Part shown: positions 1 through 64,000 of the stretch, piece after piece | How the letters are laid out: every line of letters begins with the position of its first letter | Position numbering within the stretch: position 1 is the stretch's first letter | From: Acidobacteriota bacterium | GTDB lineage: Bacteria > Acidobacteriota > Vicinamibacteria > Marinacidobacterales > Marinacidobacteraceae | Assembly (NCBI GenBank): GCA_022826825.1 | Contig: JAJDUD010000008.1 | Location: 11,643-75,642, forward strand | DNA: 64,000 nucleotides | Direction of reading: 5' to 3' | Position numbers and translations under genes: made by a program | Notes under the pieces: generated by a model | What the model was told of the DNA's origin: nothing | Databases searched by the model: none | The model's input: only the letters and a program-made list of their open reading frames with translations

Positions 1-287
1 CCCGTCCGCCCGCCGCCGTCGTTCCGGCGACCCCGGCGATGGAACGAACGGGGACCTGGGGCCTGCCGGTGGTGCTCCGGCGGCGCCTCTTTCCGGAGGT
101 GCTGGAGCTGTCGGCGACCCGGGCGGCGGAAGATGGGGGCCGCGACCGGGGCGCCGGCCGCGTCCTCGCGCGGCACCGCCCGGACGTGGCGGTCGTCCCG
201 GCCAGCGAGCGGGAGCTGCTCGACCTCGACGACTGGGAGAGCTACGAGCGGGCTCGGCAGCCTCCGCGAGCTGTTGCGGGCGGATGA
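1..287 (+). CDS. 3' fragment of an upstream gene running off the window start. Its stop overlaps the next gene's start as ATGA.
   Basis: Open frame reaches the window edge. The tail ELLDLDDWESYERARQ looks protein-like, and the 4-bp ATGA overlap with the 284 start suggests translational coupling. Confidence 0.25.
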   Translation, partial: RPPAAVVPATPAMERTGTWGLPVVLRRRLFPEVLELSATRAAEDGGRDRGAGRVLARHRPDVAVVPASERELLDLDDWESYERARQPPRAVAGG

Positions 288-991
288 CCCTTCCCCTCCC
301 CCACCCGGCCGCGCTCCTGCTCAGCTACGGCTCGGTGGGTGCGCTGCTGCTGGCCACGGAACTTCTCCGCCGCACCGGCAAGGTAGCGCCCGAAACGGCG
401 CGCAAGGCCGTCCACGTGGGGGTGGGCCTCTGGATTGTTCCCACGGTGTTCGTGTTCGCCGACTGGCGGGTGGCGGTCGTGCCGCCGCTCACCTTCCTGG
501 CGCTGAACTACCTCATCCACCGGTTCCGGCTGTCTCCTCTCGACAGCGACCCGGCGAACCTGGGCACGGTGTTCTTCCCCATCTCGTTCGCGGTGCTCCT
601 CGCCGTCTTCTTCCGGCCGGGGGAACCCGGAAACGAGGCCTTCCTCGCGGTGGCGGGACTCCTGACCATGGCGCTCGGGGACGCCGCCGCCGCGGTGTTC
701 GGGAAGCGCTACGGCACCCGCCGCTACACCATCCTCGGCCACTCGCGGACCATGGAAGGGAGCATGGCGATGTTCCTGGTCACGGGCGTGGTCATCGCCG
801 TGGTGCTCAACACGATGGCGGGCTACTCCTGGCATCCAGCGGTCGCCTTCGGCCTGGTGACCGGGACGGCGGCGGCGGGGATTGAAGCGGTATGCCCCTT
901 CGGCAGCGACAACCTCTTCGTGCCGCTCGGGACCGCGGGAATCCTCTGGGTCCTGGTCGAGGTGAGCGGGGCCGCATTGGGCGTGGGATGA
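284..991 (+). CDS. polytopic membrane protein of the CTP-dependent polyprenol (dolichol/phytol) kinase, CdsA-like superfamily
   Basis: Several hydrophobic segments. GDAAAAVFGKRYG...TMEGSMAMF resembles the conserved motif of the dolichol/phytol kinase family. No database search was run. Confidence 0.5.
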   Translation: MTLPLPHPAALLLSYGSVGALLLATELLRRTGKVAPETARKAVHVGVGLWIVPTVFVFADWRVAVVPPLTFLALNYLIHRFRLSPLDSDPANLGTVFFPISFAVLLAVFFRPGEPGNEAFLAVAGLLTMALGDAAAAVFGKRYGTRRYTILGHSRTMEGSMAMFLVTGVVIAVVLNTMAGYSWHPAVAFGLVTGTAAAGIEAVCPFGSDNLFVPLGTAGILWVLVEVSGAALGVG

Positions 992-1035
992 GCGCGGGGA
1001 CGCGGGGACACGGGACCCGGCGCTGAAGAAAGGGA

Positions 1036-1100
1036 TTTCGCTGCGCTTTGCGCAGCGGTGCCGGTCTGAAGACCGGCGTTCCCGGCCCGGCGGCGCCGTG
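1036..1100. repeat. short fragment of the dispersed palindromic repeat family (interior module)
   Basis: GCGCAGCGGTGCCGGTCTGAAGACCGGCGTTCC...GGCGGCGCC matches the interior GCGCAGCGCGTGCCGACCAGAGGTCGGCGTTCCAAGCCGGCGGCGCC of the copies at 9.3 and 52.2 kb. Confidence 0.4.
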
Positions 1101-1194
1101 CCGCGCCCCGAGCCGGATATGGTTCCCGGCGCGGAAGCGGCCGATGTCCATCATTTCCCTCGACAAAGGGCGCGCCCTCGGAGCGGAGGTGGCC

Positions 1195-2241
1195 CGGATG
1201 GCCTGGCGTTCGCTGCAGGTTGCCGCCGCCATCTCGGTCGTGGTCGTACCGTTCGGGTACAGCATTACCGGAGCGCACTCCGATGTCCTGATGGGCCTGC
1301 TCGCGGGAGTCGCCGTCGGGATCGGGCTCAACCTGCGGATGGGAGCGCAAAACGGCCGCTCCGTCGGCATCCTCATCGGCGTGACGGTGGGCATCGCGGC
1401 CGGACTGATCGCCGGCCTGATTCCGCAAAACCCCTGGGGTCAGCTCATCCCGCCCATCCTCGCCCTCGCCATCGGCCTGACGGACGGACTCGGCGAGACC
1501 CGGATTCGCGGCTACCGCGAAGCGTTCCATGAGGCGGCCCTCGTCTCGGGCCTCCTCGGGGCGGGCCTGTTGTTCGTGCCCGACGGCATCTTTGCGGCGG
1601 TGGGATGCGCCACGATGATTGCGCCGAACACCCTCATCGTCGGGTTCTTCAACCGGGACCACACGGGCAAGCGCTATACGCGGCCTCCGATCCTCCTGGT
1701 CGTCGCCTTCGTGGCCGTCTTCGCGGTGATCACGTACCTCGTCATGCACGAAGGTGGCCGGCACCGGTCCGTCGAGATCGGCCTCTTCTCCGCGTTCTGG
1801 TCTCTCGTGGTACTGCCGGTGCCGGTCTTCCTCGGCGCCCGGACCTTCGCGATCTGGGTGCAGCCGCGGCTGCGCCTCTACGTCCAGCTCGCCGACTACC
1901 TGCGGGTGATGTGGGTGCCGATCGGCGGCTTCGCCGTCGGCTACCTCGCGATCATCGTGATCTTCTCCGGGTTCTTCGGGATGCTCGAGCGCTTCGTCCC
2001 GGGGTCGTTCAGCAGCGCTGCCGGAGCGGGCGTGCTGGACTGGGTCTCGTTCTCCTTCTACTCGGCGATCGCCGACCCCAGTTCGGCGATCCGGGCGGTG
2101 TCGGGATTCGCCCGGTTCCTGGTCGGGATCCAGCTCGTCTTCTCCATCGGCTGGGCGCTCGTGGTGTTCGCAGCGGTCATGTCGGCCATCCAGCCGCAAC
2201 TGGACGCGATCTCACGCCGCCGCGCCAACAACGGCGAATAG
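1195..2241 (+). CDS. integral membrane protein of unknown function. The track start at 1048 lies inside a repeat, so a later start was chosen.
   Basis: Multiple TM helices through the ORF. The N-terminal extension in the track overlaps the repeat fragment at 1036-1100 and reads as low-complexity Arg/Pro. Confidence 0.45.
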   Translation, partial: RMAWRSLQVAAAISVVVVPFGYSITGAHSDVLMGLLAGVAVGIGLNLRMGAQNGRSVGILIGVTVGIAAGLIAGLIPQNPWGQLIPPILALAIGLTDGLGETRIRGYREAFHEAALVSGLLGAGLLFVPDGIFAAVGCATMIAPNTLIVGFFNRDHTGKRYTRPPILLVVAFVAVFAVITYLVMHEGGRHRSVEIGLFSAFWSLVVLPVPVFLGARTFAIWVQPRLRLYVQLADYLRVMWVPIGGFAVGYLAIIVIFSGFFGMLERFVPGSFSSAAGAGVLDWVSFSFYSAIADPSSAIRAVSGFARFLVGIQLVFSIGWALVVFAAVMSAIQPQLDAISRRRANNGE

Positions 2242-2244
2242 GCC

Positions 2245-3582
2245 TCAGCCCAGCGAGCGCGCGATCAGCGAGAGAGCGGTCCCCGCTTCCTCTTCGGTGA
2301 GCGACAGGTTCGGCCGCACCCGCACCGAGCGGGGGCCGCAGCCCAGGATCAGCAGCCGGTTCTCGTAGGCGCGGGCGAGGAACGCGTCCCGCTCCGCGGT
2401 GTCCGGAAGGTCGAACGCGCACATCAGCCCCCGCCCGCGGACGGAGGTCATCCGGCCGCCGGACTCCCGGGCCAGGTCGTGGAGGCCGGCGAGGATCACC
2501 CGGCCCACCCGCGCCGCGTTCCCGACCAGGTCCTCCTCCTCGATGATCTCGAGGTAGCGGCCGAAGCGGACCATGTCCACCAGGTTGCCCCCGAAGGTGG
2601 AGTTGATCCGGGACGGAAGCTGGAAGACGTTGTCGTCCACCTCGTCCACCCGGCGGCTCGCGAGGATGCCGCAGACCTGGGTCTTCTTGCCGAAGACCAA
2701 CACGTCGGGCTCCACGCCGAAGTGCTGGTGGCACCACATCCGGCCGGTCATCCCCACCCCGGTCTGCACCTCGTCGAAGATGAGCAGGAACTCGTGCTCG
2801 TCGGCGAGCCGGCGCAGCGCCTCGAAGAACTCCCGCCGGAAGTGGAGGTCGCCCCCCTCCCCCTGGATGGGCTCGATGATGAGGCCGGCGATGTCGTCGG
2901 GGTGGGCGGCGACCGCGGCTTCGATGGCGGCGATCGCCCGCGCCTCCGCGGCTTCGGTCTCGGCCAGGTGCTCGGCCTCGGGAAACCGGATGTAGGGGTT
3001 CTCGATGCGCGGCCAGTCGAACCTGGGGAAGTAGGCCACCTTCATCGGTTCGGTGTTGGTGAGGGAGAGCGTGTAACCGCTGCGCCCGTGGAAGGCCTGC
3101 CGGAAGTGGATGATCTGGCTACCCCGCTCGCCCTTCCCGGCAGCGAGGTTCTTTCGCACCTTCCAGTCGAACGCGGTCTTGAGCGCGTTCCCGACCGCCA
3201 CCGCTCCGCCCGCGATGAAGAAGGCATGCGGCAGGCTCTCCGGAATGGCGAGCCGGGAGAACGTGTCCACGAACCGCGCCATCTCGACGGTGTAGAAGTC
3301 GGAGTTCGACGGGTTGTGGACCGCCACCCGGCCGAGCCGCTCGACGAAGGCCGGGTCCCGGACCCCCGGGTGGTTGTGGCCGATCGGGTTCGTCGCGAAA
3401 TAGGAGAAGCAGTCGAGGAAGTCCCGTCCGGTGCGGGCGCAGCGCATCCACGCGCCGTGACTTTCTTCGAGATCGAGGACGAGATCGAGTCCGTCGGTGA
3501 TGAGGTGCCGGCGGAGGATGCCGTGGACCTCGGCGGGGCCCGGATCCCGGGTAACGCCAGCGGCAATCGAACTCACGGTCAT
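2245..3582 (-). CDS. lat: class III PLP aminotransferase, L-lysine 6-aminotransferase-like
   Basis: 446 aa from the internal ATG (MTVSS...). Contains DEVQTGVGMTGRMW and FGKKTQVCG, typical of lysine epsilon-aminotransferases. The upstream 102 codons in the track are Arg/Pro-rich and judged not real. Confidence 0.65.
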   Translation of the reverse strand: MTVSSIAAGVTRDPGPAEVHGILRRHLITDGLDLVLDLEESHGAWMRCARTGRDFLDCFSYFATNPIGHNHPGVRDPAFVERLGRVAVHNPSNSDFYTVEMARFVDTFSRLAIPESLPHAFFIAGGAVAVGNALKTAFDWKVRKNLAAGKGERGSQIIHFRQAFHGRSGYTLSLTNTEPMKVAYFPRFDWPRIENPYIRFPEAEHLAETEAAEARAIAAIEAAVAAHPDDIAGLIIEPIQGEGGDLHFRREFFEALRRLADEHEFLLIFDEVQTGVGMTGRMWCHQHFGVEPDVLVFGKKTQVCGILASRRVDEVDDNVFQLPSRINSTFGGNLVDMVRFGRYLEIIEEEDLVGNAARVGRVILAGLHDLARESGGRMTSVRGRGLMCAFDLPDTAERDAFLARAYENRLLILGCGPRSVRVRPNLSLTEEEAGTALSLIARSLG

Positions 3583-3689
3583 GCCGGAAGCGTACCAAGC
3601 GCCGGCCCGGCGTTCTGATCTGGACAGGGTGACGGGAAACCACCCCGGACGAGAGTCAGTCGCCGGTTGAGGTTCGGCCGAATCTGCGA

Positions 3690-4316
3690 CTAAGCCGATT
3701 CCCGCTTCGAGAGGTCGAGATCGTGCTGCTTTCGGGGCAGGGCGAGTTCGTGGCCCTCCCGCGACGGCTCCAGATACGTGATGGACCAGTAGAAGTCGTC
3801 CAGTGGAACGAAGATTCCGTTCTCTTCGGCCCACTCGCGCATTCGTGGATTGCAGGCATGCGCCCAGGAGAGGATTTCGACTCTCCAATCACGCCGATGC
3901 ATCCTCTCGAGCGTACTGTGGAAACCGGAACCTTCGAGGTACCCCGCACCATCCCCCGTGAGCAGCACAACTGTCCCGGGATCGCCGTTGTGATCGAGCG
4001 CATCCTCCAGCATCTTCAATTGAAGATAACGGTCCGGGACTTCCTGCTCTCCGCGCGCCTGCTCCCCCCGATCGAAGAGTGAAACCTCGACACCCAAGCC
4101 CTCAATCCGGTTCCAGAGTTGGCGCAGTTCGGGCGGGACCGAGCCGGCGGCGACTGCCCGGGCGACCTCCCGGTCGGCGTGAGCGAGGCGAAACAGATTC
4201 TCGAAATGGACGCGCACGCGATAGCGCGCATCGGGACCCGCCTCCCGCTCCTCGGCGTGGCGCCGTGCCTCGATGAAGATGTTCGAGTTGTCCCAATAGA
4301 CAAAGACCGAGTTCAT
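3690..4316 (-). CDS. NYN-domain (LabA-like, PIN-related) predicted RNase
   Basis: N-terminal VFVYWDNSNIF and overall length are typical of NYN/LabA-like proteins. Confidence 0.55.
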   Translation of the reverse strand: MNSVFVYWDNSNIFIEARRHAEEREAGPDARYRVRVHFENLFRLAHADREVARAVAAGSVPPELRQLWNRIEGLGVEVSLFDRGEQARGEQEVPDRYLQLKMLEDALDHNGDPGTVVLLTGDGAGYLEGSGFHSTLERMHRRDWRVEILSWAHACNPRMREWAEENGIFVPLDDFYWSITYLEPSREGHELALPRKQHDLDLSKRESA

Positions 4317-4396
4317 CGTCGCGATTCGCCTCCTGCCCCGTGTGGACGGCGCAGCCTAGCGCAGGGTGCACCCATCCCCAATAGACTCCGGTGGAT

Positions 4397-5330
4397 GGAG
4401 GAGCGCGTGGCACGACTGTTCGTCGCCACGGCTTTGCTGTTCGGCGTTCCGGCCGGGGCGGCTGACGACGACGACCTGCCGCTCGTCGTCGAAGTGCGGG
4501 TCTTCGAGGTCCGGCGTCTGAACTCGGACTTCTCCCCGATCGAGGACCTGTCGTTCCTCGTGAACACCGATGGCTCTTCGGTCCAGGTCTCGGAATGGCT
4601 TGCGACCCTCGCCCGCCGGATCCCGGACGCCTACTTCGCCCAGCTTCTGACGTTGGGACCGGCGCCCGCCGAATCGGAAGCAGGCTGGACAGTCCGTCGG
4701 CGGGACGGGAGGCGAGCCATCCGGGCGCGATTCAGGCCGGTGCCTGACGAACCCCCATCAGCGGGTGAGCCGGCGGACGCTCCGGAGACGGGGAGACCGG
4801 AATCCCGCTTCCGGCTGGACTTCGACCTGCTCCGCGGCGGCGCCTCCGCCCAGCAGATCAGCGTGCAGAGCGCCATCGAACCCGGAATGACCCGGATGGT
4901 GAGCGGCCTCGACTTCGAAATCACGCTCAGCCGGTATCTCTCCTGGTTCCGCGAACCGGGCGACCTCCCCGCCCGGGAAGAACTCTACGAGAGCATCCGG
5001 GACCAGAACGTCTACCTGGCCTTCGGAATCACGTTCCGCCGCCAGGACCCCGCCCCGGCCCTCCCCGTGCGCCTCGAGCCACCCGAGGAACCGCGGTTCC
5101 GGGAGCTCCGCTCACCGCTCGTCGGGAACGCGGAGGGAACCCTGCGGCTCCGGGTGCACCTCGACGACCAGGGTCAGGTCGCCCACACCGAGATCCTCGA
5201 AACCACCCTCCCCGAAGTCACGCCGCGGGTCCTCGGCATCGTGTTCGGATGGCGCTTCCCGCACGCCGCGGGACGGGAGGGCCGGCTGTTCTTCCCGGTA
5301 CGGACCGTGCGGTTCGTTCCCTCCGGCTGA
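4397..5330 (+). CDS. secreted hypothetical protein, possibly with a TonB-C-like C-terminal domain
   Basis: Start moved to MEERVARLFVATALLFGVPAGAADDDD, a signal-peptide-like sequence. The upstream track portion is Arg/Gly junk. C-terminus ...LGIVFGWRFPHAA...FFPVRTVRF. Confidence 0.4.
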
Positions 5331-5414
5331 CGCGCTCCGCCCCCTCGCTTGCCGAGCGCGCGAAGGGTCTGGTACAAGGTTCCGTTCCGTTCCGTTCCTC
5401 AAGGAGAGACATTC

Positions 5415-7082
5415 ATGACTTCCCGTACGCGTTGTATCTGTAGGCGGGCTGCGCTGGGCGCGGCCCTCCTCGCTCTCGCAGCCCCCCTAGCCATTGCCCA
5501 GTCGGGCGGTCTCGGCACCATCGACTTCCCGAACTCCGGCAACGAGGCGGCCCAGAAGGACTTCCTCGACGGCGTCCGCCTCCTCCACAGTTTCGAGTGG
5601 GAGGACGCCGCCGAGGCCTTCCAGCGCGCCCAGGCCGCCGACCCGGACTTCGCGCTCGCCTACTGGGGGGAAGCGCTCAGCCATAGCGGTGGTCACCACT
5701 ATCCGCCGGGGCAGGACATGTCGAAGGCCCGGGAAGCGCTGCTGAAGCTCGCCAAGACGCGCGCGGAGCGGGTCGCGAAAGCGCCGACCGACCGTGAGAA
5801 GCAATATCTGGAGTCCGTACACATCCTCTATGGACCCGGCGACGTTCTGGAACGGAGCGAGGGCTACGAGCAGGCGCTCGCGAAGCTCTCGGCCGACTAT
5901 CCCGACGACCTCGAAGCCGCCGCGTTCCACTCGCTGGCCCTGATGCGCACCAAGGTGCGGGGCAAGGAGAGCCTGCGGGTGGACATGCGCGCGGGCGCCA
6001 TCGCCCAGCGGGTGTTCCGCGAGAACCCCGACCATCCGGGCGCCGCGCACTACGTGATCCACGCCTTCGACAACCCGGTGCAGGCCCCGGTGGCGCTCTA
6101 CGCCGCCGAGAAGTACGCGGATATCGCCCCGGCGGCGGTACACGCGCTCCACATGCCCTCGCACATCTTCGTGCAGCACGGGATGTGGGACCAGGTGCGC
6201 AGCCTCAACGACCGCTCCTACCAGGCCTCGGTGGCCCGGGCCGAGCGCAAGGGACTCTCCCCGGCGCGCTACTCGTACCACGCGCTCTACTGGCTCCTCT
6301 ACGCCTACCTCGAGGAAGGCCGCTATGACGACGGCCAGGACCTGCTCGACGAGTTCGAGGAGCTCACCAAGCGCGACGAGATGACCTCCGGAATGAAGGA
6401 GACCTGGATGCGCATGGACGCGCTGAACACCGTCGAGACCCGCCGCTGGAAGCCCCAGCCGGTGGACGACCTGGTGGCGCAACTGGGCAGCGAGGAGCCG
6501 CAGGTCGGCCATCGCACCGCGGGAGCGATGCTCTATGCGCGCGGAGCGAGCGCCGCCGAGACCGGCGACGTGGACACCGCGATGAAGGCGCACGAGGGAC
6601 TGACGAAGATCCACGAGATGCTCGCCAGCGACGAGAACCCGCGCGGCGCCGAACAGGCGCTCGTGATGGCGCACGAGATGGCTGGCCTCATCGCCAAGGC
6701 GAAGGGCGACAAGGACGGAGCGATCGCCGCCTTCCGCAAGGCGGTGATGGTCGCGGAGAGCATGGAACCGCCCTCCGGCCCGCCGGGCGAATCCCCGATC
6801 GACGCGCCCATCCAGCCGGCCCACGAACTCCTGGGTGACATGCTGCTGGACACGGGCAGCGCGGAAGAAGCCCTCGCGGTCTTCGAGACCTCACTGGAGC
6901 GGACCGCCAAGCGGCCCCACTCGCTCTACGGCGCGGCGCGCGCCGCAGCCGCCATCGGTGACGAGGAAGCGGCGGCCGACTACTACGAGCAGCTCCTGGC
7001 GACCCCGGAGCGGGGCCCGGATCTTCCCGGTCTGGAGGCCGCCGAGGCTGCAATCGGCGACACAACGACGGAACAGAACTAG
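5415..7082 (+). CDS. secreted TPR-like repeat protein
   Basis: AAGGAG lies 7 nt upstream of ATG (MTSRTRC...). Signal peptide ALLALAAPLAIAQ. Alpha-helical, Ala/Glu-rich repeats along the whole length. Confidence 0.5.
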   Translation: MTSRTRCICRRAALGAALLALAAPLAIAQSGGLGTIDFPNSGNEAAQKDFLDGVRLLHSFEWEDAAEAFQRAQAADPDFALAYWGEALSHSGGHHYPPGQDMSKAREALLKLAKTRAERVAKAPTDREKQYLESVHILYGPGDVLERSEGYEQALAKLSADYPDDLEAAAFHSLALMRTKVRGKESLRVDMRAGAIAQRVFRENPDHPGAAHYVIHAFDNPVQAPVALYAAEKYADIAPAAVHALHMPSHIFVQHGMWDQVRSLNDRSYQASVARAERKGLSPARYSYHALYWLLYAYLEEGRYDDGQDLLDEFEELTKRDEMTSGMKETWMRMDALNTVETRRWKPQPVDDLVAQLGSEEPQVGHRTAGAMLYARGASAAETGDVDTAMKAHEGLTKIHEMLASDENPRGAEQALVMAHEMAGLIAKAKGDKDGAIAAFRKAVMVAESMEPPSGPPGESPIDAPIQPAHELLGDMLLDTGSAEEALAVFETSLERTAKRPHSLYGAARAAAAIGDEEAAADYYEQLLATPERGPDLPGLEAAEAAIGDTTTEQN

Positions 7083-7097
7083 GACGGATACCGAGAA

Positions 7098-7133
7098 GGG
7101 GGCGGCCGCGCTTCGCGGCCGCCCCTGTTTTCG
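7098..7133 (+). terminator. bidirectional rho-independent terminator between convergent genes
   Basis: GGGGGCGGCCGCGCTTCGCGGCCGCCCC hairpin followed by TGTTTTCGG, sited between the stop of the 5415-7082 gene and the stop of the 7147-7836 gene. Confidence 0.55.
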
Positions 7134-7146
7134 GTGCGGCGGGCGG

Positions 7147-7836
7147 TTATTCGTCGCCGCCGAGCAGGCCCGAGCGAAGCAGGTAGTACAGCAGGGTCAC
7201 GACGCCGGTGAGCGCGGCGGCCACGTAGGTCATCGCGGCGGCGCTCAGGACCCTGGACACCCCGCGGCGTTCGCCGGGGGTGATCAGACCCGTGTCCCAG
7301 ACGAGCGCCTTCGCCCGCCGCGAGGCGTTCAGCTCCACGGGGAGCGTCACCACCTGGAAGAGCACCACCAGCGAGAAGAGCGCGATCCCGAGCTGGACGA
7401 GCCCGAAGGCGCCGAGCAGGAAGCCGCCGAGCAGCAGGATCCAGGAGACGCTGGAAGCGAAGCTCGCCGGCCGGGCGAGCACCTGGCGGAACATCAGCGG
7501 CTGGTAGCCGCTGTGGTGCTGCACGGCGTGCCCCACCTCGTGGGCGGCCACCGCCACCGCTCCCACGGTCCGTCCGCTGTACACCTCGGGCGAGAGCCGG
7601 AGCACCCGGACCCGCGGGTCATAGTGGTCGGAGAGCGCCCCGGGATGCTGTTCCACCGGGATGTGGATTCCCTGCCGCCGAAGCAGCAGCTCGGCGGTTT
7701 CCCGACCGCTGCGCCCGCTCGAGACCGGCACCCGGTTGTAACGGGCGAAGGTGCGCTTGACCTTGAACGTCGCCCACAGGGTGAGGGCGATGGCCGGGGC
7801 CAGCATGATGAAGTAGAGGGGATCGAAGAAGAACAT
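7147..7836 (-). CDS. membrane-associated zinc metallopeptidase, COG2738/YpfJ-like
   Basis: Internal start MFFFDPLYFIM matches the canonical N-terminus of this family. HEXXH present as HEVGHAVQH, with C-terminal TM segments. Confidence 0.65.
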   Translation of the reverse strand: MFFFDPLYFIMLAPAIALTLWATFKVKRTFARYNRVPVSSGRSGRETAELLLRRQGIHIPVEQHPGALSDHYDPRVRVLRLSPEVYSGRTVGAVAVAAHEVGHAVQHHSGYQPLMFRQVLARPASFASSVSWILLLGGFLLGAFGLVQLGIALFSLVVLFQVVTLPVELNASRRAKALVWDTGLITPGERRGVSRVLSAAAMTYVAAALTGVVTLLYYLLRSGLLGGDE

Positions 7837-7874
7837 GGAGAGTTGATCGGGCTCCGCGAGAGAATGAACGCCGT

Positions 7875-9170
7875 ATGGACATAACACTAGACGCCGACAC
7901 GAAGTTCCCCAACCCGGAGGACCCCGGCGTAGCGCCCCTGGCCATCAACGCCGGACGCCTCCGCGATTCGCTCGTCGCGCTCTCCCGCTTCGGCGCGCAC
8001 CCCGGCGGCGGCGCCCACCGGTTCGCCTTTTCGAAGGAAGAACTCGCGGCCCGCGCCTGGATCACCGGCGAGATGGAAGGCGCCGGACTCAGGGTGCGCA
8101 CCGACCCCGCCGGCAACCTCTTCGGCCGGCGCGAGGGCAAGGAGCCCCTGCCCGCCATCCTCTTCGGGTCCCACCTCGACACCGTGCCCCAGGGCGGCCA
8201 CTACGACGGAACCCTCGGCGTCCTGGGAGCGCTCGAGGTGCTGCGGGCCCTCGGCGAGCAACGGATCGAGACCCGCCACCCGCTCGAAATGGTCGTCTGG
8301 TGCGACGAGGAGGGCGCCCATTTCGGGAACGGCCTCTTCGGGAGCCGGGCGGCGACCGGGGCCGTCCACGACGGCGAACTGGACCGGGTGGGCGAAGACG
8401 GACTCAGCCTCCACGAATGGATCGAGCGCTACGGCCTCGATCCCCGAGCGCTGGAGCGCGCCGTCCTCGACCCGCGAAAGATCCGGGCCGCCTTCGAGCT
8501 CCACATCGAGCAGGGCGGGAACCTGGAACGGGAAGGCTGCAGGATCGCGGTGGTGGAAGGCATCGTCGGGATCCACCGTTTCGAAGTGAACGTCGGCGGA
8601 TTCCAGAACCACGCCGGAACCACCCCGATGGCCGAACGGAAGGACGCCATGCTCAGCGCCGCGCACCTGATCGTCGCCGTCCACGAGGAGATCCGCGCCC
8701 TGCCGGGCGACCAGGTCGGCAACGTCGGCCAGCTCGCCGTCTCGCCGGACGCCGCCAACGTGGTGCCGGGCGCCGTCCGGTTCCCGATCGAACTGCGGGA
8801 CCTGAAGGACGAGGTGGTGGACGACATCATCGAGCGGATCGGCGCGCGGGGCGCCCGGCTGGCGAAGGAGACGGGCTGCACCGTCGGGATCCACCGGACG
8901 CTCCGCGAGCCGCCCGCCGACATGGATCCCGGGCTGCGGGCGCTCCTCTACAAGGTCGCGCGGGAGGCGGGACACGAGCCGCTGTCGCTCCCGAGCCGCG
9001 CCGGGCACGACGCCCAGAACACGGCCCGCCACGGCATCCCCACGGCGATGATCTTCGTCCCGAGCCGGGCCGGGATCAGCCACTCCCCCGAGGAATGGAC
9101 GTCCTGGGAAGACTGCGCCCAGGGCGTGGACCTCCTCCGCCGCGCGGTCCTCGCGGTGGATGGGGCGTAG
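7875..9170 (+). CDS. M20-family Zn-dependent amidohydrolase, allantoate amidohydrolase or N-carbamoyl-L-amino-acid hydrolase type
   Basis: GSHLDTVPQGGHYDG and CDEEGAHFG metal-binding motifs. 431 aa is typical of AmaB/HyuC/AllC enzymes. Confidence 0.7.
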   Translation: MDITLDADTKFPNPEDPGVAPLAINAGRLRDSLVALSRFGAHPGGGAHRFAFSKEELAARAWITGEMEGAGLRVRTDPAGNLFGRREGKEPLPAILFGSHLDTVPQGGHYDGTLGVLGALEVLRALGEQRIETRHPLEMVVWCDEEGAHFGNGLFGSRAATGAVHDGELDRVGEDGLSLHEWIERYGLDPRALERAVLDPRKIRAAFELHIEQGGNLEREGCRIAVVEGIVGIHRFEVNVGGFQNHAGTTPMAERKDAMLSAAHLIVAVHEEIRALPGDQVGNVGQLAVSPDAANVVPGAVRFPIELRDLKDEVVDDIIERIGARGARLAKETGCTVGIHRTLREPPADMDPGLRALLYKVAREAGHEPLSLPSRAGHDAQNTARHGIPTAMIFVPSRAGISHSPEEWTSWEDCAQGVDLLRRAVLAVDGA

Positions 9171-9545
9171 GGAGCGCCAGTCTCCAGACTGGCATCGCGG
9201 CCGCAGGCCGCGAAACGCCCATGTCCGCGTCCTGCTGCACACCCCGCCGGGCATGAGAATGGCGGAAACGGCCTGGAACGCCGACCTCCGGTCGGCACAG
9301 CGGGCCGAAGGCCCGCGGGCGACGGGCCGCTATTCCCCTTGGGCGACAGAGATCCGGGAGCATCTCCTCGGCCCAGTTGCACCGCGAGAGAGGAGCATCC
9401 CGCAGGTCAGCGCCCCGCCGTGCGCTGCGCAGTCGCGCAGCGCGTGCCGACCAGAGGTCGGCGTTCCAAGCCGGCGGCGCCACCAGGGCGCGTTGGCCGA
9501 CGCGTCGGACCGCATTTTCACAACAACTGGTGAAGAGCGGCGCTC
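9171..9545. mobile_element. composite MITE-like palindromic repeat (inverted-repeat end plus B-module), a near-duplicate of 51990-52310
   Basis: Begins GGGAGCGCCAGTCTCCAGACTGGCATCGCGGCCGCAGGCCGCGAAAC straight after the TAG stop. The interior ...GCGGAAACGGCCTGGAACGCCGACCTCCGGTCGGCACAGCGGGCCGAAGGCCCGCGG...GCATTTTCACAACAACTGG aligns with 51990-52310. Confidence 0.6.
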
Positions 9546-10601
9546 CTAGGCGTGGAGGAACACTTCCCGCCCCAGCGCAGACGACTCCTGAATCGCCTTC
9601 ACCACCCGCAGCGACCGGAGCGCCTCCTCGCCGGTGAGCACCGGGTCACGCCCCTCGCGCACCGCGTCCGCCATGTCCTGGAGCTGCACCCGGTGGCGCG
9701 TCTGCGGGTAGGCCCAGGGGTCGTCCGTGTCCACCCAGTCGGGCGTCTCTGGCAACCCCTCCGGCCCCGGCACGCCTTCCACGTCCCAGACCAGGAACTG
9801 GTCGTACTGGGCGTTCGCCACCACTGTCCCCCGCTCGCCGTGGATCTCGAGCCGCGAGCGGAGCGCCGGACGGATCGCGGTGGTGCTCTCCACCACCCCC
9901 ATGGCCCCGTTCTCGAAGCGCAGCAGCGCGGTCGCGAGGTCCTCCACTTCGATGCTGTGCCGCCGGGTGGCGGTGCGCCCGGTCACCGATGCCACCGGGC
10001 CCACGAGGTGCTGCAGCAGGTCGATGATGTGGATGGACTGGGTCATCAGGCAGCCGCCACCCTCGAGCGCCGCGGTGCCGCGCCACGCCGCCCTCCGGTA
10101 GTAGGCCGGGGAACGGCTCGCCTTGTCGAAGGCGTCCGCCAGCCAGATCTCGCCCAGCCCGCCGCCGCCGAGCAATTCCCGCAGTTTGTCCGCGACCCGT
10201 CCGAAGCGCATCTGAAAGATGACGCCGAGACTCACTCCCCGCTTCCGGCAGTGCTCGACCATCCGCTCGCCCGCTTCGACGGTGGCTTCGAGGGGCTTCT
10301 CCACCAGCACGTGACGGCCGGCGTCCGCCGCCGCCAGGGTCATCTCGGCGTGGAGGCCCGTAGGGGTGGTCAGGCACACCACCTCCACTTCCGGATCGGC
10401 GATCAGCTCCCGGTAGTCGGTGTAGGCCCGCGGGTTCCCGTGCTCGGCGGCAAACGCGCGCACCCGCTCCGGGTCCCGCGAAGCGACCGCGGCCAGGAAC
10501 CCACCCTCCACGAACGCCAGCTCGCGGGCGTTGAAACCGCCCGCCATCCCGGTCCCGATCAGGCCGAACCCGACCGGCCGGCGCTCCCCGGCGCCCGGCA
10601 T
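9546..10601 (-). CDS. Gfo/Idh/MocA-family NAD(P)-dependent oxidoreductase
   Basis: N-terminal Rossmann GFGLIGTGMAGG, plus the EKP motif (VLVEKPLE) and the characteristic C-terminal domain. Confidence 0.75.
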   Translation of the reverse strand: MPGAGERRPVGFGLIGTGMAGGFNARELAFVEGGFLAAVASRDPERVRAFAAEHGNPRAYTDYRELIADPEVEVVCLTTPTGLHAEMTLAAADAGRHVLVEKPLEATVEAGERMVEHCRKRGVSLGVIFQMRFGRVADKLRELLGGGGLGEIWLADAFDKASRSPAYYRRAAWRGTAALEGGGCLMTQSIHIIDLLQHLVGPVASVTGRTATRRHSIEVEDLATALLRFENGAMGVVESTTAIRPALRSRLEIHGERGTVVANAQYDQFLVWDVEGVPGPEGLPETPDWVDTDDPWAYPQTRHRVQLQDMADAVREGRDPVLTGEEALRSLRVVKAIQESSALGREVFLHA

Positions 10602-10602
10602 C

Positions 10603-10974
10603 TCAGCGCTGGAGTTCGAGGACGATCACCTCGATGGGATCCTCGCCCCGGTTCACGTCGCCGTGCAGTTCGTCCGGGGGATCGGCGTCCAGCCAGTAGG
10701 CCTTCCCGCTCTCCCAGTGCATGGCCTTCTCGTCGCCGGCCTCGGTCACCACGTGAAGCGTCCCGCCGCGAATCGCCACGATGGCGCGGCCGTTCTCGTG
10801 CCGGTGCATGGCGAGCGGCTGGTTCGGGTAGATGAACGTCTTCCAGACCTTCAGGTGTTCGTTCTCGAACTGCGGCTCCCGGCGGGTCCGCTGCTCCTGG
10901 CCGCCGACGAGACGGGACCCGGACACGAAACCGACCAGCAGACCGAGAGACAGGACGAGCAGCAGTCGCAGCAT
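10603..10974 (-). CDS. small secreted cupin-domain protein
   Basis: Signal peptide MLRLLLVLSLGLLVGF. A two-His cupin-like core (HRHENG...HV). Confidence 0.5.
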   Translation of the reverse strand: MLRLLLVLSLGLLVGFVSGSRLVGGQEQRTRREPQFENEHLKVWKTFIYPNQPLAMHRHENGRAIVAIRGGTLHVVTEAGDEKAMHWESGKAYWLDADPPDELHGDVNRGEDPIEVIVLELQR

Positions 10975-11012
10975 GGGAGTTCCTCCGTGCAGACCGTTAG
11001 GCTAATCGCATC

Positions 11013-12092
11013 ATGGTTGAGGCTCCAAAGAACGTACCCCTCGCGATCCCGGCGGCCGCCATCGTCTTCGGCCTGGCGGCCTGCGGCGGAACCAGCGACA
11101 TCACGCTGCCCTCGGAGGAGCCGCGAACGCCCTACCGGCTGGCGACCTACCGGGCGTCCGACGCCGGGGACGGCTCGCCCCGCCCGGCCATCGTCATCGG
11201 GGAGACGATTCTGGACCTGGCCGCGGCCGACGCCCTCTTCGCCACCGAGATCAGCGCCCAACCCTACGGGTTTCCTGGCGACCTGATCGCGATCATCGCC
11301 GCCGGCGACCGGGCGCACAACCGGCTGAACCAGCTCGCGAACCATTTCGCGGGCCGCGAAGACGGGTTCCGGTTCCGGATCGAGCCCCATCGCCTGACCG
11401 CGCCGCTCCTCTACCCCGCGCATCTGCTGGCGGCGGCGGCGAACTACCGCTCCCATGCCGCCGAAATGGACGTGGAGCAGGAGGTGGACCCCGACCGGGA
11501 CGCGCCCTACCTCTTCGCCAAGTCCGCCCGCTCCGGCATCATCGGGCCGGGAGAGCCCTACCGGATCCCGCCCGGCCGTGACCGGATCGACTGGGAGGGC
11601 GAACTCGGGGTGGTCATCGGGAAGACCGCTCTCCGGGTGCCGCTCAAGGACGCGCTCGACTACGTGTTCGGTTACACGGTCGTCTTCGACGTGAGCGACC
11701 GCGGCGGCCGGTTCCGCGAGAACCCCATGCTCCCGGGCCCGGACTGGTTCTCCGGGAAGAGCGGCGACCGCGCCGCCCCGATGGGACCGTACGTCACCCC
11801 GAGCGCCTTCCTGCCCGACCCGCAAGCGCTTCGCCTCACCACGCGGATCGACGACCGGGTCGTCCAGGACGACACCACGGCCGGCATGATCTATTCGGTC
11901 GCGCACCTCGTCGCCTACGCCAGCCAGATCGTGACCCTCCACCCGGGAGACGTGATCGCCACCGGCACCCCGGACGGGGTGGGCTCGGCGCGGGAACCGC
12001 CCGAGTTCCTGAGCCCCGGCCAGACCGTGCATATCGAGATCGAGGGGATCGGCACGCTCTCCACGCCGATTGAGGCCGACGGCGACCCATGA
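11013..12092 (+). CDS. fumarylacetoacetate hydrolase (FAH) family protein, lipoprotein-like N-terminus
   Basis: WEGELGVVIGK...VFGYTVVFDVSDR is typical of FAH-fold hydrolases/isomerases. N-terminal LAACGG lipobox. Confidence 0.7.
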   Translation: MVEAPKNVPLAIPAAAIVFGLAACGGTSDITLPSEEPRTPYRLATYRASDAGDGSPRPAIVIGETILDLAAADALFATEISAQPYGFPGDLIAIIAAGDRAHNRLNQLANHFAGREDGFRFRIEPHRLTAPLLYPAHLLAAAANYRSHAAEMDVEQEVDPDRDAPYLFAKSARSGIIGPGEPYRIPPGRDRIDWEGELGVVIGKTALRVPLKDALDYVFGYTVVFDVSDRGGRFRENPMLPGPDWFSGKSGDRAAPMGPYVTPSAFLPDPQALRLTTRIDDRVVQDDTTAGMIYSVAHLVAYASQIVTLHPGDVIATGTPDGVGSAREPPEFLSPGQTVHIEIEGIGTLSTPIEADGDP

Positions 12093-13129
12093 GGGGCCTG
12101 GGAGTTCTCGCCGCGCTCCTCGCCGTGCTCGTGGCCGTGCCGCCGGCGGACGGCTACCGGCTGCGGAGCAGATACCACTGGATCCCGTCCTCCGCCGACG
12201 CGGAACGCTGGCAGCGATCCGACTTTCCGCTCCGTTTCCGGATGCTGGAAAACGACAACGTCCCCGTCGGCGTGGACCTGAACGCCAGCGCCTGGGCGGC
12301 GCTCGCCCGCCGCAGTTTCACCCACTGGACCGGAATCCCGACAGCGCAGATCGACCTCATCCTGGAAGACGAGACCGTCAAGCGTTCGGCTGCCGACCAG
12401 GACGACGGCATCAACACCATCGGGTTCTCCTCCGACGAGGCCTTCGTGGATTCGTGGTTCACGGCCTACGCCGCCTGGCGCTGGGACGGCGACCAACTGG
12501 TGGGGTGCGACATCGAGGTGAACCCCGACTTCGTGAAGAACTGGGCGCCGCAGGACCCCTACCAGCTCCTGGAGGTCGTCTTGATCCACGAGATGGGCCA
12601 CTGCCTCGGACTCGCGCACACGGAGCCGCACCCGATGCCGCTCTGGACGGATCTCCCGGTCAGGGCGGATCCGTCCTTCCTGCCCGACCCGATCATGTCC
12701 TATTCGAACTCGTACGGGGTGGAGCTCTCCGAAGACGAAATCGTGGCGGTTTCGCTGCTCTACCCGGCGCCCGGGTTCCTGGGGTCCGTTGGCTCCGTAA
12801 GCCTGGCCGTGGGTTGGGAAGAAAGTCGATTCGCCTTCGCTTACGTACAGGCGGTGCGGCCCGGCGAACCGGGCATTCCCGCCCGGCCCGGTCCGGGGAC
12901 GTTCACCGACGAGTCCGGGAACTTCCAACTGGAAGGGCTGAGTCCGGGTCACTGGATGCTCTGGTTCCACCCGATTCTCGTGACCCGCCGGAACGCCCAC
13001 GGACGCATGCTCGAGATCGCGGACGAGTCCGGCACGTCGGGTTTCGACCACTTCTGGACCTGGGTACGGGTGGGCGCGGGGCAGAACCTCCAGATGGCCG
13101 GCCTGCCCGTCCCCGGAATCAGACCGTGA
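12089..13129 (+). CDS. secreted matrixin-like (M10) zinc metalloprotease with a C-terminal beta-sandwich domain
   Basis: HEMGHCLGLAH is the extended HEXXHXXGXXH zincin motif. Signal peptide present. ATGA overlap with the upstream FAH gene. Confidence 0.65.
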   Translation: MRGLGVLAALLAVLVAVPPADGYRLRSRYHWIPSSADAERWQRSDFPLRFRMLENDNVPVGVDLNASAWAALARRSFTHWTGIPTAQIDLILEDETVKRSAADQDDGINTIGFSSDEAFVDSWFTAYAAWRWDGDQLVGCDIEVNPDFVKNWAPQDPYQLLEVVLIHEMGHCLGLAHTEPHPMPLWTDLPVRADPSFLPDPIMSYSNSYGVELSEDEIVAVSLLYPAPGFLGSVGSVSLAVGWEESRFAFAYVQAVRPGEPGIPARPGPGTFTDESGNFQLEGLSPGHWMLWFHPILVTRRNAHGRMLEIADESGTSGFDHFWTWVRVGAGQNLQMAGLPVPGIRP

Positions 13130-13596
13130 ATCCCATTCCGGCCGTTCGCCGCTTCGGGGGAGTGGCCGCCGCCGGACTCTGGTTTCTTCTCGGCTGTGCC
13201 GGGGGCTCCACTCCCCCGGTCGCTCCCAACCTGCCGGCGCCGCCGCCACCCATCTGTACCAGCGTCACCCTGGAGATGGACTTCCTCGGCCGGGGCGACT
13301 CGCCCGGGATCTCACGCGGGAGGCTCACGCTCGAGTCGACCCGGCTGGACACGTCGGTTCACTTCCAGGCGCCCTATGAGGTCCTGGTGCCGGACGGAGG
13401 CGCGAACCTGGACGTTCCCGGACTTCGTCCCACGCTCGGGGTGTTCGTCTCGGATCTCGCCTTCGACGTTCTCGGGAGCGGATACCGGCAGACCATGACC
13501 CTGGAGTGGCTTTCGGAACTGGAGTTCTACGCGCTCGAGCCGAATTGCCCACCGCTGTCCGTCTCCTGCGACGCGTCCGGCTGCACCGGGCCGTAG
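13126..13596 (+). CDS. putative small lipoprotein (GTG start overlapping the protease stop)
   Basis: LLGCAGG lipobox after a hydrophobic segment. In frame within the long track ORF 12070-13596. The start is an inference. Confidence 0.35.
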   Translation: MNPIPAVRRFGGVAAAGLWFLLGCAGGSTPPVAPNLPAPPPPICTSVTLEMDFLGRGDSPGISRGRLTLESTRLDTSVHFQAPYEVLVPDGGANLDVPGLRPTLGVFVSDLAFDVLGSGYRQTMTLEWLSELEFYALEPNCPPLSVSCDASGCTGP

Positions 13597-13783
13597 CCGC
13601 GTCCCGGCAGGCTTTTCGTTGTCGGTCGGGGAGACCTGGCCGCCTTCCCGCACGGTCCCGTTCGCTTCCGGAGCGGGGCGCCAGCCGCGCGGAGACTCCT
13701 TGAGCACGAGGCAAGGAAGTGGGCGCCAGCCGACTTCCGTTCCTCGTAGCTCGGGAATGCCGCGTGACTGTTTCCACAGGCTG

Positions 13784-15448
13784 CTAACGGCGCGGCGTAC
13801 GGGTCGCGGTTCGCGAAGCCACCACCCGCGAGTCGGGAAAAGGAGCCTCGAACCGCTCCTCCGTCCCGTCCGGCCAGCGGACCCGGAGCCCCGTGATCTC
13901 CGCGCCCGCCGGGATCCCGAAGTGGGCTACCGGCTCGCTGCTCGTGAGGTAGCCGGCCTCCGGGTTCAGGGCGCGGACCAGGCTCCGGTCGCCGAGTTCG
14001 AGCGTCACCACCGCGCCCGGGCTGGCCCGCGAGAACTCACGCGGCTCCACGATGAGGAATCCGCCTTCCCTTGAGGAGCGGTTCTCGAAGAGGCGAGCCG
14101 GCCCTCCCACGGCGGTGACCAGGACATCCAGGTCCCCGTCGCGGTCCCAGTCTCCGGTGACGAGTCCCCTGCCCACCGCTGGTGCCCCGGTGAAGCCCTC
14201 GATGGCCACTGCCTCGAAACGTCCGCTCCCGTCGCCCAGGAACGCCTGGGCGGGCTCGGCATAGACGTCGAGTCCGCCGGCGGCCGCCGTCCCTCCCTCC
14301 CGGGCGACCGCGCCGTTCACGAGCAGCAGGTCGAGGTCCCCGTCCATCTCCAGGTCGAGAAAGCGCGTTCCGAAGCCGGTCCAGGGAAGGCTCGGCAGCG
14401 CCAGCCCCAGCGCCGGGGTGTCGTCGAGGTATCCGCCGCCCTGGTTCCGGTAGAGCGTGTTCGTCTGGGCGCGGAGGTGGGTCATGAAGAGGTCGAGATC
14501 CGCGTCCCCGTCCACGTCCCCGAGCAGCACCCCCATGCTCGCTTCGGGGCGTCCCTGGGCATTCAGCGCGACGCCCAGGAAGAGGGCGGCGTCGGAGAAA
14601 GTCCCGTCCTCGCCCTGTTCCCAGAGCAGGTTGGGCTCGCCGTCGTTCGCCACGTAGAAGTCGAGCCGTCCGTCCCCGGTGAAGTCGTGGCACAGGACGC
14701 CGAGCGCCGGACGGCGTTCCGACAGGATCCCCGCCTCGGCGGACACGTCCTCGAAGGTCCCGTCGCCCCGGTTCCGGAAGAGGCCGTCGCGTTCGTAGGG
14801 AAGGCTCTGCGGCGAGCAGAAGTCGGGCTCGCCGGAAGCCGAAACGCAGTCGCGGTCCGGGTCGTTCACGAGATAGCCGCCCACGTAGAGGTCGAGGTCG
14901 GTGTCGCCGTCGTAGTCGCAAAAGGCCGCCGAACTGGACCAGCGTTCGCCGAACACGGCGGAGTCCATCCGGAGGAACGACCCGCCGCCGCCGAAGTAGA
15001 GGGCGTCCTGCCCGTAGTTCGTGACGAAGACGTCGGCGCCGCCGTCTCCGTTCACGTCCCCCACCGCGACGCCGGCGCCGTAGCCCCGGTCGAAGAGCCC
15101 GCGGGCGCCGGCGTCGTCCCGGAACGTGCCGTTCGGCTGCTGCAGAAAGAGGCGGTTGCCGGGGACTTCCGCGGGGAGGATCCCGCCCCGGTCCTCCGGA
15201 AGCGGACCCCCCTGGATCAGGTAGATGTCGAGGTCCCCGTCGCCGTCGGCGTCGAAGAGCGCGGCGCCCGAACCCATGATCGCGGGCAGCGGAAACCGCG
15301 AGAGGTCCCCGGGGTCATGGACGAACGCGACCCCCAACGTCTTCGTCACTTCAACGAGGCGGGGTTCGGTCTGCGCGGCCGCGCCCACCGCCCAGCCCAC
15401 CGCCAAGCCCGTACCGACCGCCCACCGCCGGGCTGCCGGTCCGTGCAA
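13784..15448 (-). CDS. CRTAC1-family protein (FG-GAP/VCBS repeats plus ASPIC/UnbV C-terminal domain)
   Basis: Signal peptide. Repeated DxDGDGxxD calcium-binding-like FG-GAP motifs (DADGDGDLDIY, DVNGDGGADVFV, DYDGDTDLDLY, DWDRDGDLDVL) and a UnbV/ASPIC-like C-terminus. Confidence 0.7.
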   Translation of the reverse strand: MHGPAARRWAVGTGLAVGWAVGAAAQTEPRLVEVTKTLGVAFVHDPGDLSRFPLPAIMGSGAALFDADGDGDLDIYLIQGGPLPEDRGGILPAEVPGNRLFLQQPNGTFRDDAGARGLFDRGYGAGVAVGDVNGDGGADVFVTNYGQDALYFGGGGSFLRMDSAVFGERWSSSAAFCDYDGDTDLDLYVGGYLVNDPDRDCVSASGEPDFCSPQSLPYERDGLFRNRGDGTFEDVSAEAGILSERRPALGVLCHDFTGDGRLDFYVANDGEPNLLWEQGEDGTFSDAALFLGVALNAQGRPEASMGVLLGDVDGDADLDLFMTHLRAQTNTLYRNQGGGYLDDTPALGLALPSLPWTGFGTRFLDLEMDGDLDLLLVNGAVAREGGTAAAGGLDVYAEPAQAFLGDGSGRFEAVAIEGFTGAPAVGRGLVTGDWDRDGDLDVLVTAVGGPARLFENRSSREGGFLIVEPREFSRASPGAVVTLELGDRSLVRALNPEAGYLTSSEPVAHFGIPAGAEITGLRVRWPDGTEERFEAPFPDSRVVASRTATRTPRR

Positions 15449-15450
15449 GG

Positions 15451-16146
15451 TCAGAAGTTGCGAGGCTCGAACCCGGGCGGACTCACGATGCTGGCGCTCG
15501 ATCCCACCACGCGAATCAGGAGCAGACCCCGCCGGAGCGCCATCGCGGGTGCGGATTCCGTCGCCGTCAGGTAGGCCATGGCACCGTGAACCGCCTCTCG
15601 CGAACAGTCCGGGAAGAGATCGCGGAAACGCTCCATCTTGCCGACGAACTGCCGGACGTACTCCGGCCGAAGCGTCGTCTTGACCTCGACTCCCACGGAG
15701 ACAGCGTCTCCGAGGGCCACCAGATCCATCTCGGCGACCGTCATCCCGTTCCGCGATATTCCCCGCCGCCGGACCAGGTCACCGTAAACCGGATAGCCGC
15801 CCTTCTGGAGCAGGGGAACGAGATCTCCCTCGGTCAGCGCCTCCATGAGTCGTCCGAAGCGCGCGTCGCCGTCACCCATCATGCGGTGGACCGCCCGACG
15901 CAACGCTTCCTGCGCGGCGGTTTCTCGTTCGTCGCGTTCCTTCCGCTCCTGCCGCCAGGCCGCTTCCTGCGCCTCGCGTTCCCGACGCCGGGCCGCTTCC
16001 TGCGCCTCGCGTTCCCGACTCCGGGCCGCTTCCTCAACCTCGAACCGACGGCGCCATTCCTCGTGCTCACGGATTTCCTGCGCCATCTGGCGCAGGATGC
16101 GCCATACCGACTCGGGGCTGGAGCGGAGGCGACGTTTTCGGGCCAT
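15451..16146 (-). CDS. hypothetical protein with Glu/Arg-rich coiled-coil repeats and a C-terminal PD-(D/E)xK-nuclease-like region
   Basis: Internal ATG (MARKRRLRSS). The upstream part of the track ORF overlaps the TPR gene in a different frame. Contains the tandem repeat REREAQEAARR/REREAQEAAWR. The nuclease-like call is weak. Confidence 0.4.
   Translation of the reverse strand: MARKRRLRSSPESVWRILRQMAQEIREHEEWRRRFEVEEAARSREREAQEAARRREREAQEAAWRQERKERDERETAAQEALRRAVHRMMGDGDARFGRLMEALTEGDLVPLLQKGGYPVYGDLVRRRGISRNGMTVAEMDLVALGDAVSVGVEVKTTLRPEYVRQFVGKMERFRDLFPDCSREAVHGAMAYLTATESAPAMALRRGLLLIRVVGSSASIVSPPGFEPRNF
15905..16050. repeat. 33-nt tandem direct repeat (about 2.5-3 units) inside a CDS
   Basis: GCCGCTTCCTGCGCCTCGCGTTCCCGAC(G/T)CCGG occurs twice in perfect tandem, flanked by degenerate units. 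It encodes the 11-aa E/R repeats. Confidence 0.55.
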
Positions 16147-16168
16147 GAGCGCGCAGCGAGGATTGTAG

Positions 16169-17506
16169 TCAGCGGCCCGGTTCGGGGTGCTTCGCCCGCA
16201 GCGCGGTGACGAAGCCCTCGGGTACTGCGGCGCCCAGATCCTGCGCCTCGTGGACCGCGCTCCACGCTTCCGCGAACCGGTCGAGTTCGGCGAGCGCAAC
16301 CGCCGCCAGCACCCGTGAGGCCCCGTCCTCCGGATCGAGCCGGCGAGCGCGTTCCAGCGCGGCGAGCGCCGGCTCGAAACGGCGCTGGCGGAGCAGCACG
16401 TCGCCCAGCGCAGCGTGGGTCCGCGGCTCATCGGGCCGCGATTCGAGCGACGTACGGAACTCGTATTCCGCGGCGGGAAGGTCCCCCTCGCGCGCCCGGA
16501 GCACGCCCAGCCCGAAGCGGGCGAGCGCCTGTCCCGGGTCGAGCGCCACCGCGTCGCGGTACCGGGGCTCCGCCTCGCCGGGCCGGCCCCGCTGGTCCAG
16601 CACCGCGCCGAACTCGGCGAGCACGTCGGCGTCCCGGGGACGGATCTGGGCGAGATCCCGATAGAGGATCTCGGCATCCTCCAGGCGGCCCGCGCGCCGC
16701 GCCGCCCGGGCGCGCTCCAGCAGGCGCGGGGAAGAGATGTCCCGCTCGCTCATCCGGAAGTGGATCGGGTCCTCGATCGGAGGGAGACCGGCGTCCGGCC
16801 TCCCCTCTCCGGCGCTGAGGACCTCTTCGGCGCGCTCCCGGTCTCCCGCAGCGTTCCAGGCGCGCACGAGCGCCGCGCGCACGCCGCCGGCATCCGGCGC
16901 CAGCGCCAGCGCCCGCTCGAGGAGGGAGATCGCCTCGCGGGCCTCCCCGGCGGCCAACTCGACCGAGCCGAGCCGAAAGAGCGCGAGCGCGGCGCCGGGA
17001 TCGAGGCTGAGGGCTTCCCGATAGGCCTGCCCGGCGCTCGTCCGGTCGCCGAGTTCCTCGCGCAACTCGCCAAGCAGGATGAGGCTCGGCGGATAGCCCG
17101 GATGTTCCTCGATGCCCGCGGCGAGGACTCGCGCCGCTTCCGCGGGGTCGGCGCCGCGACTGGCGTGAGCCAGCAGGTAACGCGCCGTGAGCCGGGACAC
17201 GTCTCCGGCTGGTAGAAGTTCGAGCGCCGCCCGGTAGCACTCCGCCGCCTCGGTCACGAGCCCGTGGGCCTGGAGAGTTTCGCCGTACTCCAGCCAGCGC
17301 GCCGGGTCTTCGGGCCGGGTCCGCAACGCTTCCACGAGGTCGTCCAGGCGTACGAGGATCTGCGGCTCCATACCGCGGCTGTCCACCAGGGGAGGCACCG
17401 GGGACTGCCCGAACGCCCCGTGGGCGGCGAACACGAGTACGACACCGCCGAGGAGGCCACTGCGTCCGGCCGTCGGGATCACGCCCTGTTCACCGTCGTG
17501 CGGCAC
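16169..17506 (-). CDS. secreted tetratricopeptide-repeat (TPR) protein
   Basis: Signal-like N-terminus. About eight Ala/Leu/Glu/Arg-rich 34-aa TPR-like units (AxxxYRxALxLDP pattern repeated). Confidence 0.6.
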   Translation of the reverse strand: MPHDGEQGVIPTAGRSGLLGGVVLVFAAHGAFGQSPVPPLVDSRGMEPQILVRLDDLVEALRTRPEDPARWLEYGETLQAHGLVTEAAECYRAALELLPAGDVSRLTARYLLAHASRGADPAEAARVLAAGIEEHPGYPPSLILLGELREELGDRTSAGQAYREALSLDPGAALALFRLGSVELAAGEAREAISLLERALALAPDAGGVRAALVRAWNAAGDRERAEEVLSAGEGRPDAGLPPIEDPIHFRMSERDISSPRLLERARAARRAGRLEDAEILYRDLAQIRPRDADVLAEFGAVLDQRGRPGEAEPRYRDAVALDPGQALARFGLGVLRAREGDLPAAEYEFRTSLESRPDEPRTHAALGDVLLRQRRFEPALAALERARRLDPEDGASRVLAAVALAELDRFAEAWSAVHEAQDLGAAVPEGFVTALRAKHPEPGR

Positions 17507-17785
17507 GTAGAACGGCAGAAGCTGACACCGAGGGCTCTAGCTGGTGCCCGAAACGCCATCTCCCCAATTCTGGATCCGTCGGGCATACATGTGAGATCGA
17601 AAATGCACGGTCCGAGCGCTATCTTGCGCCGGCTGCTCACGAAGGCAGGTGTTCATTCTTGCAGCCTACAAGGGCACCCTTTAGGATAGCGGATCAAATG
17701 AGCGGGCAGGTGACGCGTGGACCGGGACACACTCCGGAGCCCGAACGCGGGTCAGGTGTGACCGTAGAACAGACAGCTATGCGGA

Positions 17786-18826
17786 GTGACGGCGGCTAGG
17801 ATGCACCCATTGGACGTCGTTCTCAGCGTCGTGTTTTGTGTCCTTTTCCTTGCCGCAATCGGGCTCAGTTTCCGAAGCGGGTCCCGAGTCACTGTTGGGA
17901 CGCTAGTGGGTGGAGGATTGGTAGTCGTCGCCGTTGTTGTCCTGCCTCTCGAGAGCTTGGAATGGAGTCCTGACGGTGGAATCAGAGTCCAGACGCGGGG
18001 GCCACGAATGCGGAATGTTGAAATCTCTGTGCACAGCGTGGCGGAGGGTATTGACACGGAGCAGCTCCACGTGTTTCTTGTACCAGTTCAACATAAAGCA
18101 GTCACCCAGACTAGAAGCGGTGACACGTTCTTCTCGTTCGAAAATGTGCCAGAGGGAGCGTACAACGTGCTTCTAGCGGACCGCGCAGGGCACTTTCTGT
18201 TGGAACCTCGTACAGTGGCAGGCGACCCTACATTGGATTCAATTGACCGGTTCCCGCGGGGAATCAACGTAAGCGGGGAAGTAAGAGAACTTACAGGGCG
18301 TCCCCTGGCAAATGTCGCAGTTGGTCTGGGAGACAACGTCGCGTGGACCAGGGCCGATGGATCCTCTGGTATCGAGGGAGCCCAATCCGGCGAACGTCAA
18401 CTGCGGATACTAGGTCGTGCACAATCACTAGAGCCGATCGAGCTGGGATCAGAAGATGTGGATGCCGGAGTTCTCTATTGGCCCGACCCCGTGCGAGACG
18501 CCCAGTTTTGCGAAGAGATTCAAGTGACTGAGGATTCGGAAGGCGAGAAGAGGTGGGTATTGGTTGACCCGTCACAGACGTTTTCCCCGGACGTTGAACG
18601 TGTGTACTTCTATACACGTGTAGTGGGTGCTACAGCACCAACACAGATAATACACCGGTGGATTCATGACGACACACCTGTTGACGTCCCTCTTGATATC
18701 GAGAGCAACGATTACCGTACAAATAGTTCTCGTCAAATCGATCGAAAGCAAGGCGAGTGGAAAGTACAGGTATTGTCGAAGTCCGGAGATATTCTCGCAA
18801 CCAGGGCTTTCTGGGTTGGAGAATAG
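17786..18826 (+). CDS. membrane-anchored protein with a DUF2914-like C-terminal domain, inside a lower-GC islet
   Basis: N-terminal TM helix followed by beta-rich domains. The tail (VERVYFYTRVVGA...IIHRWIHDDTPV...GEWKVQVLSKSGDILATRAFWV) resembles the DUF2914 signature. GC is markedly lower than the flanks. Confidence 0.4.
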   Translation: MTAARMHPLDVVLSVVFCVLFLAAIGLSFRSGSRVTVGTLVGGGLVVVAVVVLPLESLEWSPDGGIRVQTRGPRMRNVEISVHSVAEGIDTEQLHVFLVPVQHKAVTQTRSGDTFFSFENVPEGAYNVLLADRAGHFLLEPRTVAGDPTLDSIDRFPRGINVSGEVRELTGRPLANVAVGLGDNVAWTRADGSSGIEGAQSGERQLRILGRAQSLEPIELGSEDVDAGVLYWPDPVRDAQFCEEIQVTEDSEGEKRWVLVDPSQTFSPDVERVYFYTRVVGATAPTQIIHRWIHDDTPVDVPLDIESNDYRTNSSRQIDRKQGEWKVQVLSKSGDILATRAFWVGE

Positions 18827-18919
18827 GTCAATCTATAACACGCACTGCTTGCCCACTAACCTACGAGTAGGCGGACTCCGGCGAACCACAAATGGCACGA
18901 CTCTGACACGGTCGCGCCC

Positions 18920-19333
18920 TTGTTTCCCACGATGAAGAAGCTACCATCGTGGGTGTTACCTACTCTGGTTGTAGGAGTGCTCCTTGTTCTGTCCTCCCTC
19001 TTGCTGGTGCGCCTATGGAGTTCGGTGGTCCTTCGGGCTCCATTTTTCGGTCGTTTGGAACCCGCCACGCTCTCGGCCCTTTCCCTCCAAGTCGTCTTAC
19101 TGTCCGCGTTCATTACGCTGTCGAGCTTCATGGTTGCCATGATCGCGTTTCTTGGCTACCGCCAGATCAAGGAGGCTGCGGTGCAGAAAGCCGTCACCGC
19201 AGCAGTGGATAAGTGCCTGGAGCGAACCGACACTGCCGTAAGTGAACGTCTGAATGAGGTTCTTGGATCCAGGGTAGAAACCGGGCCCTCTCCAGAACCA
19301 GAACTAACCGAAGAGGTCTCCGAGGAGGTCTAG
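18920..19333 (+). CDS. small two-TM membrane protein with an acidic coiled-coil tail; true start may be MKKLPSW at 18932
   Basis: Two hydrophobic helices, then a KEAAVQKAV...EEVSEEV tail. The stop lies 2 nt before the ImmA-like gene start. Confidence 0.4.
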   Translation: MFPTMKKLPSWVLPTLVVGVLLVLSSLLLVRLWSSVVLRAPFFGRLEPATLSALSLQVVLLSAFITLSSFMVAMIAFLGYRQIKEAAVQKAVTAAVDKCLERTDTAVSERLNEVLGSRVETGPSPEPELTEEVSEEV

Positions 19334-19335
19334 GG

Positions 19336-19818
19336 ATGGACAAGGAAGAATTGCTGGAAGTCATCCGGTCCCACCAGAAGGAGGCTCCGGTACCCGTCTT
19401 TAACATTGCGCGAGCGATGGGACTGACGGTACTTCGTGCCCGTTGGCCCGACGAGTGGCAGGACAAGATTTCTGGGCAAATACAACGAATCCCTGAGACA
19501 GATCAATACCGGATTCTTCTGAACGCGGCGCATCCACTAACCCGGCAACGGTTTACCTTGGCCCACGAGATCGCCCACTTCGTTCATCACAAGCATCTGA
19601 TCGGAGATGGCATCACTCACGACGCCCTGTACCGAAGTCCACTGTCCACACCGCTGGAGCGAGAAGCAAACCGGCTCGCCGGGAACATTCTGATGCCTTG
19701 GAGCTTGCTTTGGCCCAAGATGTTTAGAGCAGAAACGGACGTGCGGGAGTTAGCGGCGGAGTTCAAGGTTTCTCCAGTAGCAATGGCCATCCAGACCGGG
19801 ATTCCCTACGAGCCGTGA
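19336..19818 (+). CDS. ImmA/IrrE-family (M78) zinc metallopeptidase
   Basis: HEIAHFVHH HEXXH motif in the ImmA/IrrE context, ...EREANRLAGNILMP..., about 160 aa. Confidence 0.65.
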   Translation: MDKEELLEVIRSHQKEAPVPVFNIARAMGLTVLRARWPDEWQDKISGQIQRIPETDQYRILLNAAHPLTRQRFTLAHEIAHFVHHKHLIGDGITHDALYRSPLSTPLEREANRLAGNILMPWSLLWPKMFRAETDVRELAAEFKVSPVAMAIQTGIPYEP

Positions 19819-20340
19819 CCGCCTGAAGCTAGCCGCGAACTGCCGATTTCGGCACAAAAGCAAATGCGAGACCAGAAGATGTCGGCCTAGAAGGCAGCCT
19901 GCCGGGTTGATGCGATAGGTAGCGAGATCCTCGAACGGAGTCCGCAATGATCCTCTGAAGTCTTGCCCCGACGTCATGCGTGAACTGGCCTGCGGCTACT
20001 TGCTTCGCGCTTTCCACGGTTTGCGGGCTGCCCCTAGTGCCGCATCTAGGACACTTGGCGGATCCGTCGCTGCAGCCGTCAGCAATAACCTGACACCTAG
20101 AGCAAATCAACACTAGTGCTATGCCATCAGCCATTGCGCTCCGCCACCAGAGTCGTCATCACCTACCACCATGGAGAGGATCCCAAGAGAACCCTTCTGA
20201 TTGCGCGTCTCTAGCACGCTGAACGGGAGAAGTCAAACGCGCGACTGTCTAGTCCAGGTGCAGGGCCTCCACAGCGAGGCCTGTATAACGCCAGCGGTAA
20301 ACACCGCACTACGCTTCTTCCGGAAGGCATCAGGATTCTG

Positions 20341-22479
20341 CTATTTCGCTCGGCCGAGAGCGGGCCACAGCGTGACGACGAATCGCTCTTCACGGACCGG
20401 AATGCGCACACGGCCCCGCATTCCGTCGTAAAGCGCGTGTTCCGCGCCGGTGCTGCTCAACAAGACCTCCGGCAGGTCCGCATACACGAGGGCCAGCGCC
20501 CCATCTTCGGTCCCCGTGGGCAGGAGTTGGCCCATAAGCGCTCGCGCCTCTTCCGCGCTGATTACCTCCGGGCTGACCTCGCGGGCCTCGAGATGGAAGC
20601 GGCTTCCCGGGAACTGTTCCAGTTCGGCCACCACCGGGATCCCGGACGCGAGCAGGGGACGGAAGTTGCCCGGCACGGCGGCCACGATCTCGAAACCCGC
20701 ACGGGCGGCCCGCACCGTAGCCACCGTCTGGCCGGGATTCACGAGCGTCCCCGGCCTTACCCGTACGTCCGTCAGCACCCCACCCACCGGCACGATCAAC
20801 TGCCGTTCTTCAAGATCCGTCCTTGCCTGTTCGCTCGCGCCGCGCAGGGCCGCGAGCCCATTCCCCACCGTGGGATCCTCCGGGTTCCGCAACAGCCGCA
20901 CCAATGCATCCTCGTACTCGTGCTCTAGGCGCCGCACCTGTGCGAGTTCCGCGTGGTCGTAGAGCGTGCCGATGACGTCCCCCGGAACGACCTCCGTCTG
21001 GGGAGCGATGTGGATGGCCGCCACCGTGCCCGCCTCATTCGCCACCACAGGCACCCGTCCTTGGCTGTGGACGACCGCCATCCCCTCCGCGTACTCGGTG
21101 GCCGTTCCGAAGATCAGGAACGCCGCAAACGCGAGCAGCAGTGCCGCCATGCCGCCCACGATCCAAGATCCCCACCGCTCGGAAACGTTCAGGATGGCGC
21201 TCGGGCTCTCGGAGCGCCGCTGTTCCGCGATCGCTTCGGCGCGGAACACGGATGAGTCCACTCCGACCTCCCCTTGAAGCCGGTGGTATTCCCGAAGGAC
21301 AGCGAGCGGCGGAGCGAAGTCGCTGGCGAGCCGGCGCGCCGTATCCAACAGTTCCGGTCGGAGATGGTCGTGGGCGTCGGCCGCGTGGCACGCGAGCACC
21401 CCAAACACCGTCCCCGAATGGTCCCGGATGGGAACTGCCATCAGTCCGTGTCCGGCCCCTGGCACGAGATCCAACTCCGGATCGAAGAACACCGCGTCCT
21501 CCACGCGTTCTTCGAGCACCGCCACCCCAGACCGCGCGACGTAGGCGATCATGCCGAGCGCCGCGCTATCCGCGAACTCCTCCTGCTGCACGGCGTGGGG
21601 TCCCAGAAGAACCTCCGCCCAATCGTCGTAGGCGTACACCGTCGCCGTGATGTCCGGCATTCGCCGCTCCGCCTGAGCCGCCAAGTCCCGCAACGCGCTC
21701 TGCGCCGCACGTCTCTGTCCACGACTCGTGGCGTCGTACCACGCGAATGCCGGGAACCCGTCCTCGGTGTCCGGTCTCGGGTGAACGAGTTCGCGAAAGA
21801 CCCGCCGGAAGACAGCATTTTCGAGCGCCGCCACCGCCAGCGGGCCGAGGCGGTCCGGGTCCGGCCACCCACTGCATGCGAAGAAAACCTCGCCGGAACC
21901 GACGATGTCGCTCCAGCGGTCGGACATCACGCCCCCGCTTGCGACGAGAATCGGCCGAAGTCCGGGCAGTCGTCGGACGGTGGACCGCACCGACGCGACA
22001 TCGGGTGCCCGGTCTGGCGCACAGCCCAGCAGCAGGGCTCCCACGCTCTGCGGGTTCTGTACTTCCCGCGCGTGGACGATCTCGATCCCCTGTAGGGCCG
22101 GCGTCGCGCGACAGGGCTCGATCGCCCGTTCGTCATCCACGGCGAGGACCACCGGGACCCGGTTCGCAGCCGCGAGGGGAGAACTCGTCCAATCCTCCAC
22201 CAGCGTGAGAACCAACATCTGCACCGCGTTCTCACCACTGCCGTGCGCTGCACCCAGCCGCAGGTCCGCAACTACGGACCAAGCGCTGCCGTTGCCGGAA
22301 CCGAGACGGGCCGTGATCTCCATTCCTTCCATCGCCCCGTCGCGCACCATCACCGCCTCCGCATCCCGGACACACACCCACACCACGCCGGGACCCAGAC
22401 AACATACCCACGCGGGTAATGAAGCACCACCTGCTACCCGAAGCTGCGCAGGCCCTGAGACCCGGCGCCAGCCCTTCAC
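20341..22479 (-). CDS. fusion protein: N-terminal cytoplasmic region with a pseudo-receiver-like segment and a GAF domain, then a TM helix and a CvaA/LcnD/HlyD-type bacteriocin membrane-fusion domain
   Basis: The C-terminal 320 aa begin SVFRAEAIAEQRR...WIVGGMAALLLAFAAFLIFG, the classic N-terminus of CvaA/LcnD-type membrane fusion proteins, followed by a long periplasmic coiled-coil/beta region. The preceding ~390 aa include a GAF-like block (MIAYVARSGVAVLEERV...GLMAVPIRDHSGTVFGVLACH). 4-bp overlap with the upstream ABC gene. Confidence 0.6.
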   Translation of the reverse strand: MKGWRRVSGPAQLRVAGGASLPAWVCCLGPGVVWVCVRDAEAVMVRDGAMEGMEITARLGSGNGSAWSVVADLRLGAAHGSGENAVQMLVLTLVEDWTSSPLAAANRVPVVLAVDDERAIEPCRATPALQGIEIVHAREVQNPQSVGALLLGCAPDRAPDVASVRSTVRRLPGLRPILVASGGVMSDRWSDIVGSGEVFFACSGWPDPDRLGPLAVAALENAVFRRVFRELVHPRPDTEDGFPAFAWYDATSRGQRRAAQSALRDLAAQAERRMPDITATVYAYDDWAEVLLGPHAVQQEEFADSAALGMIAYVARSGVAVLEERVEDAVFFDPELDLVPGAGHGLMAVPIRDHSGTVFGVLACHAADAHDHLRPELLDTARRLASDFAPPLAVLREYHRLQGEVGVDSSVFRAEAIAEQRRSESPSAILNVSERWGSWIVGGMAALLLAFAAFLIFGTATEYAEGMAVVHSQGRVPVVANEAGTVAAIHIAPQTEVVPGDVIGTLYDHAELAQVRRLEHEYEDALVRLLRNPEDPTVGNGLAALRGASEQARTDLEERQLIVPVGGVLTDVRVRPGTLVNPGQTVATVRAARAGFEIVAAVPGNFRPLLASGIPVVAELEQFPGSRFHLEAREVSPEVISAEEARALMGQLLPTGTEDGALALVYADLPEVLLSSTGAEHALYDGMRGRVRIPVREERFVVTLWPALGRAK

Positions 22480-24710
22480 GAATCGTCTCCTGTAGTTCCG
22501 CCCTGCTCAGGCGCCCGTACGAGCGACGCGTATTCACCGTCCAGACTCAGCAGGTCTCCGTGTCTGCCCTCCTCAACGAGATGTCCCTCCTTCAGGACGA
22601 AGATACGGTCCGCGTTGCGGATTGTGTTCAGCCGCTGGGCGATCACGATCCTCGTGCAAGCCAGCCGCGCCAGCCGCGCCTGGATCTTCGCCTCCAGCTT
22701 CGTGTCCAGATTGCTCGTCGCTTCGTCCAGAATCAACACCGGAGGCCCGGTGGCCACCGCCCGCGCCAGCGCCAGACGCTGCATCTGTCCTCCCGAAAGG
22801 AGGAACCCGCCATCGTAGAGCATCGTGTCGTAACCCAGAGGCAGTTTCGCGATGTCATCGTGTATGGAGGCAAGTCGCGCGGCCTCAATCACCTCCGCGA
22901 GCGACATGTCCGGGTTGCCGAGCGCGATGTTCTCGCGAACAGTATCCGCCGCATACCAGTCAGTCTGTGTCACCGTGCCGATCCTGCGACGCACCTCCCG
23001 AAGGTCCAGGGTGGCGAGATCGGTTCCCGAGTACAACACGTGCCCGTTCGTGGGTTCGTAGAGTCCGAGCAACAGTTTCGCCACCGTGGACTTCCCCGCC
23101 CCCGACGGCCCGACGAACGCAACAAATTCCCCCGGGTGGATCGTGAAGGAAACGTCCTGCAAGATGTCCGGGCCCGAATCGCTGTAGCGAAACGTAACGT
23201 GCTGCATCGAGACCGTCCGTGGGTCCACATCCGTCCCAGACCCACGCACCCGACGCTCCGGTTCTGTCTCGATCACGTCCTCAATCCGGTCCACGTAGCT
23301 ACCGAGCAGGTAGATGGACGAAATCGTTCCCACTAGTTTCGACAGCGGTCCCAGGAACCCCATCGCGAAGGCGTTCATCGCCAACATGACCCCAAGGGTC
23401 ATGTGGCCGTCCAGGACGCGCATTGCCCCAACGATGAGAATCAGCATGCCGCCCACGCCCGAGAGCGCACCAGTGATGGCCCCCACGGTCGCGTTGAGAC
23501 GGTTCTGCTCGATCCCGATGTTCAACTCCTTCACGAACAGGTCCGTCCATTTCCGGGCCACCTCGCGCTCCGCGCCAATGGATTTGAGCGCCTCCATTCC
23601 CGAGAGCATCCGCACTTGGTAGCTCCGTGCCTCGGCCTGCCGTTGTATCGACTCCGAAACGAGTTCGCGCAGACGAATTCGCGTCACCGCGAACACCGTG
23701 ACCCGCAGCACGCCGAGCAGCACCACGAGCCCGGCGACCACCACGTCCGTCAGCAGCATCAGGACCAGGTACGACAGCACGAACAGCCCGTCGAGAACCG
23801 CGGAGAATGCCGTTGAGGTCAGCGCACTGCGGATCTGCACATGGCTGTTCATCCGCAGCATCAGGTCACCCGACGAGCGGTTCTGGAGATATGAGAACGG
23901 CAGGTCCATCAGCCGTTCAACGAACGATACGGTCAGCCGGGCGTCAATTCGCGACATCACCTCCACCGCAAGCCGCGAACGTACGAAGGAGAACAGCGTC
24001 GAGAACCCGGCGATCCCGATCAGCGCAATGGCCACCGTCAGCAGCAGTCCCTGGTCTTCCCGAGGTACGATTCGGTCCACTAGTAACGCCGTGAACAGCG
24101 GAATTGCCGTTCCGAGCACCTGGATCGCTGCCGACATCGCGAGAAGCTGCGGCAGGTGTCCGGAGCGCAGGATGACTCGCGCGTAATCACGCAGGACACC
24201 GCGTCCACCGGCCTTTTGCGTCCGGAACGTGTCCGTCGGCCACAACTCCACCGCCACCCCGGTGAAGTTGCGGCTGACCTCCTCCCAGGTCACGATCCGG
24301 CGGCCCGCCGCCGGATCCATTACCCGGATCCCCCGTTTCACGACCCGGTCCAGCACCACGAAGTGGCTAAACCGCCAGTGCAGGATCGCGCCGCGCTGCA
24401 GGCGGCGCAGATCCTCGATCGCATCCACCCGCAGGCCCCGTCCAGCGAGCCCGTGCTGCTCGGCGAGATGCAGCAGATCCGCGGCGTTTGTCCCATCGCG
24501 GCCCGCGGTCAGGTGGTCGCGGAGCGTATGTACGGGAATGTGTTTGCCGTGGAACGCCAGCACGCTCGCCAGGCCGGCGAGACCGCACTCCGTCGCGCCG
24601 GTCTGCTGGACCACCGGCACGGACCGTGGGCGACGGAGCGACCCGATCCCCGTGACCCGCGGTAGCGAGCCCAGGAACGACGGACGCGAGGGCTCAGCCA
24701 TCGGTGTCAC
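22476..24710 (-). CDS. lanT: peptidase-C39-domain ABC transporter (double-glycine leader-cleaving peptide exporter, LanT/CvaB-like)
   Basis: N-terminal C39 domain with catalytic Cys (QTGATECGLAGLASVLAFHG), a six-TM ABC exporter domain, Walker A GPSGAGKST, signature LSGGQMQR and Walker B ILDEATS. Confidence 0.85.
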   Translation of the reverse strand: MTPMAEPSRPSFLGSLPRVTGIGSLRRPRSVPVVQQTGATECGLAGLASVLAFHGKHIPVHTLRDHLTAGRDGTNAADLLHLAEQHGLAGRGLRVDAIEDLRRLQRGAILHWRFSHFVVLDRVVKRGIRVMDPAAGRRIVTWEEVSRNFTGVAVELWPTDTFRTQKAGGRGVLRDYARVILRSGHLPQLLAMSAAIQVLGTAIPLFTALLVDRIVPREDQGLLLTVAIALIGIAGFSTLFSFVRSRLAVEVMSRIDARLTVSFVERLMDLPFSYLQNRSSGDLMLRMNSHVQIRSALTSTAFSAVLDGLFVLSYLVLMLLTDVVVAGLVVLLGVLRVTVFAVTRIRLRELVSESIQRQAEARSYQVRMLSGMEALKSIGAEREVARKWTDLFVKELNIGIEQNRLNATVGAITGALSGVGGMLILIVGAMRVLDGHMTLGVMLAMNAFAMGFLGPLSKLVGTISSIYLLGSYVDRIEDVIETEPERRVRGSGTDVDPRTVSMQHVTFRYSDSGPDILQDVSFTIHPGEFVAFVGPSGAGKSTVAKLLLGLYEPTNGHVLYSGTDLATLDLREVRRRIGTVTQTDWYAADTVRENIALGNPDMSLAEVIEAARLASIHDDIAKLPLGYDTMLYDGGFLLSGGQMQRLALARAVATGPPVLILDEATSNLDTKLEAKIQARLARLACTRIVIAQRLNTIRNADRIFVLKEGHLVEEGRHGDLLSLDGEYASLVRAPEQGGTTGDDS

Positions 24711-24740
24711 CTGTCGTCTTCCGGATCGGAGCGTCGGCGA

Positions 24741-25688
24741 TCACTCTTCGAGAGATCCGGAACAGTCGAGAGCTAGCTCACCTTCGGCCAGTTGCGGAAC
24801 GGCCAGCACGCGCACCGGAGTTCCGGCCGGGAGTTCGTCCGAGCACAGGAGCGCCTCAAAGGTGTGCAGGAGCGTGCGAGGATCCAGTTCGGGAGAGGCG
24901 TGTATCACGAACCCGAGCACCGGCTCATGGTCCTCGAAGGTCACGGTGATCGGCGCGCCGGCAGAGAGTCCGATGGTCGCCTCGGGCGGCGCCGCGAAGC
25001 GAACGTGCCATTCGCCCGCTTCGATCGCCACCACGGGCGCCCCCCGCGTGTCGTACATCCCAGGCGAGCCGTACACCTGGTCCACCACGCCGCCTAGCGG
25101 TGCGCGCAGCGTCGCCTTGGCCGCTTCGGCGCGCGCCTGTTCCGCAGCCGTTCGCGCAGCCCCAAGTCGCGCCTCGGCGGACTCCAGACGCGCCCGGGAC
25201 ACCTCCACTTCGGCCTCCACTTCCTCGAGTTGTTCCGTAGAGAACAGCTCGGAGCGTCCCTTGCGCCGCGTGTAACGGCTGGCGGCCTGCTCCATCTCCA
25301 CCTGTGCAACCCGCAGCGACGCCTCCACTTCGGCGACTGCTGCCTGCGCCACTGCAAGAGTCCGGTCCACCGATTCAGAGTCGAACCGCGCTACTGGTTG
25401 GCCCTCCTTTACCTCGTCCCCCGGCTGTACGAACCGCTCCAGTAACCGGGCGTCAAACGGCGCCGGCACAACAATCCGCCGCTGCCGTACCACGACCCCG
25501 ACATGACCGTAGTTCGCGGGAAGCAGGCCCGGGACTGGCCTACCCACACTCACTCGTCGCTGCGACCCGGATGGCACCGGACCCGGACGCCGCCGTTCCG
25601 GTTCGCTGCCGTCGCCACAACCGACCCAGGCAGCGAAGGCGACCAATCCCGTCGCCAGAAACGCGCCATGTGCTGCTCTGTAGCTCAC
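24741..25688 (-). CDS. HlyD/RND-type periplasmic adaptor lipoprotein
   Basis: GTG start gives a signal with lipobox AAWVGCG. Coiled-coil hairpin, then ATLRAPLGGVVD, a typical adaptor beta-barrel motif. The start overlaps the lanB stop by 4 bp. Confidence 0.6.
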   Translation of the reverse strand: MSYRAAHGAFLATGLVAFAAWVGCGDGSEPERRRPGPVPSGSQRRVSVGRPVPGLLPANYGHVGVVVRQRRIVVPAPFDARLLERFVQPGDEVKEGQPVARFDSESVDRTLAVAQAAVAEVEASLRVAQVEMEQAASRYTRRKGRSELFSTEQLEEVEAEVEVSRARLESAEARLGAARTAAEQARAEAAKATLRAPLGGVVDQVYGSPGMYDTRGAPVVAIEAGEWHVRFAAPPEATIGLSAGAPITVTFEDHEPVLGFVIHASPELDPRTLLHTFEALLCSDELPAGTPVRVLAVPQLAEGELALDCSGSLEE

Positions 25689-28600
25689 CGTTTCGCGCGC
25701 GCCACCAACGAACGATAGGTCCGGCTCAGGAAATCGTAAAGCACCAACTCGTGCGCTCGCGCCGACATGGGAAACAGCCGGTTCGCGTGCATGTGGGTCA
25801 GGGTTTGCAGCAGTTCTTCGAGTGGGCATTCGAGGTCACCAGACTCCGCCAAGTCCCGGAACTGTCGGACTACCTCCTTGGTGTCTTCGGACCGCTGCTG
25901 CAGGACGGCATCGAATCCGGCGAATCGGGAGTCATCGTCCGGGTATCCGGTAACCGCCGCTTGGATATCCCGGCGCTCCGCCCGCAGCCGTCTCGCTAGG
26001 CGCCGCCGTACACTGGGGCCCACTCCGAACTCCTGTCCGAACGACTCCCGCGCCCCGGCAACAACCTGGTTTCTTTCTCCGTAGTCCAGTCCGAAGTCTG
26101 CAAGCAACCGGTCAAAACCCATCGCCACTGCCTTCCACCGGAGGACTTCATCCTCCACCCCGTCGAGCACTCCGACGACCTGGAGCGCCGCCACACTGTC
26201 CGCCCGAAACCACGCTTCTGCCAGTTCGATCCCCCGCCCCCCGCCATAGCGTTCGACCTCGCGCACGTAGGTGTCGAGGCTCACGCGATGGACGGCACCG
26301 GTGGCCAAGAACGGCTGGAGGAGCGCCGACATCCGTTCTTCCAGCGCCCGACGAGCATCCGGCCCGCCTCGAAACCGGACGCGCAAATGGTGTTCCGGGT
26401 CTCCGTACCGGATGAAAAACCACGGCTCACCCGTCGCAGTGGCTCCGTGGAGCGCTGCCAGCGGCGCGACGACCTCGCGGAGCAGCCGATCCGCCGTGCC
26501 AGCGGCAGCGTAGAGCTTGTAGTAGAGCCACTCGTCTCCCGGGATGAAGGCCCGGGAAGCGATTGGTGCCGTCACGTTCCGCTGCTTTACGCCGTCTTCC
26601 CTGACCGAGGGCGCGGCCCGCTGCCTGCGCACGAGCGGAAGGATGAACTCGTTCCGGTAAGTCCCCTCGGGGCCGCTAACGCAGCCTTCCAGATCCTCAG
26701 CGAGCGTCTCCTCTAGAACCAGGGTGGGTCGGCGCGCCCCATGATCCGCCAGCACCGCCACGCACATCGGGTTGTCCAGATCCAGCAGCAGACGGTTCTC
26801 CCCATCGACGAGACGAACGAAACGCGGAAGCTTCAGCTCCCGAACCAGGGCCAACAGTGCGTCCTCACGGGCGGCGGGCTTCTTCGCCTTCGCAATGGCT
26901 TTGTACTCCGGACGATTGCGTCCCACCATCCAGCGGGCAAGCGCGTAAATGGCACGACCCCGGGTCACTCGCGGCAGGAACGGAAGTCCGTTCAGCACCC
27001 CCCAGTTCCAGCTGAACCCCGGCGCCGTCCCGTCGTTCTGGAGCGCGCATAGAAACCGATACATCCCGGAACTACGTCGATAGTTGTGGGCTGAGGTAAG
27101 GCGTGGGCGCACGATCCTGCCGTCCTGACGCGAGCGCAGCCGAAAACTGCTACCCTCCAGACTCAGCAGCAGATCGTCCACGGTCAGCCGCTTCGGACCG
27201 GTGAGCCGCGAGTTACCGCTACAACTCAACTCGATGTCGCGGACATGAGGTCGTCGCACGACATTGCCGACTCTACCCTCCGGTGTGTGCACGATTTCGG
27301 CATAGACCACCCCGGGTTCCAGCGCCTCCTCATCTCGAAGGTGGCCGCGCACCCGCTCGAGCAACACGGGGTCGAGATCGCAGAACCTTCCCAGCAACCG
27401 GCCACCCGACGGGCCGAAGCCGCCGTGATAGAGGATCCGATATGCGCCGCTCTGCACGGCCTCCTCAGAGGCAGCCACTAGATCAAAGTGGAGTGCCACG
27501 GCCGCTGGCAGAGGGCTCTGAACCGAGGTCGCGAGGCGTGTGAGCAGGTCATCGTCCAGTTCGAGACTCGCTGGGGCTTCACCCCGGAGGTCCAGGAGGC
27601 GCTCCATCAGCGCGTCCGGCACGCCCTGCTGAGGGCTTTTTCCGCGGTTGCCCTCTGCCCCGATGTTGAGGCCGGCAAGGAGCGGCGATCCTGACTGACG
27701 TGGTCGCAGATCCGGACCAGGCACACCGAGTCCCCGTTCCGGATCGAAAACCTCTGCTAGCGGAACCTCGCGTGTCTCGTACCGCTCCCGGAAGCGGCTC
27801 TTGAGGTCACGCAACGGATCCGGTAACCGCGTCATCAGGCGGTGTAACGTGTCGGCACCGCGAAGCACCTCGTCGACGACCTCCTCGGCGAGTTGCAACT
27901 CTTCGGTTTCCTTGAACATGTCCACCTGGAGGAGCCGCTCGGTTTTCTTCTGACCGAGAGGCCCGGTCCACACCGCGTTCACCGCCGCGTACGCCTCGGG
28001 TGGTGCCGCCACTCCATGCTCGTCGAGCTGGTCGAGCGCTTCGCGTAGCTGCCGGACCGGAGTGGCTGACTCGGACAGCGCCTCGCTCGCAGCGAGAGCC
28101 TGAAGGATCTGGTCCAGCGGATCGCTACCTACGACCGCAGGCACCAGCTCCGGCACGAGCACCTGCGACTCGATGAGGTCGTCAAGGTACTCGTCGATGT
28201 CGTCCGAGTTCACATCCGCATCAGTGATGGCGAGCGTCAACGCGGCATGTAATCCAGCCAGCGGCATCGCTTTCGCGGACCGCCGCTCCAAGGCGGCCGA
28301 AAGCGCTTCGTCATTCTCGAGAAACGCCATCTCGTGCCGGTTTTCGGGACCGCGCTGTCGCGCTTCCACATACTGGTACCCGCCCGCAATGGCCGCGATC
28401 GTGTCGTTGGGGCGGTAACGGAGATTCTTCCGGACTCCTTGTTGCCTCAGGAGGCTACCGACCAACTTGGCCACCTGCGCTTGGTCAAGTGCTGAGCGAC
28501 GCCGGTAACGGTCGCGCCCAGCAAGTCTCAGGCGCGTCAGTTCGCCTACGTTCCCCACGGATACACCGGCGAACAGGCCGAATGGCGTGCATCGGTCGCA

Positions 28601-28930
28601 CATCCGCGCGAAGTACTGGACGAGCGCTCGTTCCATCCGCGCCCGCCGCCGCGTAGGTGCTTGGTCGCCCAACCCGGACAGGCGCTCCGCGAGCACTGGA
28701 CTGGCGACCCGCAGCGCATCGGCCGCGTGCGGCAACGCCAGAGCCTCCACGAGAGTTCGCCGCAGCCGGTTCCTCGTGCCTGCTCCGTCACCCGCCGCAG
28801 GGGTTGCAGTTTGGCCACTGGCTCCCCAAACAGCAAAAGTGGCGGTGGGCAGTAAGGGCGTCCGTAGCACGAAAAACCCGGATGGCCGATAGCTGTCGGC
28901 GAAACCCGATGCCCCCGTCTCAGCTGTCAC
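25685..28930 (-). CDS. lanB: class I lanthipeptide dehydratase LanB (glutamylation plus elimination domains)
   Basis: 1081 aa. N-terminal SGFFVLRTPLLP is the canonical LanB opening. The C-terminal WFFIRYGDPEHHLRVRFRG matches the SpaB_C elimination domain. Confidence 0.85.
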   Translation of the reverse strand: MTAETGASGFADSYRPSGFFVLRTPLLPTATFAVWGASGQTATPAAGDGAGTRNRLRRTLVEALALPHAADALRVASPVLAERLSGLGDQAPTRRRARMERALVQYFARMCDRCTPFGLFAGVSVGNVGELTRLRLAGRDRYRRRSALDQAQVAKLVGSLLRQQGVRKNLRYRPNDTIAAIAGGYQYVEARQRGPENRHEMAFLENDEALSAALERRSAKAMPLAGLHAALTLAITDADVNSDDIDEYLDDLIESQVLVPELVPAVVGSDPLDQILQALAASEALSESATPVRQLREALDQLDEHGVAAPPEAYAAVNAVWTGPLGQKKTERLLQVDMFKETEELQLAEEVVDEVLRGADTLHRLMTRLPDPLRDLKSRFRERYETREVPLAEVFDPERGLGVPGPDLRPRQSGSPLLAGLNIGAEGNRGKSPQQGVPDALMERLLDLRGEAPASLELDDDLLTRLATSVQSPLPAAVALHFDLVAASEEAVQSGAYRILYHGGFGPSGGRLLGRFCDLDPVLLERVRGHLRDEEALEPGVVYAEIVHTPEGRVGNVVRRPHVRDIELSCSGNSRLTGPKRLTVDDLLLSLEGSSFRLRSRQDGRIVRPRLTSAHNYRRSSGMYRFLCALQNDGTAPGFSWNWGVLNGLPFLPRVTRGRAIYALARWMVGRNRPEYKAIAKAKKPAAREDALLALVRELKLPRFVRLVDGENRLLLDLDNPMCVAVLADHGARRPTLVLEETLAEDLEGCVSGPEGTYRNEFILPLVRRQRAAPSVREDGVKQRNVTAPIASRAFIPGDEWLYYKLYAAAGTADRLLREVVAPLAALHGATATGEPWFFIRYGDPEHHLRVRFRGGPDARRALEERMSALLQPFLATGAVHRVSLDTYVREVERYGGGRGIELAEAWFRADSVAALQVVGVLDGVEDEVLRWKAVAMGFDRLLADFGLDYGERNQVVAGARESFGQEFGVGPSVRRRLARRLRAERRDIQAAVTGYPDDDSRFAGFDAVLQQRSEDTKEVVRQFRDLAESGDLECPLEELLQTLTHMHANRLFPMSARAHELVLYDFLSRTYRSLVARAKR

Positions 28931-28963
28931 CTTGGCCGCGGTTTCACAAACTCGGAACTAGAC

Positions 28964-30214
28964 TCAGGATAAGAGCAACAGGCGGTCCCACTTCGGCTCG
29001 ATGTCCGTCGTCCCGGTCAGTAGTGCTAGCCCAACGCCCGCCGAGCCAGTGAGAAACGACCCATCATCTACCCAGCCTTGGCGATTCCCGCCTACATCAC
29101 CCCACATGCGGTAACCACCCACTCCCTGGTTTGGTCGCCACCAGTTCAGGGTCGCATCAACCCAACCCCTTGCCGCGTTTGCGAACTCCGGTTCATTGTC
29201 AGTGCGTGCAAGTCGATAGAAGATCTGGGCGTTTCCCGCCGCCCCATGGCAGAGTCCGGCGTCTCGAATCCAGGCCTCGCCGGGTCGGACGCGAGCGCAG
29301 GCAAGAGCCAAGGTCCGCGCCCACTCCACGCCCTCCTGATCCCCAATTGCTTTCGCCGCCTCGAATGCCACCGCTGACGCACCAAGTGGGCCGTAGCACC
29401 ATGCCATTCGGCGACTGACCTCGGGTTCAACGCCCGGCGCAATCCATGATGGCAACGACGCTTCGGTTGGGTCTGACTTGATTGCCCTGAGCCATCGCAA
29501 ACTATCCCGAAGCAAGGGCTCGGCTCGATCCGGCTCGACCCCGAAGGAACATAGCTTCCCCAGAAGCCCACACACCCCTGGCACGCCGTGTGCTACACCC
29601 AAGTTGTAGTAGCCAGCGGGTGCCAGTTTGCGCTGCCAAGCGGGCAGAAAGTCCGCCACCGTGAACCATGTCGTCCCTTCCTTAGTCTCGACCGCCATGC
29701 GCTCAAGCGCCTCAAGAACCAAGCCAAGGCCGCGGACTGCGGAGTCGCGAGGTAGTCGTTCTACGAAATAGACGCCGACACCAACCACGCCGCTGATCAG
29801 GTCGTAGACCCGCTGGTCCGACTGCCGTGCCAAGGCTTCTGCCGCTAACCGGTCCACATGGGTTCCCACGGCATCATCCTCAGCGTCCAAATGAGTCGTA
29901 AGCCAGCCTGGACCCGCCCAGCCACCGTACAGACCCAACTGGGTGGACCTTTGGATTCGATCAAGGTCCGCATCAATCAGCGTTGAGCATGCGTTGGAGT
30001 CATCTTGAAACACCTCCGCCATGTCGGCGTAGGCATGGAAGAGAGCGGCAAGCCCACCGGGGCGACGACGGAATCCGAAGGGTACATTGGATTCTGGTTC
30101 GACCGGTCGCCGCGCCATATTGACAAGCGCTTCCCCTATACCTTTCACAATCAACCTTGCGTTTGCTTTCGATCCAGTGGGCGAGAACGTCTCGCCGGTA
30201 GGCCGTTGGGTCAT
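28964..30214 (-). CDS. lanC: lanthionine cyclase LanC
   Basis: 416 aa carrying the three LanC zinc-ligand motifs GVAHGVPG, WCYGPLG and GLCHGAAGN. Confidence 0.85.
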   Translation of the reverse strand: MTQRPTGETFSPTGSKANARLIVKGIGEALVNMARRPVEPESNVPFGFRRRPGGLAALFHAYADMAEVFQDDSNACSTLIDADLDRIQRSTQLGLYGGWAGPGWLTTHLDAEDDAVGTHVDRLAAEALARQSDQRVYDLISGVVGVGVYFVERLPRDSAVRGLGLVLEALERMAVETKEGTTWFTVADFLPAWQRKLAPAGYYNLGVAHGVPGVCGLLGKLCSFGVEPDRAEPLLRDSLRWLRAIKSDPTEASLPSWIAPGVEPEVSRRMAWCYGPLGASAVAFEAAKAIGDQEGVEWARTLALACARVRPGEAWIRDAGLCHGAAGNAQIFYRLARTDNEPEFANAARGWVDATLNWWRPNQGVGGYRMWGDVGGNRQGWVDDGSFLTGSAGVGLALLTGTTDIEPKWDRLLLLS

Positions 30215-30689
30215 GTTCTTTGACGGCTGTATTGTTCCCGTTAACCTGAAGGACCGGTTTGACTGGCCGCGCTCTCCGGCCGATCAGGCTCAGTCACACG
30301 GCACATCGAATACAAGGTTCAGCTACGCACACCAAGAGAGTCACGAGCGCAGGGTCGGCGACCGCTGCCGGGCCAGCTACGAGCGTAGAACAAACGTAAT
30401 CCCAGCGGTTTATCGGTGTCCGGAGCAAGAGTAGCGATTCAGCGAAGAACACGCACGGTCACTCCGGTTACCGGCGTACGTGTCACCTTAAGGGCGCGCA
30501 CAAGTTCATTCGCGCCTACTACCCGTAGGTAAGTGTGAGCGCACGTGGTGCTTTGCCCGTATCGCTTGTCTCCTCGTAGCCTGCCCGTGGCCTGTTGCTC
30601 TCGGATTCACCTCGTTGACCAGAACTGGATAGTCAAGCGAGCGCCGACAAGACATCAACGCGCTAAACAGCTCTGCCAGGAACCCCCGG

Positions 30690-31028
30690 TCAGCAACCTT
30701 GGTTGTTTTCCGAGTCGCAAAGACCACAGCCAGTGCCACACGAGTAACCGCATGTTGCATCGCATGTGGCATTGCACGACGCTTGACCACAGTTCGTGTC
30801 GCAGGTGGCGGTAGGGCAATCACAAGTACCCTGGCACGCCGAGACGTTGTCACAAGTATCCCCCACGACGGTCTGGGGCTCGACCCTACAGTCACCGATG
30901 CCATAGGTACATCGATCAGTATTTCGTGGTTGAGTTGGGAGGGGGTCATCGCCACCAGCGACACCGGCTAGCCGATCTTGGCTGAGCGATACGAGATTAC
31001 GTTTCTTCAGACGTAGTTTCTTCTTCAT
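30690..31028 (-). CDS. lanA: lanthipeptide precursor LanA: double-glycine leader plus an 86-aa Cys/Thr/Ser-rich core
   Basis: Internal ATG gives MKKKLRLKKRNLVSLSQDRLAGVAGG followed by DDPLPTQPRNTDRCTYGIGDCRV...CGTGCGLCDSENNQGC. The leader fits LSxx(E)LxxVxGG. The core has 15 Cys and 16 Ser/Thr, with recurring TCD/ATC units. Local GC is lower than the genome background. Confidence 0.7.
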   Translation of the reverse strand: MKKKLRLKKRNLVSLSQDRLAGVAGGDDPLPTQPRNTDRCTYGIGDCRVEPQTVVGDTCDNVSACQGTCDCPTATCDTNCGQASCNATCDATCGYSCGTGCGLCDSENNQGC

Positions 31029-31068
31029 GGTGCTGCACCTCAGGCAGCGTGGATGGTCGATTGGAGTG

Positions 31069-31113
31069 TCCCGGAAGGTGGGATCCGAGATGGACCACAC
31101 CTTCCGGGAAGGT
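31069..31113 (-). promoter_or_regulatory. inverted repeat (11-bp arms, 19-nt spacer) plus an overlapping direct copy, in the 100-bp gap upstream of lanA
   Basis: CCCGGAAGGTG...CACCTTCCGGGAAGGTG sits between the TonB-receptor stop (31132) and the lanA start (31028), with no T-run after it on the transcribed strand. Candidate operator or 5'-UTR structure. Confidence 0.35.
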
Positions 31114-31131
31114 GAACTAACAGCCCCGCGA

Positions 31132-34100
31132 TCAGAACGTGAACTTGGTCATGAACTGGAGCGTGCGGGGGAACCCGCTGCTGCACTGGATCTGACCGAA
31201 GTTGCTGTTCCCAACGACGGTGCGGGGGCCGCACCAGTTGGGCGAGTTGAAGAGGTTCAGCATCTCGAAGCGCAGGTTCAGGTTCACATCGCTGAAGATC
31301 GTCGTCGTCTTGTCGAGAGCGACATCCCAAGTGTGGAGCACTGGCGTGCGAACGGTGTCCGTGGTGTGCGGACCGGAGCCAAGCACGAAACCATCCGTCT
31401 GGGCGACATTGCCCGGGCTCAGGTAGTTCAGGTGGCTGCCAGACGGGTTGCCGCCGCCGGACACGCCGCCGCCGCTCGGGCGCTGGTGATCGAAGCCGTA
31501 CGCAGCGAGCGGATTAGAACTCTGCTTCAGAGTCAGCGGGAACCCGCTCCGCAGGATGGTCTGCGTGGAGAGCGACCAGCCGCTGAAGATGGGGTTGTCA
31601 CCTGGTATCCGGTAGTTGAGAGCGATGTTGAACTGGTGCGGAACGTGAATCCGGGATGGACCGTAATCGGCGTCCAACACCGAACACTTCCCGGTAGCAC
31701 AATCATCGGGAGTGTTGAAGATGGTGCTTTCCTCATCCGCGAGTCGGGTATTGCTCTCGTAAATGTTGTCGTTGTGGATCGCCATCGTGTAGTTGATCCG
31801 GGCGCCCCAACTGTCGCGGAACCGCTTTTCGAACTCGATCCGGGCCGAGTTGTACAGCGACTTGCCGGCGCTGACGTGGCGGGCCAGTACGTTCCGGAAG
31901 TGGGGGAACGGCCGGAGCAACTGCCCCAGCGGAAGCGTCTCGGCGCCCGCGAACGAACCGAACCGGGAGTCGCCGTAGAACGGGTTGGGATACTGATCGT
32001 TCAAACGGTCGCCAAGCGCCACGTACTGATCCGCGAGCTGGTTGATGTTGATCACCGAGTTGTTCGTGCCCCCGATCGGGAGGTCTGCGCCGGCACTGCC
32101 TACATAACCGACCTTGAACGCAAGGTCGCGGCCGATGTCGCGCTGGATGTCGAGCGACCACTTGTGGATGTAGGGGGAGGCCCGGTGTTGTTCGTTGAAA
32201 TAGACGTTGCCGCCGATGTTCTGGAACCGGCCTTTCGCGTTGCCGACCGGGTTGTCGATGCCGTTCGGGAACGGGTTCGCAACGGTGGCCTCCGGCGGGG
32301 TCCTTCCGTCGAGGCTGGTAGCGATTGAAGTCACCGCGGTATAGCCGAACGTCCCGACATCGGACGCGCCCACGCCGCTTGGAATCGCGTAGGGCGCCCA
32401 GAAGGTCGCATACCCGCCCCGAATCACTGTCTCCGGGTTCAACGTATAGGCAAAGCCGATCCGGGGACCGATCTTGATTCCAGGGGGGTCCCACTGGTGG
32501 GTTGGGGCGCCGTCGATTCCGGCATACATAAGGCCGCCGCGGAGCGGGAAGCCGGGGAGCGAGCCTTCGATGGCCGGATCGAGCCCAACCTGGATCGGGA
32601 ATGGGTTCGTGCGGTCCCAACCGACGGCGAAACCGTTGTCATCCTCCATCAGGCCGCTCTCGTGCTCAAGGCGAAGCCCCAGGTTCAACACCAGGTTTGC
32701 GCTGGGGCGCCAGTCGTCCTGGACGAAGACGCCGTAGTAGTTGATGAAGACGTCGGCGGGTTCCGCGACGGTCGCCTGTCCGCCGGACGGAATGCCCAGC
32801 AACATGTCGGCGAGCGCATTGCCGGAGGCCGCGTCCGGGGAATCCGGGTTGGGGCCGCGGGTGAAGCTTCGGTCGAAGCTCAACTGGAGCCCATTGTTGA
32901 AGCGGACCGAGTGGAGTCCCATGCGCCGGAACTGAACCCCGTACTTGACGGTGTGGTTCCCGAGGAACTGCGAGAAGGTGCCGTTGACCTCCCGCGAAGT
33001 CCATTGCACATCGGTGTTGGACCACGAACCGTGCGTCGACCCGCCGTCGCCATACTCCTCGATACTGACGCTCGGGAACTGGCCGTCATAGCCTTCCTGG
33101 CCATAGATGGAATTGATGAAGCCGCCCTGGAATCCCAGACCGCTGAACGCGCTCTGGTCGAACACCGGGTTCGAGTTCGAGTCGTTGAAGAAGGTCTGGC
33201 CGTAGCGGAGAGTCAGTACCGACGTGTCGCCGGTGATGAAGGTGTTGTTGAAGGCAACGGCGTGAACATCGCGCCCCAGCGAGGCGGCGCCGATGCCGTA
33301 GGCGGGGTGGGTCTCCGCGTTCAGAAGATCCTTGTAGTGGCCGAACGCCGGCTCCTCCGAGGTGTAGTAAAGGTAGGTCAGGGACGACTGCCAGGCCTCC
33401 GAGAAGGTATGGCTCAGGTTTCCGGTGAGTTGCCGGGCCTGCGTGCGCTGAATCCCGGAGGCTGCGATATCGCCGCCCGGACCCAGTTCGGTGAGGACCC
33501 TCGCCAACGAGGAACCCGCCGGATCGATCATGTGGGCCGGAATGACGTTGCCCGGGAAAGGACGCCGATTGCCGTTCGCGTCGAGATCGAACGGGTTGTA
33601 GATCGTGACTCCGCTCGCGGAGAAGTCGCCAGCAGCTTCAGCAGGAGTCGGCAGCGTGATCGTTACGTTCGAGGCCTGGTCGTCGTTGTAACCCTCGCCA
33701 GAAACCCAGAAGAACGTGCGGTCGCGGAAGATCGGGCCTCCGAATGACCCGCCGAGCAGGATGTAGGGGCGTTCGCTGATGTCCGAATCGGACAGCTTGC
33801 CAGCAGCCACATCCTGGGCTGTGTGGTAGTAGTACTCCCGCAGGAACTGACCGACCTTGCTGGGCCGGAATTGGTGAAGGGCGCTGCCCGCCCAGGCGTT
33901 GGTCCCGGTGCGGTGAATCACGTTGAAGACGCCGCCGCCGGTGCGGCCCATCTCGGCGTCGTAGGTGTTGATCTGGACCTTCATCTCCTGCACCGCCTCG
34001 AACACCGGGATGATGACCGTGCGGTTCCGGAGGTCGGTCGTGGAGACGCCGTCCACGGTGTAGTTGTTGCCGCGGAGCGGCCCACCACCGAGCGAGAGGA

Positions 34101-34644
34101 GGGAGGAGTTCGTCTGGTCGGACTGCTTCACCCAGAACGGGTCGCCGGTGTGGACCACGTTCGGCGTGCCCACCGACATGATGAACACGTTGCGGCCCGG
34201 GGTCGGCAGGACCTCGAGCTCCGCTCGGCTCACCGCCGAGGACACCGAGGCGGTCGCGGTCTCGATCAGCGGCGTCTCGCCGATGACCGTCACCGTTTCC
34301 TCGATGCCACCGATGGCAAGCGAGGCGTCCACCACCAGGAACGAGGCAACACCCACGAGAAGGCCCTCGCTCCGGAACGGGGCGAAGCCGCTCAGTTCAG
34401 CCTGGAGCGTGTAGGTGCCGGGCTGGACGTTGGCAAAGCTGTACTCGCCGACCGCATTCGAAACCGCGGTCCGCGAGACGCCGGTGTCCTCGTTTTCGAT
34501 GGTCACGGTGACGCCGGGAAGGACACCCCCGTCGGGGTCCTGAATCACGCCCCGGACGCCGCCCTGGAACGTCTGGGCGAAGGCGCCCGCAGTGAGTCCC
34601 AGGACGCCGAGCACCGCGGCGGTCCTAAACAAAAGCGATCTCAT
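31132..34644 (-). CDS. TonB-dependent outer-membrane receptor with an N-terminal carboxypeptidase-regulatory-like domain
   Basis: Internal ATG (MRSLLFRTAAVLGVLGLTAGAFAQ) gives a signal peptide. CarbopepD_reg-like Ig domain (GGVLPGVTVTIENEDTGVSRTAVSNAVGEYSF), a plug and a ~1000-aa barrel ending in ...TLQFMTKFTF, with a terminal aromatic residue. Confidence 0.75.
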   Translation of the reverse strand: MRSLLFRTAAVLGVLGLTAGAFAQTFQGGVRGVIQDPDGGVLPGVTVTIENEDTGVSRTAVSNAVGEYSFANVQPGTYTLQAELSGFAPFRSEGLLVGVASFLVVDASLAIGGIEETVTVIGETPLIETATASVSSAVSRAELEVLPTPGRNVFIMSVGTPNVVHTGDPFWVKQSDQTNSSLLSLGGGPLRGNNYTVDGVSTTDLRNRTVIIPVFEAVQEMKVQINTYDAEMGRTGGGVFNVIHRTGTNAWAGSALHQFRPSKVGQFLREYYYHTAQDVAAGKLSDSDISERPYILLGGSFGGPIFRDRTFFWVSGEGYNDDQASNVTITLPTPAEAAGDFSASGVTIYNPFDLDANGNRRPFPGNVIPAHMIDPAGSSLARVLTELGPGGDIAASGIQRTQARQLTGNLSHTFSEAWQSSLTYLYYTSEEPAFGHYKDLLNAETHPAYGIGAASLGRDVHAVAFNNTFITGDTSVLTLRYGQTFFNDSNSNPVFDQSAFSGLGFQGGFINSIYGQEGYDGQFPSVSIEEYGDGGSTHGSWSNTDVQWTSREVNGTFSQFLGNHTVKYGVQFRRMGLHSVRFNNGLQLSFDRSFTRGPNPDSPDAASGNALADMLLGIPSGGQATVAEPADVFINYYGVFVQDDWRPSANLVLNLGLRLEHESGLMEDDNGFAVGWDRTNPFPIQVGLDPAIEGSLPGFPLRGGLMYAGIDGAPTHQWDPPGIKIGPRIGFAYTLNPETVIRGGYATFWAPYAIPSGVGASDVGTFGYTAVTSIATSLDGRTPPEATVANPFPNGIDNPVGNAKGRFQNIGGNVYFNEQHRASPYIHKWSLDIQRDIGRDLAFKVGYVGSAGADLPIGGTNNSVININQLADQYVALGDRLNDQYPNPFYGDSRFGSFAGAETLPLGQLLRPFPHFRNVLARHVSAGKSLYNSARIEFEKRFRDSWGARINYTMAIHNDNIYESNTRLADEESTIFNTPDDCATGKCSVLDADYGPSRIHVPHQFNIALNYRIPGDNPIFSGWSLSTQTILRSGFPLTLKQSSNPLAAYGFDHQRPSGGGVSGGGNPSGSHLNYLSPGNVAQTDGFVLGSGPHTTDTVRTPVLHTWDVALDKTTTIFSDVNLNLRFEMLNLFNSPNWCGPRTVVGNSNFGQIQCSSGFPRTLQFMTKFTF

Positions 34645-35017
34645 GAGTCCCTCCTGAGTTCGTGTGAGTCCATGAGCTTGACGCCCGAGCGTGCGGGCGG
34701 TCCAGAACATTTGGTCTGCGAAGAGCCGAAACGACAAATCCACGCGATATGTCGCGGAACTTTAGGCGGTTCGGACCTGTTTCGCCAGTGCCACGGGTGG
34801 CAAAGGTCGGGCCGCCAACGCAACAACTGCCCCGATGCGTCACAAGTTCCTGTTTTTATTGACTCTTGCGCCCCTCCGCGGCGCCCCTCGGCCCGCGGGC
34901 GGCGGAGCGTGAGAATTCAAGAAATCGGACGGGATACGACGAATCAGATTCCTTCGGCCGCACTCGAAATATGACGGATGTCACAGACCGCGCGGTACGG
35001 ACCCGCGGCCTTCCCGG

Positions 35018-36178
35018 TCAGGCGCCGGCAAGCCTCGCCATCCGGCCGAAGAAATCGGCGTGGCCGGCCAGGATGCGCTCCTCCGCCTCCCGGTTCGGCT
35101 CGAGCGACCACTCCCCCCGCTCCCGGGTTCCTCCCAGCAGGATGCCGTCCGCGCGCGGCATCATGTAGAGCCCCTGGTAGAGCGCGATGTAGCGGATCTC
35201 GGGCTGCGGCAGCAGGACGGTCAACTGGCCCTTGAGCGGAACGAGTTCCTCGTCGCCGACCAGGGCGCGCGCGCCGATGCCGGTGCAGTTCACCACGCGG
35301 CGTTCCGCCAACCCGGCGATCTCGTCGAGGGAGCCGAAGTCGCGGATCCGGATCCGGCCGCCGGCGAGCTGGAAGTCCCGCATGACCGCGCCGAGATACA
35401 CCGGCGGCTCGATCATCATGGTCGTGTACTCGCGGGCGTGGCGCACCGGGAAGGGATGGGTCCCGGGCTCGAGATCGCGCGTCTCCGGAAAGAGGTCGGC
35501 GAGCCGGTCGGGCTGGCCCGGGCCTCCGAAGGCGACGTCGCTGAGCGGGTAGTTCGGGAGCCAGTACACGCCGTAGCGGACGCCCACCATCTCCTGGAAG
35601 ATCCGGTGGGAGATCCGGGCCGCCCGTTCCAGCCGGTCCTGGAACGCGTCGGTGTGCACGCGGGCGTCGGACACCGAGTAGGGGCCCCACTGGGCGCAGG
35701 CCACGTTCGAGGTGGTGTTCGGCGGGAGGTCCTTCGTATAGATGGTGACGTCCACGCCGCGCCGCTGGAGCAGGCGCGCGGTGGCGAGGCCGACGGCGCC
35801 GCAGCCGATCACCGCCGCCCGCGCCGGAGGCGGGCCGTCGCCGATGAGTTCCTCGACGGCCAGCCAGGCGCTGCCCCAGGAGAGGGTCACCCCGGCCCCG
35901 CCGTGGCCGTAGTTGTGAACGAGGATCCGGCCACCTCCCAGATCCTGGCTCTCGACCCGGAACCCGGACGGACGGAAGGGGCGGAGCCCGACCACCGTGC
36001 GGATGACCCGGTCCCGCGAGACGTTGACCGGCGGAAGCCGGAAGGAGGGCTTCGGAAGCGGATCGGGCGCCGTGCGGGCGGCCGGAACCGGCCGGCCGGC
36101 GCAGGCCGCCGCGGCGCCGGCGGCGAGGCCGGAAGCGAGCTTCACGCCGACGCCGAGAACGCGGCGGCGGGACGGCAC
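35018..36178 (-). CDS. Tat-exported FAD-dependent oxidoreductase, D-amino-acid oxidase-like
   Basis: A GTG start gives the Tat-like SRRRVLGVGVKLASGLAAG. Contains GHGGAGVTLSWGSA and the DAO-family dinucleotide-binding motif VIGCGAVG. The remainder of the track ORF is GC-frame junk. Confidence 0.55.
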   Translation of the reverse strand: MPSRRRVLGVGVKLASGLAAGAAAACAGRPVPAARTAPDPLPKPSFRLPPVNVSRDRVIRTVVGLRPFRPSGFRVESQDLGGGRILVHNYGHGGAGVTLSWGSAWLAVEELIGDGPPPARAAVIGCGAVGLATARLLQRRGVDVTIYTKDLPPNTTSNVACAQWGPYSVSDARVHTDAFQDRLERAARISHRIFQEMVGVRYGVYWLPNYPLSDVAFGGPGQPDRLADLFPETRDLEPGTHPFPVRHAREYTTMMIEPPVYLGAVMRDFQLAGGRIRIRDFGSLDEIAGLAERRVVNCTGIGARALVGDEELVPLKGQLTVLLPQPEIRYIALYQGLYMMPRADGILLGGTRERGEWSLEPNREAEERILAGHADFFGRMARLAGA

Positions 36179-36319
36179 GGGAGGCGGCCTGGCGGTCCCC
36201 GGAACGGTGAGCGGTAGCGGCGGCAACGGGTTTCCTATACTAGGCGAGGTACGGCTCGCCGGGCTCCCCGCCGGATGACCGGATCGGATGACGCGCCGGC
36301 CCGCCGGGAGGCGAACGAC

Positions 36320-37045
36320 ATGGATCGCAGACTCTTTCTGAAGGCCGCGGCCACGGTGAGCGGCGCCGGTATCGTGGGCGTGAACGACCGCGCCGAAGCG
36401 CTCGAGCACGAGATGATGCACCTGCTCGAGGCCCCCGAGCGTCCGCCGCTCGCGAAGTCCGAGGACGAGGAACCGCTCTCGGTCATGCCGGCGAAGCCGA
36501 CGCTCCTCGATTTCTTCGAGCACCGCTTCGCGCCGGCCTCCCACGTGCTGCAGAGCGCCACCCGGGCGATGAAGCACGGCATGAGCGAGGAGATCATCCT
36601 CGCCTGCCTGCTCCACGACCTCTCGGTGATGAACCTGGTGCGCGCCGACCACGGCTGGTGGGGCGCCCAGATGCTCGCGCCGTACGTGCCCGAGAAGGTC
36701 TCGTGGGCCATCCGCTACCACCAGGCGCTGCGCTTCTTCCCCGACCCGTCCGTCGGCTACGAGTACCCCGAGATGTACGTGCGGATGTTCGGCGCCGACC
36801 ACGAGCCGGAGCCCTACATCAAGGCCGCCTACGAGTACGCCCGGAACCACAAGTGGTACATGGAAGCGCGGTCCATCACCATGCACGACGACTACAGCTT
36901 CGAGCGAGGTGCCGAGGTCTCGATCGATCCGTTCGTGGACATCATCGGCCGGCACTTCAAGCAGCCGAAGGAGGGGCTCGGCTACGACAACAGCCCCACG
37001 GCGCACATGTGGCGGACGATGATCAACCCGCGGCGGAGGTTGTAG
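36320..37045 (+). CDS. Tat-signal HD-domain phosphohydrolase-like protein
   Basis: MDRRLFLKAAATVSGAGIVG twin-arginine signal. HD motif (LLHDLS) with additional His residues. Confidence 0.55.
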   Translation: MDRRLFLKAAATVSGAGIVGVNDRAEALEHEMMHLLEAPERPPLAKSEDEEPLSVMPAKPTLLDFFEHRFAPASHVLQSATRAMKHGMSEEIILACLLHDLSVMNLVRADHGWWGAQMLAPYVPEKVSWAIRYHQALRFFPDPSVGYEYPEMYVRMFGADHEPEPYIKAAYEYARNHKWYMEARSITMHDDYSFERGAEVSIDPFVDIIGRHFKQPKEGLGYDNSPTAHMWRTMINPRRRL

Positions 37046-37064
37046 GGGGAGCTCAAGGAGCGCA

Positions 37065-37284
37065 GGGAGCGCCGGTCTTCAGACCGGCATCGCCCGCACA
37101 GCGGGCGAAACTCCTGGGCTTCACTTCGCCGCATGGCGCCCCCGTCAAGGCGAGTGGCGCGACGACAACTGCGCGCGCCTACTTCGCTTTCGCCATCTTC
37201 GTTTCGAGTCCCCGCAATGTGGCGCGATGGCGCCGGGAGTTTCGCGGCCTACGGCCGCGATGCCAGTCTGAAGACTGGCGCTCC
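37065..37284. mobile_element. MITE-like palindromic element (about 220 bp) with two-hairpin terminal inverted repeats
   Basis: Left end GGAGCGCCGGTCTTCAGACCGGCATCGCCCGCACAGCGGGCGAAACTCC. Right end GTTTCGCGGCCTACGGCCGCGATGCCAGTCTGAAGACTGGCGCTCC. The ends are reverse complements and each holds two stem-loops. Inserted about 20 nt after a TAG stop. Confidence 0.65.
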
Positions 37285-37340
37285 TTGCTTGTCCTGCGCA
37301 GCACCGTCCCCGTTTGGGGTAGCGCGGTGACCCGGCGCGC

Positions 37341-38660
37341 CTATTCGTTGGAAGAGCGCTTCGCCAGCAGGTACACGACGGCTCCCGCCGCCGCCGTCGC
37401 AAGGCCAAGCATGGACTCTCCGGGCCGCTCCAGCAACGTATAGCCGAGCGTCCAGGCGCTCATCCCCAGGAAGAACAGCGGAACGAACGGGTACAGGGGG
37501 GTCTGGAACCGCCCGGGGACGGCGCCGGGGATCTTCCCGGCGCGGAGGCGGAAGACTCCGGCGACCGCAGCGGCCGTCATCAGGTTGAGGGTGAACCCGG
37601 CGTAGAGCAGGATCTGCTCGAAGGTGCCTGAGTAGAGCAACACCAGCGTGATGCCGAGCTGCAGGAGCAGCGCGCGGTGCGGAACGCCACCCTCGGTGGC
37701 GCGTCCGAGCGGCCTGAGGAAGGGCTCGTCCTCCCCCATGGCGCGGACCACCCGTGGGCCGAGAAAGACCATCGCGCTCACCGTGGAGGCCAGGACCAGA
37801 CCGAGCACCGCGGCCATCACCCGGCCCCCGGTGGCGCCCAGGATCCGCTCGGCCGCCAGGTACCCGATCTCGATCCTTCCGGCGAGGTCCTCCAGCGGGA
37901 CGGCCCGCAGGATGACGAAGTTCACCAGGACGTAGAGGACGGTGACGAGCAGGGTGCCGGCCACCAGCGCGCGGGCGAGCCGCTCGGGACGTCTCAGGTC
38001 CCCGACGATGTACACCGCGGCGTTCCAGCCGGTGTACGCATACGAGACGAACACGAGGGAGACCGCGAACCCCGGGCTCAGCAGCAACCCGAAGTCCCCC
38101 GGTTTCGGGACGAGCGGCGTCGAGACCCCGCCGGCCCAGAACCCCATGCAGCAGAACGCGATGACCAGCAGGATCTTGGCGGCGGTGAGGACGTTGTTGA
38201 CCCCGCTGCTCCACCCGACCGGCAGCGAGTGCACGGCGGTGAACGCGATCACGGTCCCCGCCGCGAAGTGGACCGGCTCGATCCCCGGAAACAGCGGCTG
38301 CAGGTAGGTCGCCATCGCCACCGCCGCGAGCGCGGTGGGCGCGGCGAAACCCATGGTCGCGGAAACGCAGCCGGCGGCGAATCCGGCGGCCGGATGGAAG
38401 CTCCGGCGGAGCAGGTTGTACTCGCCCCCGGAGCGCGGCAGCGCGGCTCCCAGCTCGCCGTAGACGAGCGCCCCCGCGAGGGCGACCAGCCCGCCGACGA
38501 CCCAGAGCAGGAGCGCCGGGAATGCGGAAGGAACCGCCGCGACCTGAAAGCCCAGGCTCGTGAAGACCCCGGTCCCGATCATGTTCGCCACCACGAACAT
38601 GGCGGCGGTCCACAGCGAGAGACCGAGACCCCGATGCGGGCCTCCACTGCCGCTGGTCAC
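37341..38660 (-). CDS. APC-superfamily amino-acid permease
   Basis: 12 TM helices. N-terminal GTGVF and GGEY motifs (ANMIGTGVFTSLG, ALPRSGGEYNLLRR). Confidence 0.75.
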   Translation of the reverse strand: MTSGSGGPHRGLGLSLWTAAMFVVANMIGTGVFTSLGFQVAAVPSAFPALLLWVVGGLVALAGALVYGELGAALPRSGGEYNLLRRSFHPAAGFAAGCVSATMGFAAPTALAAVAMATYLQPLFPGIEPVHFAAGTVIAFTAVHSLPVGWSSGVNNVLTAAKILLVIAFCCMGFWAGGVSTPLVPKPGDFGLLLSPGFAVSLVFVSYAYTGWNAAVYIVGDLRRPERLARALVAGTLLVTVLYVLVNFVILRAVPLEDLAGRIEIGYLAAERILGATGGRVMAAVLGLVLASTVSAMVFLGPRVVRAMGEDEPFLRPLGRATEGGVPHRALLLQLGITLVLLYSGTFEQILLYAGFTLNLMTAAAVAGVFRLRAGKIPGAVPGRFQTPLYPFVPLFFLGMSAWTLGYTLLERPGESMLGLATAAAGAVVYLLAKRSSNE

Positions 38661-38734
38661 TGTCGGGTCGCTCCGTCCGCCTGGGATGAACTACCGATCG
38701 AGCGTCGCCACGACCACTGAATGGACGACGGGAG

Positions 38735-38830
38735 TCTGCCGTGAAAATGCAGCCTCGGCGGTCCGCCGACCGGTGTGATGGCTCACCGGCTGGACTGCAT
38801 TTTCAGAGCAACTGGCCGGCGTTCCTAGCG
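38735..38830. repeat. short palindromic element related to the terminal motif of the composite repeat
   Basis: GTGAAAATGCAG...CTGCATTTTCAGAGCAACTGG: inverted 12-mers flank a GC hairpin. CTGCATTTTCACA(R)CAACTGG also ends the copies at 9.5 and 52.3 kb. Confidence 0.4.
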
Positions 38831-39307
38831 GACCGCGATCATGTCGATCTCGAGGAGCGCGCCGAGCGGGATGTCGGCTACCGCCACCGTGGTGCGCACC
38901 GGCGGGATCGCGTCCTCCGGAAAATAGGACGCGTACACCTCGTTCATCGCCCCGAAGTCGTTCACGTCGGCAAGGAACACTCCGCTTCGGACCACGTTCC
39001 CGAAGCCGAGACCGGCCTCCTCGAGAACCGCCTGGAGGTTCTGCATGACCTGGTGGGTCTGCTCGGCGATGCCGCCCTCGACGAGTCCCCCGCCTTCGTG
39101 GTTGAGCGCGATCTGCCCGGCGAGGAAGACGATGTCCCCGTATTCGATTCCCGCGGAATAGGGACCGACGGGAGGGATGCGGCCGTCGAGGCGCGATTTT
39201 TCGGGCTTCGGGACTTCGACGTCCACGTTCACCGGCCCGGTGCAGGACAGGGCCAGGAGCGACAGCAGGGCGCCGCCGAGAGCGAGACGGGAACAAGAAG
39301 AGCGCAT
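38825..39307 (-). CDS. RidA/YjgF/TdcF-family enamine/imine deaminase with an N-terminal lipoprotein signal
   Basis: Internal ATG gives MRSSCSRLALGGALLSLLALSCTG, a lipobox. The C-terminal ...PVRTTVAVADIPLGALLEIDMIAV fits the RidA fold. Confidence 0.6.
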   Translation of the reverse strand: MRSSCSRLALGGALLSLLALSCTGPVNVDVEVPKPEKSRLDGRIPPVGPYSAGIEYGDIVFLAGQIALNHEGGGLVEGGIAEQTHQVMQNLQAVLEEAGLGFGNVVRSGVFLADVNDFGAMNEVYASYFPEDAIPPVRTTVAVADIPLGALLEIDMIAVR

Positions 39308-39359
39308 GGACAGATCCTCCGGGGATGGCGCCGGATAGTACCGGGGCATCTCGCTTACG

Positions 39360-39890
39360 ATGCCGCGCATGTGGGAGACGCCCCAACCCGGCGAGTGCGC
39401 CGACTACTACCACGGCTATATCCGCCAGGTCCCGGCCGGCGAAGATCTCCCGCAGGCGGCGCTCCAGGAAATGGAGACTCTCCGCTCCCTCCTGGCCGGC
39501 GTTCCCGAAGAGGCGTCGGCGCGGGGATACGCGCCCGGGAAGTGGTCCATCCGCGAGGTCGTGGGCCACGTAGCCGACGTGGAGCGCATCATGTCGGTGC
39601 GGGCGCTCCGCTTCGCCCGGGGCGACGAGTCGGCGCTACCGGGCATGGAACAGGATCCCTACGTGGCCGCGTCCGGCCACGGGGAACGCTCGCTCGAATC
39701 CCTGCTCGACGAGCTGGAGACGATCCGCCACGCCACCGTGAGCCTCATGCGGTCGTTCGACGAGACCGCGCTCGACCGGAGCGGGGAGGCAAGCGGCGCC
39801 CGCGCCACCGTGCGCGCGGTCTGCTATCTCACGGTGGGACACGCCATCCACCACCGGCGCGTCCTGGAAGAGCGGTACCTGGCGGCCTGA
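39360..39890 (+). CDS. DinB/YfiT-like (DinB_2) metal-dependent four-helix-bundle protein
   Basis: HxxxH...H arrangement (VVGHVADVERIMS ... TVGHAIHHRRVLEE) typical of the DinB_2 superfamily. Confidence 0.5.
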   Translation: MPRMWETPQPGECADYYHGYIRQVPAGEDLPQAALQEMETLRSLLAGVPEEASARGYAPGKWSIREVVGHVADVERIMSVRALRFARGDESALPGMEQDPYVAASGHGERSLESLLDELETIRHATVSLMRSFDETALDRSGEASGARATVRAVCYLTVGHAIHHRRVLEERYLAA

Positions 39891-39892
39891 CG

Positions 39893-40579
39893 ATGCCGCC
39901 GGGCCTGTTCGCGGCGCTGGTCGTCGCGGCCCTGACGCTCCTCGGCATCGGGGCGCGCTACCACGTTCACGGAGACCTGCACGCACTTCATTCCCTCCTC
40001 AGCCTCTTCCTCTCGATCAACCTGCTGATCTGCTACTGGGAGATCTGTCTCTTCCTCCGGCGGGACCTCGTCGAGACGCGCACCGCGTACTGGCGCGAGT
40101 GGCGGGAGCGGACGGGCCGGACCCCGGCCGTCCAGTTCCTCCGGACGAAGGTCCCGCTGGCCCGGATGCTGTCGCCGGCGGTATGGGCAGATGTCTGGGC
40201 GGCCTACTCCCAGTACGACAGTTCCTACGCGGACCGCCGCACGTTCGGATTCAACGTGGACATCGTCAACGGGTTTCTCACTCCGGTCCCCACGCTGATC
40301 GTGTACGCGGCCATCACGTTCCACTTCCTCCCCGCCCTCCTGACGGGCATCGTCGGAGTCATCCTGTTCTGGCAGGTGATGTACGGGGCATCGGTCTACC
40401 TGATCAGCTTCTTCGTGGCCGGACGGCAGACGCGGATCAGCCGGCGGGAGCTGTACACCTGGATCGTGGCGCCCAACTCTCCCTGGATGGCAGGCGGACT
40501 GCTCGGGGTGTACGTCTCGATCCGCCTGATCACGGACGGCGACTACGGCGTGCTGGGCTGCTCGCCGCCTCCGCCCTGA
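39893..40579 (+). CDS. integral membrane protein of unknown function
   Basis: ATG 3 nt after the previous stop. 4-5 TM helices, with aromatic-rich loops (YSQYDSSYADRRTFGFNVD). The longer upstream track ORF 38741-40579 is an artefact. Confidence 0.45.
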   Translation: MPPGLFAALVVAALTLLGIGARYHVHGDLHALHSLLSLFLSINLLICYWEICLFLRRDLVETRTAYWREWRERTGRTPAVQFLRTKVPLARMLSPAVWADVWAAYSQYDSSYADRRTFGFNVDIVNGFLTPVPTLIVYAAITFHFLPALLTGIVGVILFWQVMYGASVYLISFFVAGRQTRISRRELYTWIVAPNSPWMAGGLLGVYVSIRLITDGDYGVLGCSPPPP

Positions 40580-41817
40580 TCGGCGGCGCGGGAGTGTCTT
40601 TCCGGGGTCGGATGGCCACGGGCCGCCAGCGCGGCCACCAGCGAGACGGCGCCCATCCCCACACCCGCCAAGGCGACCGCCTGAAATCCGAACTGCGTCA
40701 TCAGGACCCCCGACGCCACGCAGGCGACACCCGCCCCCAGCCAGTTCAGCGAATCGGCGAGCCCCTGCCGGCGTACCTTGGCCGGTGAGTCCGGCCCTTC
40801 GGAAATCAGCGCGCTGGCCGCCACGAAAGCGAGGGACCAGCCGAGACCCACGAGGTAGAGGGCGATCCCCAACTCCAGACCGCGGCCGGGACCGAACGCG
40901 GCCAGCAGGCCCGCCGCCAGCAGCGTCGCGCCGCCGAGCCCGATGATCGGACGCTCCCCGAAGCGGTCGCAGAGAAGGCCGACGACCGGAGACAGGGCAA
41001 ACATGCCCAGATTGTGGGCGCCCATCATGGCTCCGAGCCCGGCCAGGGAACCTCCGCTCCCCATCATCTGGAGCGGTGCCATCGTCATGAGGATCATCAT
41101 CGAGGCCTGCGCCGCGACCAGCGCGACGATGGCGAGCCCGAACGTCCGTCCGAGCGATTCCGCGGCGGCCGGCTGAGCGGCGGGGGCAACCCCCGGTTCG
41201 ACCGGGCGAACCCCAAGCGAAGGCCGCGCCCGGAGTGACCGGCTCCTGAGGAACAGGATCCCGCCGGCGCCGTAGAAGACCGCCGCGCACAGATACGCGA
41301 GCGAAAACGCATCCCCTTCGCCGGCCCCGACGATGCGCTCGATCCATCCGAAGATGAGCGGCGCGATGAAGGCGCCGGCCACCGCCACCCAGACCACCAG
41401 CCCGATCGCCCGCCCGCTCTTGCTGGCCGGGACCAGGAGCGCCGCCGTATAGCGGGTAAGGTGATAGGCGGCGTAGCCGCAGCCGAGCATCAGGCTCGCA
41501 CCGAGGTGGACGGCGAAGCCCGCTTCCCACCACGCCGAGAGCGCGAGGCCCACCGCGGCGCAGGCGGCGAAACTGAGGCCGAGCCCCAGGGAGAACGGCC
41601 GGCCGCGCCTCGAGAAGAGCCAGGTGAGGATGGGGGTGCCGGCCGCCACCCCCAGAATCAGGGCGGCGTTCGGGAGGCCGATCCAGGCGGAGTCCGGAAG
41701 GTATCTCCGGGAAAGGAGCGGTGTGATCGACAGCACCAGCAGATAAGCCGTCGACGCGAACATCGCCCCCGTGAGCAGGACGCCGAAGGCCCGCGCCGGA
41801 CGCTTCCTCGCGGCCAC
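40543..41817 (-). CDS. MFS transporter
   Basis: 12 predicted TM segments in two 6-TM halves. Loop motif GLLCDRFGERP. Confidence 0.7.
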   Translation of the reverse strand: MAARKRPARAFGVLLTGAMFASTAYLLVLSITPLLSRRYLPDSAWIGLPNAALILGVAAGTPILTWLFSRRGRPFSLGLGLSFAACAAVGLALSAWWEAGFAVHLGASLMLGCGYAAYHLTRYTAALLVPASKSGRAIGLVVWVAVAGAFIAPLIFGWIERIVGAGEGDAFSLAYLCAAVFYGAGGILFLRSRSLRARPSLGVRPVEPGVAPAAQPAAAESLGRTFGLAIVALVAAQASMMILMTMAPLQMMGSGGSLAGLGAMMGAHNLGMFALSPVVGLLCDRFGERPIIGLGGATLLAAGLLAAFGPGRGLELGIALYLVGLGWSLAFVAASALISEGPDSPAKVRRQGLADSLNWLGAGVACVASGVLMTQFGFQAVALAGVGMGAVSLVAALAARGHPTPERHSRAADQGGGGEQPSTP

Positions 41818-41823
41818 GGATGG

Positions 41824-42960
41824 CTATCCAGGGGGATCCAGGAGGCGCGCATGCAGGTCCGTCAGGGCCCTTTGGACCTCGGGCGCCAGGCTCCGCCCGG
41901 TGGCGAGCGCCGCGCGGTCCGGATCCGACAGGCCGAGTTCCGCGGCCCAGGCCTGCAGCTCCTCGACCGCGTCGTCCTCCGGGCCGACGCCCCAGGCTCC
42001 CGGCACGAGGCGCAGTTCGTGAAGCCCGGCCATGCCGGCCGCCTGGATGCGGTCCCGGTAGGAGAGCACTTCCGGCAACACGAAATCGTCCAGGGTCCCG
42101 ACGACCTCGATGACCGGGCGCTCCAGGGCGACCGGCGGCGCCGGCAGCACCGGACTCGGCGCCGCGGCCACGGCGTCATGGAAGGGCCAGAACCGGCTGC
42201 CCTCGAGGCCGATCCCGGCAGCCGCGGCGTAGGCGGCGAGACCGGCGTCGGACGTTTCCCGATCCGCGGCGAGGGCGAGGCGGGCGCTGCGCCGGCGGGA
42301 CGCTCCCTCCGGATCACCCAGCGTCGCGGCCACCAGCACCACCCCCGCGAAGGTCTCGTCCGGCGCCGCGGCCCCGTAGCGCGCCAGTCCGCCCCCTTCC
42401 CCGTAGCCGAGAAGGATCGTGCGGTCGGGGTCCATCGCGAGGCGCGGCCGGATCTGGTCGAACATCAGGCGGGCGAACGCCTCGGTGAGCCGGTAGCCGT
42501 CGGGGCCCGCTCCGACCCCGGCCCGGTCGAAACTCGCCCAGGCGAACCCCCGGTCGAGGGCCCACCAGCCGATCAGGTCGTCGAGCTCGGTCTCGCCGCT
42601 CCCGAGGTCGGCGCCCTCGAGCCCGCGCCGGATCCCTCCGAGGCCGCGATGAGCCCCGATGACCAGGGTGCCGTTCCAATCCGGCGGCCGCAGCGGATGC
42701 CGTAGCACGAAGCGGCGCGGCGGCTCACCGGGCGGCAGTCCCCGCCCCGGCGGCACGGACGCCAGAAAACCCTGCGTGACGAGCGCGTCGCCGTAAACGC
42801 GTCCCGGAAGGAGCGTCTCGCGCCCTCCGTGGATGTAGAGGTAGAGGCGGGCGTCGCAGGAGAGGCTGAAGAAGCCCCCCAGCAGAACCGCGAGCGGCAA
42901 GGAAGAGCGGCGGAGTACAGAAAAGAGCCCCGGGGTCCCTCGGAAGGCGCTGGGCCTCAT
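41824..42960 (-). CDS. secreted hypothetical protein, weakly alpha/beta-hydrolase-like
   Basis: Signal peptide. No clear GxSxG nucleophile (only GYGEGGG). Function unassigned. Confidence 0.35.
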   Translation of the reverse strand: MRPSAFRGTPGLFSVLRRSSLPLAVLLGGFFSLSCDARLYLYIHGGRETLLPGRVYGDALVTQGFLASVPPGRGLPPGEPPRRFVLRHPLRPPDWNGTLVIGAHRGLGGIRRGLEGADLGSGETELDDLIGWWALDRGFAWASFDRAGVGAGPDGYRLTEAFARLMFDQIRPRLAMDPDRTILLGYGEGGGLARYGAAAPDETFAGVVLVAATLGDPEGASRRRSARLALAADRETSDAGLAAYAAAAGIGLEGSRFWPFHDAVAAAPSPVLPAPPVALERPVIEVVGTLDDFVLPEVLSYRDRIQAAGMAGLHELRLVPGAWGVGPEDDAVEELQAWAAELGLSDPDRAALATGRSLAPEVQRALTDLHARLLDPPG

Positions 42961-43281
42961 CGCAGTGCGGAGCGGCGGGGGCGGGCGCTGTCTGCGCTCC
43001 TGCCCCTGACCGTCGGCCCCGCTTCTGCCGTCGTCAGTGGTCAGGACCCCGGGAACTCGTCCCGTGAGTGCCGGGCCCCGGTGCGGCTCGGGAAGTCCTC
43101 TTCAGACCCTCCCGGAACCCCGGTTGGGGCCCGGAGCGCAAAGTCGTCCGGCGGTGCGGTCATTTCCGACCCCCTTTCCGAGACTGGGTCATTGCCGTTC
43201 TCTGATTCGCGTTTGTACCGCCGCCCGGACAGCCATGTCAACCCCACCGGAGCCCCGTCCGCGCCGCCCGGAACGGACGAT

Positions 43282-45111
43282 CTACCGCGAAGGGAGCTCG
43301 CCGTGCACGACCTCCCCCTCCACCATGGTGGCCACGATGCGCTCGCGCATGGAGAAGAGGAGTTCGGGGTCGTCCTCGAGCGCATCGAGCCCCGCGAGGT
43401 CGAGCACCACCAGATCCGCCAGCCGGCCCGGTTCCAGGCTCCCGCGGTCCTGCTCGTCGTGGGTCAGAAAGGCGCCGTTCCAGGTGTAGGAGCGGAGCGC
43501 TTCCGCGATGGTCACCGTCTCGTCCTCACCGTGCGCCACGCCCGACTTCTGGTCCTTCCGGGTCAGCAGCGCGTAAAACCCCATCCAGGGGTTGTGGGTG
43601 GTCACCCCGTAGTCGGAGCCGGAGGCCATGATGACGCCGCCCCGCATGTAGCTGCGGAAGGGCTGGAGGCGGGCCATCCGTTCCGGGCCCGAGTTGGCGG
43701 CGAAGGAGAACCCCTGCTGCCAGTTGAAGACCGGGTTGGTGGCGGCGACGATGCCGTAGCGGGCCATGTCGTCGAGGACCCGCGTCTTCGGTTCGATGGG
43801 GAAGTAGGCGTGGATCACGCTCCACCGGAGGTCGGGGAGTTCGCCGCTCTCTTCCTTCATCTCGTCGAGCAGCTTCATGTAGAGATCGACGGTCTGCCGC
43901 ATCGACATGTCCCCGCAACTGTGCGTGTGGAGGTCCCAGCCGTGGCTGCGGATGGCGCGGTACTGCGCCTCCCGCTCGGGGTAGCTCTCGACGACCGGAT
44001 TCCCCAGGTTGCGCTCCCCTTCGAGTTCGTCCCACATGTGGAAGGGTTCGGACATCCAGGCGCTCCGGGTTCCCACGCCCCCGTCGCCGTACACCTTGAC
44101 GCCGCGCCAGCGGAGGAAGCGGTCCCCCAGGTTGTTGACCTTGATCCCGTCGAGATGGGTGGAGATCGCCTCGGGGGCATGGGTGTTGAAGGTCCCCTCG
44201 TACACGGCGGCGATGCGCAGCCGCAGATAGCCGCGGTTGAAGGCCTCCTGGTAGACCCGCATGTTGTGGCCCATCCGGGACGAGGGGTCCACGATGGAGG
44301 TCACGCCGAGCGCGAGCAGTTCCGCGACCCCCAGCCGGACGCTCTCGACGTCGTCCTCGAAGTCGTCCGGCGGCGGCCGCTCCGTCACCAGGCGTGAAGC
44401 CCGCGACCCGAGAAAGACTCCCGTCGGAACCTCCCGGGTGACGGTCTCGCCATCCACCGTGAGCTCGCGCGATTCGCGCAGGATCTGGTCCTCGAAGGTG
44501 AAGTCCGCGGGATCCTCGAGCCACCACGAGGGCCAGGTGGACGAATCGCCGTCCTCGATCCCCATCCGCCCGAACACCTCGGTGTTCACCGCTACCCCCC
44601 GATAGACGCGGTAGAGCGCCACCGGGTTGTCGGGCGCGGCCTCGTCGAGCATCCAGCGGGTGACCATCCGCGGGTACTTGAACTGGTCCCAGCGGCGGCC
44701 CACCACCCAGTCGCCGGGCGGGATGCGGCTCTCGGCGATCCGGTCGCGCACCCCGGCCGCGATGTCTTCGGCCGACTCGGCGTAGCTGAGTTCCACGCCG
44801 CTGGTGATGTCCCGGCCCAGCGAAAGGAAGTGGATGTGCGAGTCCTGGATGCCGGGGATCACCGTCTTCCCGGAGAGGTCCACGGTCCGGGTGTGGGGAC
44901 CGGCAAGGGCGGCGACGTCGGCGGCCGACCCCACCGCCACGATGCGGCCGTCCTTGACGGCGAGGGCCTCGGCGAGCGAGTCCCCGGCGTCCACGGTCCG
45001 CACCTCGGCGCCGGTGAGCACCAGGTCGGGTTCGGGGTACCACTGGGCCGCGGCGATCCCCGGGAGCACCAGGAACAGGCAAGCGATGGGAAGGGCATGG
45101 GACCTGCGCAT
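43282..45111 (-). CDS. secreted Amidohydro_3-family metal-dependent amidohydrolase
   Basis: Signal peptide MRRSHALPIACLFLVLPGIAAA. Metal-binding GIQDSHIHF. 609 aa. Confidence 0.75.
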   Translation of the reverse strand: MRRSHALPIACLFLVLPGIAAAQWYPEPDLVLTGAEVRTVDAGDSLAEALAVKDGRIVAVGSAADVAALAGPHTRTVDLSGKTVIPGIQDSHIHFLSLGRDITSGVELSYAESAEDIAAGVRDRIAESRIPPGDWVVGRRWDQFKYPRMVTRWMLDEAAPDNPVALYRVYRGVAVNTEVFGRMGIEDGDSSTWPSWWLEDPADFTFEDQILRESRELTVDGETVTREVPTGVFLGSRASRLVTERPPPDDFEDDVESVRLGVAELLALGVTSIVDPSSRMGHNMRVYQEAFNRGYLRLRIAAVYEGTFNTHAPEAISTHLDGIKVNNLGDRFLRWRGVKVYGDGGVGTRSAWMSEPFHMWDELEGERNLGNPVVESYPEREAQYRAIRSHGWDLHTHSCGDMSMRQTVDLYMKLLDEMKEESGELPDLRWSVIHAYFPIEPKTRVLDDMARYGIVAATNPVFNWQQGFSFAANSGPERMARLQPFRSYMRGGVIMASGSDYGVTTHNPWMGFYALLTRKDQKSGVAHGEDETVTIAEALRSYTWNGAFLTHDEQDRGSLEPGRLADLVVLDLAGLDALEDDPELLFSMRERIVATMVEGEVVHGELPSR

Positions 45112-45171
45112 AGGGCTGGACTCTAACGGCGGAAAGGCTCGCTACGCTTCCCTCCCCCCCGGAGGAAACCC

Positions 45172-46902
45172 ATGCGCTTCTCGTCTCTTCTCGCGCTTTC
45201 CGCCTCGCTTCTCCTTCCGTTCGGCTGCGGCCCGCAGGCGCCGGACATCGGCGGGCCCGCCGACCTGGTGCTGCTCGGCGGCCGGGTGGTGACGGTGGAT
45301 CCCGGCCAACCGGAGGCAGAGGCCGTGGCGGTGCGGAACGGAAAGATCGCCGCGCTGGGCACCACCGCCGAGATCGAGGCGACCGCCGGCCCGGACACCG
45401 AGGTCATCCAGCTTGACGGCCGCCTCGCGATCCCCGGGTTCATCGAGGGTCACGGCCACTTCATGGGCGTCGGGAACGCCCAGATGATCCTGAGGCTGGG
45501 GGAAGCGGCGAACTGGAACCGGATCGTGGACATGGTGGCCGAGGCGGTCGCGGAGGCCCCGCCGGGCGGCTGGATCGAAGGGCGTGGCTGGCACCAGGAA
45601 AAGTGGGACGAAATCCCGGGAGGCGCGGTCGAGGACCTGCCGCACCACCTGGGCCTCTCGGAGATCTCCCCGGAGAACCCGGTTCTGCTTCGGCACGCGA
45701 GCGGCCACGCCGCCTTCGCGAACGCCCTGGCGATGGAACTGGCCGGCATCGACCGGAATACGCCCGATCCGCCGGGAGGCACCATCGTGCGCGACGCCGG
45801 CGGCAACGCCACCGGCGCGCTGCGGGAGACGGCCCAGCGCCTCGTCGCCAGGGCCCGCGACCGGGCGATGGCGGAGCGGAGCGAAGAAGAGATCCGGGCC
45901 GAGCTGGAGCTGCAGCTCGAGTTGGCCGCGGAGGAGTCGCTGCGAAAGGGTGTGACGTCCTTCCAGGACGCCGGCTCTTCCTTCGAAATGATCGACTTCT
46001 TCCGCGAGATGGCGGAGGAGGGACGGCTTCCGGTCCGCCTCTACGTGATGGTCCGCGGACAGTCCAACGAGGAGATGGACGCCCGGCTCGCGGACTACCT
46101 GATGACGGACCACGCGGACGGGTTCCTCACCGTGCGCTCCATCAAGCGGGTGGTGGACGGGGCGCTCGGGGCGCACGGCGCCTGGCTCCTCGAGCCCTAC
46201 GACGACATGCCGTCGAGCGTCGGGCTGGTCATCGACGAGGTCGCCGACATCGAGGAGACCGCCCGGATCGCGATCGGGCACGGCTTCCAGGTCGCCACCC
46301 ACGCCATCGGCGACCGGGGCAACCGGGAGATCCTCGACGCCTACGAACGGGCCTTCGGAGAGGCCGGAGTGAACGGTGCGGACCTGCGCTTCCGCATCGA
46401 ACACTCGCAGCACATCCACCCGGACGACATTCCACGGTTCGGTGAACTGGGGGTGATCGCCTCGATGCAGGCCGTGCACGCCACCTCGGACGGCCCCTGG
46501 GTGCCGGAGAAGCTCGGCGACGAACGGGCGCGGACCGGGGCCTACGTGTGGCGGTCGCTCCTCGATGCCGGGGCTGTCGTGACCAACGGGACCGACGCCC
46601 CGGTGGAGGATCTCGATCCCATCCCTAGCTACTTCGCCACGGTGACCCGCGAACTGGCGGACGGGACCCGGTTCTACCCCGAAGAAGCCCTCACCCGCGA
46701 GGAAGCGCTCCATTCCTACACGATGGCGAACGCCTGGGCGGCCTTCGAAGAGGACGTGAAGGGAAGCCTGACGCCGGGCAAGTACGCCGACATCGTCGTG
46801 CTCACGAAGGACATCCTCACGGTGCCGGACGAGGAAGTCCGGGACGCGAGGGTGGCGATCACGATCGTCGGGGGCGAGGTCGCCTACCGGGCCGGCGAGT
46901 GA
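45172..46902 (+). CDS. lipoprotein Amidohydro_3-family metal-dependent amidohydrolase, a paralogue divergent from the 43282-45111 gene
   Basis: LLLPFGCG lipobox. GFIEGHGHF metal site and HAIGDRGN in the C-terminal region. Confidence 0.75.
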   Translation: MRFSSLLALSASLLLPFGCGPQAPDIGGPADLVLLGGRVVTVDPGQPEAEAVAVRNGKIAALGTTAEIEATAGPDTEVIQLDGRLAIPGFIEGHGHFMGVGNAQMILRLGEAANWNRIVDMVAEAVAEAPPGGWIEGRGWHQEKWDEIPGGAVEDLPHHLGLSEISPENPVLLRHASGHAAFANALAMELAGIDRNTPDPPGGTIVRDAGGNATGALRETAQRLVARARDRAMAERSEEEIRAELELQLELAAEESLRKGVTSFQDAGSSFEMIDFFREMAEEGRLPVRLYVMVRGQSNEEMDARLADYLMTDHADGFLTVRSIKRVVDGALGAHGAWLLEPYDDMPSSVGLVIDEVADIEETARIAIGHGFQVATHAIGDRGNREILDAYERAFGEAGVNGADLRFRIEHSQHIHPDDIPRFGELGVIASMQAVHATSDGPWVPEKLGDERARTGAYVWRSLLDAGAVVTNGTDAPVEDLDPIPSYFATVTRELADGTRFYPEEALTREEALHSYTMANAWAAFEEDVKGSLTPGKYADIVVLTKDILTVPDEEVRDARVAITIVGGEVAYRAGE

Positions 46903-47318
46903 CGGGTTCGGGGTCAACCCTCGTCGGCGTCTACGGAACGCTGAAGCGCGGCCACGCGAACCACCGGGCGTTCCTCGCCGGCTTCCCCCTCGTCCGCGCC
47001 GGCGCGGTCCGGATCCCCTTCCGGCTCTTCGGCAACGAGGAGTACCCGATGCTGGTCCCCGCCCGGGACGTGAACCCGGTCGTCATCGAGACCTACCGGG
47101 TTGACGCGGCGACGGTCTCGCAACTCGACGCCTTCGAGGGGCAGTTCGGCTACCGGCGGGTGGAAGTCGTCCCGGAGGACGAGACCGAGCCGGTCGCGCT
47201 CTACGTCCACCCGGGGCCGCCGCCGCCCGGTTTCGTCCCCGCCCCCGGCGGCGAATGGAACGGGGAACCGGCGGCCTTCGCGGGCGCCCTGGCCCGGGTT
47301 CGCGCCCGACGGGGGTAG
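46899..47318 (+). CDS. gamma-glutamyl cyclotransferase-like (AIG2/GGCT fold) protein
   Basis: VYGTLKRG motif and the catalytic Glu context (FGNEEYPML). GTG start overlaps the upstream stop. Confidence 0.6.
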   Translation: MTGSGSTLVGVYGTLKRGHANHRAFLAGFPLVRAGAVRIPFRLFGNEEYPMLVPARDVNPVVIETYRVDAATVSQLDAFEGQFGYRRVEVVPEDETEPVALYVHPGPPPPGFVPAPGGEWNGEPAAFAGALARVRARRG

Positions 47319-47331
47319 CATCCGCCGCCCT

Positions 47332-48165
47332 ATGCGCTACGCCACCCTCCTCGTCCCCGGAAGGGGTGAAACCCCCGCCGCCGTCTCTCCGGACGGCGCC
47401 CGCTACCTCCCCCTCGACGGGCCCGGATCCCTGGCCGAGCGGTTGGGAAGCCCCCTGCCCCGGCCGGACACCGGCTGGGAGACCGCGCCCCGCATCGCCG
47501 ATGTCCGGTTCCTGCCCCTCATCCCCCGTCCGGGCGCGCTCTGGTGCGTGGGCCTCAACTACGAGGACCACCGGCTCGAAACGGGGCGGGCCAAGGCCGA
47601 CTATCCGACCCTCTTCACCCGGTTTCCGGCCAGCCTGGCCGGTCACGGGGAGGCGCTGGTGCGTCCGTCGGTCTCGCACCAGCTCGACTACGAAGCCGAG
47701 CTCGCGGTCGTGATCGGCCGAACCGCGCGGCACGTCGCCGAAGAGGCGGCGCTTGAATACGTGGCGGGCTACGCCTGCTTCAACGACGCCTCGGTGCGCG
47801 ACTACCAGGGACACAGCAGCCAGTTCGGCCCGGGGAAGAACTTCTGGCGGACGGGCGGGTTCGGTCCCTTCCTGGTCACTCCGGACGAAGTCCCCGATCC
47901 CCAGGACCTGGCGATCGGAACACGGCTGAACGGCGAGGTCGTCCAGCGGAGCCACACCTCGCAGATGACCTACCCGGTGCGCGAGCTGATCGCCTACCTC
48001 TCCCGGATCCACCCCCTGCATCCCGGGGACGTGATCGCCACCGGCACCCCGTCAGGCGTGGGGGTCGCCCGCGATCCCCAGCTCTTCATGAAGCCGGGCG
48101 ACACCGTTGAAGTGGAGATCGGAAGCGTTGGCGTGCTGCGGAACACGGTCGTTGACGAAGTCTGA
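47332..48165 (+). CDS. fumarylacetoacetate hydrolase (FAH) family protein, second copy in the window
   Basis: DYEAELAVVIGR and ATGTPSGVG, the canonical FAH-fold motifs. The in-frame ATG (MRYATLL) was chosen over the TTG at 47101. Confidence 0.7.
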   Translation: MRYATLLVPGRGETPAAVSPDGARYLPLDGPGSLAERLGSPLPRPDTGWETAPRIADVRFLPLIPRPGALWCVGLNYEDHRLETGRAKADYPTLFTRFPASLAGHGEALVRPSVSHQLDYEAELAVVIGRTARHVAEEAALEYVAGYACFNDASVRDYQGHSSQFGPGKNFWRTGGFGPFLVTPDEVPDPQDLAIGTRLNGEVVQRSHTSQMTYPVRELIAYLSRIHPLHPGDVIATGTPSGVGVARDPQLFMKPGDTVEVEIGSVGVLRNTVVDEV

Positions 48166-48186
48166 AACGGGCCCGGCGACGCTGGG

Positions 48187-48546
48187 TCAGGCGAACGGCA
48201 CGACCCGTGAACGGAGGATTCGCCGGTCGCGGGTGAGCAGGGGCACGCCGTAGGCCACGCTCGTGGCCGCAATCAGCTCGTCCGCAGGGTCGGCCCGGAA
48301 GTCCAGCCGGTTCATGGCGGCCGCCACCCGGAGATCGAGCGGCCAGACGTGGACCCGCTTCAGCCAGGACCGGAACTCCTGATCGTCCAGATCCACGGAA
48401 ATCCGCCCGAGCCGAGCCAGGGAGACGATCTCCCACAACACGATCGCGGCGATGCTCCACGGATGCGCCGCCAAAACGGCCTCTTCACGGGATCGGAGAT
48501 CGCCCGTGAACCCATGCAGCAGGACGTGGGTGTCAAGGTTGATCAT
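48187..48546 (-). CDS. vapC: PIN-domain toxin VapC
   Basis: MINLDTHVLL...: a 119-aa PIN domain with conserved acidic residues. Overlaps the upstream antitoxin gene by 14 nt. Confidence 0.7.
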   Translation of the reverse strand: MINLDTHVLLHGFTGDLRSREEAVLAAHPWSIAAIVLWEIVSLARLGRISVDLDDQEFRSWLKRVHVWPLDLRVAAAMNRLDFRADPADELIAATSVAYGVPLLTRDRRILRSRVVPFA

Positions 48547-48781
48547 CCGACTCCCAGGCGATCCCGGTGGAAAGGAGGTCGCCTTGAACCGTCATCTTCC
48601 CGCGCATGCAGCCAATGAGGGAAGCCGGGCTCGAGGGGTACGGGATCACGTGGGCGATCGGCCGGCCACGCCGGGTCAGGACGACTCCTTCGCTACCCAG
48701 CCGTTTCAACAACGCGAGGCAGTGAGCCTTGAACTCACTCACGGTGACCGTAGGAGGCGCAGTCGGCGTGTCATGGATCAT
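48533..48781 (-). CDS. Phd/YefM-type antitoxin
   Basis: 82 aa. TVTVSEFKAHCLALLKRL...GVVLTRRGRPIAHVIP matches the Phd/YefM fold consensus. Lies immediately upstream of vapC. Confidence 0.6.
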   Translation of the reverse strand: MIHDTPTAPPTVTVSEFKAHCLALLKRLGSEGVVLTRRGRPIAHVIPYPSSPASLIGCMRGKMTVQGDLLSTGIAWESDDQP

Positions 48782-48888
48782 GTTGCAGTCCCCGCGAGAA
48801 CGTCGAGATGGTCATGTATTGTGACCATTTCGGGATACCGGGTCAACGGCGCGGGGTTCGTGGCCGATGCCGAACGGGCGCCGCCCGG

Positions 48889-49887
48889 TCAGTAGCCGCG
48901 GCGCCGGTCCACCACGTTCCGGAGACGCCGCCCCGCAAAGAAGCGGGCCATGTTGTCGAGGGCGATCGAGAACACCAGCGGGATGTAGTTCTCGATGTCG
49001 TCCGCCCCCACGTGCGGCGTGATGAAGAGGTTGGGGGCGTCCCAGAGCGTGCTGTCCGGGGGATGCGGTTCCGGCCACACCACGTCGACAAAGGCGCCCC
49101 CGAGCCGCCCGCTCCGGAGCCCCGCTTCCAGCGCCGCCTGGTTGATCAGCCGGCCCCGGCCCAGGTTCACGATCCCCGCTCCTTCCGGCAGCAGCGCGAG
49201 TTCCTCTTCTCCGAGGATCTCCCGCGTGTCCGAAGTCAGGGGAGCGGCGAGCACCACGTAGTCGGCCCGCGGCAGGGCCGCCGGCAGTTCGCCGGGTCGG
49301 AACAGTTCGTCCACGAACCGATGGGGCCGGGCCGTGCGGCGGACTCCGAGGACCCGCATGCCGAGCGTGCGCGCGGCTTCCGCCGCGCCCGTCCCTACGG
49401 CGCCCAGCCCGATCACGAGCGCGGTCTTGCCGGGAAGGGTCCCGGTCTGGATCTTCTTCCAGGTCCGCGCCCGCTGGTGCTCGGCGAGCCGGGGGAGCCG
49501 CGTGTGGAGGGCGATGAGCCCCATCAGGACGTACTCGAAGGACTTCTTCGTGTGGACACCGCTCGCGGTGATCAGCTTCACGCCGGCCGGGAGCCAGTCC
49601 AGCGGGTACAGGTGGTCCACCCCGGCGCCGATGAGCTGCACCCAGCGGAGCTTCGGGGCGCGGTCGCCGAGACCCGGCCGCGGGAACTTCCAGCCGATGA
49701 GCACATCCGCGTCGCGAACTCCCTGGACGAAGCCGGCCTCGTCATCCGAATAGGTGGGACGGAGGCGGCGGAAGGCGTCCGGAAACGCCCTTCCCGCGTT
49801 CTCGAAGCGCTCCCGGTCCAGCCGGTAGTGGCCGGATTCGCTCGGGTCGGTCGCCAGGTGAACGCGGAGGGTCTCGGGAATGCTCAT
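48889..49887 (-). CDS. D-isomer-specific 2-hydroxyacid dehydrogenase family, NAD-binding
   Basis: GLGAVGTGAA Rossmann motif, catalytic R/E/H arrangement (ITPHVG), 332 aa. Confidence 0.75.
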   Translation of the reverse strand: MSIPETLRVHLATDPSESGHYRLDRERFENAGRAFPDAFRRLRPTYSDDEAGFVQGVRDADVLIGWKFPRPGLGDRAPKLRWVQLIGAGVDHLYPLDWLPAGVKLITASGVHTKKSFEYVLMGLIALHTRLPRLAEHQRARTWKKIQTGTLPGKTALVIGLGAVGTGAAEAARTLGMRVLGVRRTARPHRFVDELFRPGELPAALPRADYVVLAAPLTSDTREILGEEELALLPEGAGIVNLGRGRLINQAALEAGLRSGRLGGAFVDVVWPEPHPPDSTLWDAPNLFITPHVGADDIENYIPLVFSIALDNMARFFAGRRLRNVVDRRRGY

Positions 49888-49961
49888 GAGGGGCGGGGTC
49901 CTTTCGCCGATGGGCCGGCAGCCCGGTAGCGATGGAGAGACTAAGCCAGCACAATGCGCCG

Positions 49962-51728
49962 ATGGCTGACACTCGTTCCTCCTCCTCTTTCGCGCCGCCG
50001 CCGGGACCGGAGCGGCTCGCCTGGAACCGGCGCCGGTTCATGGCCGGGCTCTCCGGGCTGGGGCTCGGCTCCACCCTGCTTCCCGGAGCGCTCACCGCCT
50101 GCGCGGGAGATGCGGACACCGTGTCGGTCGGGATGCTGCGCACCGCCCAGCAACTCGCCGGGCTGGAGTTCTCCGACGACGAACTCTCGTTGGTGGCCGA
50201 GCGGCTGAACGGAGAGCGCAGCCCGCTGGACGCCTACCAGGGCATCCGGGATCCGGAGATCCACAACCACCAGCCGCCGTCGTTCGTGTTCCATCCGCTC
50301 CCCCCGGGCAAGCCGATGCCGGAAACGGCCGGCGGAATGCAGCCGTCCCGGCCGGAGGTGTCCCGTCCCGAGTCCGATACCGACCTCGCCTTCCTTCCGG
50401 TCACCCACCTTGCCCGGCTCGTGGAGACCCGCCAGGTCACCTCCACGGAACTCACGGAGCTCTACCTCGCACGGCTCAAGGAGTTCGACCCGGTCCTGCT
50501 CTGCGTGGTCAACCTGACCGAGGATCTCGCCCGGGAGCAGGCGGCGCGCGCCGACGAGGAGATTGCCGCCGGCAACTACCGCGGGCCGCTCCACGGAATC
50601 CCGTGGGGCGCGAAAGACCTGCTCGCGGTCAAGGGGACGAAGACCACCTGGGGCGCCACTCCGTACCGGGAACAGGCGATCGAGGAGGACGCCACCGTCT
50701 ATACGAAGCTCACGGAAGCAGGCGCCGTGCTCGTCGCCAAGCTGACGATGGGCGCGCTGGCGTCGGGAGACCGCTGGTTCGGCGGCCGGACCCGGAATCC
50801 CTGGAACACCGAACAGGGATCGAGCGGCTCCTCCGCCGGACCGGGATCGGCGACCGCCGCCGGCCTGGTGGGGTTCTCCATCGGCACCGAGACGCGCGGT
50901 TCCATCATCTCGCCCTCGACCCGGAACGGCATCACGGGGCACCGGCCGACCTTCGGCCGGGTGAGCCGGGCGGGCGCCATGGCGCTCTCCTGGACCATGG
51001 ACAAGATCGGGCCCATGTGCCGGAGCGCCGAGGACTGCGCGCTGGTGTTCGAGGCCATCCGCGGCGCCGACGATCTGGACCGCGCGGTCCAGGACCCGCC
51101 CTTCGCGTGGGACGCGTCCGCGGATCCCACGGCGCTCCGGGTGGGGTACGACCGGGCGGCGGTCGAGGACGAGATCGAGGACGATCCGGAAGATCCGGAT
51201 CAGGTGGCGGCCCGCCGCACGGCGCAGGAGAACACGCGGGCGGCGATCGAAGTCCTGCGCGGGGCGGGAATCACCATTACCCCGTTCGACCTCCCCGAAC
51301 TCGACTGGAACGACCTCTCCTTCGTACTGTCCGCCGAGTCCGCCGCCGCCCACGACGCGCTGGCCCGGAGCGGCGCCGACCTCGCCATGAAGGAACCCCC
51401 GGAGGAGAGCCGCTGGCCGGATACGTTCCGCACGTACCGGTTCGTCCCCGCGGTGGAGTACATCCAGGCGATGCGGGTGCGGACCCGGATCATGCGCGAG
51501 TTCGACGCAGCGTTCGGAGACCTGGACCTCTTCATCGGGTCGAACCTGGGCCTTACCAACCTGACCGGACATCCCGAGGTCTGCATGCCGAACGGTTACC
51601 ACGAGGGGTCGCCGACGAGCCTGCGCATGACCGGGAAGCTCTACGGAGACACGGAGATCCTGACGCTCGCGCACGCGTATCAGCAACTGACCGACTTCCA
51701 CCTCAGGAAGCCGCCGGTAGGTGGGTAG
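49962..51728 (+). CDS. Tat-exported amidase-signature (AS) family amidase
   Basis: Twin-arginine signal NRRRFMAGLSGLGLGS. The AS region GGSSGGSAAAV is present as GSSGSSAGPGSAT, and the catalytic Ser-cisSer-Lys context (KDLLAVKG) is present. Confidence 0.75.
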   Translation: MADTRSSSSFAPPPGPERLAWNRRRFMAGLSGLGLGSTLLPGALTACAGDADTVSVGMLRTAQQLAGLEFSDDELSLVAERLNGERSPLDAYQGIRDPEIHNHQPPSFVFHPLPPGKPMPETAGGMQPSRPEVSRPESDTDLAFLPVTHLARLVETRQVTSTELTELYLARLKEFDPVLLCVVNLTEDLAREQAARADEEIAAGNYRGPLHGIPWGAKDLLAVKGTKTTWGATPYREQAIEEDATVYTKLTEAGAVLVAKLTMGALASGDRWFGGRTRNPWNTEQGSSGSSAGPGSATAAGLVGFSIGTETRGSIISPSTRNGITGHRPTFGRVSRAGAMALSWTMDKIGPMCRSAEDCALVFEAIRGADDLDRAVQDPPFAWDASADPTALRVGYDRAAVEDEIEDDPEDPDQVAARRTAQENTRAAIEVLRGAGITITPFDLPELDWNDLSFVLSAESAAAHDALARSGADLAMKEPPEESRWPDTFRTYRFVPAVEYIQAMRVRTRIMREFDAAFGDLDLFIGSNLGLTNLTGHPEVCMPNGYHEGSPTSLRMTGKLYGDTEILTLAHAYQQLTDFHLRKPPVGG

Positions 51729-51746
51729 CAGCGCCAGGGAGCGCGA

Positions 51747-52310
51747 GGAGCGCCGGTGTTCACACCGGCATCGCCCCGCGCCGCGGGGCGAAACTCCCGC
51801 CGCCATTCCTCCGCAGGTCGCGGCGCGCGACTGGGACGGCGCAGCGCCGTCGGGCAACATCCAACGACGTTTCGCCGTCCACGATGGAGCCCACGTGATG
51901 CGGAAGCAGAGCCGGGGGAGTTTCGTGGCCTGCGGCCACGATGCCGCACCCCCACCGGGATAAACACCCATGCGCGCGTCCTCCTACGCACCCCGCTTGT
52001 CATGAAAACAGCGGAAACGGCTGGGAACGCCGACCTCCGGTCGGCACAGCGGGCCGAAGGCCCGCGGACGACGTGCCGCTAATCGTCTCGGGCGACAGAG
52101 GTCCGGGAGCGTCCCCTTCGCCCGGTTGCACCGAGAGAGAACCATCCCGCAGGTCGGCGCCCCGCCGTGCGCTGCGCGGTCGCGCAGCGCGTGCCGACCA
52201 GAGGTCGGCGTTCCAAGCCGGCGGCGCCATCACGGCGGTTCACCGACCCGCCGGACTGCATTTTCACAGCAACTGGGCCTCGCCGCTCTCGGCGCTCACG
52301 TCACTTTCTC
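51747..52310. mobile_element. compound repeat: a right-truncated MITE copy followed by a B-module copy, the latter nearly identical to 9230-9545
   Basis: Starts GGAGCGCCGGTGTTCACACCGGCATCGCCCCGCGCCGCGGGGCGAAACTCCC about 20 nt after the amidase TAG. The second half GCGGAAACGGCTGGGAACGCCGACCTCCGGTCGGCACAGCGGGCCGAAGGCCCGCGG...CTGCATTTTCACAGCAACTGG matches the copy at 9.2-9.5 kb. Confidence 0.6.
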
Positions 52311-52381
52311 CACAGGCTGTTAAGGCTGCTCGTCCGGATGGCGCCGCCCGCCTGCGTCACTCCCGTGAGTACGATTGCCCG

Positions 52382-53449
52382 GTGCCCCGAATCCTCCTCC
52401 TGACGCCGCTCCTTCTCGTGGCGGCCGCGGTTCTCCCGGCCGGCGCCCAGCCAGAACTCCCACCCGAAGAAACCGTCTTCCACACGTTCTCCATCGCGGC
52501 CGTCGACCCCGAGACCGGTGAATCCGGGGTCGCGGTGACGACCCGGAACCCGTGCGTCGCGAACGGGGTCCCCTGGGTGCGGGTCGGCGTGGGCGCCGTC
52601 GCCACCCAGGCGCGGACGCGCACCCAGTACGGCGAGGAACTGCTCAGCCGGCTGGCCGCCGGGATGTCGGCGGAGGAAGCTCTCCGCGAGCGCCTCGCCG
52701 AGGACGAGGGGGCTCCCTATCGGCAGGTCGGCGTGGTGGGCCTTTCCGGCGGGGTGGCCCAGCACACCGGTTCCGAGGCGCGCTACTGGGCGGGACACCG
52801 GTCCGGGCCGGACTACGCGGCGCAGGGGAACCTGCTCGTCGGTCCCGAGGTGGTGGACGCGGTGGCCGAGGACTTCGAGGGCACGCGGGGCAGCGGACTC
52901 TCCCTCGCGGACCGCCTGGTCTCCGCCCTCGAGGCCGGCCAGGCGGCGGGTGGCGACGCCCGGCGCGGCCGCCGCCAGTCGGCGGGAGTCCTGGTGGCGG
53001 ATCCCCGTGAGGGCGGATCGCGGCGCGACGACGGCATCTCCACGCACATCAACGTCTGCGAGCACGCGACGCCGGTCGCCGAACTCCGCCGCATCCACGA
53101 CGCGGTGAGCCAGAAGCTCGGCTACCGGACGCTCACCATGTTCGCCGGCAGCGACGTCGTGCAGCTCCGGGTCCTGATCTCGGAAGGCGGCTGCGCGGCG
53201 GATGCCGACCTGGTCGGGGAGGACGGGGACCTCGGGAGTCCCGCCCTCCGGATCTTCGACGCGGACCTTGCCGGCGCGGTGGACGCCTGCCGGGAGGCGT
53301 TCGGACTTTCGACTCCCGAGAGCGGCGGCTCCCCCGCCGGATTCGCGGACCGCGAGTTCGTGGACCGCCTCTGGGAGCTGGTGGAGTCGAGGGAGCTCGG
53401 CGACGCGGTGCGGCGCCGCCTCGCTCCCCTCCGCCGCATCACCCGCTGA
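52382..53449 (+). CDS. secreted DUF1028-family (Ntn-hydrolase-like) protein
   Basis: A GTG start gives the signal [50 protein letters not shown] matches the DUF1028 N-terminal core. Confidence 0.55.
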
Positions 53450-53478
53450 ACGAATCGCCCGAGCCCGGAGGAAGCCGA

Positions 53479-54555
53479 ATGCCCCAGACCGCCGCCGGAC
53501 GCCCGGTCCGGATCGACCTGCGCAGCGACACCGTCTCGCTCCCGACCCCGGAAATGCGGGCGGCGATGGCCGCCGCCGAGGTCGGCGACGACGTGTACGG
53601 CGACGACCCCTCGGTCCGCCGTCTCGAGGAGCGCACCGCCGAAGTCCTGGGCAAGGACGCCGCGGTCTTCACGCCCACGGGCACGATGAGCAACCAGATC
53701 GCCATCCGCTGCCAGACGGAGCCGGGGGACTTGGTCCTCGCCGAACGGCGGGCCCACGCCTACCTGGTCGAGAGCGGCGGTCCCGCCGCGCTCTCGGGCG
53801 CCACCATCGTGGGGCTGGAAGGGGAACGAGGCGTCTTCTCGGCCGAGCAGGTTCGGGCGGCGGTGCGGACGCCGCACCCGATGGTGCCGGACGCCTGCTA
53901 TCCGGTGGCCCGACTGCTCGCCGCCGAGAACACGCACAACGGGGCCGGCGGCGCGGTCTGGCCGCTCGATGTCCTGCAGGACGTCGCGGACACCGCGCGG
54001 GGCCTCGGCCTCGGCACCCACCTCGACGGAGCGCGCCTCTGGCACGCCACCGCGGCCACCGGCATCCCCGAGAGCCGCTACGCCAGCGGTTTCGACACGG
54101 TGAGCGTCTGTTTCTCCAAGGGGCTCGGTGCGCCGATGGGTTCCTGCCTCGCGGGTCCCGCGCCCCTGATCCGGCGGGCGCGCCGCTTCCGCCAGCTCTT
54201 CGGCGGCGGTTTCCGCCAGGCCGGCATCGTCGCGGCGGGCGCCCTCCATGCCCTCGAACACCACCGGGAACGGCTCCCCGAGGACCACCGCCGGGCGCGC
54301 CGGCTGGCCGAAGGGCTGGGCGAACTGTCCGGGACCTCCGTGGACGTGGACGGGGTGGAGACGAACATCGTCCGTTTCCGGACCCCGGGGATGAACGCCT
54401 TCCGGCTCGCCGAAGGGCTGCTCGACCGCGGTATTGCGGTGCTGCCGGCGACGCCGGACGCCATGCGGGTCATCCCGCACCTGGGCATCTCCGACGAGGA
54501 CGTCGAGGAGGCGCTCGGCGCCTTCGCCGAGGTCCTGAGCGCGGTCCCCGCGTAG
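53479..54555 (+). CDS. ltaE: low-specificity L-threonine aldolase / beta-eliminating lyase family PLP enzyme
   Basis: [14 protein letters not shown] is the canonical LtaE N-terminus. [11 protein letters not shown] holds the PLP-lysine. Confidence 0.7.
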
Positions 54556-54569
54556 GGCTCGCCGAACTC

Positions 54570-54790
54570 CGGCAGCCACCGTGGCGCGCCGGCTTGGAAC
54601 GCCGGCCTCCGGCCGGCACGCGCTGGCCGCAAGGCCAGTGCACGGCGCTCGTTGCTTACCCTCACGGGCCCTCCGAATCCATAGGGAGCGCCGGTTCGGC
54701 CTGGCTCACGCGCACCGGAAGAACGGGCCCGGCCTCCGCCGGTTTGAGGGGCCGAAACGCGCCCGGAACGTGCTACCGTCCGCCGCTCGT
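54570..54790. repeat. degenerate copy of the palindromic repeat family, reverse orientation
   Basis: GCGCCGGCTTGGAACGCCGGCCTCCGGCCGGCAC is the reverse-complement counterpart of GTCGGCGTTCCAAGCCGGCGGCGCC. Also contains GGGAGCGCCGGTTCGGCC. Confidence 0.3.
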
Positions 54791-56799
54791 TGAGCGACTC
54801 CACCGCGTCCCGCCGCCCGTTCGACGAGGTCGATGCGCAGGCGATCGCCGCCATCCGGGGGCTCGGCATCGACGCGGTCGAGAAGGCGAATTCCGGCCAT
54901 CCGGGCCTGCCCATGGGAGCGGCTCCCATGGCCTGGGTGCTCTGGAGCCGCCATCTCAGGACGTGCCCGAGCGATCCCGACTGGCCGGACCGGGACCGCT
55001 TCGTCCTCTCGGCGGGCCACGGCTCGATGCTGCTCTACGCCCTGCTGCATCTCGCGGGCTATCCGGTGAGCCTCGACGACATCCGGGACTTCCGGCAGTG
55101 GGAAAGCCGCACCCCGGGGCATCCGGAGACGTTCGCGACCCCGGGAGTCGAGGCGACCACCGGGCCGCTCGGGCAGGGGGCGGGGAACTCGGTGGGCATG
55201 GCCATTGCCGAGCGGGCGCTCCGCGCGCGGTTCCCGGGGCTCGTGAACCACCGGGTGTTCGCGCTGGTTTCCGATGGCGACCTGATGGAGGGGGTGGCGT
55301 GCGAAGCGGCTTCGCTCGCCGGGCAACTCGGGCTCGGGCGGCTGGTGTGGCTCTACGACCAGAACGACGTCACCCTCGACGGACCGGCCTCGCTCTCCTT
55401 CTCGGTGGAGGACGTGGCGGCCCGCCACCGCGCGCTCGGCTGGCACGTGCAGACCGTTGCCGACGGCAACCACGATCTGGACGGGATCGACGCGGCGATC
55501 GCGGCCGCGGTGGCCGAGAGCGAGCGGCCGTCGCTCGTCGTGGTGAACACGACCATCGGCTACGGCGCCCCCAACAAGGCCGGGACTTCGGCCGCCCACG
55601 GGGCTCCGCTGGGTGTGGGCGAGGCGGCCGCCGCCAAGGCGGCGCTGGGGCTCGACCCGGAGACGGCCTTCGCCGTTCCGGAGGGGGTCCGCGAGCGCTG
55701 CGCGGATCGGGCCGGACAGGGAAGGGCCGCGCGGAACGCGTGGTACGGGAGGCTGGCTCACGCTCGGGCGGAGGCGCCGCAACGGGCCGCCGAACTGGAG
55801 CGTCGCCTCCAGAAGGGGCTGCCGGACGGCTGGGATGAAGGGCTTCCGGCCTTCGGTCCCGAGGACCGGCTCGCCACCCGGGACGCGTCCGGGAAGACCA
55901 TGAACGCCCTGGCGGCGCGGGTCCCGGAGTTCTTCGGCGGCGACGCGGACCTTTCGTGTTCCACGAAGACGGCGCTCGCGGGCCTCGGCTCCCAGTCCGC
56001 CGCCGACGCCGGCGGCCGCAACCTCCACTACGGCGTCCGCGAGCACGCGATGGGCGCCGCGGCGAACGGAATCGCCTATCACGGCGGGTTCCGCACCTTC
56101 GCCTCCACGTTCTTCTGCTTCGCCGACTACATGCGGCCCTCGGTGCGGCTGGCGGCGCTCTCGGGGCTGCCGGTGGTCTACGTCTGGACGCACGACTCGG
56201 TGGGGGTGGGCGAAGACGGCCCGACGCATCAGCCCGTCGAGCACCTCATGTCGCTCCGCGCCATGCCGAACCTCCACGTGGTCCGTCCTGCCGACGCGAA
56301 CGAGACGGTGGAGGCGTGGCGCCACGCGCTGCGCCGCACCGTGGGGCCGACCGCGCTGGTCCTGACCCGGCAGAAGGTGCCGACCCTGACCACCCCGGAA
56401 CGGGCCTCGGGCCTGCAGCGCGGCGGCTACGTGCTCCGGAACCCGGCGTCGGCGCTCCGGGCGGTGGTGATCGCCACCGGCTCCGAGGTGTCGCTCGCGG
56501 TCGCCGCCGCGGAGCGGCTCGATGCCGAGGGTCTCGGGGTCCGGGTGGTGTCCCTGCCGTGCTGGGAGCTGTTCGAGGCGCAGAGTCCGGCGTATCGGGA
56601 GAGCGTGCTGCCGGCCGGGATCCCGCGCGTCGCGGTGGAGGCCGGCGCAACGCTCGGCTGGGAGCGCTACGTGGGGCGCGGCCCGGTCGTCGGCGTGGAC
56701 CGCTTCGGCGCCTCCGCCCCCGGCGCCGAGGTCGCGGCGCGGCTCGGCCTCACCGAAGACGCGGTCGCCGCCGCCGCCCGGTCCGCGGTCGGCAGCTAG
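54790..56799 (+). CDS. tkt: transketolase
   Basis: 669 aa. N-terminal ThDP motif ...[14 protein letters not shown]..., a GDG-x-MEG ThDP-binding stretch ([14 protein letters not shown]) and a transketolase C-terminal domain. Confidence 0.85.
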
Positions 56800-56806
56800 C
56801 GGCAGC

Positions 56807-57420
56807 GGAGCGCCGGTCTCCGACCGGCATCGCCCGCGCAGCGGGCGAAACTCCCGGGCTTCCCTTCGCCGCATGGCGCCCTCGCCCAAGGGAACGGCGC
56901 AGCGACAACTGCGCGCGCGTACATCGCGACAGGACCGAAGTTTCGCGGCCTGCGGCCGCGATGCCGGTCGGAGACCGGCGCTCCACTGCTGCGCGCGCTT
57001 GGTGCGGGGCGGCGTTGTGGTGGTGGGGGGAGTGTGACAAGCGTGAATGGCGGCGTGCGGGTATCGCGGCCCGCGGGGGCCACGAAACCGCGTTCCGACA
57101 ATCCGCCCGAAGTGCGCACGGCAGTGGAGCGCCGGTCTCCGACCGGCATCGCCCGCGCAGCGGGCGAAACTCCCGGGCTTCCTTTTGCCGCATGGCGCCC
57201 TCGCCCAAGGGAACGGCGCAGCGACAACTGCGCGCGCGTACGTCACTTCGTCGTCTTCGTTTCGGGTATCCGCGACGGGGCCGGAGTTTCGCGGCCAGCG
57301 GCCGCGCTGTCGGTCGGAGACCGGCCCACCCCGACCGCGCGCGCTTGGCGCGGGGGAGTGTGGTGGTGGTGGGCGGGGGGTGACGAGCGTGAATGGCGGC
57401 GGGAGGGTGTCCGCCAACTC
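56807..57420. mobile_element. tandem duplication (two units of ~318 bp) of the MITE plus about 140 bp of flank
   Basis: Unit 1 runs 56807-57124 (intact TIRs GGAGCGCCGGTCTCCGACCGGCATCGC...GCGATGCCGGTCGGAGACCGGCGCTCC). Unit 2 runs 57125-57420 (degenerate right TIR). Both are followed by TGCGCGCGCTTGG(T/C)GCGGGG...GTGGTGGTGGG...GTGA(C)AAGCGTGAATGGCGGCG. Starts 8 nt after the tkt TAG. Confidence 0.65.
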
Positions 57421-57432
57421 GACCAGGCAGCC

Positions 57433-58236
57433 TCAGCCCTCCCACACCAGGAAGTGGCTTTGCCAGCGGGATAGCGGGCTCTCCCCCGTCGCCTGGAAGT
57501 GGTTCCACGCCTCGATCGCGGTCATCGGCGTCTCCAGACTCCGGGGATTCCGGAACGTGTAGGTGGGGCCGCCACGCTCTTCCTCGCGGGCGTAGGTCCG
57601 GACGTCGCGCCGCAGGTCCGGGCGCTCCATGTCGAAGGGAACCAGGTCCGTCGTGGCCCCCACCCCGTCGTGCCGGAACCCGGGGGCCGCGCGCAGCAGT
57701 CCGGCCACCCGTTCCTCGCCGTACTGCGCCGAGACGCTCAGCAGCAGCACGCCGCCCGGTTTCAGGTAATCCCGGGCGCCCCGGACGACCACCCGCCGCA
57801 TCTCGAAGCCGTCTCCCACCGGGCTCGACGAGGGAGGGTTCGCAATCATGAAGTCGGTCGTGTCCCGGAACGCCGCGAGCACTCGCCGGCCTTCCGCCGA
57901 GGCCGGTTGGTAGGCGTCCGATTCGACGAACCGGACCCTGTCGTCCACCTGGTTGGCGCGGGCGTTCTCCCGGGCCGCCGCCACGCCGCGGGGGTCGAGT
58001 TCCAGCCCGAGCACCTCCTCCACCCCGGCGAGCCGGGCGGCGGCGATGGCGAGCAGCCCGGAACCGCTGCCCCAGTCGAGCCCGCGTCCCCGAAAGCGGC
58101 CGGTGTCGGCCGCGATCGCCTTCAGGGCGATCCGGCTGGCGGGCGTGGGAACGAAAGCGCCCTCCGGATGGTGGATCCGGAGGGGCTCCGCGCCGAGGGC
58201 GGAAGGGACGGGGATTTCGCTGTGCTCCGGCGCCAT
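57433..58236 (-). CDS. class I SAM-dependent methyltransferase (small MTS/HemK-like)
   Basis: SAM-binding LDWGSGSGLLAIA (motif I) and a substrate-binding IANPP motif. Confidence 0.6.
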   Translation of the reverse strand: MAPEHSEIPVPSALGAEPLRIHHPEGAFVPTPASRIALKAIAADTGRFRGRGLDWGSGSGLLAIAAARLAGVEEVLGLELDPRGVAAARENARANQVDDRVRFVESDAYQPASAEGRRVLAAFRDTTDFMIANPPSSSPVGDGFEMRRVVVRGARDYLKPGGVLLLSVSAQYGEERVAGLLRAAPGFRHDGVGATTDLVPFDMERPDLRRDVRTYAREEERGGPTYTFRNPRSLETPMTAIEAWNHFQATGESPLSRWQSHFLVWEG

Positions 58237-58393
58237 CGGGACGGGAATCTACCTGTTGACGCGCGACTCGCCGGACTGGCCGGGCTACCGCCTGGAGGTC
58301 CCCTTCGGGAGCACCCGCCGACGCTCCCGGCCGGGGGTCCCGGCGGTGCGCGGGCCGCGTCAGCGGCCGGCTCCGCCGGGATGGCTGCCGATC

Positions 58394-61345
58394 CTAGAAC
58401 TCCAGGCGGAAGGCGAACTGCGCCGCCCGCGGACCGTAGGCGGTGGAAGTGATCTGTCTCGGAGCGCCGAAGCTGCTCGAGTCGAGGACCCCGTTGTAGC
58501 GGCCGTAGTTCTCGTGGTTGAGCAGGTTGAAGACCTCGGCGATCGCAGAGACTCTCACCGGTCCGAAGTTGAAGATCTTCGAGAGGCGAACGTCAACCTT
58601 GTGCAGCGCCTCGCCCAGCAGCGCGTTCCTCGGCGCCTCGTTGCCGGGGCCGGTCCCGATCACGTCGGGTCCGTCGAAGCGATGCAGAACATCCGGATTC
58701 ACGATGATCGGATCTCCAAGATTCAGGCGATTCCGGCTGGCACTCTTCCCGTACGGCCGGCCGCCGACGGTCGTATCGAAGCGGTTTCCGGAGCCGTAGA
58801 AGTAGGCGCCCGAGATCGAGAAGTCGTACGGAAGCTGGTAGATCCCGTTGATACGGAACGTGTTCCGCTGAAGGTCGAGGGCGTTGGCCCACTCGGCGTC
58901 GGGGTCGAACGTGTTGTTGGGGAAGTCGAACCAGCCACGGGTGTCGTCACGCTTGAAGAAGATGTAGGTGTGCGTCACGTTGACCTGGAAGTTGTCCCGG
59001 AACCGGCGTCGCAGCCCGCTGGAGAGCCCCAGGTAGTCCTGCTTGCCGGTGCTCTCGATGTAGCGGATCCGGGTGAAGTTGGGATCCAGCCGGCCGGGCA
59101 CGTTGTAGCCCGTCACCGGATCGTAGATCTGGTTCGGGTCGGTGGCGCGCGGGGTGTTGGTTTCCTTCCAGTGGAGCAGATCGGTCTCGAATCCCCACAA
59201 CGTACCGAGCTGCTTCTGGAAACCGATCGAGGTCTGCCACGTGTACGGCAGGGCGAAGTTGTGGGCGATCGTCCGCGGCGCCTGGGGCGGAACCGGCACT
59301 TCACCGTTCAGGATCTGCTGCGGCGTCACTCCCCGGGTGGGATCCTGCAAGAAGCCCGGCATCCCGTCGTTCGGGAAAGAGTTCACCAGAATTCGCTGAC
59401 CGTTGAAGGACTGCTGGCTGAACGTGACGTTCGACGAGCTGATCGTGTGATAGATGCCCGATCCGCCGCGAATGACCAGATCGCCGGTACCGCCGACGTC
59501 ATACGCGAATCCGCCGCGGGGCGCGAAGTTGTTGGTGTCGCGGATGTCCCACTTGAACAGGGAGTCTCCGGCCTGGCGGCCCTCGCTCGGTCCGGCAAAC
59601 GGCGTCATGATGTCGTTGCCCGGCGGCGCCAGAGCACCCCAGTCCAGGTCGTAGCGGACGCCGAAGTTCACGACCAGGTTGTCGTTCACCCGCCAGGTGT
59701 CGGCCAACCAGACGGCCCAGGTCGGACGGGGGATATCAATGATCCAGTTGCCGACGTTCTGGCTGAAGCGGGCCACCGTGTGGTCGAGCCCGCTCACGTC
59801 CCAGCAACTCGGGTTGGTGGCGCACTCGATAGGGAAACGGCGTTCGAGGTCGGCGGGACGCTCGTTGAAGATGAACTCGCCCCTCTCGAGCAGGTGCCAC
59901 TCGCCGCCGTCCTTCCAGCTCAGGAACTCGCCGCCCAGTTTCAGGTCATGTTCCGTCTTGTCCCAGTTCAACTGAAAACGGGCGGAGAACACGTCCTGAG
60001 TGAACAACTGCGGGAAATTCCGCGGTCCACCGAACGTGATCCCCGGAAAGACGTAGTTCGGTTGACAACTGGACTGATCCTGCTGTGGCTGGCCGAAGGT
60101 CTGGTCACAGCCGCCAATCGAAGCATCGGCCAGCTTGTTCGTCCACTCGAAGCCGTTGTAGCCGAGCTTCAACTCGCTGAAGATTTCCGGGCTCCACAGA
60201 TGACTCCACGTCGCGAGCACGTTCGTTGAGTCCTGCGTGCGCGCCCGGGCGTTTGAAGGGTGCGCTGAACTCGACAGGTTGAACGCGGTCTCGAAATCCC
60301 AGTAGGAGACCCGGTAGGAGAGCTGATCGTTGTCGGAAGCGGTGTGATCGACGCGGGCGGTGAAGCTGTTCTGCGTTTCCGGCGTCTCGAACACCCACTC
60401 CTGGTTCGGGAGGCGGGCCGGCTGGACGAAGACGCTGCCCGGCTGTCGCTCGTACTCGTACGAGACGAAGTAGTGGACCTTGTCCTCAACGATGGGGCCA
60501 CCGAGCACCCCACCCACCTGCTGGTTCTCGAACGGCAGCACTTCTTCGGCGATGTGATCCTCGGCGTTGAAGCGGTCGTCACGGAAGTACCCGTAGAGGC
60601 TGCCGGTGAAGTTGTTGGTGCCCGAGCGGGTGATGGCGTTCACCTGCCCTCCGGAGGAGCGGCCCTGGGTAACGTCGAATTGACTCGTGACGATCTGGAA
60701 CTCGGCGATGGCCTCACGGCTGAACTTGGGTTGACCGAAACCGGAACTCGCCACCTGCTGGGTGATCTGCTGGCCATCCAGATTGAGCTGGAAGCTCTCG
60801 TCCCGGGTGATGCCTGGACGATTGTTGTTGGTGTCGTTGGCGGTGATGCCCTTCACGAGCAGGGCGAGCTCCATCCAGTTGCGCCCCTGCACCGGCAGGT
60901 CGTCCATCATGCGGCGATCCACGTTGCCGGCCACTTCCGAGGACACCAGGTCCACGAGGGGCGCCTCCGCGGTGACGGTGATCGTCTCCTCGACGCCCGC
61001 GAGCGCCATCTGGATCGTGATGTCGGCGTTCTGACCCACCAGCAACTCCATCTCCGGCACGACCATGTTGGCGAAGCCGGACAGGGTCGCTTCCACCCGG
61101 TATACGCCGGGTGGCAGCGCGGGCGCCCGGAACGCCCCCGAGTCGTCGGTTACCGCCACGGTCTGCCGCCCGGTGTTGTTTTCGACGACCAGGACCGTGA
61201 CCCCGGGGAGAGCGCCTCCGGAGGTGTCCTCCACCGTTCCGGAGAGCGTCGCGGATTCCTGGGCCACCACGGCGACAGGGAGCAACAGAAGGCCCGCGAA
61301 GGCGAGCACCGACCACCGGCACATCCAATTCTGCATGACAGCCAC
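58394..61345 (-). CDS. TonB-dependent outer-membrane receptor with an N-terminal carboxypeptidase-regulatory-like domain, second copy
   Basis: Signal peptide. Ig-like GGALPGVTVLVVENNTGRQTVAVTDDSGAFR, a plug, and a long barrel ending ...QFAFRLEF. Confidence 0.7.
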   Translation of the reverse strand: MAVMQNWMCRWSVLAFAGLLLLPVAVVAQESATLSGTVEDTSGGALPGVTVLVVENNTGRQTVAVTDDSGAFRAPALPPGVYRVEATLSGFANMVVPEMELLVGQNADITIQMALAGVEETITVTAEAPLVDLVSSEVAGNVDRRMMDDLPVQGRNWMELALLVKGITANDTNNNRPGITRDESFQLNLDGQQITQQVASSGFGQPKFSREAIAEFQIVTSQFDVTQGRSSGGQVNAITRSGTNNFTGSLYGYFRDDRFNAEDHIAEEVLPFENQQVGGVLGGPIVEDKVHYFVSYEYERQPGSVFVQPARLPNQEWVFETPETQNSFTARVDHTASDNDQLSYRVSYWDFETAFNLSSSAHPSNARARTQDSTNVLATWSHLWSPEIFSELKLGYNGFEWTNKLADASIGGCDQTFGQPQQDQSSCQPNYVFPGITFGGPRNFPQLFTQDVFSARFQLNWDKTEHDLKLGGEFLSWKDGGEWHLLERGEFIFNERPADLERRFPIECATNPSCWDVSGLDHTVARFSQNVGNWIIDIPRPTWAVWLADTWRVNDNLVVNFGVRYDLDWGALAPPGNDIMTPFAGPSEGRQAGDSLFKWDIRDTNNFAPRGGFAYDVGGTGDLVIRGGSGIYHTISSSNVTFSQQSFNGQRILVNSFPNDGMPGFLQDPTRGVTPQQILNGEVPVPPQAPRTIAHNFALPYTWQTSIGFQKQLGTLWGFETDLLHWKETNTPRATDPNQIYDPVTGYNVPGRLDPNFTRIRYIESTGKQDYLGLSSGLRRRFRDNFQVNVTHTYIFFKRDDTRGWFDFPNNTFDPDAEWANALDLQRNTFRINGIYQLPYDFSISGAYFYGSGNRFDTTVGGRPYGKSASRNRLNLGDPIIVNPDVLHRFDGPDVIGTGPGNEAPRNALLGEALHKVDVRLSKIFNFGPVRVSAIAEVFNLLNHENYGRYNGVLDSSSFGAPRQITSTAYGPRAAQFAFRLEF

Positions 61346-61672
61346 CTTCCTTATGTCCTACCTAGTTTCCAAGGTACGTTCCAACGTTAGGAGCTTTCGA
61401 TTCGGAAAGTCAAACGTGAAACCGAAGGCGGTAACCCATTGATTTTAGGTTCTCTTTTGCAGTCCTGATTGGCACTCGAACGGCCTCTTGGGTTCGCCGC
61501 GCGCGGCGGCACTCCGGGACTCGAGCCTGTGGGCCGGTCGCCGAATTCCGGTATCCAAAGGCCACCCAAGCGCGCGTCCGCCGCGTCCTTTCCCTCCCGC
61601 GGAACGGGCGCATCGGAGTGGTCCGTTATTTTTGCGGCTCTCGTTCGGCGTCTGCTATGTTGCGGACGGGGT

Positions 61673-63748
61673 ATGCGGAAGAGATCGTGGCGGATGCGTC
61701 ATCCGGCTTTCGTCCTTCTGCTGTGGTCGATCACGGCATCCGCCGCTCCGGCGCAGGAGCTGACTCCCGACCACCGCCGGTGGCTGGAGGAAGAGGTCAC
61801 CTACGTCATCACGGAACGGGAAGCGGACGTCTTCCGGGCGCTGGGCACGGCGGACGAGCGAGACCGATTCATCGAGGCGTTCTGGCGGAAACGGGATCCG
61901 GTCCCGGGCACTCCCGGAAACGAGTTCCGGGAGGAGCATTACCGGCGTCTGGACTACGCCAACCGCGAACTCCGGGGCGCAGCGTTCTCGCCCGGTTGGA
62001 GGACGGACCGGGGCCGGATGCACATCATCCTGGGTCCGCCCCGCAGCATCGAGACGTTCGACAACTACAACCAGCTCTACACGAGCCAACTCTGGTTCTA
62101 CCACGGCGACCCGGAAAGGAACCTGCCATCGTTTTTCTACCTGCTCTTCTTCAAGCGGCAGGACGCGGTCCAGTATCGGCTGTTCATTCCGGGCGCGGAC
62201 GTTCCGGGAGACCTGCTGCGGGGCCCCGCGCGCTCGTTTCCCGAGCGGAACATGGAACAACTCGTTCGGATTTCGCCGGAGCTGGCGCGGGCCGCGCTCG
62301 CCGTGGACGCGTCGGAAGCCATCGACATCATGGGTGGCACCGTCGGCCTCGGATCCGAGGCCGCCATGGCGCGCATCGAGGCGTCGCCGAAGTTCGCGAT
62401 CCGCACCGACTACCTCGACGCCTGGGAACGCTACGGCCGCCGGGTATCGGCGGAGTACTCGTTCAACTTCGTGCCCAGCGAGGACAGTTTCGCGGTGCTG
62501 GTCGGTCCGGACAGCACGTCCTACCTCCACTTCAGCATCGAGCTCGACCTCGAAGACCTGCCGATGGACACGAGCCGCGACGGCTCGCGCTTGTTCACGA
62601 CGATCGACGCCAGCCTCGAGGTACGCGACCGCGAGGGCCGCCTGATACTCACGGACGAGAGGGAGGCCTTCGTCCAATTGTCGAAGGAGCAGTTGGACAC
62701 GATCCGGGGTTCGAGGTTCGCCTACCAGGACGGTGTCCCGCTGGCCCCGGGTGACTACGAGGTGATGCTCATCCTGCGCAATCGCGTGTCCCGTCAGTAC
62801 ACGGTGGCGGAGCGCTCGGTGAGCGTCACCGATCCGCCGCGCGGCCGGCCGGCGCTGAGCGACGTCGTGCTGGGCTTTCGGACCGAGGTGATGCCGGACG
62901 GCTTGGGAACGTTCAAGACGTTTCAGGCTGGCGCGACGCGGGTTCACCCCGCCCCCGGGGGCATCTTCGCGACCGGCGAAACCGTGCACTGCGTCCTTCA
63001 GGTGCTCGCGGCCGACCCCTCGCACGAGCTGCATTTCGCCGTGTTCCGGGGGGACGAGGTGGTGGCGGAACGCGTCCGCGCCGTCCTCGGCACGGAGCCG
63101 CCCTTCATCGAGGAGCAGTTCAGCCTGGAGGGCGCGCCAGCGGATCGCTACGAACTTCGGGTACGGCTTCAGAACGCCGGCGGGAGCGTGTTGGCCGAGA
63201 GGACCGCGCCGCTCTCGATCTCGCCGCGCGGGAGCATTCCGCGGGCGGGCCTGTTCGCCCGCCGGAGCTTCAACGCCGCGCGGCGCGCCCTGGTGGCGGT
63301 CGTCCTCGGCGACCAGCACTGGGCGATGGAGGATTTCGCCGCGGCCGAGCGGCTCTTCGAGCGGGCTGCCGCGGAAGCGGATCCGGAAGTCCCGCAGGCG
63401 CAGTGGAAGCTCGCCGCTTCCTACCTTCGCTCCGGCAGGGCCGAATCGGCCCTGCGTCTTCTCCTGCCCTTACAGTTCGAGCACGCTGATCGCTACGAGG
63501 TGGTCGTCGGCCTCGGACTTGGCTTCTATCTGAGGGGCAACCTCGAGGCGGCCGTCCCGCACCTGGCGAAGGCCGTCTCGCTGAGGCCGCCGCAACCCGG
63601 CATTCTCAACGCGCTGGGCGACGCCTATGTGCGGTTGGGAGACAAGGCGAGGGCTCGCGAAGTCTTCGAACGCTCGGTCGCCATCGACCCCGAACAGCAC
63701 GACATTCAGGAGCGTCTCGCCGAACTCGAACTCGGCAATCCGCCCTGA
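61673..63748 (+). CDS. GWxTD-domain protein with C-terminal TPR repeats
   Basis: Signal peptide. PGWRTDRG is the family-defining GWxTD motif, and the surrounding RLDYANRELRGAAF...WRTDRGRMHIILGPP context matches. The C-terminal ~180 aa hold TPR-like repeats. An alternative start is 61694 (MRHPAFV). Confidence 0.65.
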   Translation: MRKRSWRMRHPAFVLLLWSITASAAPAQELTPDHRRWLEEEVTYVITEREADVFRALGTADERDRFIEAFWRKRDPVPGTPGNEFREEHYRRLDYANRELRGAAFSPGWRTDRGRMHIILGPPRSIETFDNYNQLYTSQLWFYHGDPERNLPSFFYLLFFKRQDAVQYRLFIPGADVPGDLLRGPARSFPERNMEQLVRISPELARAALAVDASEAIDIMGGTVGLGSEAAMARIEASPKFAIRTDYLDAWERYGRRVSAEYSFNFVPSEDSFAVLVGPDSTSYLHFSIELDLEDLPMDTSRDGSRLFTTIDASLEVRDREGRLILTDEREAFVQLSKEQLDTIRGSRFAYQDGVPLAPGDYEVMLILRNRVSRQYTVAERSVSVTDPPRGRPALSDVVLGFRTEVMPDGLGTFKTFQAGATRVHPAPGGIFATGETVHCVLQVLAADPSHELHFAVFRGDEVVAERVRAVLGTEPPFIEEQFSLEGAPADRYELRVRLQNAGGSVLAERTAPLSISPRGSIPRAGLFARRSFNAARRALVAVVLGDQHWAMEDFAAAERLFERAAAEADPEVPQAQWKLAASYLRSGRAESALRLLLPLQFEHADRYEVVVGLGLGFYLRGNLEAAVPHLAKAVSLRPPQPGILNALGDAYVRLGDKARAREVFERSVAIDPEQHDIQERLAELELGNPP

Positions 63749-63770
63749 CCCGACCGTGGAGTAACGCCCT

Positions 63771-64000
63771 ATGCATCGAAATCCTGACAGGCGCCTGTCG
63801 CTGATTCTCGCCGGCGCGATGGTTCTGGCTTCCGGAGCGCTGGCGCAACCGCGACGCGGAGCCACGTACCCGGCGTCACGGCACGGCGGGAACTACATGC
63901 ACAACTTCTACTTCCCGCCGGCGCCGAGCTCGACTCCCTGGGCCCCGGACTGGTCGCCCGATGGGGAGTGGATCGCGGTCGCGATGAGCGGGTCGATCTG
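63771..64000 (+). CDS. 5' fragment of a secreted protein, possibly TolB-like beta-propeller; runs off the window
   Basis: Signal peptide LSLILAGAMVLASGALAQ. WSPDGEWIAV resembles a TolB/PD40 repeat. Confidence 0.3.
   Translation, partial: MHRNPDRRLSLILAGAMVLASGALAQPRRGATYPASRHGGNYMHNFYFPPAPSSTPWAPDWSPDGEWIAVAMSGSI

Follow-up and report, generated by a model that had tools for sequence, protein, structure and literature searches.

We consider it probable that the genes described here form a single operon dedicated to a class I lanthipeptide, wherein one ABC exporter works with two non-equivalent periplasmic adaptors in a TriABC-like arrangement, and wherein the outer-membrane channel is encoded elsewhere. 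The locus resides in a 64-kb window (the whole stretch of DNA that was analysed) from a marine, diderm Acidobacteriota bacterium, and its lanthipeptide and export genes are all located on the minus strand. Proceeding along that strand, these encode a LanA precursor of 112 amino acids (30690..31028; assigned from its ORF and by reading the sequence), a LanC cyclase of 416 amino acids (28964..30214; Pfam LANC_like, 108 bits), a LanB dehydratase (25685..28930; 1081-aa ORF; Pfam Lant_dehydr_N, 482 bits, and Lant_dehydr_C, 208 bits), a first adaptor of 315 amino acids (Ad1; 24741..25688), a C39-ABC exporter or PCAT (22476..24710; 744-aa ORF), and a second adaptor of 712 amino acids (Ad2; 20341..22479). 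The GTG start codon of Ad1 at position 25688 overlaps the stop codon of LanB as GTGA, and the GTG start of Ad2 overlaps the exporter stop in the same manner; these overlaps therefore indicate co-translation. We propose that the five genes lanC-lanB-ad1-pcat-ad2, with lanA ahead of them, would together provide for both the production and the export of the peptide.

The LanA leader, MKKKLRLKKRNLVSLSQDRLAGVAGG, ends in ...LAGVAGG, and cleavage is predicted after the Gly-Gly. It precedes a core of 86 amino acids wherein Cys, Thr and Asp are abundant. When compared with the NCBIfam leader models, it scored 17.7 bits for lant_leader_L1a and 17.4 bits for lant_leader_L1b, both under the cut-off and the former just under. 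Of eight orthologous loci, six (L003, L005, L007, L008, L012 and L015) have at the LanA position a Cys-rich peptide with a GG or GA leader, and a protein identical to the LanC of the window is present in ENA and Logan contigs. Pfam scans of ORFs spanning 88.5% of the window (largest unscanned gap, 654 nt) revealed no Peptidase_S8 domain, and hence no LanP-type protease, as had been claimed in a preliminary description of this DNA. The cluster departs from the canonical LanABTCP type of class I cluster both in this respect and in having a transporter that carries a C39 domain with an intact catalytic set. That description had also considered the pairing of LanBC with a double-glycine leader and C39 processing to be the less common arrangement. 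This judgement is not supported, given that the pairing is already documented for Gram-negative bacteria: Walker et al. 2020 (PMC7268733) report class I LanAs whose leaders show the LxLxKx5L...GG motif, together with C39 proteases encoded in the clusters, and the leader of the present LanA agrees with this motif. The same features are reported for the class I clusters of Bacteroidota and Proteobacteria that yield pinensins, Ped15, thalassomonasins and viridisins (PMC7268733, PMC9680876), which likewise have LanB and LanC. Unlike those clusters, the present one belongs to an acidobacterial host, and its cores are much longer and have more Cys residues. The two-adaptor export set may be a further point of difference.

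The protein encoded at 22476-24710 had been called a C39-ABC exporter, and this call is confirmed. Peptidase_C39 (96.9 bits; amino acids 31-160), ABC_membrane (111.8 bits; 192-456) and ABC_tran (116 bits; 517-666) all score over their Pfam cut-offs and follow one another in the order of PCAT or AMS proteins, and alignments with PCAT1 4RY2 (E 5e-101) and with ComA cover the entire protein. Gene callers place its start 3 amino acids downstream of the start of the 744-aa ORF. Within the C39 domain (24231..24620, minus strand), residues Q36, C42, H116 and D132, whose catalytic assignment is by motif position, are kept in nine orthologues. The domain is thus predicted to have an active site with an intact catalytic set; the C39-like domain of HlyB is inactive. 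The Walker A, Q-loop, signature and Walker B motifs of the ATPase are all intact. At the H-loop, the codon at 22635..22637 (minus strand) specifies Gln692 in place of the usual His (‘VIAQRLNTI’), a substitution shared by nine of nine orthologues, whereas the His is retained (AHRLST) in PCATs from remote modules of this type. The conserved Gln might reflect atypical ATPase behaviour. The score for the curated bacteriocin_ABC model TIGR01193 (335.6 bits) is below its cut-off of 523.85 bits.

The claim that the ORF upstream of the exporter (24741-25688) encodes a lipoprotein adaptor with the lipobox WVGC proved sound as well. Ad1 belongs to the periplasmic adaptor family on the basis of its HlyD_3 score (34.3 bits; cut-off 22.2) and of Foldseek searches with its AF2 model (pLDDT 79), which shows a lipoyl domain, a long alpha-hairpin and a beta-barrel and ends thereafter, leaving the protein without a membrane-proximal domain. 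Homologues are of similar size (310-322 amino acids). In structure, Ad1 comes closest to MacA (3fpp; target-normalised TM-score 0.77), MacA 5nik_D is also matched, and E values range from 1e-15 to 1e-17 for MacA, AcrA, MexA and TMexC. The closest curated matches are likewise RND and MacA adaptors rather than the HlyD proteins of type I secretion, with scores that lie below the cut-off for the RND-type model TIGR01730 (69.7 versus 94.9 bits) and far below it for the MacA equivalog NF008606 (43.2 versus 342 bits). The N-terminus, MSYRAAHGAFLATGLVAFAAWVG-C, consists of a hydrophobic signal sequence followed by Cys24, as is characteristic of bacterial lipoproteins. In an alignment of homologues, this signal peptide and putative lipobox (amino acids 1-24, ...AAWVG-C24; 25617..25688, minus strand) display a Cys24 that is at least 90% conserved among 22 sequences, and the lipid anchor is not universal among wider relatives. 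The W at position -3 of the putative lipobox is atypical.

DSSP analysis of the Ad1 model assigns the hairpin helices to amino acids 105-144 and 151-190 (25119..25376, minus strand). The resulting hairpin of 40+40 residues is MacA-like and is modelled with a pLDDT of 94-98. In MacA, AcrA and HlyD, the motif R-x3-L-x6-S at the hairpin tip is the signature for docking to TolC. This motif was looked for at the Ad1 hairpin tip and is absent, and the tip motif that Ad1 does carry is not conserved across the wider family. Tethered by its lipid anchor and a flexible linker of ~35 residues, Ad1 would have a hairpin long enough to contact an outer-membrane channel.

Ad2 (HlyD_3, 27 bits; cut-off 22.2) is also a member of the periplasmic adaptor family, and it lies outside the range of 22476-25688 that the preliminary description gave for the export module. 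Its characterization there as a CvaA-like fusion protein downstream of the exporter is correct regarding the adaptor and its topology, which resembles that of CvaA and HlyD in having a cytoplasmic N-terminus, a single transmembrane helix and a periplasmic adaptor, but it omits a cytoplasmic sensor-like module that makes up amino acids 1-436. The cytoplasmic part of HlyD or CvaA comprises only tens of residues. The module begins with a PilZ-like beta-barrel (amino acids 1-95; 22195..22479, minus strand), identified from the strands of the AF2 model (pLDDT about 90); a Pfam PilZ match was obtained only for the remote homologue P0125, over the region that aligns with these residues. The sequence ‘DGAMEG’ loosely fits the pattern (D/N)x(S/A)xxG, but no RxxxR motif is evident, and therefore we do not infer that Ad2 binds c-di-GMP. 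A receiver-like alpha/beta domain follows (amino acids 108-230; 21790..22158, minus strand), which lacks the phospho-acceptor Asp (‘GALLLGC’) and departs from the receiver signature of an Asp at the end of beta3 with a conserved Lys, and then a GAF-like domain (amino acids 253-403; 21271..21723, minus strand). Through this module, export could respond to a small-molecule signal or else to the cargo and the state of the pump. Any such sensing is speculative because the PilZ-like and receiver-like domains are devoid of canonical ligand or phosphorylation motifs.

The transmembrane helix of Ad2 (amino acids 437-457; 21109..21171, minus strand) is hydrophobic in the AF2 model and conserved in alignments of homologues, and it would anchor the protein next to the pump. 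The periplasmic adaptor is confined to ~250 residues at the C-terminus (about 466-712; 20344..21084, minus strand) and is composed of a lipoyl domain, a short hairpin and a beta-barrel. This part of the model is of only moderate confidence (pLDDT 50-85), and Foldseek matches it to EmrA, MacA, MexA and ZneB with E values of about 1e-6. The score for TIGR01843, the HlyD model for type I secretion, is below the cut-off (23.4 versus 208.65 bits). The hairpin helices (amino acids 509-531 and 542-557) span 23+16 residues, making the hairpin complementary to that of Ad1, and it is completely deleted in the remote homologues P0122, P0129 and P0120.

Evidence that both adaptors belong with the exporter comes from the distribution of the three genes. 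The trio is present in all eight of the orthologous loci that span the cassette (L003, L004, L005, L007, L008, L009, L012 and L015), wherein conservation extends to 51% Ad2 identity. The Ad1 and Ad2 families are each discrete, with scores that fall sharply outside, and they have source contigs in common. The export genes also co-occur across distant lineages: Ad1-type, Ad2-type and C39-ABC genes recur in three other gene orders among remote loci, including one where the Ad1-type gene is divergent (L016; 36% identity to Ad1) and LanB lies downstream, one where the Ad1-type gene follows the ABC gene (L020), and one where the Ad2-type gene is sensor-less (L021). In a metagenome scan of 80 loci, the Ad2-type gene is immediately followed by C39 or ABC in 64, and 17 of the 24 loci that are informative on both sides include an Ad1-type gene. 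Because the three genes remain together in orthologous as well as remote, shuffled loci, the comparison supports a functional tie between both adaptors and the C39-ABC exporter. No Ad1-type gene was detected in the other 7 of the 24 informative loci, nor in L017 and L019, and therefore Ad2 and its PCAT apparently work there without Ad1 or with an unlinked partner.

The latter loci suggest that Ad2 can suffice, and oligomerisation requires lipoyl and beta-barrel domains, which both adaptors possess. Ad1 and Ad2 could accordingly be alternatives, each forming its own homo-oligomeric ring on the PCAT, for example with different channels or under different conditions, and never a hetero-oligomer. 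We judge this to be unlikely, given that Ad2-type hairpins, being short or absent, would hardly span the distance to an outer-membrane channel unaided, that tight, order-independent co-occurrence and translational coupling within one operon better fit co-assembly, and that TriABC, the only characterized pump with two periplasmic adaptor proteins (PAPs), requires both of them (PMC13328181).

The MacA-like structure of Ad1 and its RND and MacA matches among curated models, together with the fact that no dedicated immunity genes were seen in the cassette, could instead mean that Ad1 stands apart from the exporter and serves self-protection or an unlinked MacB- or RND-type efflux pump. It would then resemble the LanFEG or LanI immunity genes that travel in lantibiotic clusters. 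Such a role seems decidedly unlikely: no second transporter is found in the eight orthologous cassettes or beside the Ad1-type genes of remote loci, and Ad1-type genes stay with Ad2 and the PCAT despite changes in gene order. Moreover, MacB and RND pumps have periplasmic domains with which the membrane-proximal domain makes contact; that Ad1 lacks this domain fits a PCAT, in which the periplasmic domain is missing.

In agreement with the preliminary description, no OEP/TolC-type gene was found by Pfam in the scanned part of the window, and none of 47 adjacent ORFs, taken from 27 related loci, is of this type. Its suggestion that a TolC-like channel is encoded elsewhere is therefore the simplest reading. 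In E. coli, the outer-membrane channel gene is likewise unlinked for CvaAB, HlyBD and MacAB. The window does encode an outer-membrane barrel of the TonB-dependent type, which is not TolC-type, ~100 nt upstream of LanA and in the same direction (31132-34743, minus strand, with 31132..34644 called as a 1170-aa gene; Pfam CarboxypepD_reg + OMP_b-brl_4, 461 bits). It is uncertain whether this barrel is a member of the export system. Barrels of the same family, representing at least three paralogue groups when that of the window is included, occupy the same co-directional position in L003, L005, L007 and L009, which is far more common than expected for a family found twice among the about 40 large ORFs scanned in the window. 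Oar, a TonB-dependent transporter (TBDT) of Myxococcus, is needed for the secretion of PopC, and Oar-dependent protein secretion is documented (PMC6434023), so the adjacent barrel might perform the outer-membrane step or else re-import the peptide. We regard either role as quite improbable, since L011, from which the cluster has been deleted, still carries the barrel (87% identity), and since the barrel is missing upstream in L004, L015, L008 and all remote loci and is not orthologous between the window and L007, whose Ad2 proteins are 80% identical. Furthermore, we know of no adaptor that docks onto a TBDT. Least probable of all is that the cleaved peptide reaches only the periplasm or cell envelope, with adaptors that form no trans-envelope duct: the lack of a linked channel gene, the short Ad2 hairpin and the missing canonical tip motif would agree with this, but the Ad1 hairpin is of MacA length and modelled at very high confidence, periplasmic adaptors are typical of trans-envelope machines, and the diderm PCATs studied so far, CvaB and RaxB among them, release their substrates into the medium by way of TolC-type channels.

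On the favoured reading of one exporter with two adaptors, LanB and LanC would modify the precursor under the guidance of its leader, the C39 domain would cleave LanA behind the leader Gly-Gly, and the ABC dimer would carry the core peptide over the inner membrane. On the periplasmic side, the pump would work with Ad1 and Ad2, and a channel, most simply of the TolC family, would be supplied from elsewhere in the genome. Ad1 and Ad2 may form a physical hetero-oligomer on the PCAT.

A precedent for such an assembly is TriABC-OpmH, an RND pump of Pseudomonas aeruginosa, which also combines two different adaptors with a single inner-membrane transporter in one operon. Its two PAPs have non-equivalent roles (PMC13328181, PMC8277102, PMC4446572), one mainly stabilising contact with the outer-membrane factor and the other activating the pump (PMC13328181). 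By likeness to TriA and TriB, a division of labour between Ad1 and Ad2 may be envisaged. However, the present pump would be an ABC/PCAT dimer devoid of a periplasmic domain rather than an RND trimer, and Ad1 and Ad2 diverge far more than TriA and TriB do, with a lipid versus a transmembrane anchor, a long versus a short hairpin, and a sensor module in only one of them.

The CvaB/CvaA/TolC system shares with the present one an ABC half-transporter whose N-terminus is formed by an active C39 domain, cleavage of a GG leader, an adjoining HlyD-type adaptor with a transmembrane anchor and, as proposed here, a TolC-type channel encoded elsewhere. It differs in that our cassettes have a second adaptor (a MacA-like lipoprotein, present in eight of eight orthologous cassettes), in that Ad2, unlike CvaA, bears the 436-aa cytoplasmic module while its hairpin is no more than short, and in that the cargo is a LanBC-modified peptide rather than colicin V. 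MacAB-TolC resembles the system in the fold of Ad1 and in being, as is proposed for the present locus, an ABC-driven tripartite machine; its adaptor retains the membrane-proximal domain that Ad1 lacks, and the ABC partner here is a PCAT of the type IV exporter fold, unlike MacB. The NHLP/Nif11 bacteriocin cassette (TIGR03794 HlyD with TIGR03796/03797 ABCs) likewise exports GG-leader RiPPs in diderms. Its models are the best-scoring curated ones for our exporter (TIGR03796 NHLM_micro_ABC1, 541.8 bits; cut-off 853.3) and are weak for Ad2 (TIGR03794 NHLM_micro_HlyD, 25.8 bits; cut-off 156.2), all scores being below cut-offs, and it pairs two ABC subunits with one adaptor, whereas here one ABC protein is accompanied by two. 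By domain make-up, the fusion of a GAF-like domain to an HlyD-type adaptor in Ad2 is reminiscent of the GAF-HlyD-biotin_lipoyl proteins of SecA_DEAD/Peptidase_M50 loci, to which a function in regulation or sensing has been ascribed as a proposal (PMC4452313). Those loci have no ABC transporter, whereas the Ad2-type fusion always has a C39-ABC gene either before or behind it.

Many soil bacteria carry the same set of three export genes, which seems to be undescribed as a unit. We can only tentatively entertain the broader possibility, which we consider doubtful, that PCAT, Ad1-type and Ad2-type proteins constitute a widespread class of diderm peptide exporters (in Acidobacteriota, Myxococcota and others) wherein a heteromeric two-adaptor ring is obligatory, and of which one branch is gated from the cytoplasm by the PilZ/pseudo-receiver/GAF module via a nucleotide messenger or the cargo. 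Should export depend on both adaptors, the system would be, to our knowledge, the first ABC-type (PCAT/T1SS-like) exporter with a two-adaptor architecture, an arrangement that the reviews covered by this analysis cite only for the RND pump TriABC, and it would offer a natural system wherein the pump-engaging and channel-engaging roles fall to clearly different proteins. The heterologous production of cryptic Gram-negative lanthipeptides may then need all three export genes and a compatible outer-membrane channel. Finally, the fusion of a sensor-like module to Ad2 suggests that RiPP export could be subject to post-translational control at the transporter.

The gene set described here lies entirely on the reverse strand of a 64 kb window whose G+C content is about 70%, with a lower-GC stretch (0.55-0.66) at roughly 18-34 kb. 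It runs from LanA (30690-31028; 112 aa, leader MKKKLRLKKRNLVSLSQDRLAGVAGG) through LanC (28964-30214; Pfam LANC_like), LanB (25685-28930; Pfam Lant_dehydr_N and Lant_dehydr_C), a lipoprotein-type adaptor (Ad1, 24741-25688; HlyD_3, 34.3 bits) and a C39-ABC exporter (PCAT, 22476-24710; C39, ABC_membrane and ABC_tran) to a second adaptor of 712 aa (Ad2, 20341-22479; HlyD_3, 27 bits, in the C-terminus only). These matches confirm the observation made in the preliminary description, that the exporter is flanked by two different adaptors, with Ad2 lying beyond the interval it delimited; the interpretation placed on that observation holds only in part. The Ad1 start overlaps the LanB stop, and the Ad2 start the exporter stop, in the sequence GTGA, which is a usual sign of translational coupling. 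Promoter and terminator scans between 19.8 and 31.4 kb gave no signal exceeding the shuffled background. The 475-nt LanA-LanC spacer (30215-30689) holds no convincing ORF and, in a simple scan, no prominent terminator-like site; orthologous loci have a far smaller gap at this place.

The sequence beyond Ad2 is different in every locus, and defence-like or mobile genes are abundant there. In the window this region (17786-20340) has a GC fraction of 0.55 and encodes an M78 (ImmA/IrrE-type) peptidase and a DUF2914 protein, and AAA_16 ATPase arrays, DUF4062/HATPase_c_4 with a PhdYeFM antitoxin, and HEPN with GmrSD are found 3' of Ad2 in three orthologous loci (L003:12229-22121; L004:12203-13766; L005:15758-17491). 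Another ortholog, L008, carries an IS110 transposase 5' of its LanAs.

PCAT can be aligned from end to end with the PCAT1 and ComA transporters, whose structures are solved. Unlike HlyB-type proteins, whose C39-like domain is dead, it has intact C39 residues: Q36, C42, H116 and D132 are kept in all nine orthologues compared, and on the basis of these residues we judge it to be a peptidase-active exporter and not one of the HlyB type. Gene callers place its start later than that of the 744-aa ORF used here. Residue 692 (22635-22637, reverse strand) is Gln instead of the H-loop His ('VIAQRLNTI') in 9/9 Acidobacteriota orthologues, and in a homodimer this Gln would be at both sites; distant PCATs that belong to this module type retain 'IAHRLST'. 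In the orthologous locus L005 (7170-7688), Ad1 and PCAT are separated by two ORFs of 85 aa each, arranged in tandem. At least one resembles PCAT N-terminal residues 7-77 (50% identity), and judging from this similarity the pair appear to be duplicated pieces of the stretch that precedes and enters the C39 domain.

The LanA leader narrowly misses the cut-off of the NCBIfam models for class I leaders and matches LxLxKx5L...GG, the motif reported for class I LanAs whose clusters encode C39 proteases (Walker et al., PMC7268733). Gram-negative examples of double-glycine leaders include Ped15, the thalassomonasins and the viridisins, and the pinensin cluster is related (PMC9680876). The use of C39 in place of LanP/LanT by class I systems is therefore already known in diderms and ordinary there (PMC7268733, PMC9680876), so that the absence of LanP is expected and the view of LanBC plus C39 as a less common arrangement is not supported for diderms. 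Core peptides were compared for the window (30690-30950, reverse strand) and four orthologous loci (L003:1843-2073, L005:795-1091, L007:1906-2121, L008:1483-2063). They span approximately 40-86 aa and consist mostly of repeated T-C-P-x-T-C or [ST]-C-[DG] units, with 9-13 Cys, acidic residues and a C-terminal Cys; a second LanA is present in some loci.

Ad1 homologues are 310-322 aa long, a size that favours the GTG start at position 25688, and their alignment shows a hydrophobic signal sequence followed by a Cys with conservation of at least 90%. The AF2 model (pLDDT 79 overall, 94-98 across the hairpin) shows some 35 disordered linker residues, a lipoyl domain, a hairpin with 40 residues in each of its two helices, and a beta-barrel, and lacks a membrane-proximal domain. 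Its closest structures are MacA (3fpp, target-normalised TM-score 0.77; 5nik_D), AcrA and MexA, and this MacA-like fold, together with the HlyD_3 match, bears out the assignment of the 24741-25688 ORF as an adaptor; the sequence scores under the curated cut-offs of the RND-adaptor and MacA models. The string RYxRR...FSxEQL at the hairpin tip, which recurs in the remote locus L016, was considered as a family signature and rejected, being unconserved in the wider Ad1-type family. The lipobox is likewise unconserved there.

Ad2 was formerly called CvaA-like, a label that is correct as to topology but overlooks two thirds of the protein. Residues 1-95 form a PilZ-like beta-barrel that aligns to the Pfam PilZ domain of one remote relative, the AF2 model places a TM helix at residues 437-457, and residues from about 466 to 712 comprise a periplasmic lipoyl domain, a short hairpin (helices of 23 and 16 residues) and a beta-barrel. 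The PilZ-like and receiver-like domains are without canonical motifs, and the hairpin of Ad2-type proteins is short or, in some relatives, deleted altogether. Given that some gene calls yield 669 aa, the long ORF could have been a start-codon artefact; we reject this because homologues of 704-724 aa also conserve residues 1-43, and because the GTG start shares bases with the exporter stop. A phmmer search of 1.84 billion representatives returned only about 15 remote matches to the cytoplasmic module, and the ten checked comprised seven GAF- or PilZ-HlyD fusions, one protein with GAF domains alone and two with no Pfam match. A GAF-HlyD fusion is already on record from another genomic setting (PMC4452313). 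Ad2-type proteins without the sensor make up a large family of at least 257 clusters; it comes from Myxococcota MAGs wherever a source names its organism, and the annotation is always a generic 'HlyD/efflux adaptor'.

The order LanC-LanB-Ad1-ABC-Ad2 is preserved in all eight orthologous loci with enough sequence (L003, L004, L005, L007, L008, L009, L012 and L015; Ad2 identity 51-80%), and six have an upstream Cys- and Thr-rich peptide with a GG/GA leader. The DNA comes from a lineage of marine and sponge-associated Acidobacteriota. The two adaptor families are each sharply bounded, with members scoring above 270 bits and outsiders below 80 bits, and they share source contigs. Among remote loci with the Ad2 module, a C39-ABC gene comes directly next in 4/4 with a readable downstream gene. 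The partners are rearranged in L016 (a divergent 327-aa lipoprotein adaptor with 36% identity to Ad1, E 1e-28, and LanB after the ABC), in L020 (ABC, then an Ad1-type gene) and in L021, where a gene of Ad1 type faces a C39-ABC and an Ad2-type gene of 320 aa that lacks the sensor module. A metagenome scan, which used the narrower Ad2 alignment because that of the remote relatives was too divergent, gave 80 loci, which include some near-duplicates, so that the numbers are not entirely independent of one another; in 64 of them a C39 domain or ABC comes immediately after the Ad2-type gene, and an Ad1-type gene lies upstream, downstream or divergent in 17 of the 24 with enough sequence on both sides. 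Co-occurrence that persists through gene-order changes across phyla argues for a functional unit of Ad1, Ad2 and PCAT rather than inherited synteny. The export set with two adaptors is real and conserved and occurs far beyond the window, and one branch carries a cytoplasmic sensor-like module.

As stated in the preliminary description, the locus encodes neither channel nor LanP: no OEP/TolC domain and no S8 protease occurs in the Pfam-scanned ORFs, which cover 88.5% of the window (unscanned gaps of at most 654 nt). Across 27 related loci, the 47 ORFs of 380-620 aa that neighbour the module include no TolC-family gene; they were rejected as TolC-like candidates, being Ser/Thr kinases, radical SAM enzymes, histidine kinases, AAA ATPases or unknowns. 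Such an absence is normal for the PCAT, T1SS and MacAB systems of E. coli, which rely on a common, unlinked TolC.

A TonB-dependent-type barrel (31132-34743, reverse strand; CarboxypepD_reg and OMP_b-brl_4), co-directional with LanA and just 5' of it, could conceivably be the missing outer-membrane component, since barrels of this family lie just upstream of LanA, in its orientation, in five loci, above chance expectation (the window, L003:1-1570, L005:1-680, L007:3-1553 and L009:2-1420), and TonB-dependent-transporter-dependent secretion has a precedent in Oar/PopC (PMC6434023). We consider this improbable, however, because the barrel is absent from L004, L008, L015 and all remote loci, and is kept at 87% identity in L011, a close relative whose cluster is deleted down to a truncated Ad2. 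The LanA-upstream barrels fall into at least three paralogue groups, with those of L003, L005 and L007 68-71% identical to one another and those of the window and L009 each differing. The association may reflect export, re-uptake or an insertion hot spot. A second OMP_b-brl_4 barrel (58394-61357, reverse strand), which brings the number in the 64 kb to two, indicates that the family is common in the genome; a GWxTD/TPR protein is encoded at 61469-63748 on the forward strand. In L011 (4592-11233) the entire LanA-to-PCAT segment is gone, and the flanking DAO oxidoreductase and barrel are followed directly, and only, by Ad2 residues 302-712.

Ad1 and Ad2 look complementary. Ad1 is without a domain for contacting a periplasmic pump domain, and PCAT has no such pump domain. 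The only characterised two-adaptor pump, the RND system TriABC-OpmH, has non-equivalent PAPs: contact with the channel is stabilised mainly by one of them, and the pump is activated by the other (PMC13328181, PMC8277102, PMC4446572). We infer that the same logic could operate on a PCAT dimer instead of an RND pump. The dimer would carry a mixed adaptor ring, in which Ad1, with its MacA-length hairpin and flexible tether, would reach the outer-membrane channel; Ad2, held beside the pump by its TM helix, would couple to the pump and, through the cytoplasmic module, to some signal. Against this mechanism, an Ad1-type gene is absent from about 30% of informative loci, and the PilZ-like and receiver-like domains miss their canonical motifs. 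R-x3-L-x6-S, the hairpin-tip motif of TolC-docking adaptors, is also missing from the tips of both Ad1 and Ad2 by regex match, which is weak evidence. No PCAT with two adaptors is described in the reviews and papers covered by a limited search.

In several soil loci with the two-adaptor module, a Ser/Thr protein kinase gene adjoins the Ad1-type adaptor (L044:7439-8956, L052:2707-4461, L062:7473-8957), and radical SAM/SPASM enzymes are module neighbours in other loci (5/37 ORFs). These neighbours indicate that the module serves several RiPP classes.

Follow-up and report, generated by a model that had tools for sequence, protein, structure and literature searches.

The stretch of DNA analysed here (hereafter the window; 64,000 nucleotides from an Acidobacteriota bacterium) carries on its reverse strand a short gene, lanA, followed by an intact run of genes in the order lanC-lanB-HlyD-C39/ABC-HlyD on the same strand (Table 1). 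Translation of 30690-31100 on this strand yields MKKKLRLKKRNLVSLSQDRLAGVAGG and then a core of 86 residues. Immediately before the ATG, the reverse complement of 31029-31043 reads CTGAGGTGCAGCACC. An earlier reading made from the DNA letters (the sequence-only reading) had proposed this ORF as a lanthipeptide precursor. Retranslation gave an identical product, the recount returned the same 15 Cys, 12 Thr, and 4 Ser, and each of the units listed at that time (DTCD, GTCDC, ATCDT, NATC, and ATCDA) occurs in the core.

Table 1. Features of the lanA locus, in window coordinates.
Feature	Position	Strand	Remarks
712-aa protein, C-terminal HlyD-like domain	20341..22479	-	HlyD_3 / HlyD_D23 at residues 558-645; last cassette gene
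C39 + ABC membrane + ATPase transporter	22476..24710	-	Peptidase_C39 (1.1e-27), ABC_membrane, ABC_tran
HlyD-type periplasmic adaptor	24741..25829	-	HlyD_3 and RND_mfp; start codon uncertain; overlaps the end of lanB
LanB dehydratase, full-length, 1081 aa	25685..28930	-	Lant_dehydr_N 482 bits, Lant_dehydr_C 208 bits
LanC lanthionine cyclase, 416 aa	28964..30214	-	Pfam LANC_like E 4.6e-31, 108 bits
Spacer between lanA and lanC, 475 bp	30215..30689	-	No second precursor
lanA ORF	30690-31028	-	112 aa: 26-aa double-glycine leader and 86-aa core
Stop codon TGA	30690..30692	-	
Cys/Thr-rich repeat part of core, residues 57-112	30693..30860	-	13 Cys; C-terminus SCGTGCGLCDSENNQGC
12-nt tandem duplication, 2.3 copies	30749..30776	.	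Tandem Repeats Finder and repeat search; encodes adjacent NATC / DATC units
N-terminal part of core, residues 27-56	30861..30950	-	Pro-rich stretch, then DRC...G.C (2 Cys)
Leader, 26 aa (MKKKLRLKKRNLVSLSQDRLAGVAGG)	30951..31028	-	Gly-Gly end; from translation
Shine-Dalgarno-like GAGGTG	31036..31041	-	7 nt 5' of ATG; read from sequence
Oar-type TonB-dependent-receptor-like protein	31132..34743	-	Directly upstream of lanA, 103-bp gap

Judged from sequence comparison, lanA is a real gene under coding constraint. Its GC content had been described as lower than that of the surroundings, and it is 55.2% against 68.0% for the window, a difference of 13 points; the corresponding values are 61% for lanC and 63.5% for the gene of the outer-membrane protein. 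Third-position GC bias is absent from lanA, but the earlier concern that the ORF might lack codon support is answered by the substitution pattern. Compared with the homologue at locus L009 (P0038), different codons are used at 27 of 53 identical residues, and nucleotide differences are distributed 33/32/65 over the three codon positions. This pattern, with its synonymous differences, indicates selection on the lanA reading frame. Moreover, when an HMM of the family from which the window sequence had been left out was run against all six-frame ORFs of the window, lanA was the sole match (E 1.3e-8). A promoter scan found no promoter, and terminator-like matches were weak.

The leader residues that the sequence-only reading had assigned (Leu at -12, Ser at -11, Leu at -7, Val at -4, and Gly-Gly at -2/-1) are correct. 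They agree with the export-leader consensus of hydrophobic residues at -12, -7, and -4 before G-2 and G-1. At position -8, where an acidic residue is usual, the window leader has Arg, with Asp next to it at -9. The label of double-glycine leader stands, but the peptide is better described as a class I LxLxKx5L...GG leader than as one of the generic bacteriocin type, and its residues L5-R-L7-K-K9-RNLVS-L15 ... G25-G26 fit that pattern. LxLxKx5L/GG class I leaders have been described in Bacteroidetes, and the same paper reports C39 proteases in class I clusters (Walker et al., 2020, PMC7268733). The NCBIfam class I lanthipeptide leader model NF038153 (lant_leader_L1a) aligns to residues 1-26 of the window peptide, with the end of the model at GG. 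The match scores 17.7 bits (E 0.0029), below the 22-bit cut-off, which is an annotation threshold and not a biochemical criterion; the homologues P0001 (30.6), P0013 (28.2), P0002 (25.1), and P0033 (22.0) all score at or above it.

The same frame runs through the family. Counted from its first Leu through G-[GA], the leader spans 22 residues in 81 of 81 sequences (80 relatives and the window peptide), with the consensus L-x-[LIV]-[KR]-[KR]-R-x4-L...G-[GA]. L-22, R-17, and G-2 are invariant, L-12 is found in 80 of the 81, and position -8, Arg in the window, is Gln in 75. Mean pairwise identity is 59% among leaders versus 44% among cores.

The window core contains 15 Cys and 16 Ser plus Thr, so that the residues for thioether formation are present in matching numbers. 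In its repeat part, Cys residues are mostly four positions apart, usually with Thr or Ser directly N-terminal to them. The tandem duplication within this part suggests that the core lengthens as four-residue units are duplicated. Its last 18 residues are near-identical to those of P0038 at L009. Residues 27-56 (PxP, DRC, G.C), by contrast, are common only to the closest homologue, P0001, and missing in most family members; the Pro-rich N-terminal stretch of about 30 core residues may be trimmed from the mature peptide. The core had been called giant, and at 86 aa it is the longest of 84 analysed (median 52 aa), yet it is the extreme of a family rather than a one-off. Family cores range over 40-86 aa and 8-17 Cys, with a median of 12 Cys.

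These cores consist of four-residue x-x-(T/S)-C units, mostly x-x-T-C. Ser or Thr occupies position -1 at 71% of 1005 Cys, and Thr adjoins Cys in 63% of cases. The Ser plus Thr count closely tracks the Cys count: of 86 cores, 75 give a value from -2 to 0 for (Ser+Thr) minus Cys. The number of Cys is odd in 47 of the 86, including the window core. Ser or Thr is also found at -3 to -6 of 89% of Cys and at +2 to +4 of 72%, so both ring topologies considered below fit, and ring partners are not derivable from these statistics. The cores are acidic, with 0.1% Lys and 4% His, and many begin with HPH.

The sequence-only reading had suggested searching the core against known lanthipeptide precursors. 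Database searches returned no Pfam match for three cores and no match to PDB sequences, in both cases at E<=10, and the entire window peptide likewise drew no Pfam match; it is the leader that resembles a known model, that of class I lanthipeptides. AlphaFold2 with 81 sequences gave pLDDT values of 42-47 across most of the core and no confident structure, which is weak evidence only because the method performs poorly on small Cys-rich peptides.

Downstream, the 475-bp spacer had been named as a place where the true precursor might lie. A search for leader-like or Cys-rich ORFs found none there, which rules out a second precursor in the gap, and the family HMM detected a single family precursor in the whole window. 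The spacer has no Rfam match, and its predicted RNA folding is not better than that of shuffled sequence (z -0.79). Corresponding spacers at related loci measure 142-392 bp. Beyond it, the adjoining lanC and lanB genes appear complete. The LanC motifs GVAHGVPG (HG), WCYG, and CHG are intact and align with the solved LanC-like protein 8BYK. LanB carries both dehydratase domains, and its best solved relatives are 9G04, 5EHK (a lantibiotic dehydratase), and NisB (4WD9).

The remaining cassette genes are those of an export system. The C39/ABC protein is predicted to cut the leader at Gly-Gly and to export the peptide. Its C39 domain spans residues 31-160, with the motifs QQTGATEC43G (catalytic Cys) and HFVVL (His) intact, and the transporter is 75-93% identical across loci L001-L005. 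The HlyD-type adaptor gene is kept at all cassette loci, and the 712-aa HlyD-like protein is conserved at 51-80% in L001-L005.

On the other side of lanA, the outer-membrane protein gene likely starts at Met34 (34644), which opens a signal peptide. The protein combines CarboxypepD_reg and OMP_b-brl_4 domains (E 1e-137). A 72% identical orthologue precedes homologous precursors at L006 and L010, and proteins of the same architecture from other lineages flank precursors at other loci. Almost all precursors located away from LanBC adjoin diverse Oar-type TonB-dependent outer-membrane proteins. This steady neighbour suggests that the peptide and the Oar-type protein act together, the protein serving as a route through the outer membrane or binding the peptide as a ligand. 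Oar-type proteins are numerous in these genomes, and two of them are encoded in the window.

The sequence-only reading had proposed a search for homologues. With the single window peptide as query, a word-index homology search found no match and exhaustive phmmer found only P0001. The family surfaced once a profile was built from precursors located beside LanC relatives, and this profile recovered 81 unnamed relatives at E<=1e-3 with the same leader and Thr-Cys-unit architecture. A precursor together with the same five-gene cassette is present at at least eight other loci (L001, L002, L003, L004/L012, L005, L009, L013, and L015); where a source is named, it is a metagenome-assembled genome of Acidobacteria. 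Every LanBC cassette examined carries a family precursor, and a LanC scan of metagenomes added one further locus. The Pfam family PF27846 is precomputed for four members. So far, the family is confined to marine Acidobacteria. A literature search found no description of the Thr-Cys-repeat precursor family; a coral-microbiome paper (Nature, 2026) deals with class II and class III clusters of Acidobacteria and does not cover the present class I type.

Adjacency to LanBC is not universal, as precursors at L006, L010, L014, L016, L017, and L018 have no LanBC nearby. The close homologues P0001 and P0057 lie on contigs of 14-18 kb with the outer-membrane protein gene and without LanBC, and other precursors sit hundreds of kb from the cassette. 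The 4.48-Mb contig OZ251549.1 holds at least six precursors at four loci (L012, L014, L016, and L017), and a LanBC cassette stands beside only one of these loci; the genome with dispersed precursors also has the cassette. At L014, two precursors are followed by genes for CutA1 and a 2OG-Fe(II) oxygenase. Synteny between a TPR gene of the window and the TPR/cytochrome gene that follows the precursors at L006 was rejected, since their sole match is at repeat level over 80 residues; such a match is compatible with cassette insertion here as well as with loss at L006.

Taken together, these features make it probable (roughly 0.8) that the ORF encodes the LanA precursor that serves a Gram-negative class I lanthipeptide system, an assignment made from sequence. 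The LanBC/C39 cassette and the family synteny both bear out the original LanA proposal, and class I enzymes of Gram-negative bacteria are known to modify double-glycine precursors (PMC9680876). In the proposed maturation, LanB would recognise the leader, glutamylate core Thr and Ser residues, and eliminate glutamate to form Dhb and Dha at up to 16 sites. LanC would then join Cys thiols to the dehydrated residues and so close as many as 15 (methyl)lanthionine rings. A Thr-Cys pair every four residues allows two ring patterns: an overlapping chain from Dhb(i) to Cys(i+5), or back-to-back four-residue rings from Cys(i) to Dhb(i+3). Many small rings in the product, as suggested earlier, are plausible. 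The C39 domain would cleave after Gly26 during export, assisted by the HlyD adaptors. The mature peptide, at most 86 residues long, would be acidic, almost devoid of Lys, and heavily cross-linked. The acidic core and the lack of a nisin-type lipid II motif, as read from the sequence, argue against a nisin-like pore former.

The sequence-only reading had offered a disulfide-rich or polycyclic product as an alternative. The corresponding rival reading is an unmodified or disulfide-only secreted peptide, similar to a class II bacteriocin or microcin, in which the Gly-Gly leader serves C39 export only and LanBC is idle or marginal. Such a peptide would account for the homologues without nearby LanBC, and the density of Cys is sufficient for a disulfide knot. 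It is nevertheless improbable, given a leader of class I lanthipeptide type, the presence of such a precursor with every LanBC cassette examined, the lack of another candidate substrate in the window, and a genome in which dispersed precursors co-occur with the cassette. A disulfide fold also leaves unexplained why Ser and Thr track Cys and why Thr so often stands beside it. Neither similarity to a known Cys-rich domain nor a consistently even number of Cys, as a disulfide mini-protein or metallothionein would have, was found. Odd and even counts are about equally common, which, with the tracking and the absence of Pfam and PDB matches, favours thioethers over a disulfide fold. The disulfide part of that alternative is therefore disfavoured.

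Somewhat less probable still is a metal-binding peptide, metallothionein-like or a metallophore, that would use thiols or thioethers, Asp, and His and be taken up or handled by the adjacent TonB-dependent protein, with lanthionines partial if present. The recurrent Oar-type neighbours of several lineages, the acidic cores with His and frequent HPH starts, the one or two more Cys than Ser plus Thr in most cores, and the CutA1 and oxygenase genes at L014 are in keeping with it. However, neither Pfam nor PDB searches showed a resemblance to metallothionein or to another metal-binding family, few thiols would be left if most Cys become thioethers, and the outer-membrane proteins in question are numerous in these genomes. 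Moreover, metal binding is a functional hypothesis and is compatible with the LanA reading. Finally, the ORF might be spurious, arising by chance in GC-rich DNA or through misassembly, while the true precursor lies at another place. This reading would suit the absent third-position bias, the low GC content, and the overlapping ORFs on other frames, but it is refuted by the homologues of the same architecture and the syntenic position, in line with the coding constraint, the ribosome-binding site, and the lack of another precursor in the gap or the rest of the window.

If LanBC turns most of the 15 Cys of this LanA precursor into thioethers, the product would be among the most densely cross-linked ribosomal peptides known. 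The system would be a natural test of one LanB/LanC pair on a repetitive substrate far beyond the usual cores of 20-40 residues, and the x-x-T-C grammar offers a clean setting for asking what sets ring direction and size. Marine Acidobacteria, the hosts of the family, are hard to culture, and heterologous expression can address these points directly. The pairing with Oar-type proteins and the scattering of precursors away from the enzymes point to a role beyond classic lantibiotic killing. A speculative extension, which we consider doubtful, is that a single LanBC/ABC cassette processes numerous scattered and diversifying precursors. The products would be ladder-like peptides, each with 10-15 thioether rings, and every precursor gene would have its own Oar-type protein, for which the modified peptide would serve as the specific ligand or cargo instead of acting as an antibiotic. 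This would be a class I counterpart of the prochlorosins. To that protein the peptide might, for instance, be a signal, a metallophore, or a substrate for secretion, in a lanthipeptide/receptor pairing not described so far. The repeated i-to-i+5 or reversed Cys-to-Dhb i+3 topology would likewise be unreported for lanthipeptides in the reachable literature.

Several known systems resemble this arrangement in part. Peptides of the TIGR04117 family, targets of radical-SAM enzymes with Cys-Xaa-Xaa-Xaa repeats, also have Cys at each fourth residue. A radical-SAM Cxxx peptide was rejected here, as TIGR04117 does not match the window peptide, no radical-SAM domain was found in seven cassette and flanking proteins, and the leader is of the lanthipeptide type; P0057 gives a faint TIGR04117 match (E 0.038, 14 bits against a cut-off of 50). 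For the outer-membrane protein, the comparison is with Oar of Myxococcus xanthus. This TonB-dependent transporter, which carries a CarboxypepD_reg extension at its N-terminus, is needed for PopC secretion and shows that its subclass is able to act in export (PMC6434023). The window protein also has an N-terminal CarboxypepD_reg domain followed by a large beta-barrel, a likeness at the level of domain architecture. It has no Pfam Plug match at E<=0.01, and the putative cargo would be a small, modified, ABC-exported peptide rather than a protein.

The prochlorosins are class II lanthipeptides for which one ProcM serves many dispersed ProcA precursors, and dispersed precursors are likewise present in OZ251549.1. 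Both groups have conserved leaders with a Gly-Gly end and variable cores. Here, however, separate class I LanB and LanC take the place of LanM, the leaders are not of the Nif11 type, the cores share a repeat grammar instead of being unrelated, and the window holds one precursor.

With nisin and subtilin (NisA, NisB, and NisC), the locus is predicted to share its enzymology: LanB would glutamylate and then eliminate, and the LanC carries Zn-ligand motifs. In nisin, the overlapping rings D and E arise from T-x-T-C-x-C, which contains an adjacent Thr-Cys pair, and by analogy this stretch is a possible model for the Thr-Cys repeat in the window. The differences are considerable, as the window leader has no FNLD-type box and would be removed by the C39 ABC transporter and not by a subtilisin-type LanP. 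The core, as read, also lacks the lipid II-binding SxxxCTPGC, is about 2.5 times longer, and is anionic, whereas nisin and subtilin are cationic.

The Gram-negative double-glycine class I lanthipeptides are also among the closest known systems: the pinensins (Chitinophaga), PedA15.1/15.2 (Pedobacter lusitanus), and the thalassomonasins and viridisins VdsA1/A2 (Thalassomonas). They too have separate LanB and LanC enzymes, an LxLxKx5L leader with a Gly-Gly end, and a C39 protease/ABC exporter in the cluster, and an organism may possess several precursors. The window system differs in its long core of x-x-T/S-C four-residue repeats, in the acidic, nearly lysine-free composition of the family, in its acidobacterial host, and in the constant Oar-type neighbour. 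The leader type is known and the long core of Thr-Cys units is unusual; the locus is a good genome-mining lead and not a new category.

lanA translates to MKKKLRLKKRNLVSLSQDRLAGVAGG, then DDPLPTQPRNTDRCTYGIGDCRVEPQTVVGDTCDNVSACQGTCDCPTATCDTNCGQASCNATCDATCGYSCGTGCGLCDSENNQGC, with GAGGTG 7 nt upstream of its ATG. The core after Gly-Gly is 86 residues long and includes 15 Cys, 12 Thr, and 4 Ser, a recount that agrees with the sequence-only reading. This ORF is probably a genuine LanA for the adjacent LanBC (LanB dehydratase and LanC cyclase), with a probability of about 0.8. The neighboring genes are listed in the table. The N-terminal ~430 residues of the 712-aa protein have no Pfam match; they are kept in five related loci (L001-L005) at 51-80% identity.

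Features in the window and in related loci (L numbers)
Feature	Locus	Position	Strand	Remarks
lanA	window	30690-31028	-	
LanC	window		-	first of five genes continuing on the lanA strand; HG, WCYG, CHG motifs aligned to solved LanC-like protein
LanB	window		-	full-length, both dehydratase domains; best solved relatives 9G04, 5EHK, NisB
HlyD adaptor	window		-	third of five cassette genes
ABC transporter	window		-	N-terminal C39 peptidase domain with QQTGATECG and HFVVL
Last cassette gene	window	20341-22479	-	712 aa; C-terminal ~150 residues HlyD-like
Low-GC island	window	18000-20340		53-57% GC
137-aa ORF	window	18920-19333		inside low-GC island
Peptidase_M78/ImmA-like	window	19336-19818		inside low-GC island
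Oar-type, by lanA	window	31132-34743	-	1170-1203 aa; CarboxypepD_reg domain and OMP_b-brl_4 barrel
Oar-type, second	window	58394-61345	-	
Oar-type	L001	5087-7999		
Oar-type	L002	2820-5696		
Oar-type	L006	1122-4631		
Oar-type	L012	6964-9888		
Oar-type	L016	4687-7590		
Oar-type	L017	8873-11980		
Oar-type	L018	9218-12343		
Precursor site	L014	10001-12004		4.48-Mb contig
Precursor site	L016	8001-8267		4.48-Mb contig
Precursor site	L017	8001-8297		4.48-Mb contig
PF05139	L006	7491-8951		
PF05139	L010	7629-9089		
PF05139	L012	1006-5439		
PF05139	L013	440-4875		
PF05139	L016	8824-10245		
PF05139	L018	3822-5255		
IS21-family	L003	7478-8446	-	
IS21-family	L005	6668-8661	+	
IS21-family	L018	8416-8766	-	
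Variant cassette part	L013	10113-12751, 12873-15394		

The family leader pattern is L x [LIV] [RK] [RK] R x4 L [TS] [ED] x Q [ML] x x [AV] [AV] G [GA], which the window leader matches save Arg for Gln at -8. The first conserved Leu and G-[GA] are exactly 22 residues apart in all 81 sequences (80 relatives and the window peptide). Judged by its sequence, this leader is of the LxLxKx5L...Gly-Gly type reported by Walker et al. for Bacteroidetes class I LanAs, whose clusters often encode a C39 protease (PMC7268733). The NCBIfam "class I lanthipeptide" leader model NF038153 aligns with window residues 1-26 and ends at GG; the window peptide scores 17.7 bits, under the cut-off of 22, and its relatives P0001, P0013, P0002, and P0033 score 22.0-30.6 bits. 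The generic double-glycine consensus assigned earlier is a correct fit, and the class I leader type describes it better, being more specific. Gram-negative class I enzymes modify double-glycine precursors, such as those of viridisins (PMC9680876).

The homologue check proposed by the sequence-only reading is nearly empty with the single window peptide, for which almost no homologues are detectable: a word-index search found none, and exhaustive phmmer against 1.84 billion representatives gave one match, P0001 (E 5e-5). LanC relatives with 52-64% identity occur in five Acidobacteria MAGs (L001-L005), each with the entire lanC-lanB-HlyD-ABC-HlyD cassette and, directly upstream of it, one or two small ORFs with a similar leader and a Cys/Thr-rich core. 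A profile built from ten such peptides made the same check productive, retrieving 81 proteins at E<=1e-3, none of which is named by any source. Four members (P0013, P0015, P0018, and P0026) carry the precomputed Pfam accession PF27846.1, and the family or its leader may already be catalogued. Family precursors also accompany the cassette in L009, L013, and L015. The L013 cassette is a variant with two tandem LanC genes and, between LanC and LanB, a 633-aa protein without a Pfam match and a third precursor.

Statistics over 84-86 family cores place the window core, at 86 aa, as the longest (range 40-86 aa, median 52); the number of Cys per core is 8-17 (median 12; 15 in the window). Cys-to-Cys spacing is most commonly four residues (466 of 901 intervals), as it mostly is in the window, and the residue at -1 of Cys is Thr in 63% and Ser in 8% of cases. 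Family cores contain 21.7% Cys, 16.9% Thr, 13.1% Pro, and 0.1% Lys and are net acidic. The sum of Ser and Thr minus Cys is -2 to 0 in 75 of 86 cores (+1 in the window), and Cys counts are odd in 47 and even in 39 (odd in the window). Because Ser/Thr counts track Cys counts and even Cys numbers are not preferred, one-to-one Thr-Cys thioether formation fits these sequences better than a disulfide fold. An unmodified or disulfide-bonded peptide is thus unlikely, despite the Cys load, and a primarily metal-binding peptide, which would be compatible with the LanA reading, is slightly less probable still. No Pfam family or PDB chain is similar to the core at E<=10, and AlphaFold2 on an 81-sequence alignment gives a pLDDT of 42-47 across most of it. 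A 12-nt tandem duplication codes for adjoining NATC and DATC units, which indicates that the core probably grew as units were duplicated. An extra Pro-rich N-terminal core stretch with two Cys is common to P0001 and the window peptide; the C-terminus of the window peptide is nearly identical to that of P0038, SCGTGCGLC(D/P)SENN..C.

The lower GC content noted earlier for lanA is correct (55.2% vs 68.0% for the window) and comes without third-position GC bias, so composition is unusable as support for the ORF. With the window sequence left out of its training set, a family HMM matches the ORF (E 1.3e-8), and there is no second match anywhere in the 64-kb window. Compared with its L009 homologue, lanA has different codons at 27 of the 53 conserved residues, and nucleotide differences by codon position are 33/32/65. 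Together, the HMM match and this codon pattern show that the ORF is a real gene constrained in its frame. An artefact is extremely improbable. The 475-bp lanA-lanC spacer, where the sequence-only reading had placed a possible alternative precursor, is real; the ORF and family HMM check found no other candidate there. It matches no Rfam family, and its RNA structure is not unusual (z -0.79). The original observation is confirmed, and its interpretation as a lanthipeptide precursor is supported. GC is also low in the spacer and lanC. A low-GC island lies just past the last cassette gene; its 137-aa ORF and Peptidase_M78/ImmA-like gene form a pairing typical of mobile elements, and the island may be where a block gained by horizontal transfer ends.

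Precursors also occur away from LanBC. Contigs L006-L008, which carry P0001 and another precursor, are syntenic with the window (nucleotide identity 81% for the FAD oxidoreductase gene and 72% for the outer-membrane protein gene); unrelated genes follow directly, with no LanBC within 9 kb. L010 is organised in the same way. In one 4.48-Mb MAG, cassette locus L012 (also L004) has two precursors, and further ones lie 260 kb (L016), 350 kb (L014), and 2.5 Mb (L017) from it. Prochlorosin precursors are likewise dispersed; here the leader is conserved, with a mean pairwise identity of 59% vs 44% for cores. In L014, genes for a 2OG-Fe(II) oxygenase and CutA1 directly follow two tandem precursors; as the cores are rich in Pro and Asp, the oxygenase may serve in tailoring, and CutA1 could be a link to metals. 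Genes of the erythromycin esterase family (PF05139), often in tandem, are recurrent neighbors, at most a few kb from precursors, and TPR/multihaem-like and FG-GAP/ASPIC genes also recur nearby. By tblastn, the window has no homologue of the L006 esterase.

Nearly every precursor adjoins a gene for an Oar-type (TonB-dependent-receptor-like) outer-membrane protein, even without LanBC nearby; in the window it is upstream of lanA on the same strand, across a 103-bp gap. These neighbors form four lineages and one sub-lineage (A, A', B, C, and D), with identities of only 22-32% between lineages and 56% for A' vs A. Adjacency is lost in two loci that carry IS21 insertions and in L014, whose outer-membrane protein gene lies 4 kb from the precursors. 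Three related loci have IS21-family genes (IstA/IstB), or fragments of these, inserted beside precursors. The insertion in L003 sits between the precursors and the outer-membrane protein gene; that in L005 is directly upstream of the precursor, and no Oar-type gene was found there. The second Oar-type protein in the window is 28% identical to the lanA-side one, and its gene adjoins no precursor; it shows that such genes are common in the genome, a point to weigh when the adjacency is assessed. The pattern suggests a functional peptide/outer-membrane-protein pairing; a role in export or as receptor for a peptide ligand is conceivable.

Following established class I lanthipeptide biochemistry, LanB would bind the leader and dehydrate Thr and Ser by glutamyl-tRNA-dependent glutamylation and elimination, LanC would join Cys thiols to the dehydro residues, and the C39/ABC transporter would cleave after Gly26 and export the product with the HlyD adaptors. 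A Thr-Cys pair every four residues makes two regular topologies possible: overlapping Dhb(i)-to-Cys(i+5) rings or adjacent four-residue Cys(i)-to-Dhb(i+3) rings, between which the core sequence statistics do not separate. The overlapping pattern would extend the interlocked arrangement found in nisin rings D and E. The predicted product would be anionic, and no lipid II-binding motif was seen on reading the window core, so that it is unlikely to act as nisin does.

As a genome-mining lead read from sequence, lanA is strong and open to direct testing: the substrate is unusual and the outer-membrane partner unexplained, although the biosynthetic class is well known. In the literature searched, whose coverage is incomplete, no description was found of a core made of four-residue Thr-Cys repeats, of the size and Cys content of this core, of the family's size and Acidobacteria-centred distribution, or of the precursor/outer-membrane-protein pairing. 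By its predicted enzymology, leader type, and export route, the system would belong with the known Gram-negative class I lanthipeptides with double-glycine leaders, namely pinensins, Ped15 peptides, thalassomonasins, and viridisins.

Follow-up and report, generated by a model that had tools for sequence, protein, structure and literature searches.

The lan genes of the window

Within the window, the 64-kb stretch of DNA that was analysed as a whole, a TonB-dependent receptor gene and a set of lan genes all lie on the minus strand, in the order receptor, lanA, lanC, lanB, adaptor, C39-peptidase ABC exporter (PCAT) and second adaptor (Table 1). LanB and LanC are encoded as separate proteins with the domains of class I lanthipeptide enzymes (PF04738, PF14028, PF05147), and the LanB belongs to a clade of homologues at 53–72% identity. 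The precursor that adjoins these enzymes combines a leader with a core rich in Ser, Thr and Cys, an arrangement that points to a class I lanthipeptide cluster, and its product is predicted to be a class I lanthipeptide with thioether rings.

Table 1. Features around the receptor–lanA junction (positions in the window)
Feature	Position	Strand	Basis or remark
TPR gene, resident, right flank of insertion	16169–17506	-	orthologue in L003
Low-GC right-hand module of insertion	17507–20340	.	DUF2914 protein, 137-aa ORF, IrrE/M78 peptidase; absent from other lan islands
DUF2914 protein	17786–18826	+	low-GC module
137-aa ORF	18920–19333	+	low-GC module
IrrE/M78 peptidase	19336–19818	+	low-GC module
Second adaptor-like protein, up to 712 aa	20341–22479	-	HlyD domain only at C-terminus
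C39-peptidase ABC exporter (PCAT), 744 aa	22476–24710	-	Pfam Peptidase_C39, ABC_membrane, ABC_tran; TIGR03796 2.4e-162
Membrane-fusion (HlyD-type) adaptor 1	24741–25829	-	longest ORF overlaps lanB end; independent gene call starts 25504
LanB dehydratase, 1081 aa	25685–28930	-	Pfam Lant_dehydr_N 3.3e-144, Lant_dehydr_C 3.8e-61 (PF04738, PF14028)
LanC cyclase, 416 aa	28964–30214	-	Pfam LANC_like (PF05147) 4.6e-31
Spacer lanA–lanC, non-coding, 475 bp	30215–30689	-	within stretch aligning to sister lineage at ~90%
lanA precursor, 112 aa	30690–31028	-	ATG at 31028; leader profiles, conservation
Gap receptor–lanA, 103 bp, with hairpin and GAGGTG ribosome-binding site	31029–31131	-	sequence
TonB-dependent receptor, Oar-type, resident, 1170 aa	31132–34644	-	Pfam, AF2/Foldseek, orthologues, GC3
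FAD-dependent oxidoreductase (DAO), resident	35018–36217	-	upstream neighbour of receptor, conserved in every relative examined

In the lanA product a double-glycine leader of 26 aa precedes a core of 86 aa, in which there are 15 Cys and many Ser and Thr residues. The leader, MKKKLRLKKRNLVSLSQDRLAGVAGG, gives sub-threshold matches to the NCBIfam class I lanthipeptide leader models NF038153 and NF038158 (E 0.003–0.004; best score 17.7 bits against a cutoff of 22, at E 0.003), and leaders of the same type (KKKLxLKKRxL…GG) stand ahead of Cys/Thr-rich cores in 8 related islands. The sister lineage has a counterpart of 111 aa at ~85–90% nucleotide identity. Leader match, homologous leaders, conservation in the sister lineage and the adjoining LanC and LanB together confirm, at the level of sequence, that lanA is a real gene. 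The spacer that separates it from lanC possibly holds an internal promoter or a processing region.

The export module of PCAT and two adaptors is conserved in the island family, across which core length varies from ~40 to 86 residues with many cysteines. The second adaptor-like gene is the last that homologous islands have in common, and its product carries an N-terminal region of ~550 aa that matches no Pfam family. No TolC-like gene is present in any of the islands, and no sigma or anti-sigma genes occur among the ORFs of the window island.

The receptor

The receptor ORF runs from an ATG at 34644 to a TGA stop at 31134–31132, spanning 1171 codons including the stop, and lies 103 bp ahead of lanA, in agreement with the first-pass annotation, which had placed its end about 100 bp before lanA on the same strand. 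The start at 34644 (MRSLLF…, with a signal-peptide-like sequence and AFA/QT) is the one favoured by orthologues and, for the same contig, by a gene call made independently; a longer 1203-aa version reaching to 34743 is without support.

The protein has the layout of the Oar subclass: a signal peptide, an N-terminal CarboxypepD_reg extension (PF13620, 6e-18, residues 30–109), a TonB-box-like motif, a plug-like region and a large beta-barrel (OMP_b-brl_4, PF25183, 9.5e-138, residues 245–1163). The barrel is modelled by AF2 with pLDDT mostly 60–90, and the top PDB matches of the model in Foldseek are TonB-dependent transporters only (YddB 3e-20, FusA 2e-18, PfeA and Cir). Pfam and the structural model are consistent with a large outer-membrane beta-barrel of the 22-strand type. 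The Plug profile (PF07715) matches below threshold (E 0.11, 13.4 bits against a cutoff of 23.9), at the expected place in the receptor and over profile positions 5–100 of 107; residues 112–250 of the model have pLDDT <50. A TonB box follows the consensus D/E-T-x-x-V-T-A/G, which is resembled by ETVTVIGETPLIE at about residues 116–128, a putative TonB box by motif likeness. Across 30 homologues T119 and V120 never vary, and conservation of E116, E123, P125 and E128 is 90% or higher. The Pfam search gave no match to the STN signalling domain (PF07660). The receptor is probably a nutrient importer, its substrate class being presumed. The window contains two Oar-type receptor genes, and additional copies occur in several of the related loci.

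Boundaries of the island and the gap before lanA

In relatives the receptor has orthologues that are 79–89% identical and keep their upstream neighbours, namely genes for the FAD oxidoreductase, an amino-acid permease, RidA and an amidohydrolase. The next gene on their other side matches the window at ~16.2–17.4 kb, so that ~17.5–31.13 kb of the window is a 13.6-kb insertion. By blastn the window is collinear with two lan-less loci, L001 (receptor 88.5% identical in amino acids) and L003 (79.5%), from 31134 to 44500 and again, beyond the insertion, at ~16170–17390; in L003 a distance of 122 bp separates the receptor stop from the start of the TPR orthologue. The composition of the insertion deviates as well, with GC3 of 0.53–0.80 in the lan genes and 0.53–0.64 in the low-GC module, against 0.85–0.92 for resident genes overall, 0.86–0.92 for the neighbours and a host-like 0.845 for the receptor. 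Presence or absence between conserved flanks and deviating composition identify the cluster as a genomic island, and a search of the window island for an integrase, insertion sequence, tRNA and convincing flanking or att-like repeats found none. Because its upstream neighbours are kept in lan-less relatives and its codon usage is host-like, unlike that of the lan genes, the receptor is resident and by descent outside the cluster, whose boundary is the receptor stop codon. Since homology to lan-less relatives stops at that codon, the left junction of the island lies in the gap.

The gap holds a GAGGTG ribosome-binding site 9 nt ahead of the lanA ATG and a hairpin at 31069–31109, with arms of 18 nt each (31069–31086 and 31092–31109), a 5-nt loop and a predicted energy of −31.7 kcal/mol. 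The hairpin lacks a U-tract, ends ~40 nt before the lanA ATG and is also kept in the sister lineage. The earlier statement that no terminator is seen between the two genes therefore has to be revised, given this hairpin and the canonical terminators found in related loci. No Rfam family was found in the gap, and a scan of 28500–35500, gap included, found no sigma-70-like promoter, a scan that covers one promoter type in a phylum whose promoters are poorly defined. We infer that lanA is transcribed independently of the receptor.

Related islands and their receptors

The first-pass annotation had asked whether the receptor is conserved next to lanA in related genomes. Of the 11 islands in this LanB clade that are informative, 9 do have a co-oriented Oar-type receptor directly upstream. 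Three non-orthologous paralogue types are represented among these receptors, with no more than 30% identity between types, and two of the three are also found without any cluster. Among 153 distant LanB loci, six have any Oar-type receptor in the fetched flanks, and at most two have one upstream and co-oriented. Such receptors are estimated to make up ~1–1.6% of genes in these loci, so adjacency by chance would be expected roughly 0.5–1% of the time per independent event, and the partial data point to an association too frequent for chance. Many of the related loci share descent, leaving few independent events.

Two of the comparisons show receptors of one type with and without the island. Between L177 and L001 the DNA is 99.8% identical over the receptor and the next 51 bp, terminator included. 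From there L177 carries a lan island, absent from L001, with a Pfam Transposase_mut (IS256-type) element on either side, the two copies being inverted and 99.6% identical; this is a presence/absence polymorphism at one site. The 970-aa receptor type has orthologues 80–83% identical in lan-less contexts (L095, L096), a neighbour-joining tree intermingles its lan-linked copies with the lan-less ones, and homology between the two ends ~55 bp past the stop codon. Other loci bear further marks of mobility: in L008, IS21 or Transposase_mut genes that separate the receptor from lanA, a tyrosine integrase at the island in L179, and whole receptor genes as direct repeats flanking the island in L009 (79.7% nucleotide identity) and L179 (82.8%). 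In L014 the whole lan module is present with no receptor nearby, and IS21 lies upstream of lanA.

The junctions differ from locus to locus. Receptor and lanA are 85–300 bp apart in L006, L007, L009 and L012, with canonical terminators of a GC-hairpin plus T-run; the T-run is reported for L006 and L007, both of the 970-aa type, where ~200 bp follow before lanA. The receptor of L001 and L177 also bears a canonical terminator, and lanA is preceded by TTGAC-type motifs in L008, L009 and L014. In L010, as in the window, the gap is only ~105–110 bp and its hairpin has no U-tract.

Why the island lies behind the receptor

We favour, with confidence slightly better than even, the reading that the lan genes form an accessory island, located where receptor genes adjoin a hot spot for recombination or insertion, with no dedicated receptor partnership. 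A class I lanthipeptide island of ~13.6 kb, made up of lanA, lanC, lanB, an adaptor, the PCAT, a second adaptor and the small low-GC module, would have been acquired horizontally and inserted in the short intergenic region right after the receptor stop codon. LanB would dehydrate the peptide and LanC cyclise it, after which cleavage behind the GG motif and export would fall to the C39-ABC exporter and its adaptors, with the receptor unneeded; by analogy with ColV-type systems, PCAT and adaptors would be an export machinery complete in kind. The receptor would then have no dedicated role in making, exporting or sensing the peptide, and the recurrent adjacency would reflect how and where islands integrate and are exchanged. 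We infer the mechanism of integration, for which permissive sites downstream of receptors, homologous recombination between flanking receptor copies, and insertion-sequence or integrase activity are candidates; none of these accounts for all three receptor types, and no att-like repeats were found. Several observations weigh against the hot-spot reading, namely the non-chance adjacency, a window island without integrase or insertion sequence, the hairpin without a U-tract together with the gap in which no promoter was found, and the requirement of Oar for PopC secretion. An uptake or receptor component, self-sensing and simple adjacency had been proposed for this pairing at first pass, and it is simple adjacency that is best supported here, the receptor being resident in lan-less relatives.

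The likeliest alternative is functional coupling, to which we give a minority share of belief: Oar-type transporters would be outer-membrane partners of this lanthipeptide family, serving exit after export by PCAT and adaptors, as Oar does with PopC, or re-uptake, as MbnT does with methanobactin, in signalling, immunity or cargo delivery, and selection would keep the genes adjacent. What speaks for it is that the 9 islands adjoin receptors of three non-orthologous types in co-orientation, against at most two of the distant loci, and further the islands' lack of a TolC-like gene, the short gap of the window and L010 through which transcription could read, the need for Oar, of equal domain architecture, in PopC secretion (PMC6434023), and the TonB-dependent transporters encoded in other ribosomal peptide clusters (PMC9266682, PMC9601215). 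Yet genomes that have no island also contain the receptors, together with their conserved neighbours and a host-like codon usage; the receptors do not travel with the island, and homology breaks at the receptor's terminator. A canonical terminator parts receptor and lanA in each of L006 and L007, and one is also present at the receptor of L001/L177. Coupling would moreover require PCATs that are 78–93% identical to work with receptors only ~29% alike, a function in trans needs no adjacency, and L014 retains its lan module with no receptor nearby. That Oar-type transporters are real outer-membrane partners, for exit or for re-uptake and sensing, of large Cys-rich class I lanthipeptides in marine, probably animal-associated, Acidobacteria is accordingly something we hold to be rather unlikely; were there such a requirement, it would be the reason that islands stand behind three different receptor paralogues.

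The same short gap could instead serve expression, with read-through from a strong, nutrient-regulated receptor promoter expressing the island conditionally, the hairpin acting as an attenuator or an mRNA-stabilising end, and the receptor protein uninvolved. The promoter scan, the ~40 nt from hairpin to lanA, the hairpin's retention in the sister lineage and co-orientation in every case are in keeping with this. We nevertheless think it improbable: the scan addresses a single promoter type, acidobacterial promoters are poorly defined, the 970-type loci L006 and L007 combine a canonical terminator with a ~200-bp spacer, promoter-like motifs precede lanA in other 970-type and related loci, and co-orientation in three independent events is not significant (1/8 by chance). 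Pure coincidence, an island that happens to adjoin one of many Oar-type receptor genes, appears just as doubtful; the abundance of such genes in the window and related loci and the small number of independent events make it conceivable, against which stand three non-orthologous types at the equivalent position, the low chance per event and the rarity of the arrangement among distant LanB loci.

For annotation, the receptor should stay out of the biosynthetic cluster, however tempted a cluster-calling program or a reader may be to include it. Marine Acidobacteria exchange lanthipeptide islands with unusually long, Cys-rich precursors, and the position of these islands is non-random, directly behind Oar-type receptor genes and sometimes between duplicated copies of them. 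If integration mechanics are the cause, this is a type of hot spot usable for finding accessory clusters in such genomes; if the cause is functional, TonB-dependent secretion would gain a case beyond the one known, or lanthipeptides would join the peptides re-imported via dedicated receptors.

Comparison with known systems

A full-text literature search found no lanthipeptide cluster paired with a TonB-dependent receptor, so the first-pass remark that the pairing is without precedent holds for lanthipeptides; it does not extend to ribosomal peptides at large, since methanobactin operons encode the TonB-dependent transporter MbnT (PMC9601215, PMC3621798) and lasso-peptide isopeptidase clusters encode such transporters too (PMC9266682). 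There, as in the window, a transporter gene adjoins the biosynthetic cluster of a ribosomal peptide. In those systems the transporter is a constant part of the cluster, dedicated to it, and imports the product, whereas the window receptor predates its cluster and occurs without it. A dedicated transporter of the MbnT or lasso type was rejected on the orthologues that have the same neighbours and no cluster, the L177/L001 polymorphism and the lan-less 970-aa type. Lasso-peptide clusters also carry FecI/FecR-type regulators with the transporter; a signalling set of this STN/FecI/FecR kind was rejected for the window cluster, where there is no PF07660 match and no sigma/anti-sigma pair among the island ORFs.

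The window receptor shares its architecture, from signal peptide to beta-barrel, with Oar of Myxococcus xanthus, which is needed for secretion of the protease PopC (PMC6434023), and the Oar subclass is abundant in Acidobacteria-like genomes. In contrast to Oar, the window receptor shows no sign of a secretion role, and its neighbours are genes of amino-acid catabolism and transport.

For export, the closest likeness is to Colicin V-type systems (PCAT, membrane-fusion protein and TolC) and NHLP-type bacteriocin exporters (TIGR03796), with which the window cluster shares a C39-peptidase ABC exporter, HlyD-type adaptors and a double-glycine leader. In ColV-type export the outer-membrane partner TolC is encoded elsewhere (PMC10352776), and in the window, too, the cluster encodes no outer-membrane component. 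The window differs in having two adaptor-like proteins, one of ~700 aa, and in its predicted cargo, a class I lanthipeptide whose core has 86 aa and 15 Cys. VdsA of Thalassomonas viridans represents a class I lanthipeptide cluster of a Gram-negative bacterium (PMC9680876); there too the producer is a diderm, and precursor peptides occur together with LanB and LanC. Compared with it, the window core is much longer and richer in Cys, the leader is of the KKKLxLKKRxL…GG type, and the island is recurrently flanked by Oar-type receptor genes.

Receptor and lanthipeptide cluster

The receptor is a previously unreported member of the Oar subclass and, as the first-pass annotation had stated, it lies directly upstream of lanA and co-oriented with it, the two open reading frames being separated by a gap of 103 bp. 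Its N-terminus resembles a signal peptide (MRSLLFRTAAVLGVLGLTAGAFA/QT), Pfam matches are found to CarboxypepD_reg (6e-18) and to the outer-membrane barrel PF25183 (9.5e-138), and the Plug family match is sub-threshold (E 0.11) but falls where expected. Across 30 homologues a TonB-box-like motif, ETVTVIGETPLIE, is kept, and full-length homologues are many, at 60–89% identity. A sequence search against solved structures gave no match for the receptor and a fold search was used instead; in the AlphaFold2 model (mean pLDDT 66) the barrel is acceptable and residues 112–250 are unreliable, and the predicted fold recovers only TonB-dependent transporters from the PDB (YddB at 3e-20, FusA, PfeA and Cir). 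The window holds a second Oar-type receptor of 983 aa, which shares just 23–28% identity with the other receptor types and indicates a high density of Oar-type genes in this genome.

Features of the receptor locus, the island and the wider window (receptor and lan genes all on the minus strand)
Feature	Position	Strand	Description
Oar-type TonB-dependent receptor	34644→31132	-	1170 aa; from ORF and Pfam
Inverted repeat in gap	31069–31086 / 31092–31109		18-nt arms
lanA	31028→30690	-	112 aa; leader MKKKLRLKKRNLVSLSQDRLAGVAGG and 86-aa core with 15 cysteines
lanA–lanC spacer			475 bp
LanC	30214→28964	-
LanB	28930→25685	-
HlyD-type adaptor	between LanB and PCAT	-
C39-peptidase ABC exporter (PCAT)	24710→22476	-
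Second adaptor-like protein	22479→20341	-	~550 N-terminal residues without Pfam match, then HlyD domain
Low-GC module	17507-20340		right end of insertion; DUF2914 protein, 137-aa membrane-like ORF, IrrE/M78 metallopeptidase
Second Oar-type receptor	58394-61345	-	983 aa; CarboxypepD_reg 1.6e-18, OMP_b-brl_4 1.3e-87
Dispersed short repeats	~9171-9530, 37054-37284, 51735-52276, 54581-54647, 56799-57411	both	~50–320 bp, 79–94% identical

The cluster is a previously unreported member of the class I lanthipeptide clusters of diderm bacteria; its core is unusually long and cysteine-rich, and its exporter has two adaptors. By homology, LanB would dehydrate Ser/Thr residues and LanC would close the thioether rings, while PCAT and its adaptors would remove the double-glycine leader and export the peptide; the island has no gene for the outer-membrane export step. 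The second adaptor-like protein terminates every intact island of the LanB clade (53–80% identity). Across the window and the lanA-bearing loci L006–L012 and L014, the leaders have a common KKKLxLKKRxL…GG/GA pattern, and the cores are highly variable in sequence and in length (~40–86 aa). T-C/S-C dipeptides and acidic residues abound in all of the cores, and several have a CC end. These precursor sequences suggest a diversifying family of polycyclic peptides.

Island insertion at a resident locus

The lan cluster is an insertion beside a resident receptor gene. Related loci carry receptor orthologues at 89% (L001/L002) and 79% (L003–L005) identity, and no lan genes are found in either context. 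The genes 5' of the receptor (amidohydrolase, MFS, DinB, RidA, amino-acid permease, a 241-aa protein and the FAD-dependent oxidoreductase DAO) are common to the window and both orthologue contexts. Collinearity of the window with these relatives by blastn extends from 31134 to ~44500 and resumes at ~16170–17390 in a TPR gene, which in L003 starts 122 bp past the receptor stop; ~17.5–31.13 kb of the window is therefore a 13.6-kb insertion with its left edge at the receptor stop codon. GC3 separates the resident genes (receptor 0.845, DAO 0.92, TPR 0.86) from those of the island (lanA 0.53, lanC 0.64, lanB 0.73, adaptor 0.69, PCAT 0.80, second adaptor 0.78). A sister lineage (L091–L094, ~85–90% nucleotide identity) has the same arrangement, including the gap hairpin and a 111-aa lanA. 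The window itself corresponds to a public metagenome scaffold (L089).

A chimeric origin of the receptor, by fusion of an island-borne copy to the resident one, is rejected by full-length alignment with its L001 and L003 orthologues to the last residue. With the 970-aa receptor type found beside other islands the window receptor has only ~29% identity across 340 N-terminal residues, and tblastn detected nothing left of a 970-type gene in the window. Integration at a tRNA gene was also ruled out, as neither the window nor 11 related loci contain one, and a search for att-type direct repeats at the island borders (window and the L179 island) returned only short, chance-level repeats.

The low-GC module (GC 0.55–0.56, GC3 0.53–0.64) has no counterpart in the other lan islands and may have been inserted separately and later. 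In L001 (14067-16121, minus strand) and in L177, but in neither L003 nor the window, the intergenic site that follows the 1170-aa receptor holds a 684-aa multihaem-cytochrome/TPR gene, so this site varies in more than the lan island. The dispersed short repeats, of which at least one copy (~37054–37284) is intergenic, are possibly a REP- or MITE-like element.

Recurrent receptor flanking and signs of island mobility

Homologues of the window LanB form a tight clade (53–72% identity, the next group reaching at most 41%), for which context look-ups and two collection scans provided 11 informative islands; the metagenome scan contributed one new clade member, L097, its remainder serving as outgroup, and L178, which begins at a contig edge, is uninformative. 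The synteny proposed as a check in the first-pass annotation holds in part: a co-oriented Oar-type receptor stands directly upstream of lanA in 9/11 islands, but it belongs to one of three types that are pairwise at most ~30% identical, two of which also occur without lan genes. The 1170-aa type is found in the window/L091 lineage and L177, the 970-aa type in L006, L007, L008 (= L011), L009, L012 and L097, and the 953-aa type in L010 (= L179). Both exceptions are IS-disrupted, L014 having IS21 5' of lanA and L013 being an orphan LanB amid transposases. Of 153 distant LanB loci (33–41% identity), 6 show an Oar-type receptor anywhere in the flanks retrieved, and it is upstream and co-oriented in at most 2. 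Background density was estimated at ~1–1.6% of genes in these loci, giving a chance adjacency of some 0.5–1% for each independent event. The recurrent flanking of lan islands is thus non-random, and it is a new observation.

Receptors of the 970-aa type have more than 90 cluster representatives (74–93% identity). Many of these lie on megabase contigs, the L003 genome among them, that are missing from the list of longest contigs for the LanB clade, which hints only indirectly at a wide occurrence outside lan loci. Two lan-less contexts (L095, L096) hold orthologues with 80–83% identity, and lan-linked and lan-less copies are intermixed in the tree. This homologue list, the two contexts and the tree rule out a dedicated, cluster-specific 970-aa clade. 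Between lan-linked and lan-less 970-aa loci, DNA homology breaks ~55 bp past the stop codon, beyond the terminator.

L177 and L001 are 99.8% identical in DNA through the receptor (itself 99.9% identical) and its terminator, past which a lan island follows in L177, its LanB sharing 58% identity with the window LanB, and nothing in L001. The L177 island is flanked by inverted IS256-type Transposase_mut (Pfam) copies (4454-5841 and 19726-21113, 99.6% identical) and resembles a composite transposon with a lanthipeptide cluster as its cargo. Direct repeats of whole receptor genes, both copies being of one receptor type, surround the islands of L009 (4932-8027 and 18964-22068, 79.7% nucleotide identity) and L179 (4022-5971 and 20164-22113, 82.8%), the downstream copy in L179 being fragmented and adjoining a tyrosine integrase. 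Such repeats could allow an island to be gained by Campbell-type integration and lost by deletion.

Interpretation and comparison with known systems

The lan-less receptors, homology breaks, terminators, L177 polymorphism and flanking duplicates together favour, with moderate confidence, islands that move into or between receptor-flanked sites, with the receptor outside the peptide pathway. The receptor may import a substrate connected with its conserved neighbours, a set of genes for amino-acid or peptide catabolism and transport. Functional coupling would instead have the peptide exported through the receptor, as in Oar/PopC export through a TonB-dependent transporter (PMC6434023), or taken up again, as with MbnT (PMC9601215) or in lasso-peptide clusters (PMC9266682). 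Non-random adjacency to three receptor types in most informative islands favours such coupling, but receptors of two of these types also occur in lan-less contexts and homology stops after the receptor terminator; from this analysis we regard it as possible but rather unlikely. Coincidental adjacency, given its low chance per independent event, is improbable.

As an explanation of the pairing, expression of lanA by read-through from the receptor is likewise improbable, and the sequence of the gap is compatible with read-through as well as with termination. The first-pass annotation saw no terminator in the gap, and this needs correcting: the inverted repeat forms a hairpin of −31.7 kcal/mol (−33.0 in the sister lineage), which is not a textbook intrinsic terminator because it is without a U-tract, and a canonical GC hairpin with TTTTTT after it stands at the equivalent position in L001. 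The spacer of ~200 bp before lanA in L006 and L007 is preceded by a canonical terminator, and TTGAC-type motifs occur 5' of lanA in L008, L009 and L014. No sigma-70-like promoter was found for lanA, a negative that is not informative in this phylum, and neither the gap nor the spacer matched a riboswitch or other Rfam RNA at E ≤ 1. Transcription of lanA would be at least partly independent of the receptor.

Island insertion accounts for the specific pairing in the window, and less well for the recurrence of receptor flanking across the lineage. Of uptake, self-sensing and simple adjacency, all entertained at first, adjacency best describes this gene, a resident receptor beside an inserted cluster, and a dedicated partnership is disfavoured.

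The claim that such a pairing is without precedent stands for lanthipeptides: a full-text literature search found no report of a lanthipeptide cluster paired with a TonB-dependent receptor, and a Wenzhouxiangella paper in which both terms occur draws no link. It does not extend to other ribosomal peptide families, in which dedicated receptors exist; in contrast, the window receptor is not inherited with its cluster, and the cluster holds no regulators. The receptor itself has the architecture described for the Oar subclass (PMC6434023). The lack of a gene for the outer-membrane export step in the cluster matches colicin V-type systems, in which TolC is encoded at another locus (PMC10352776).
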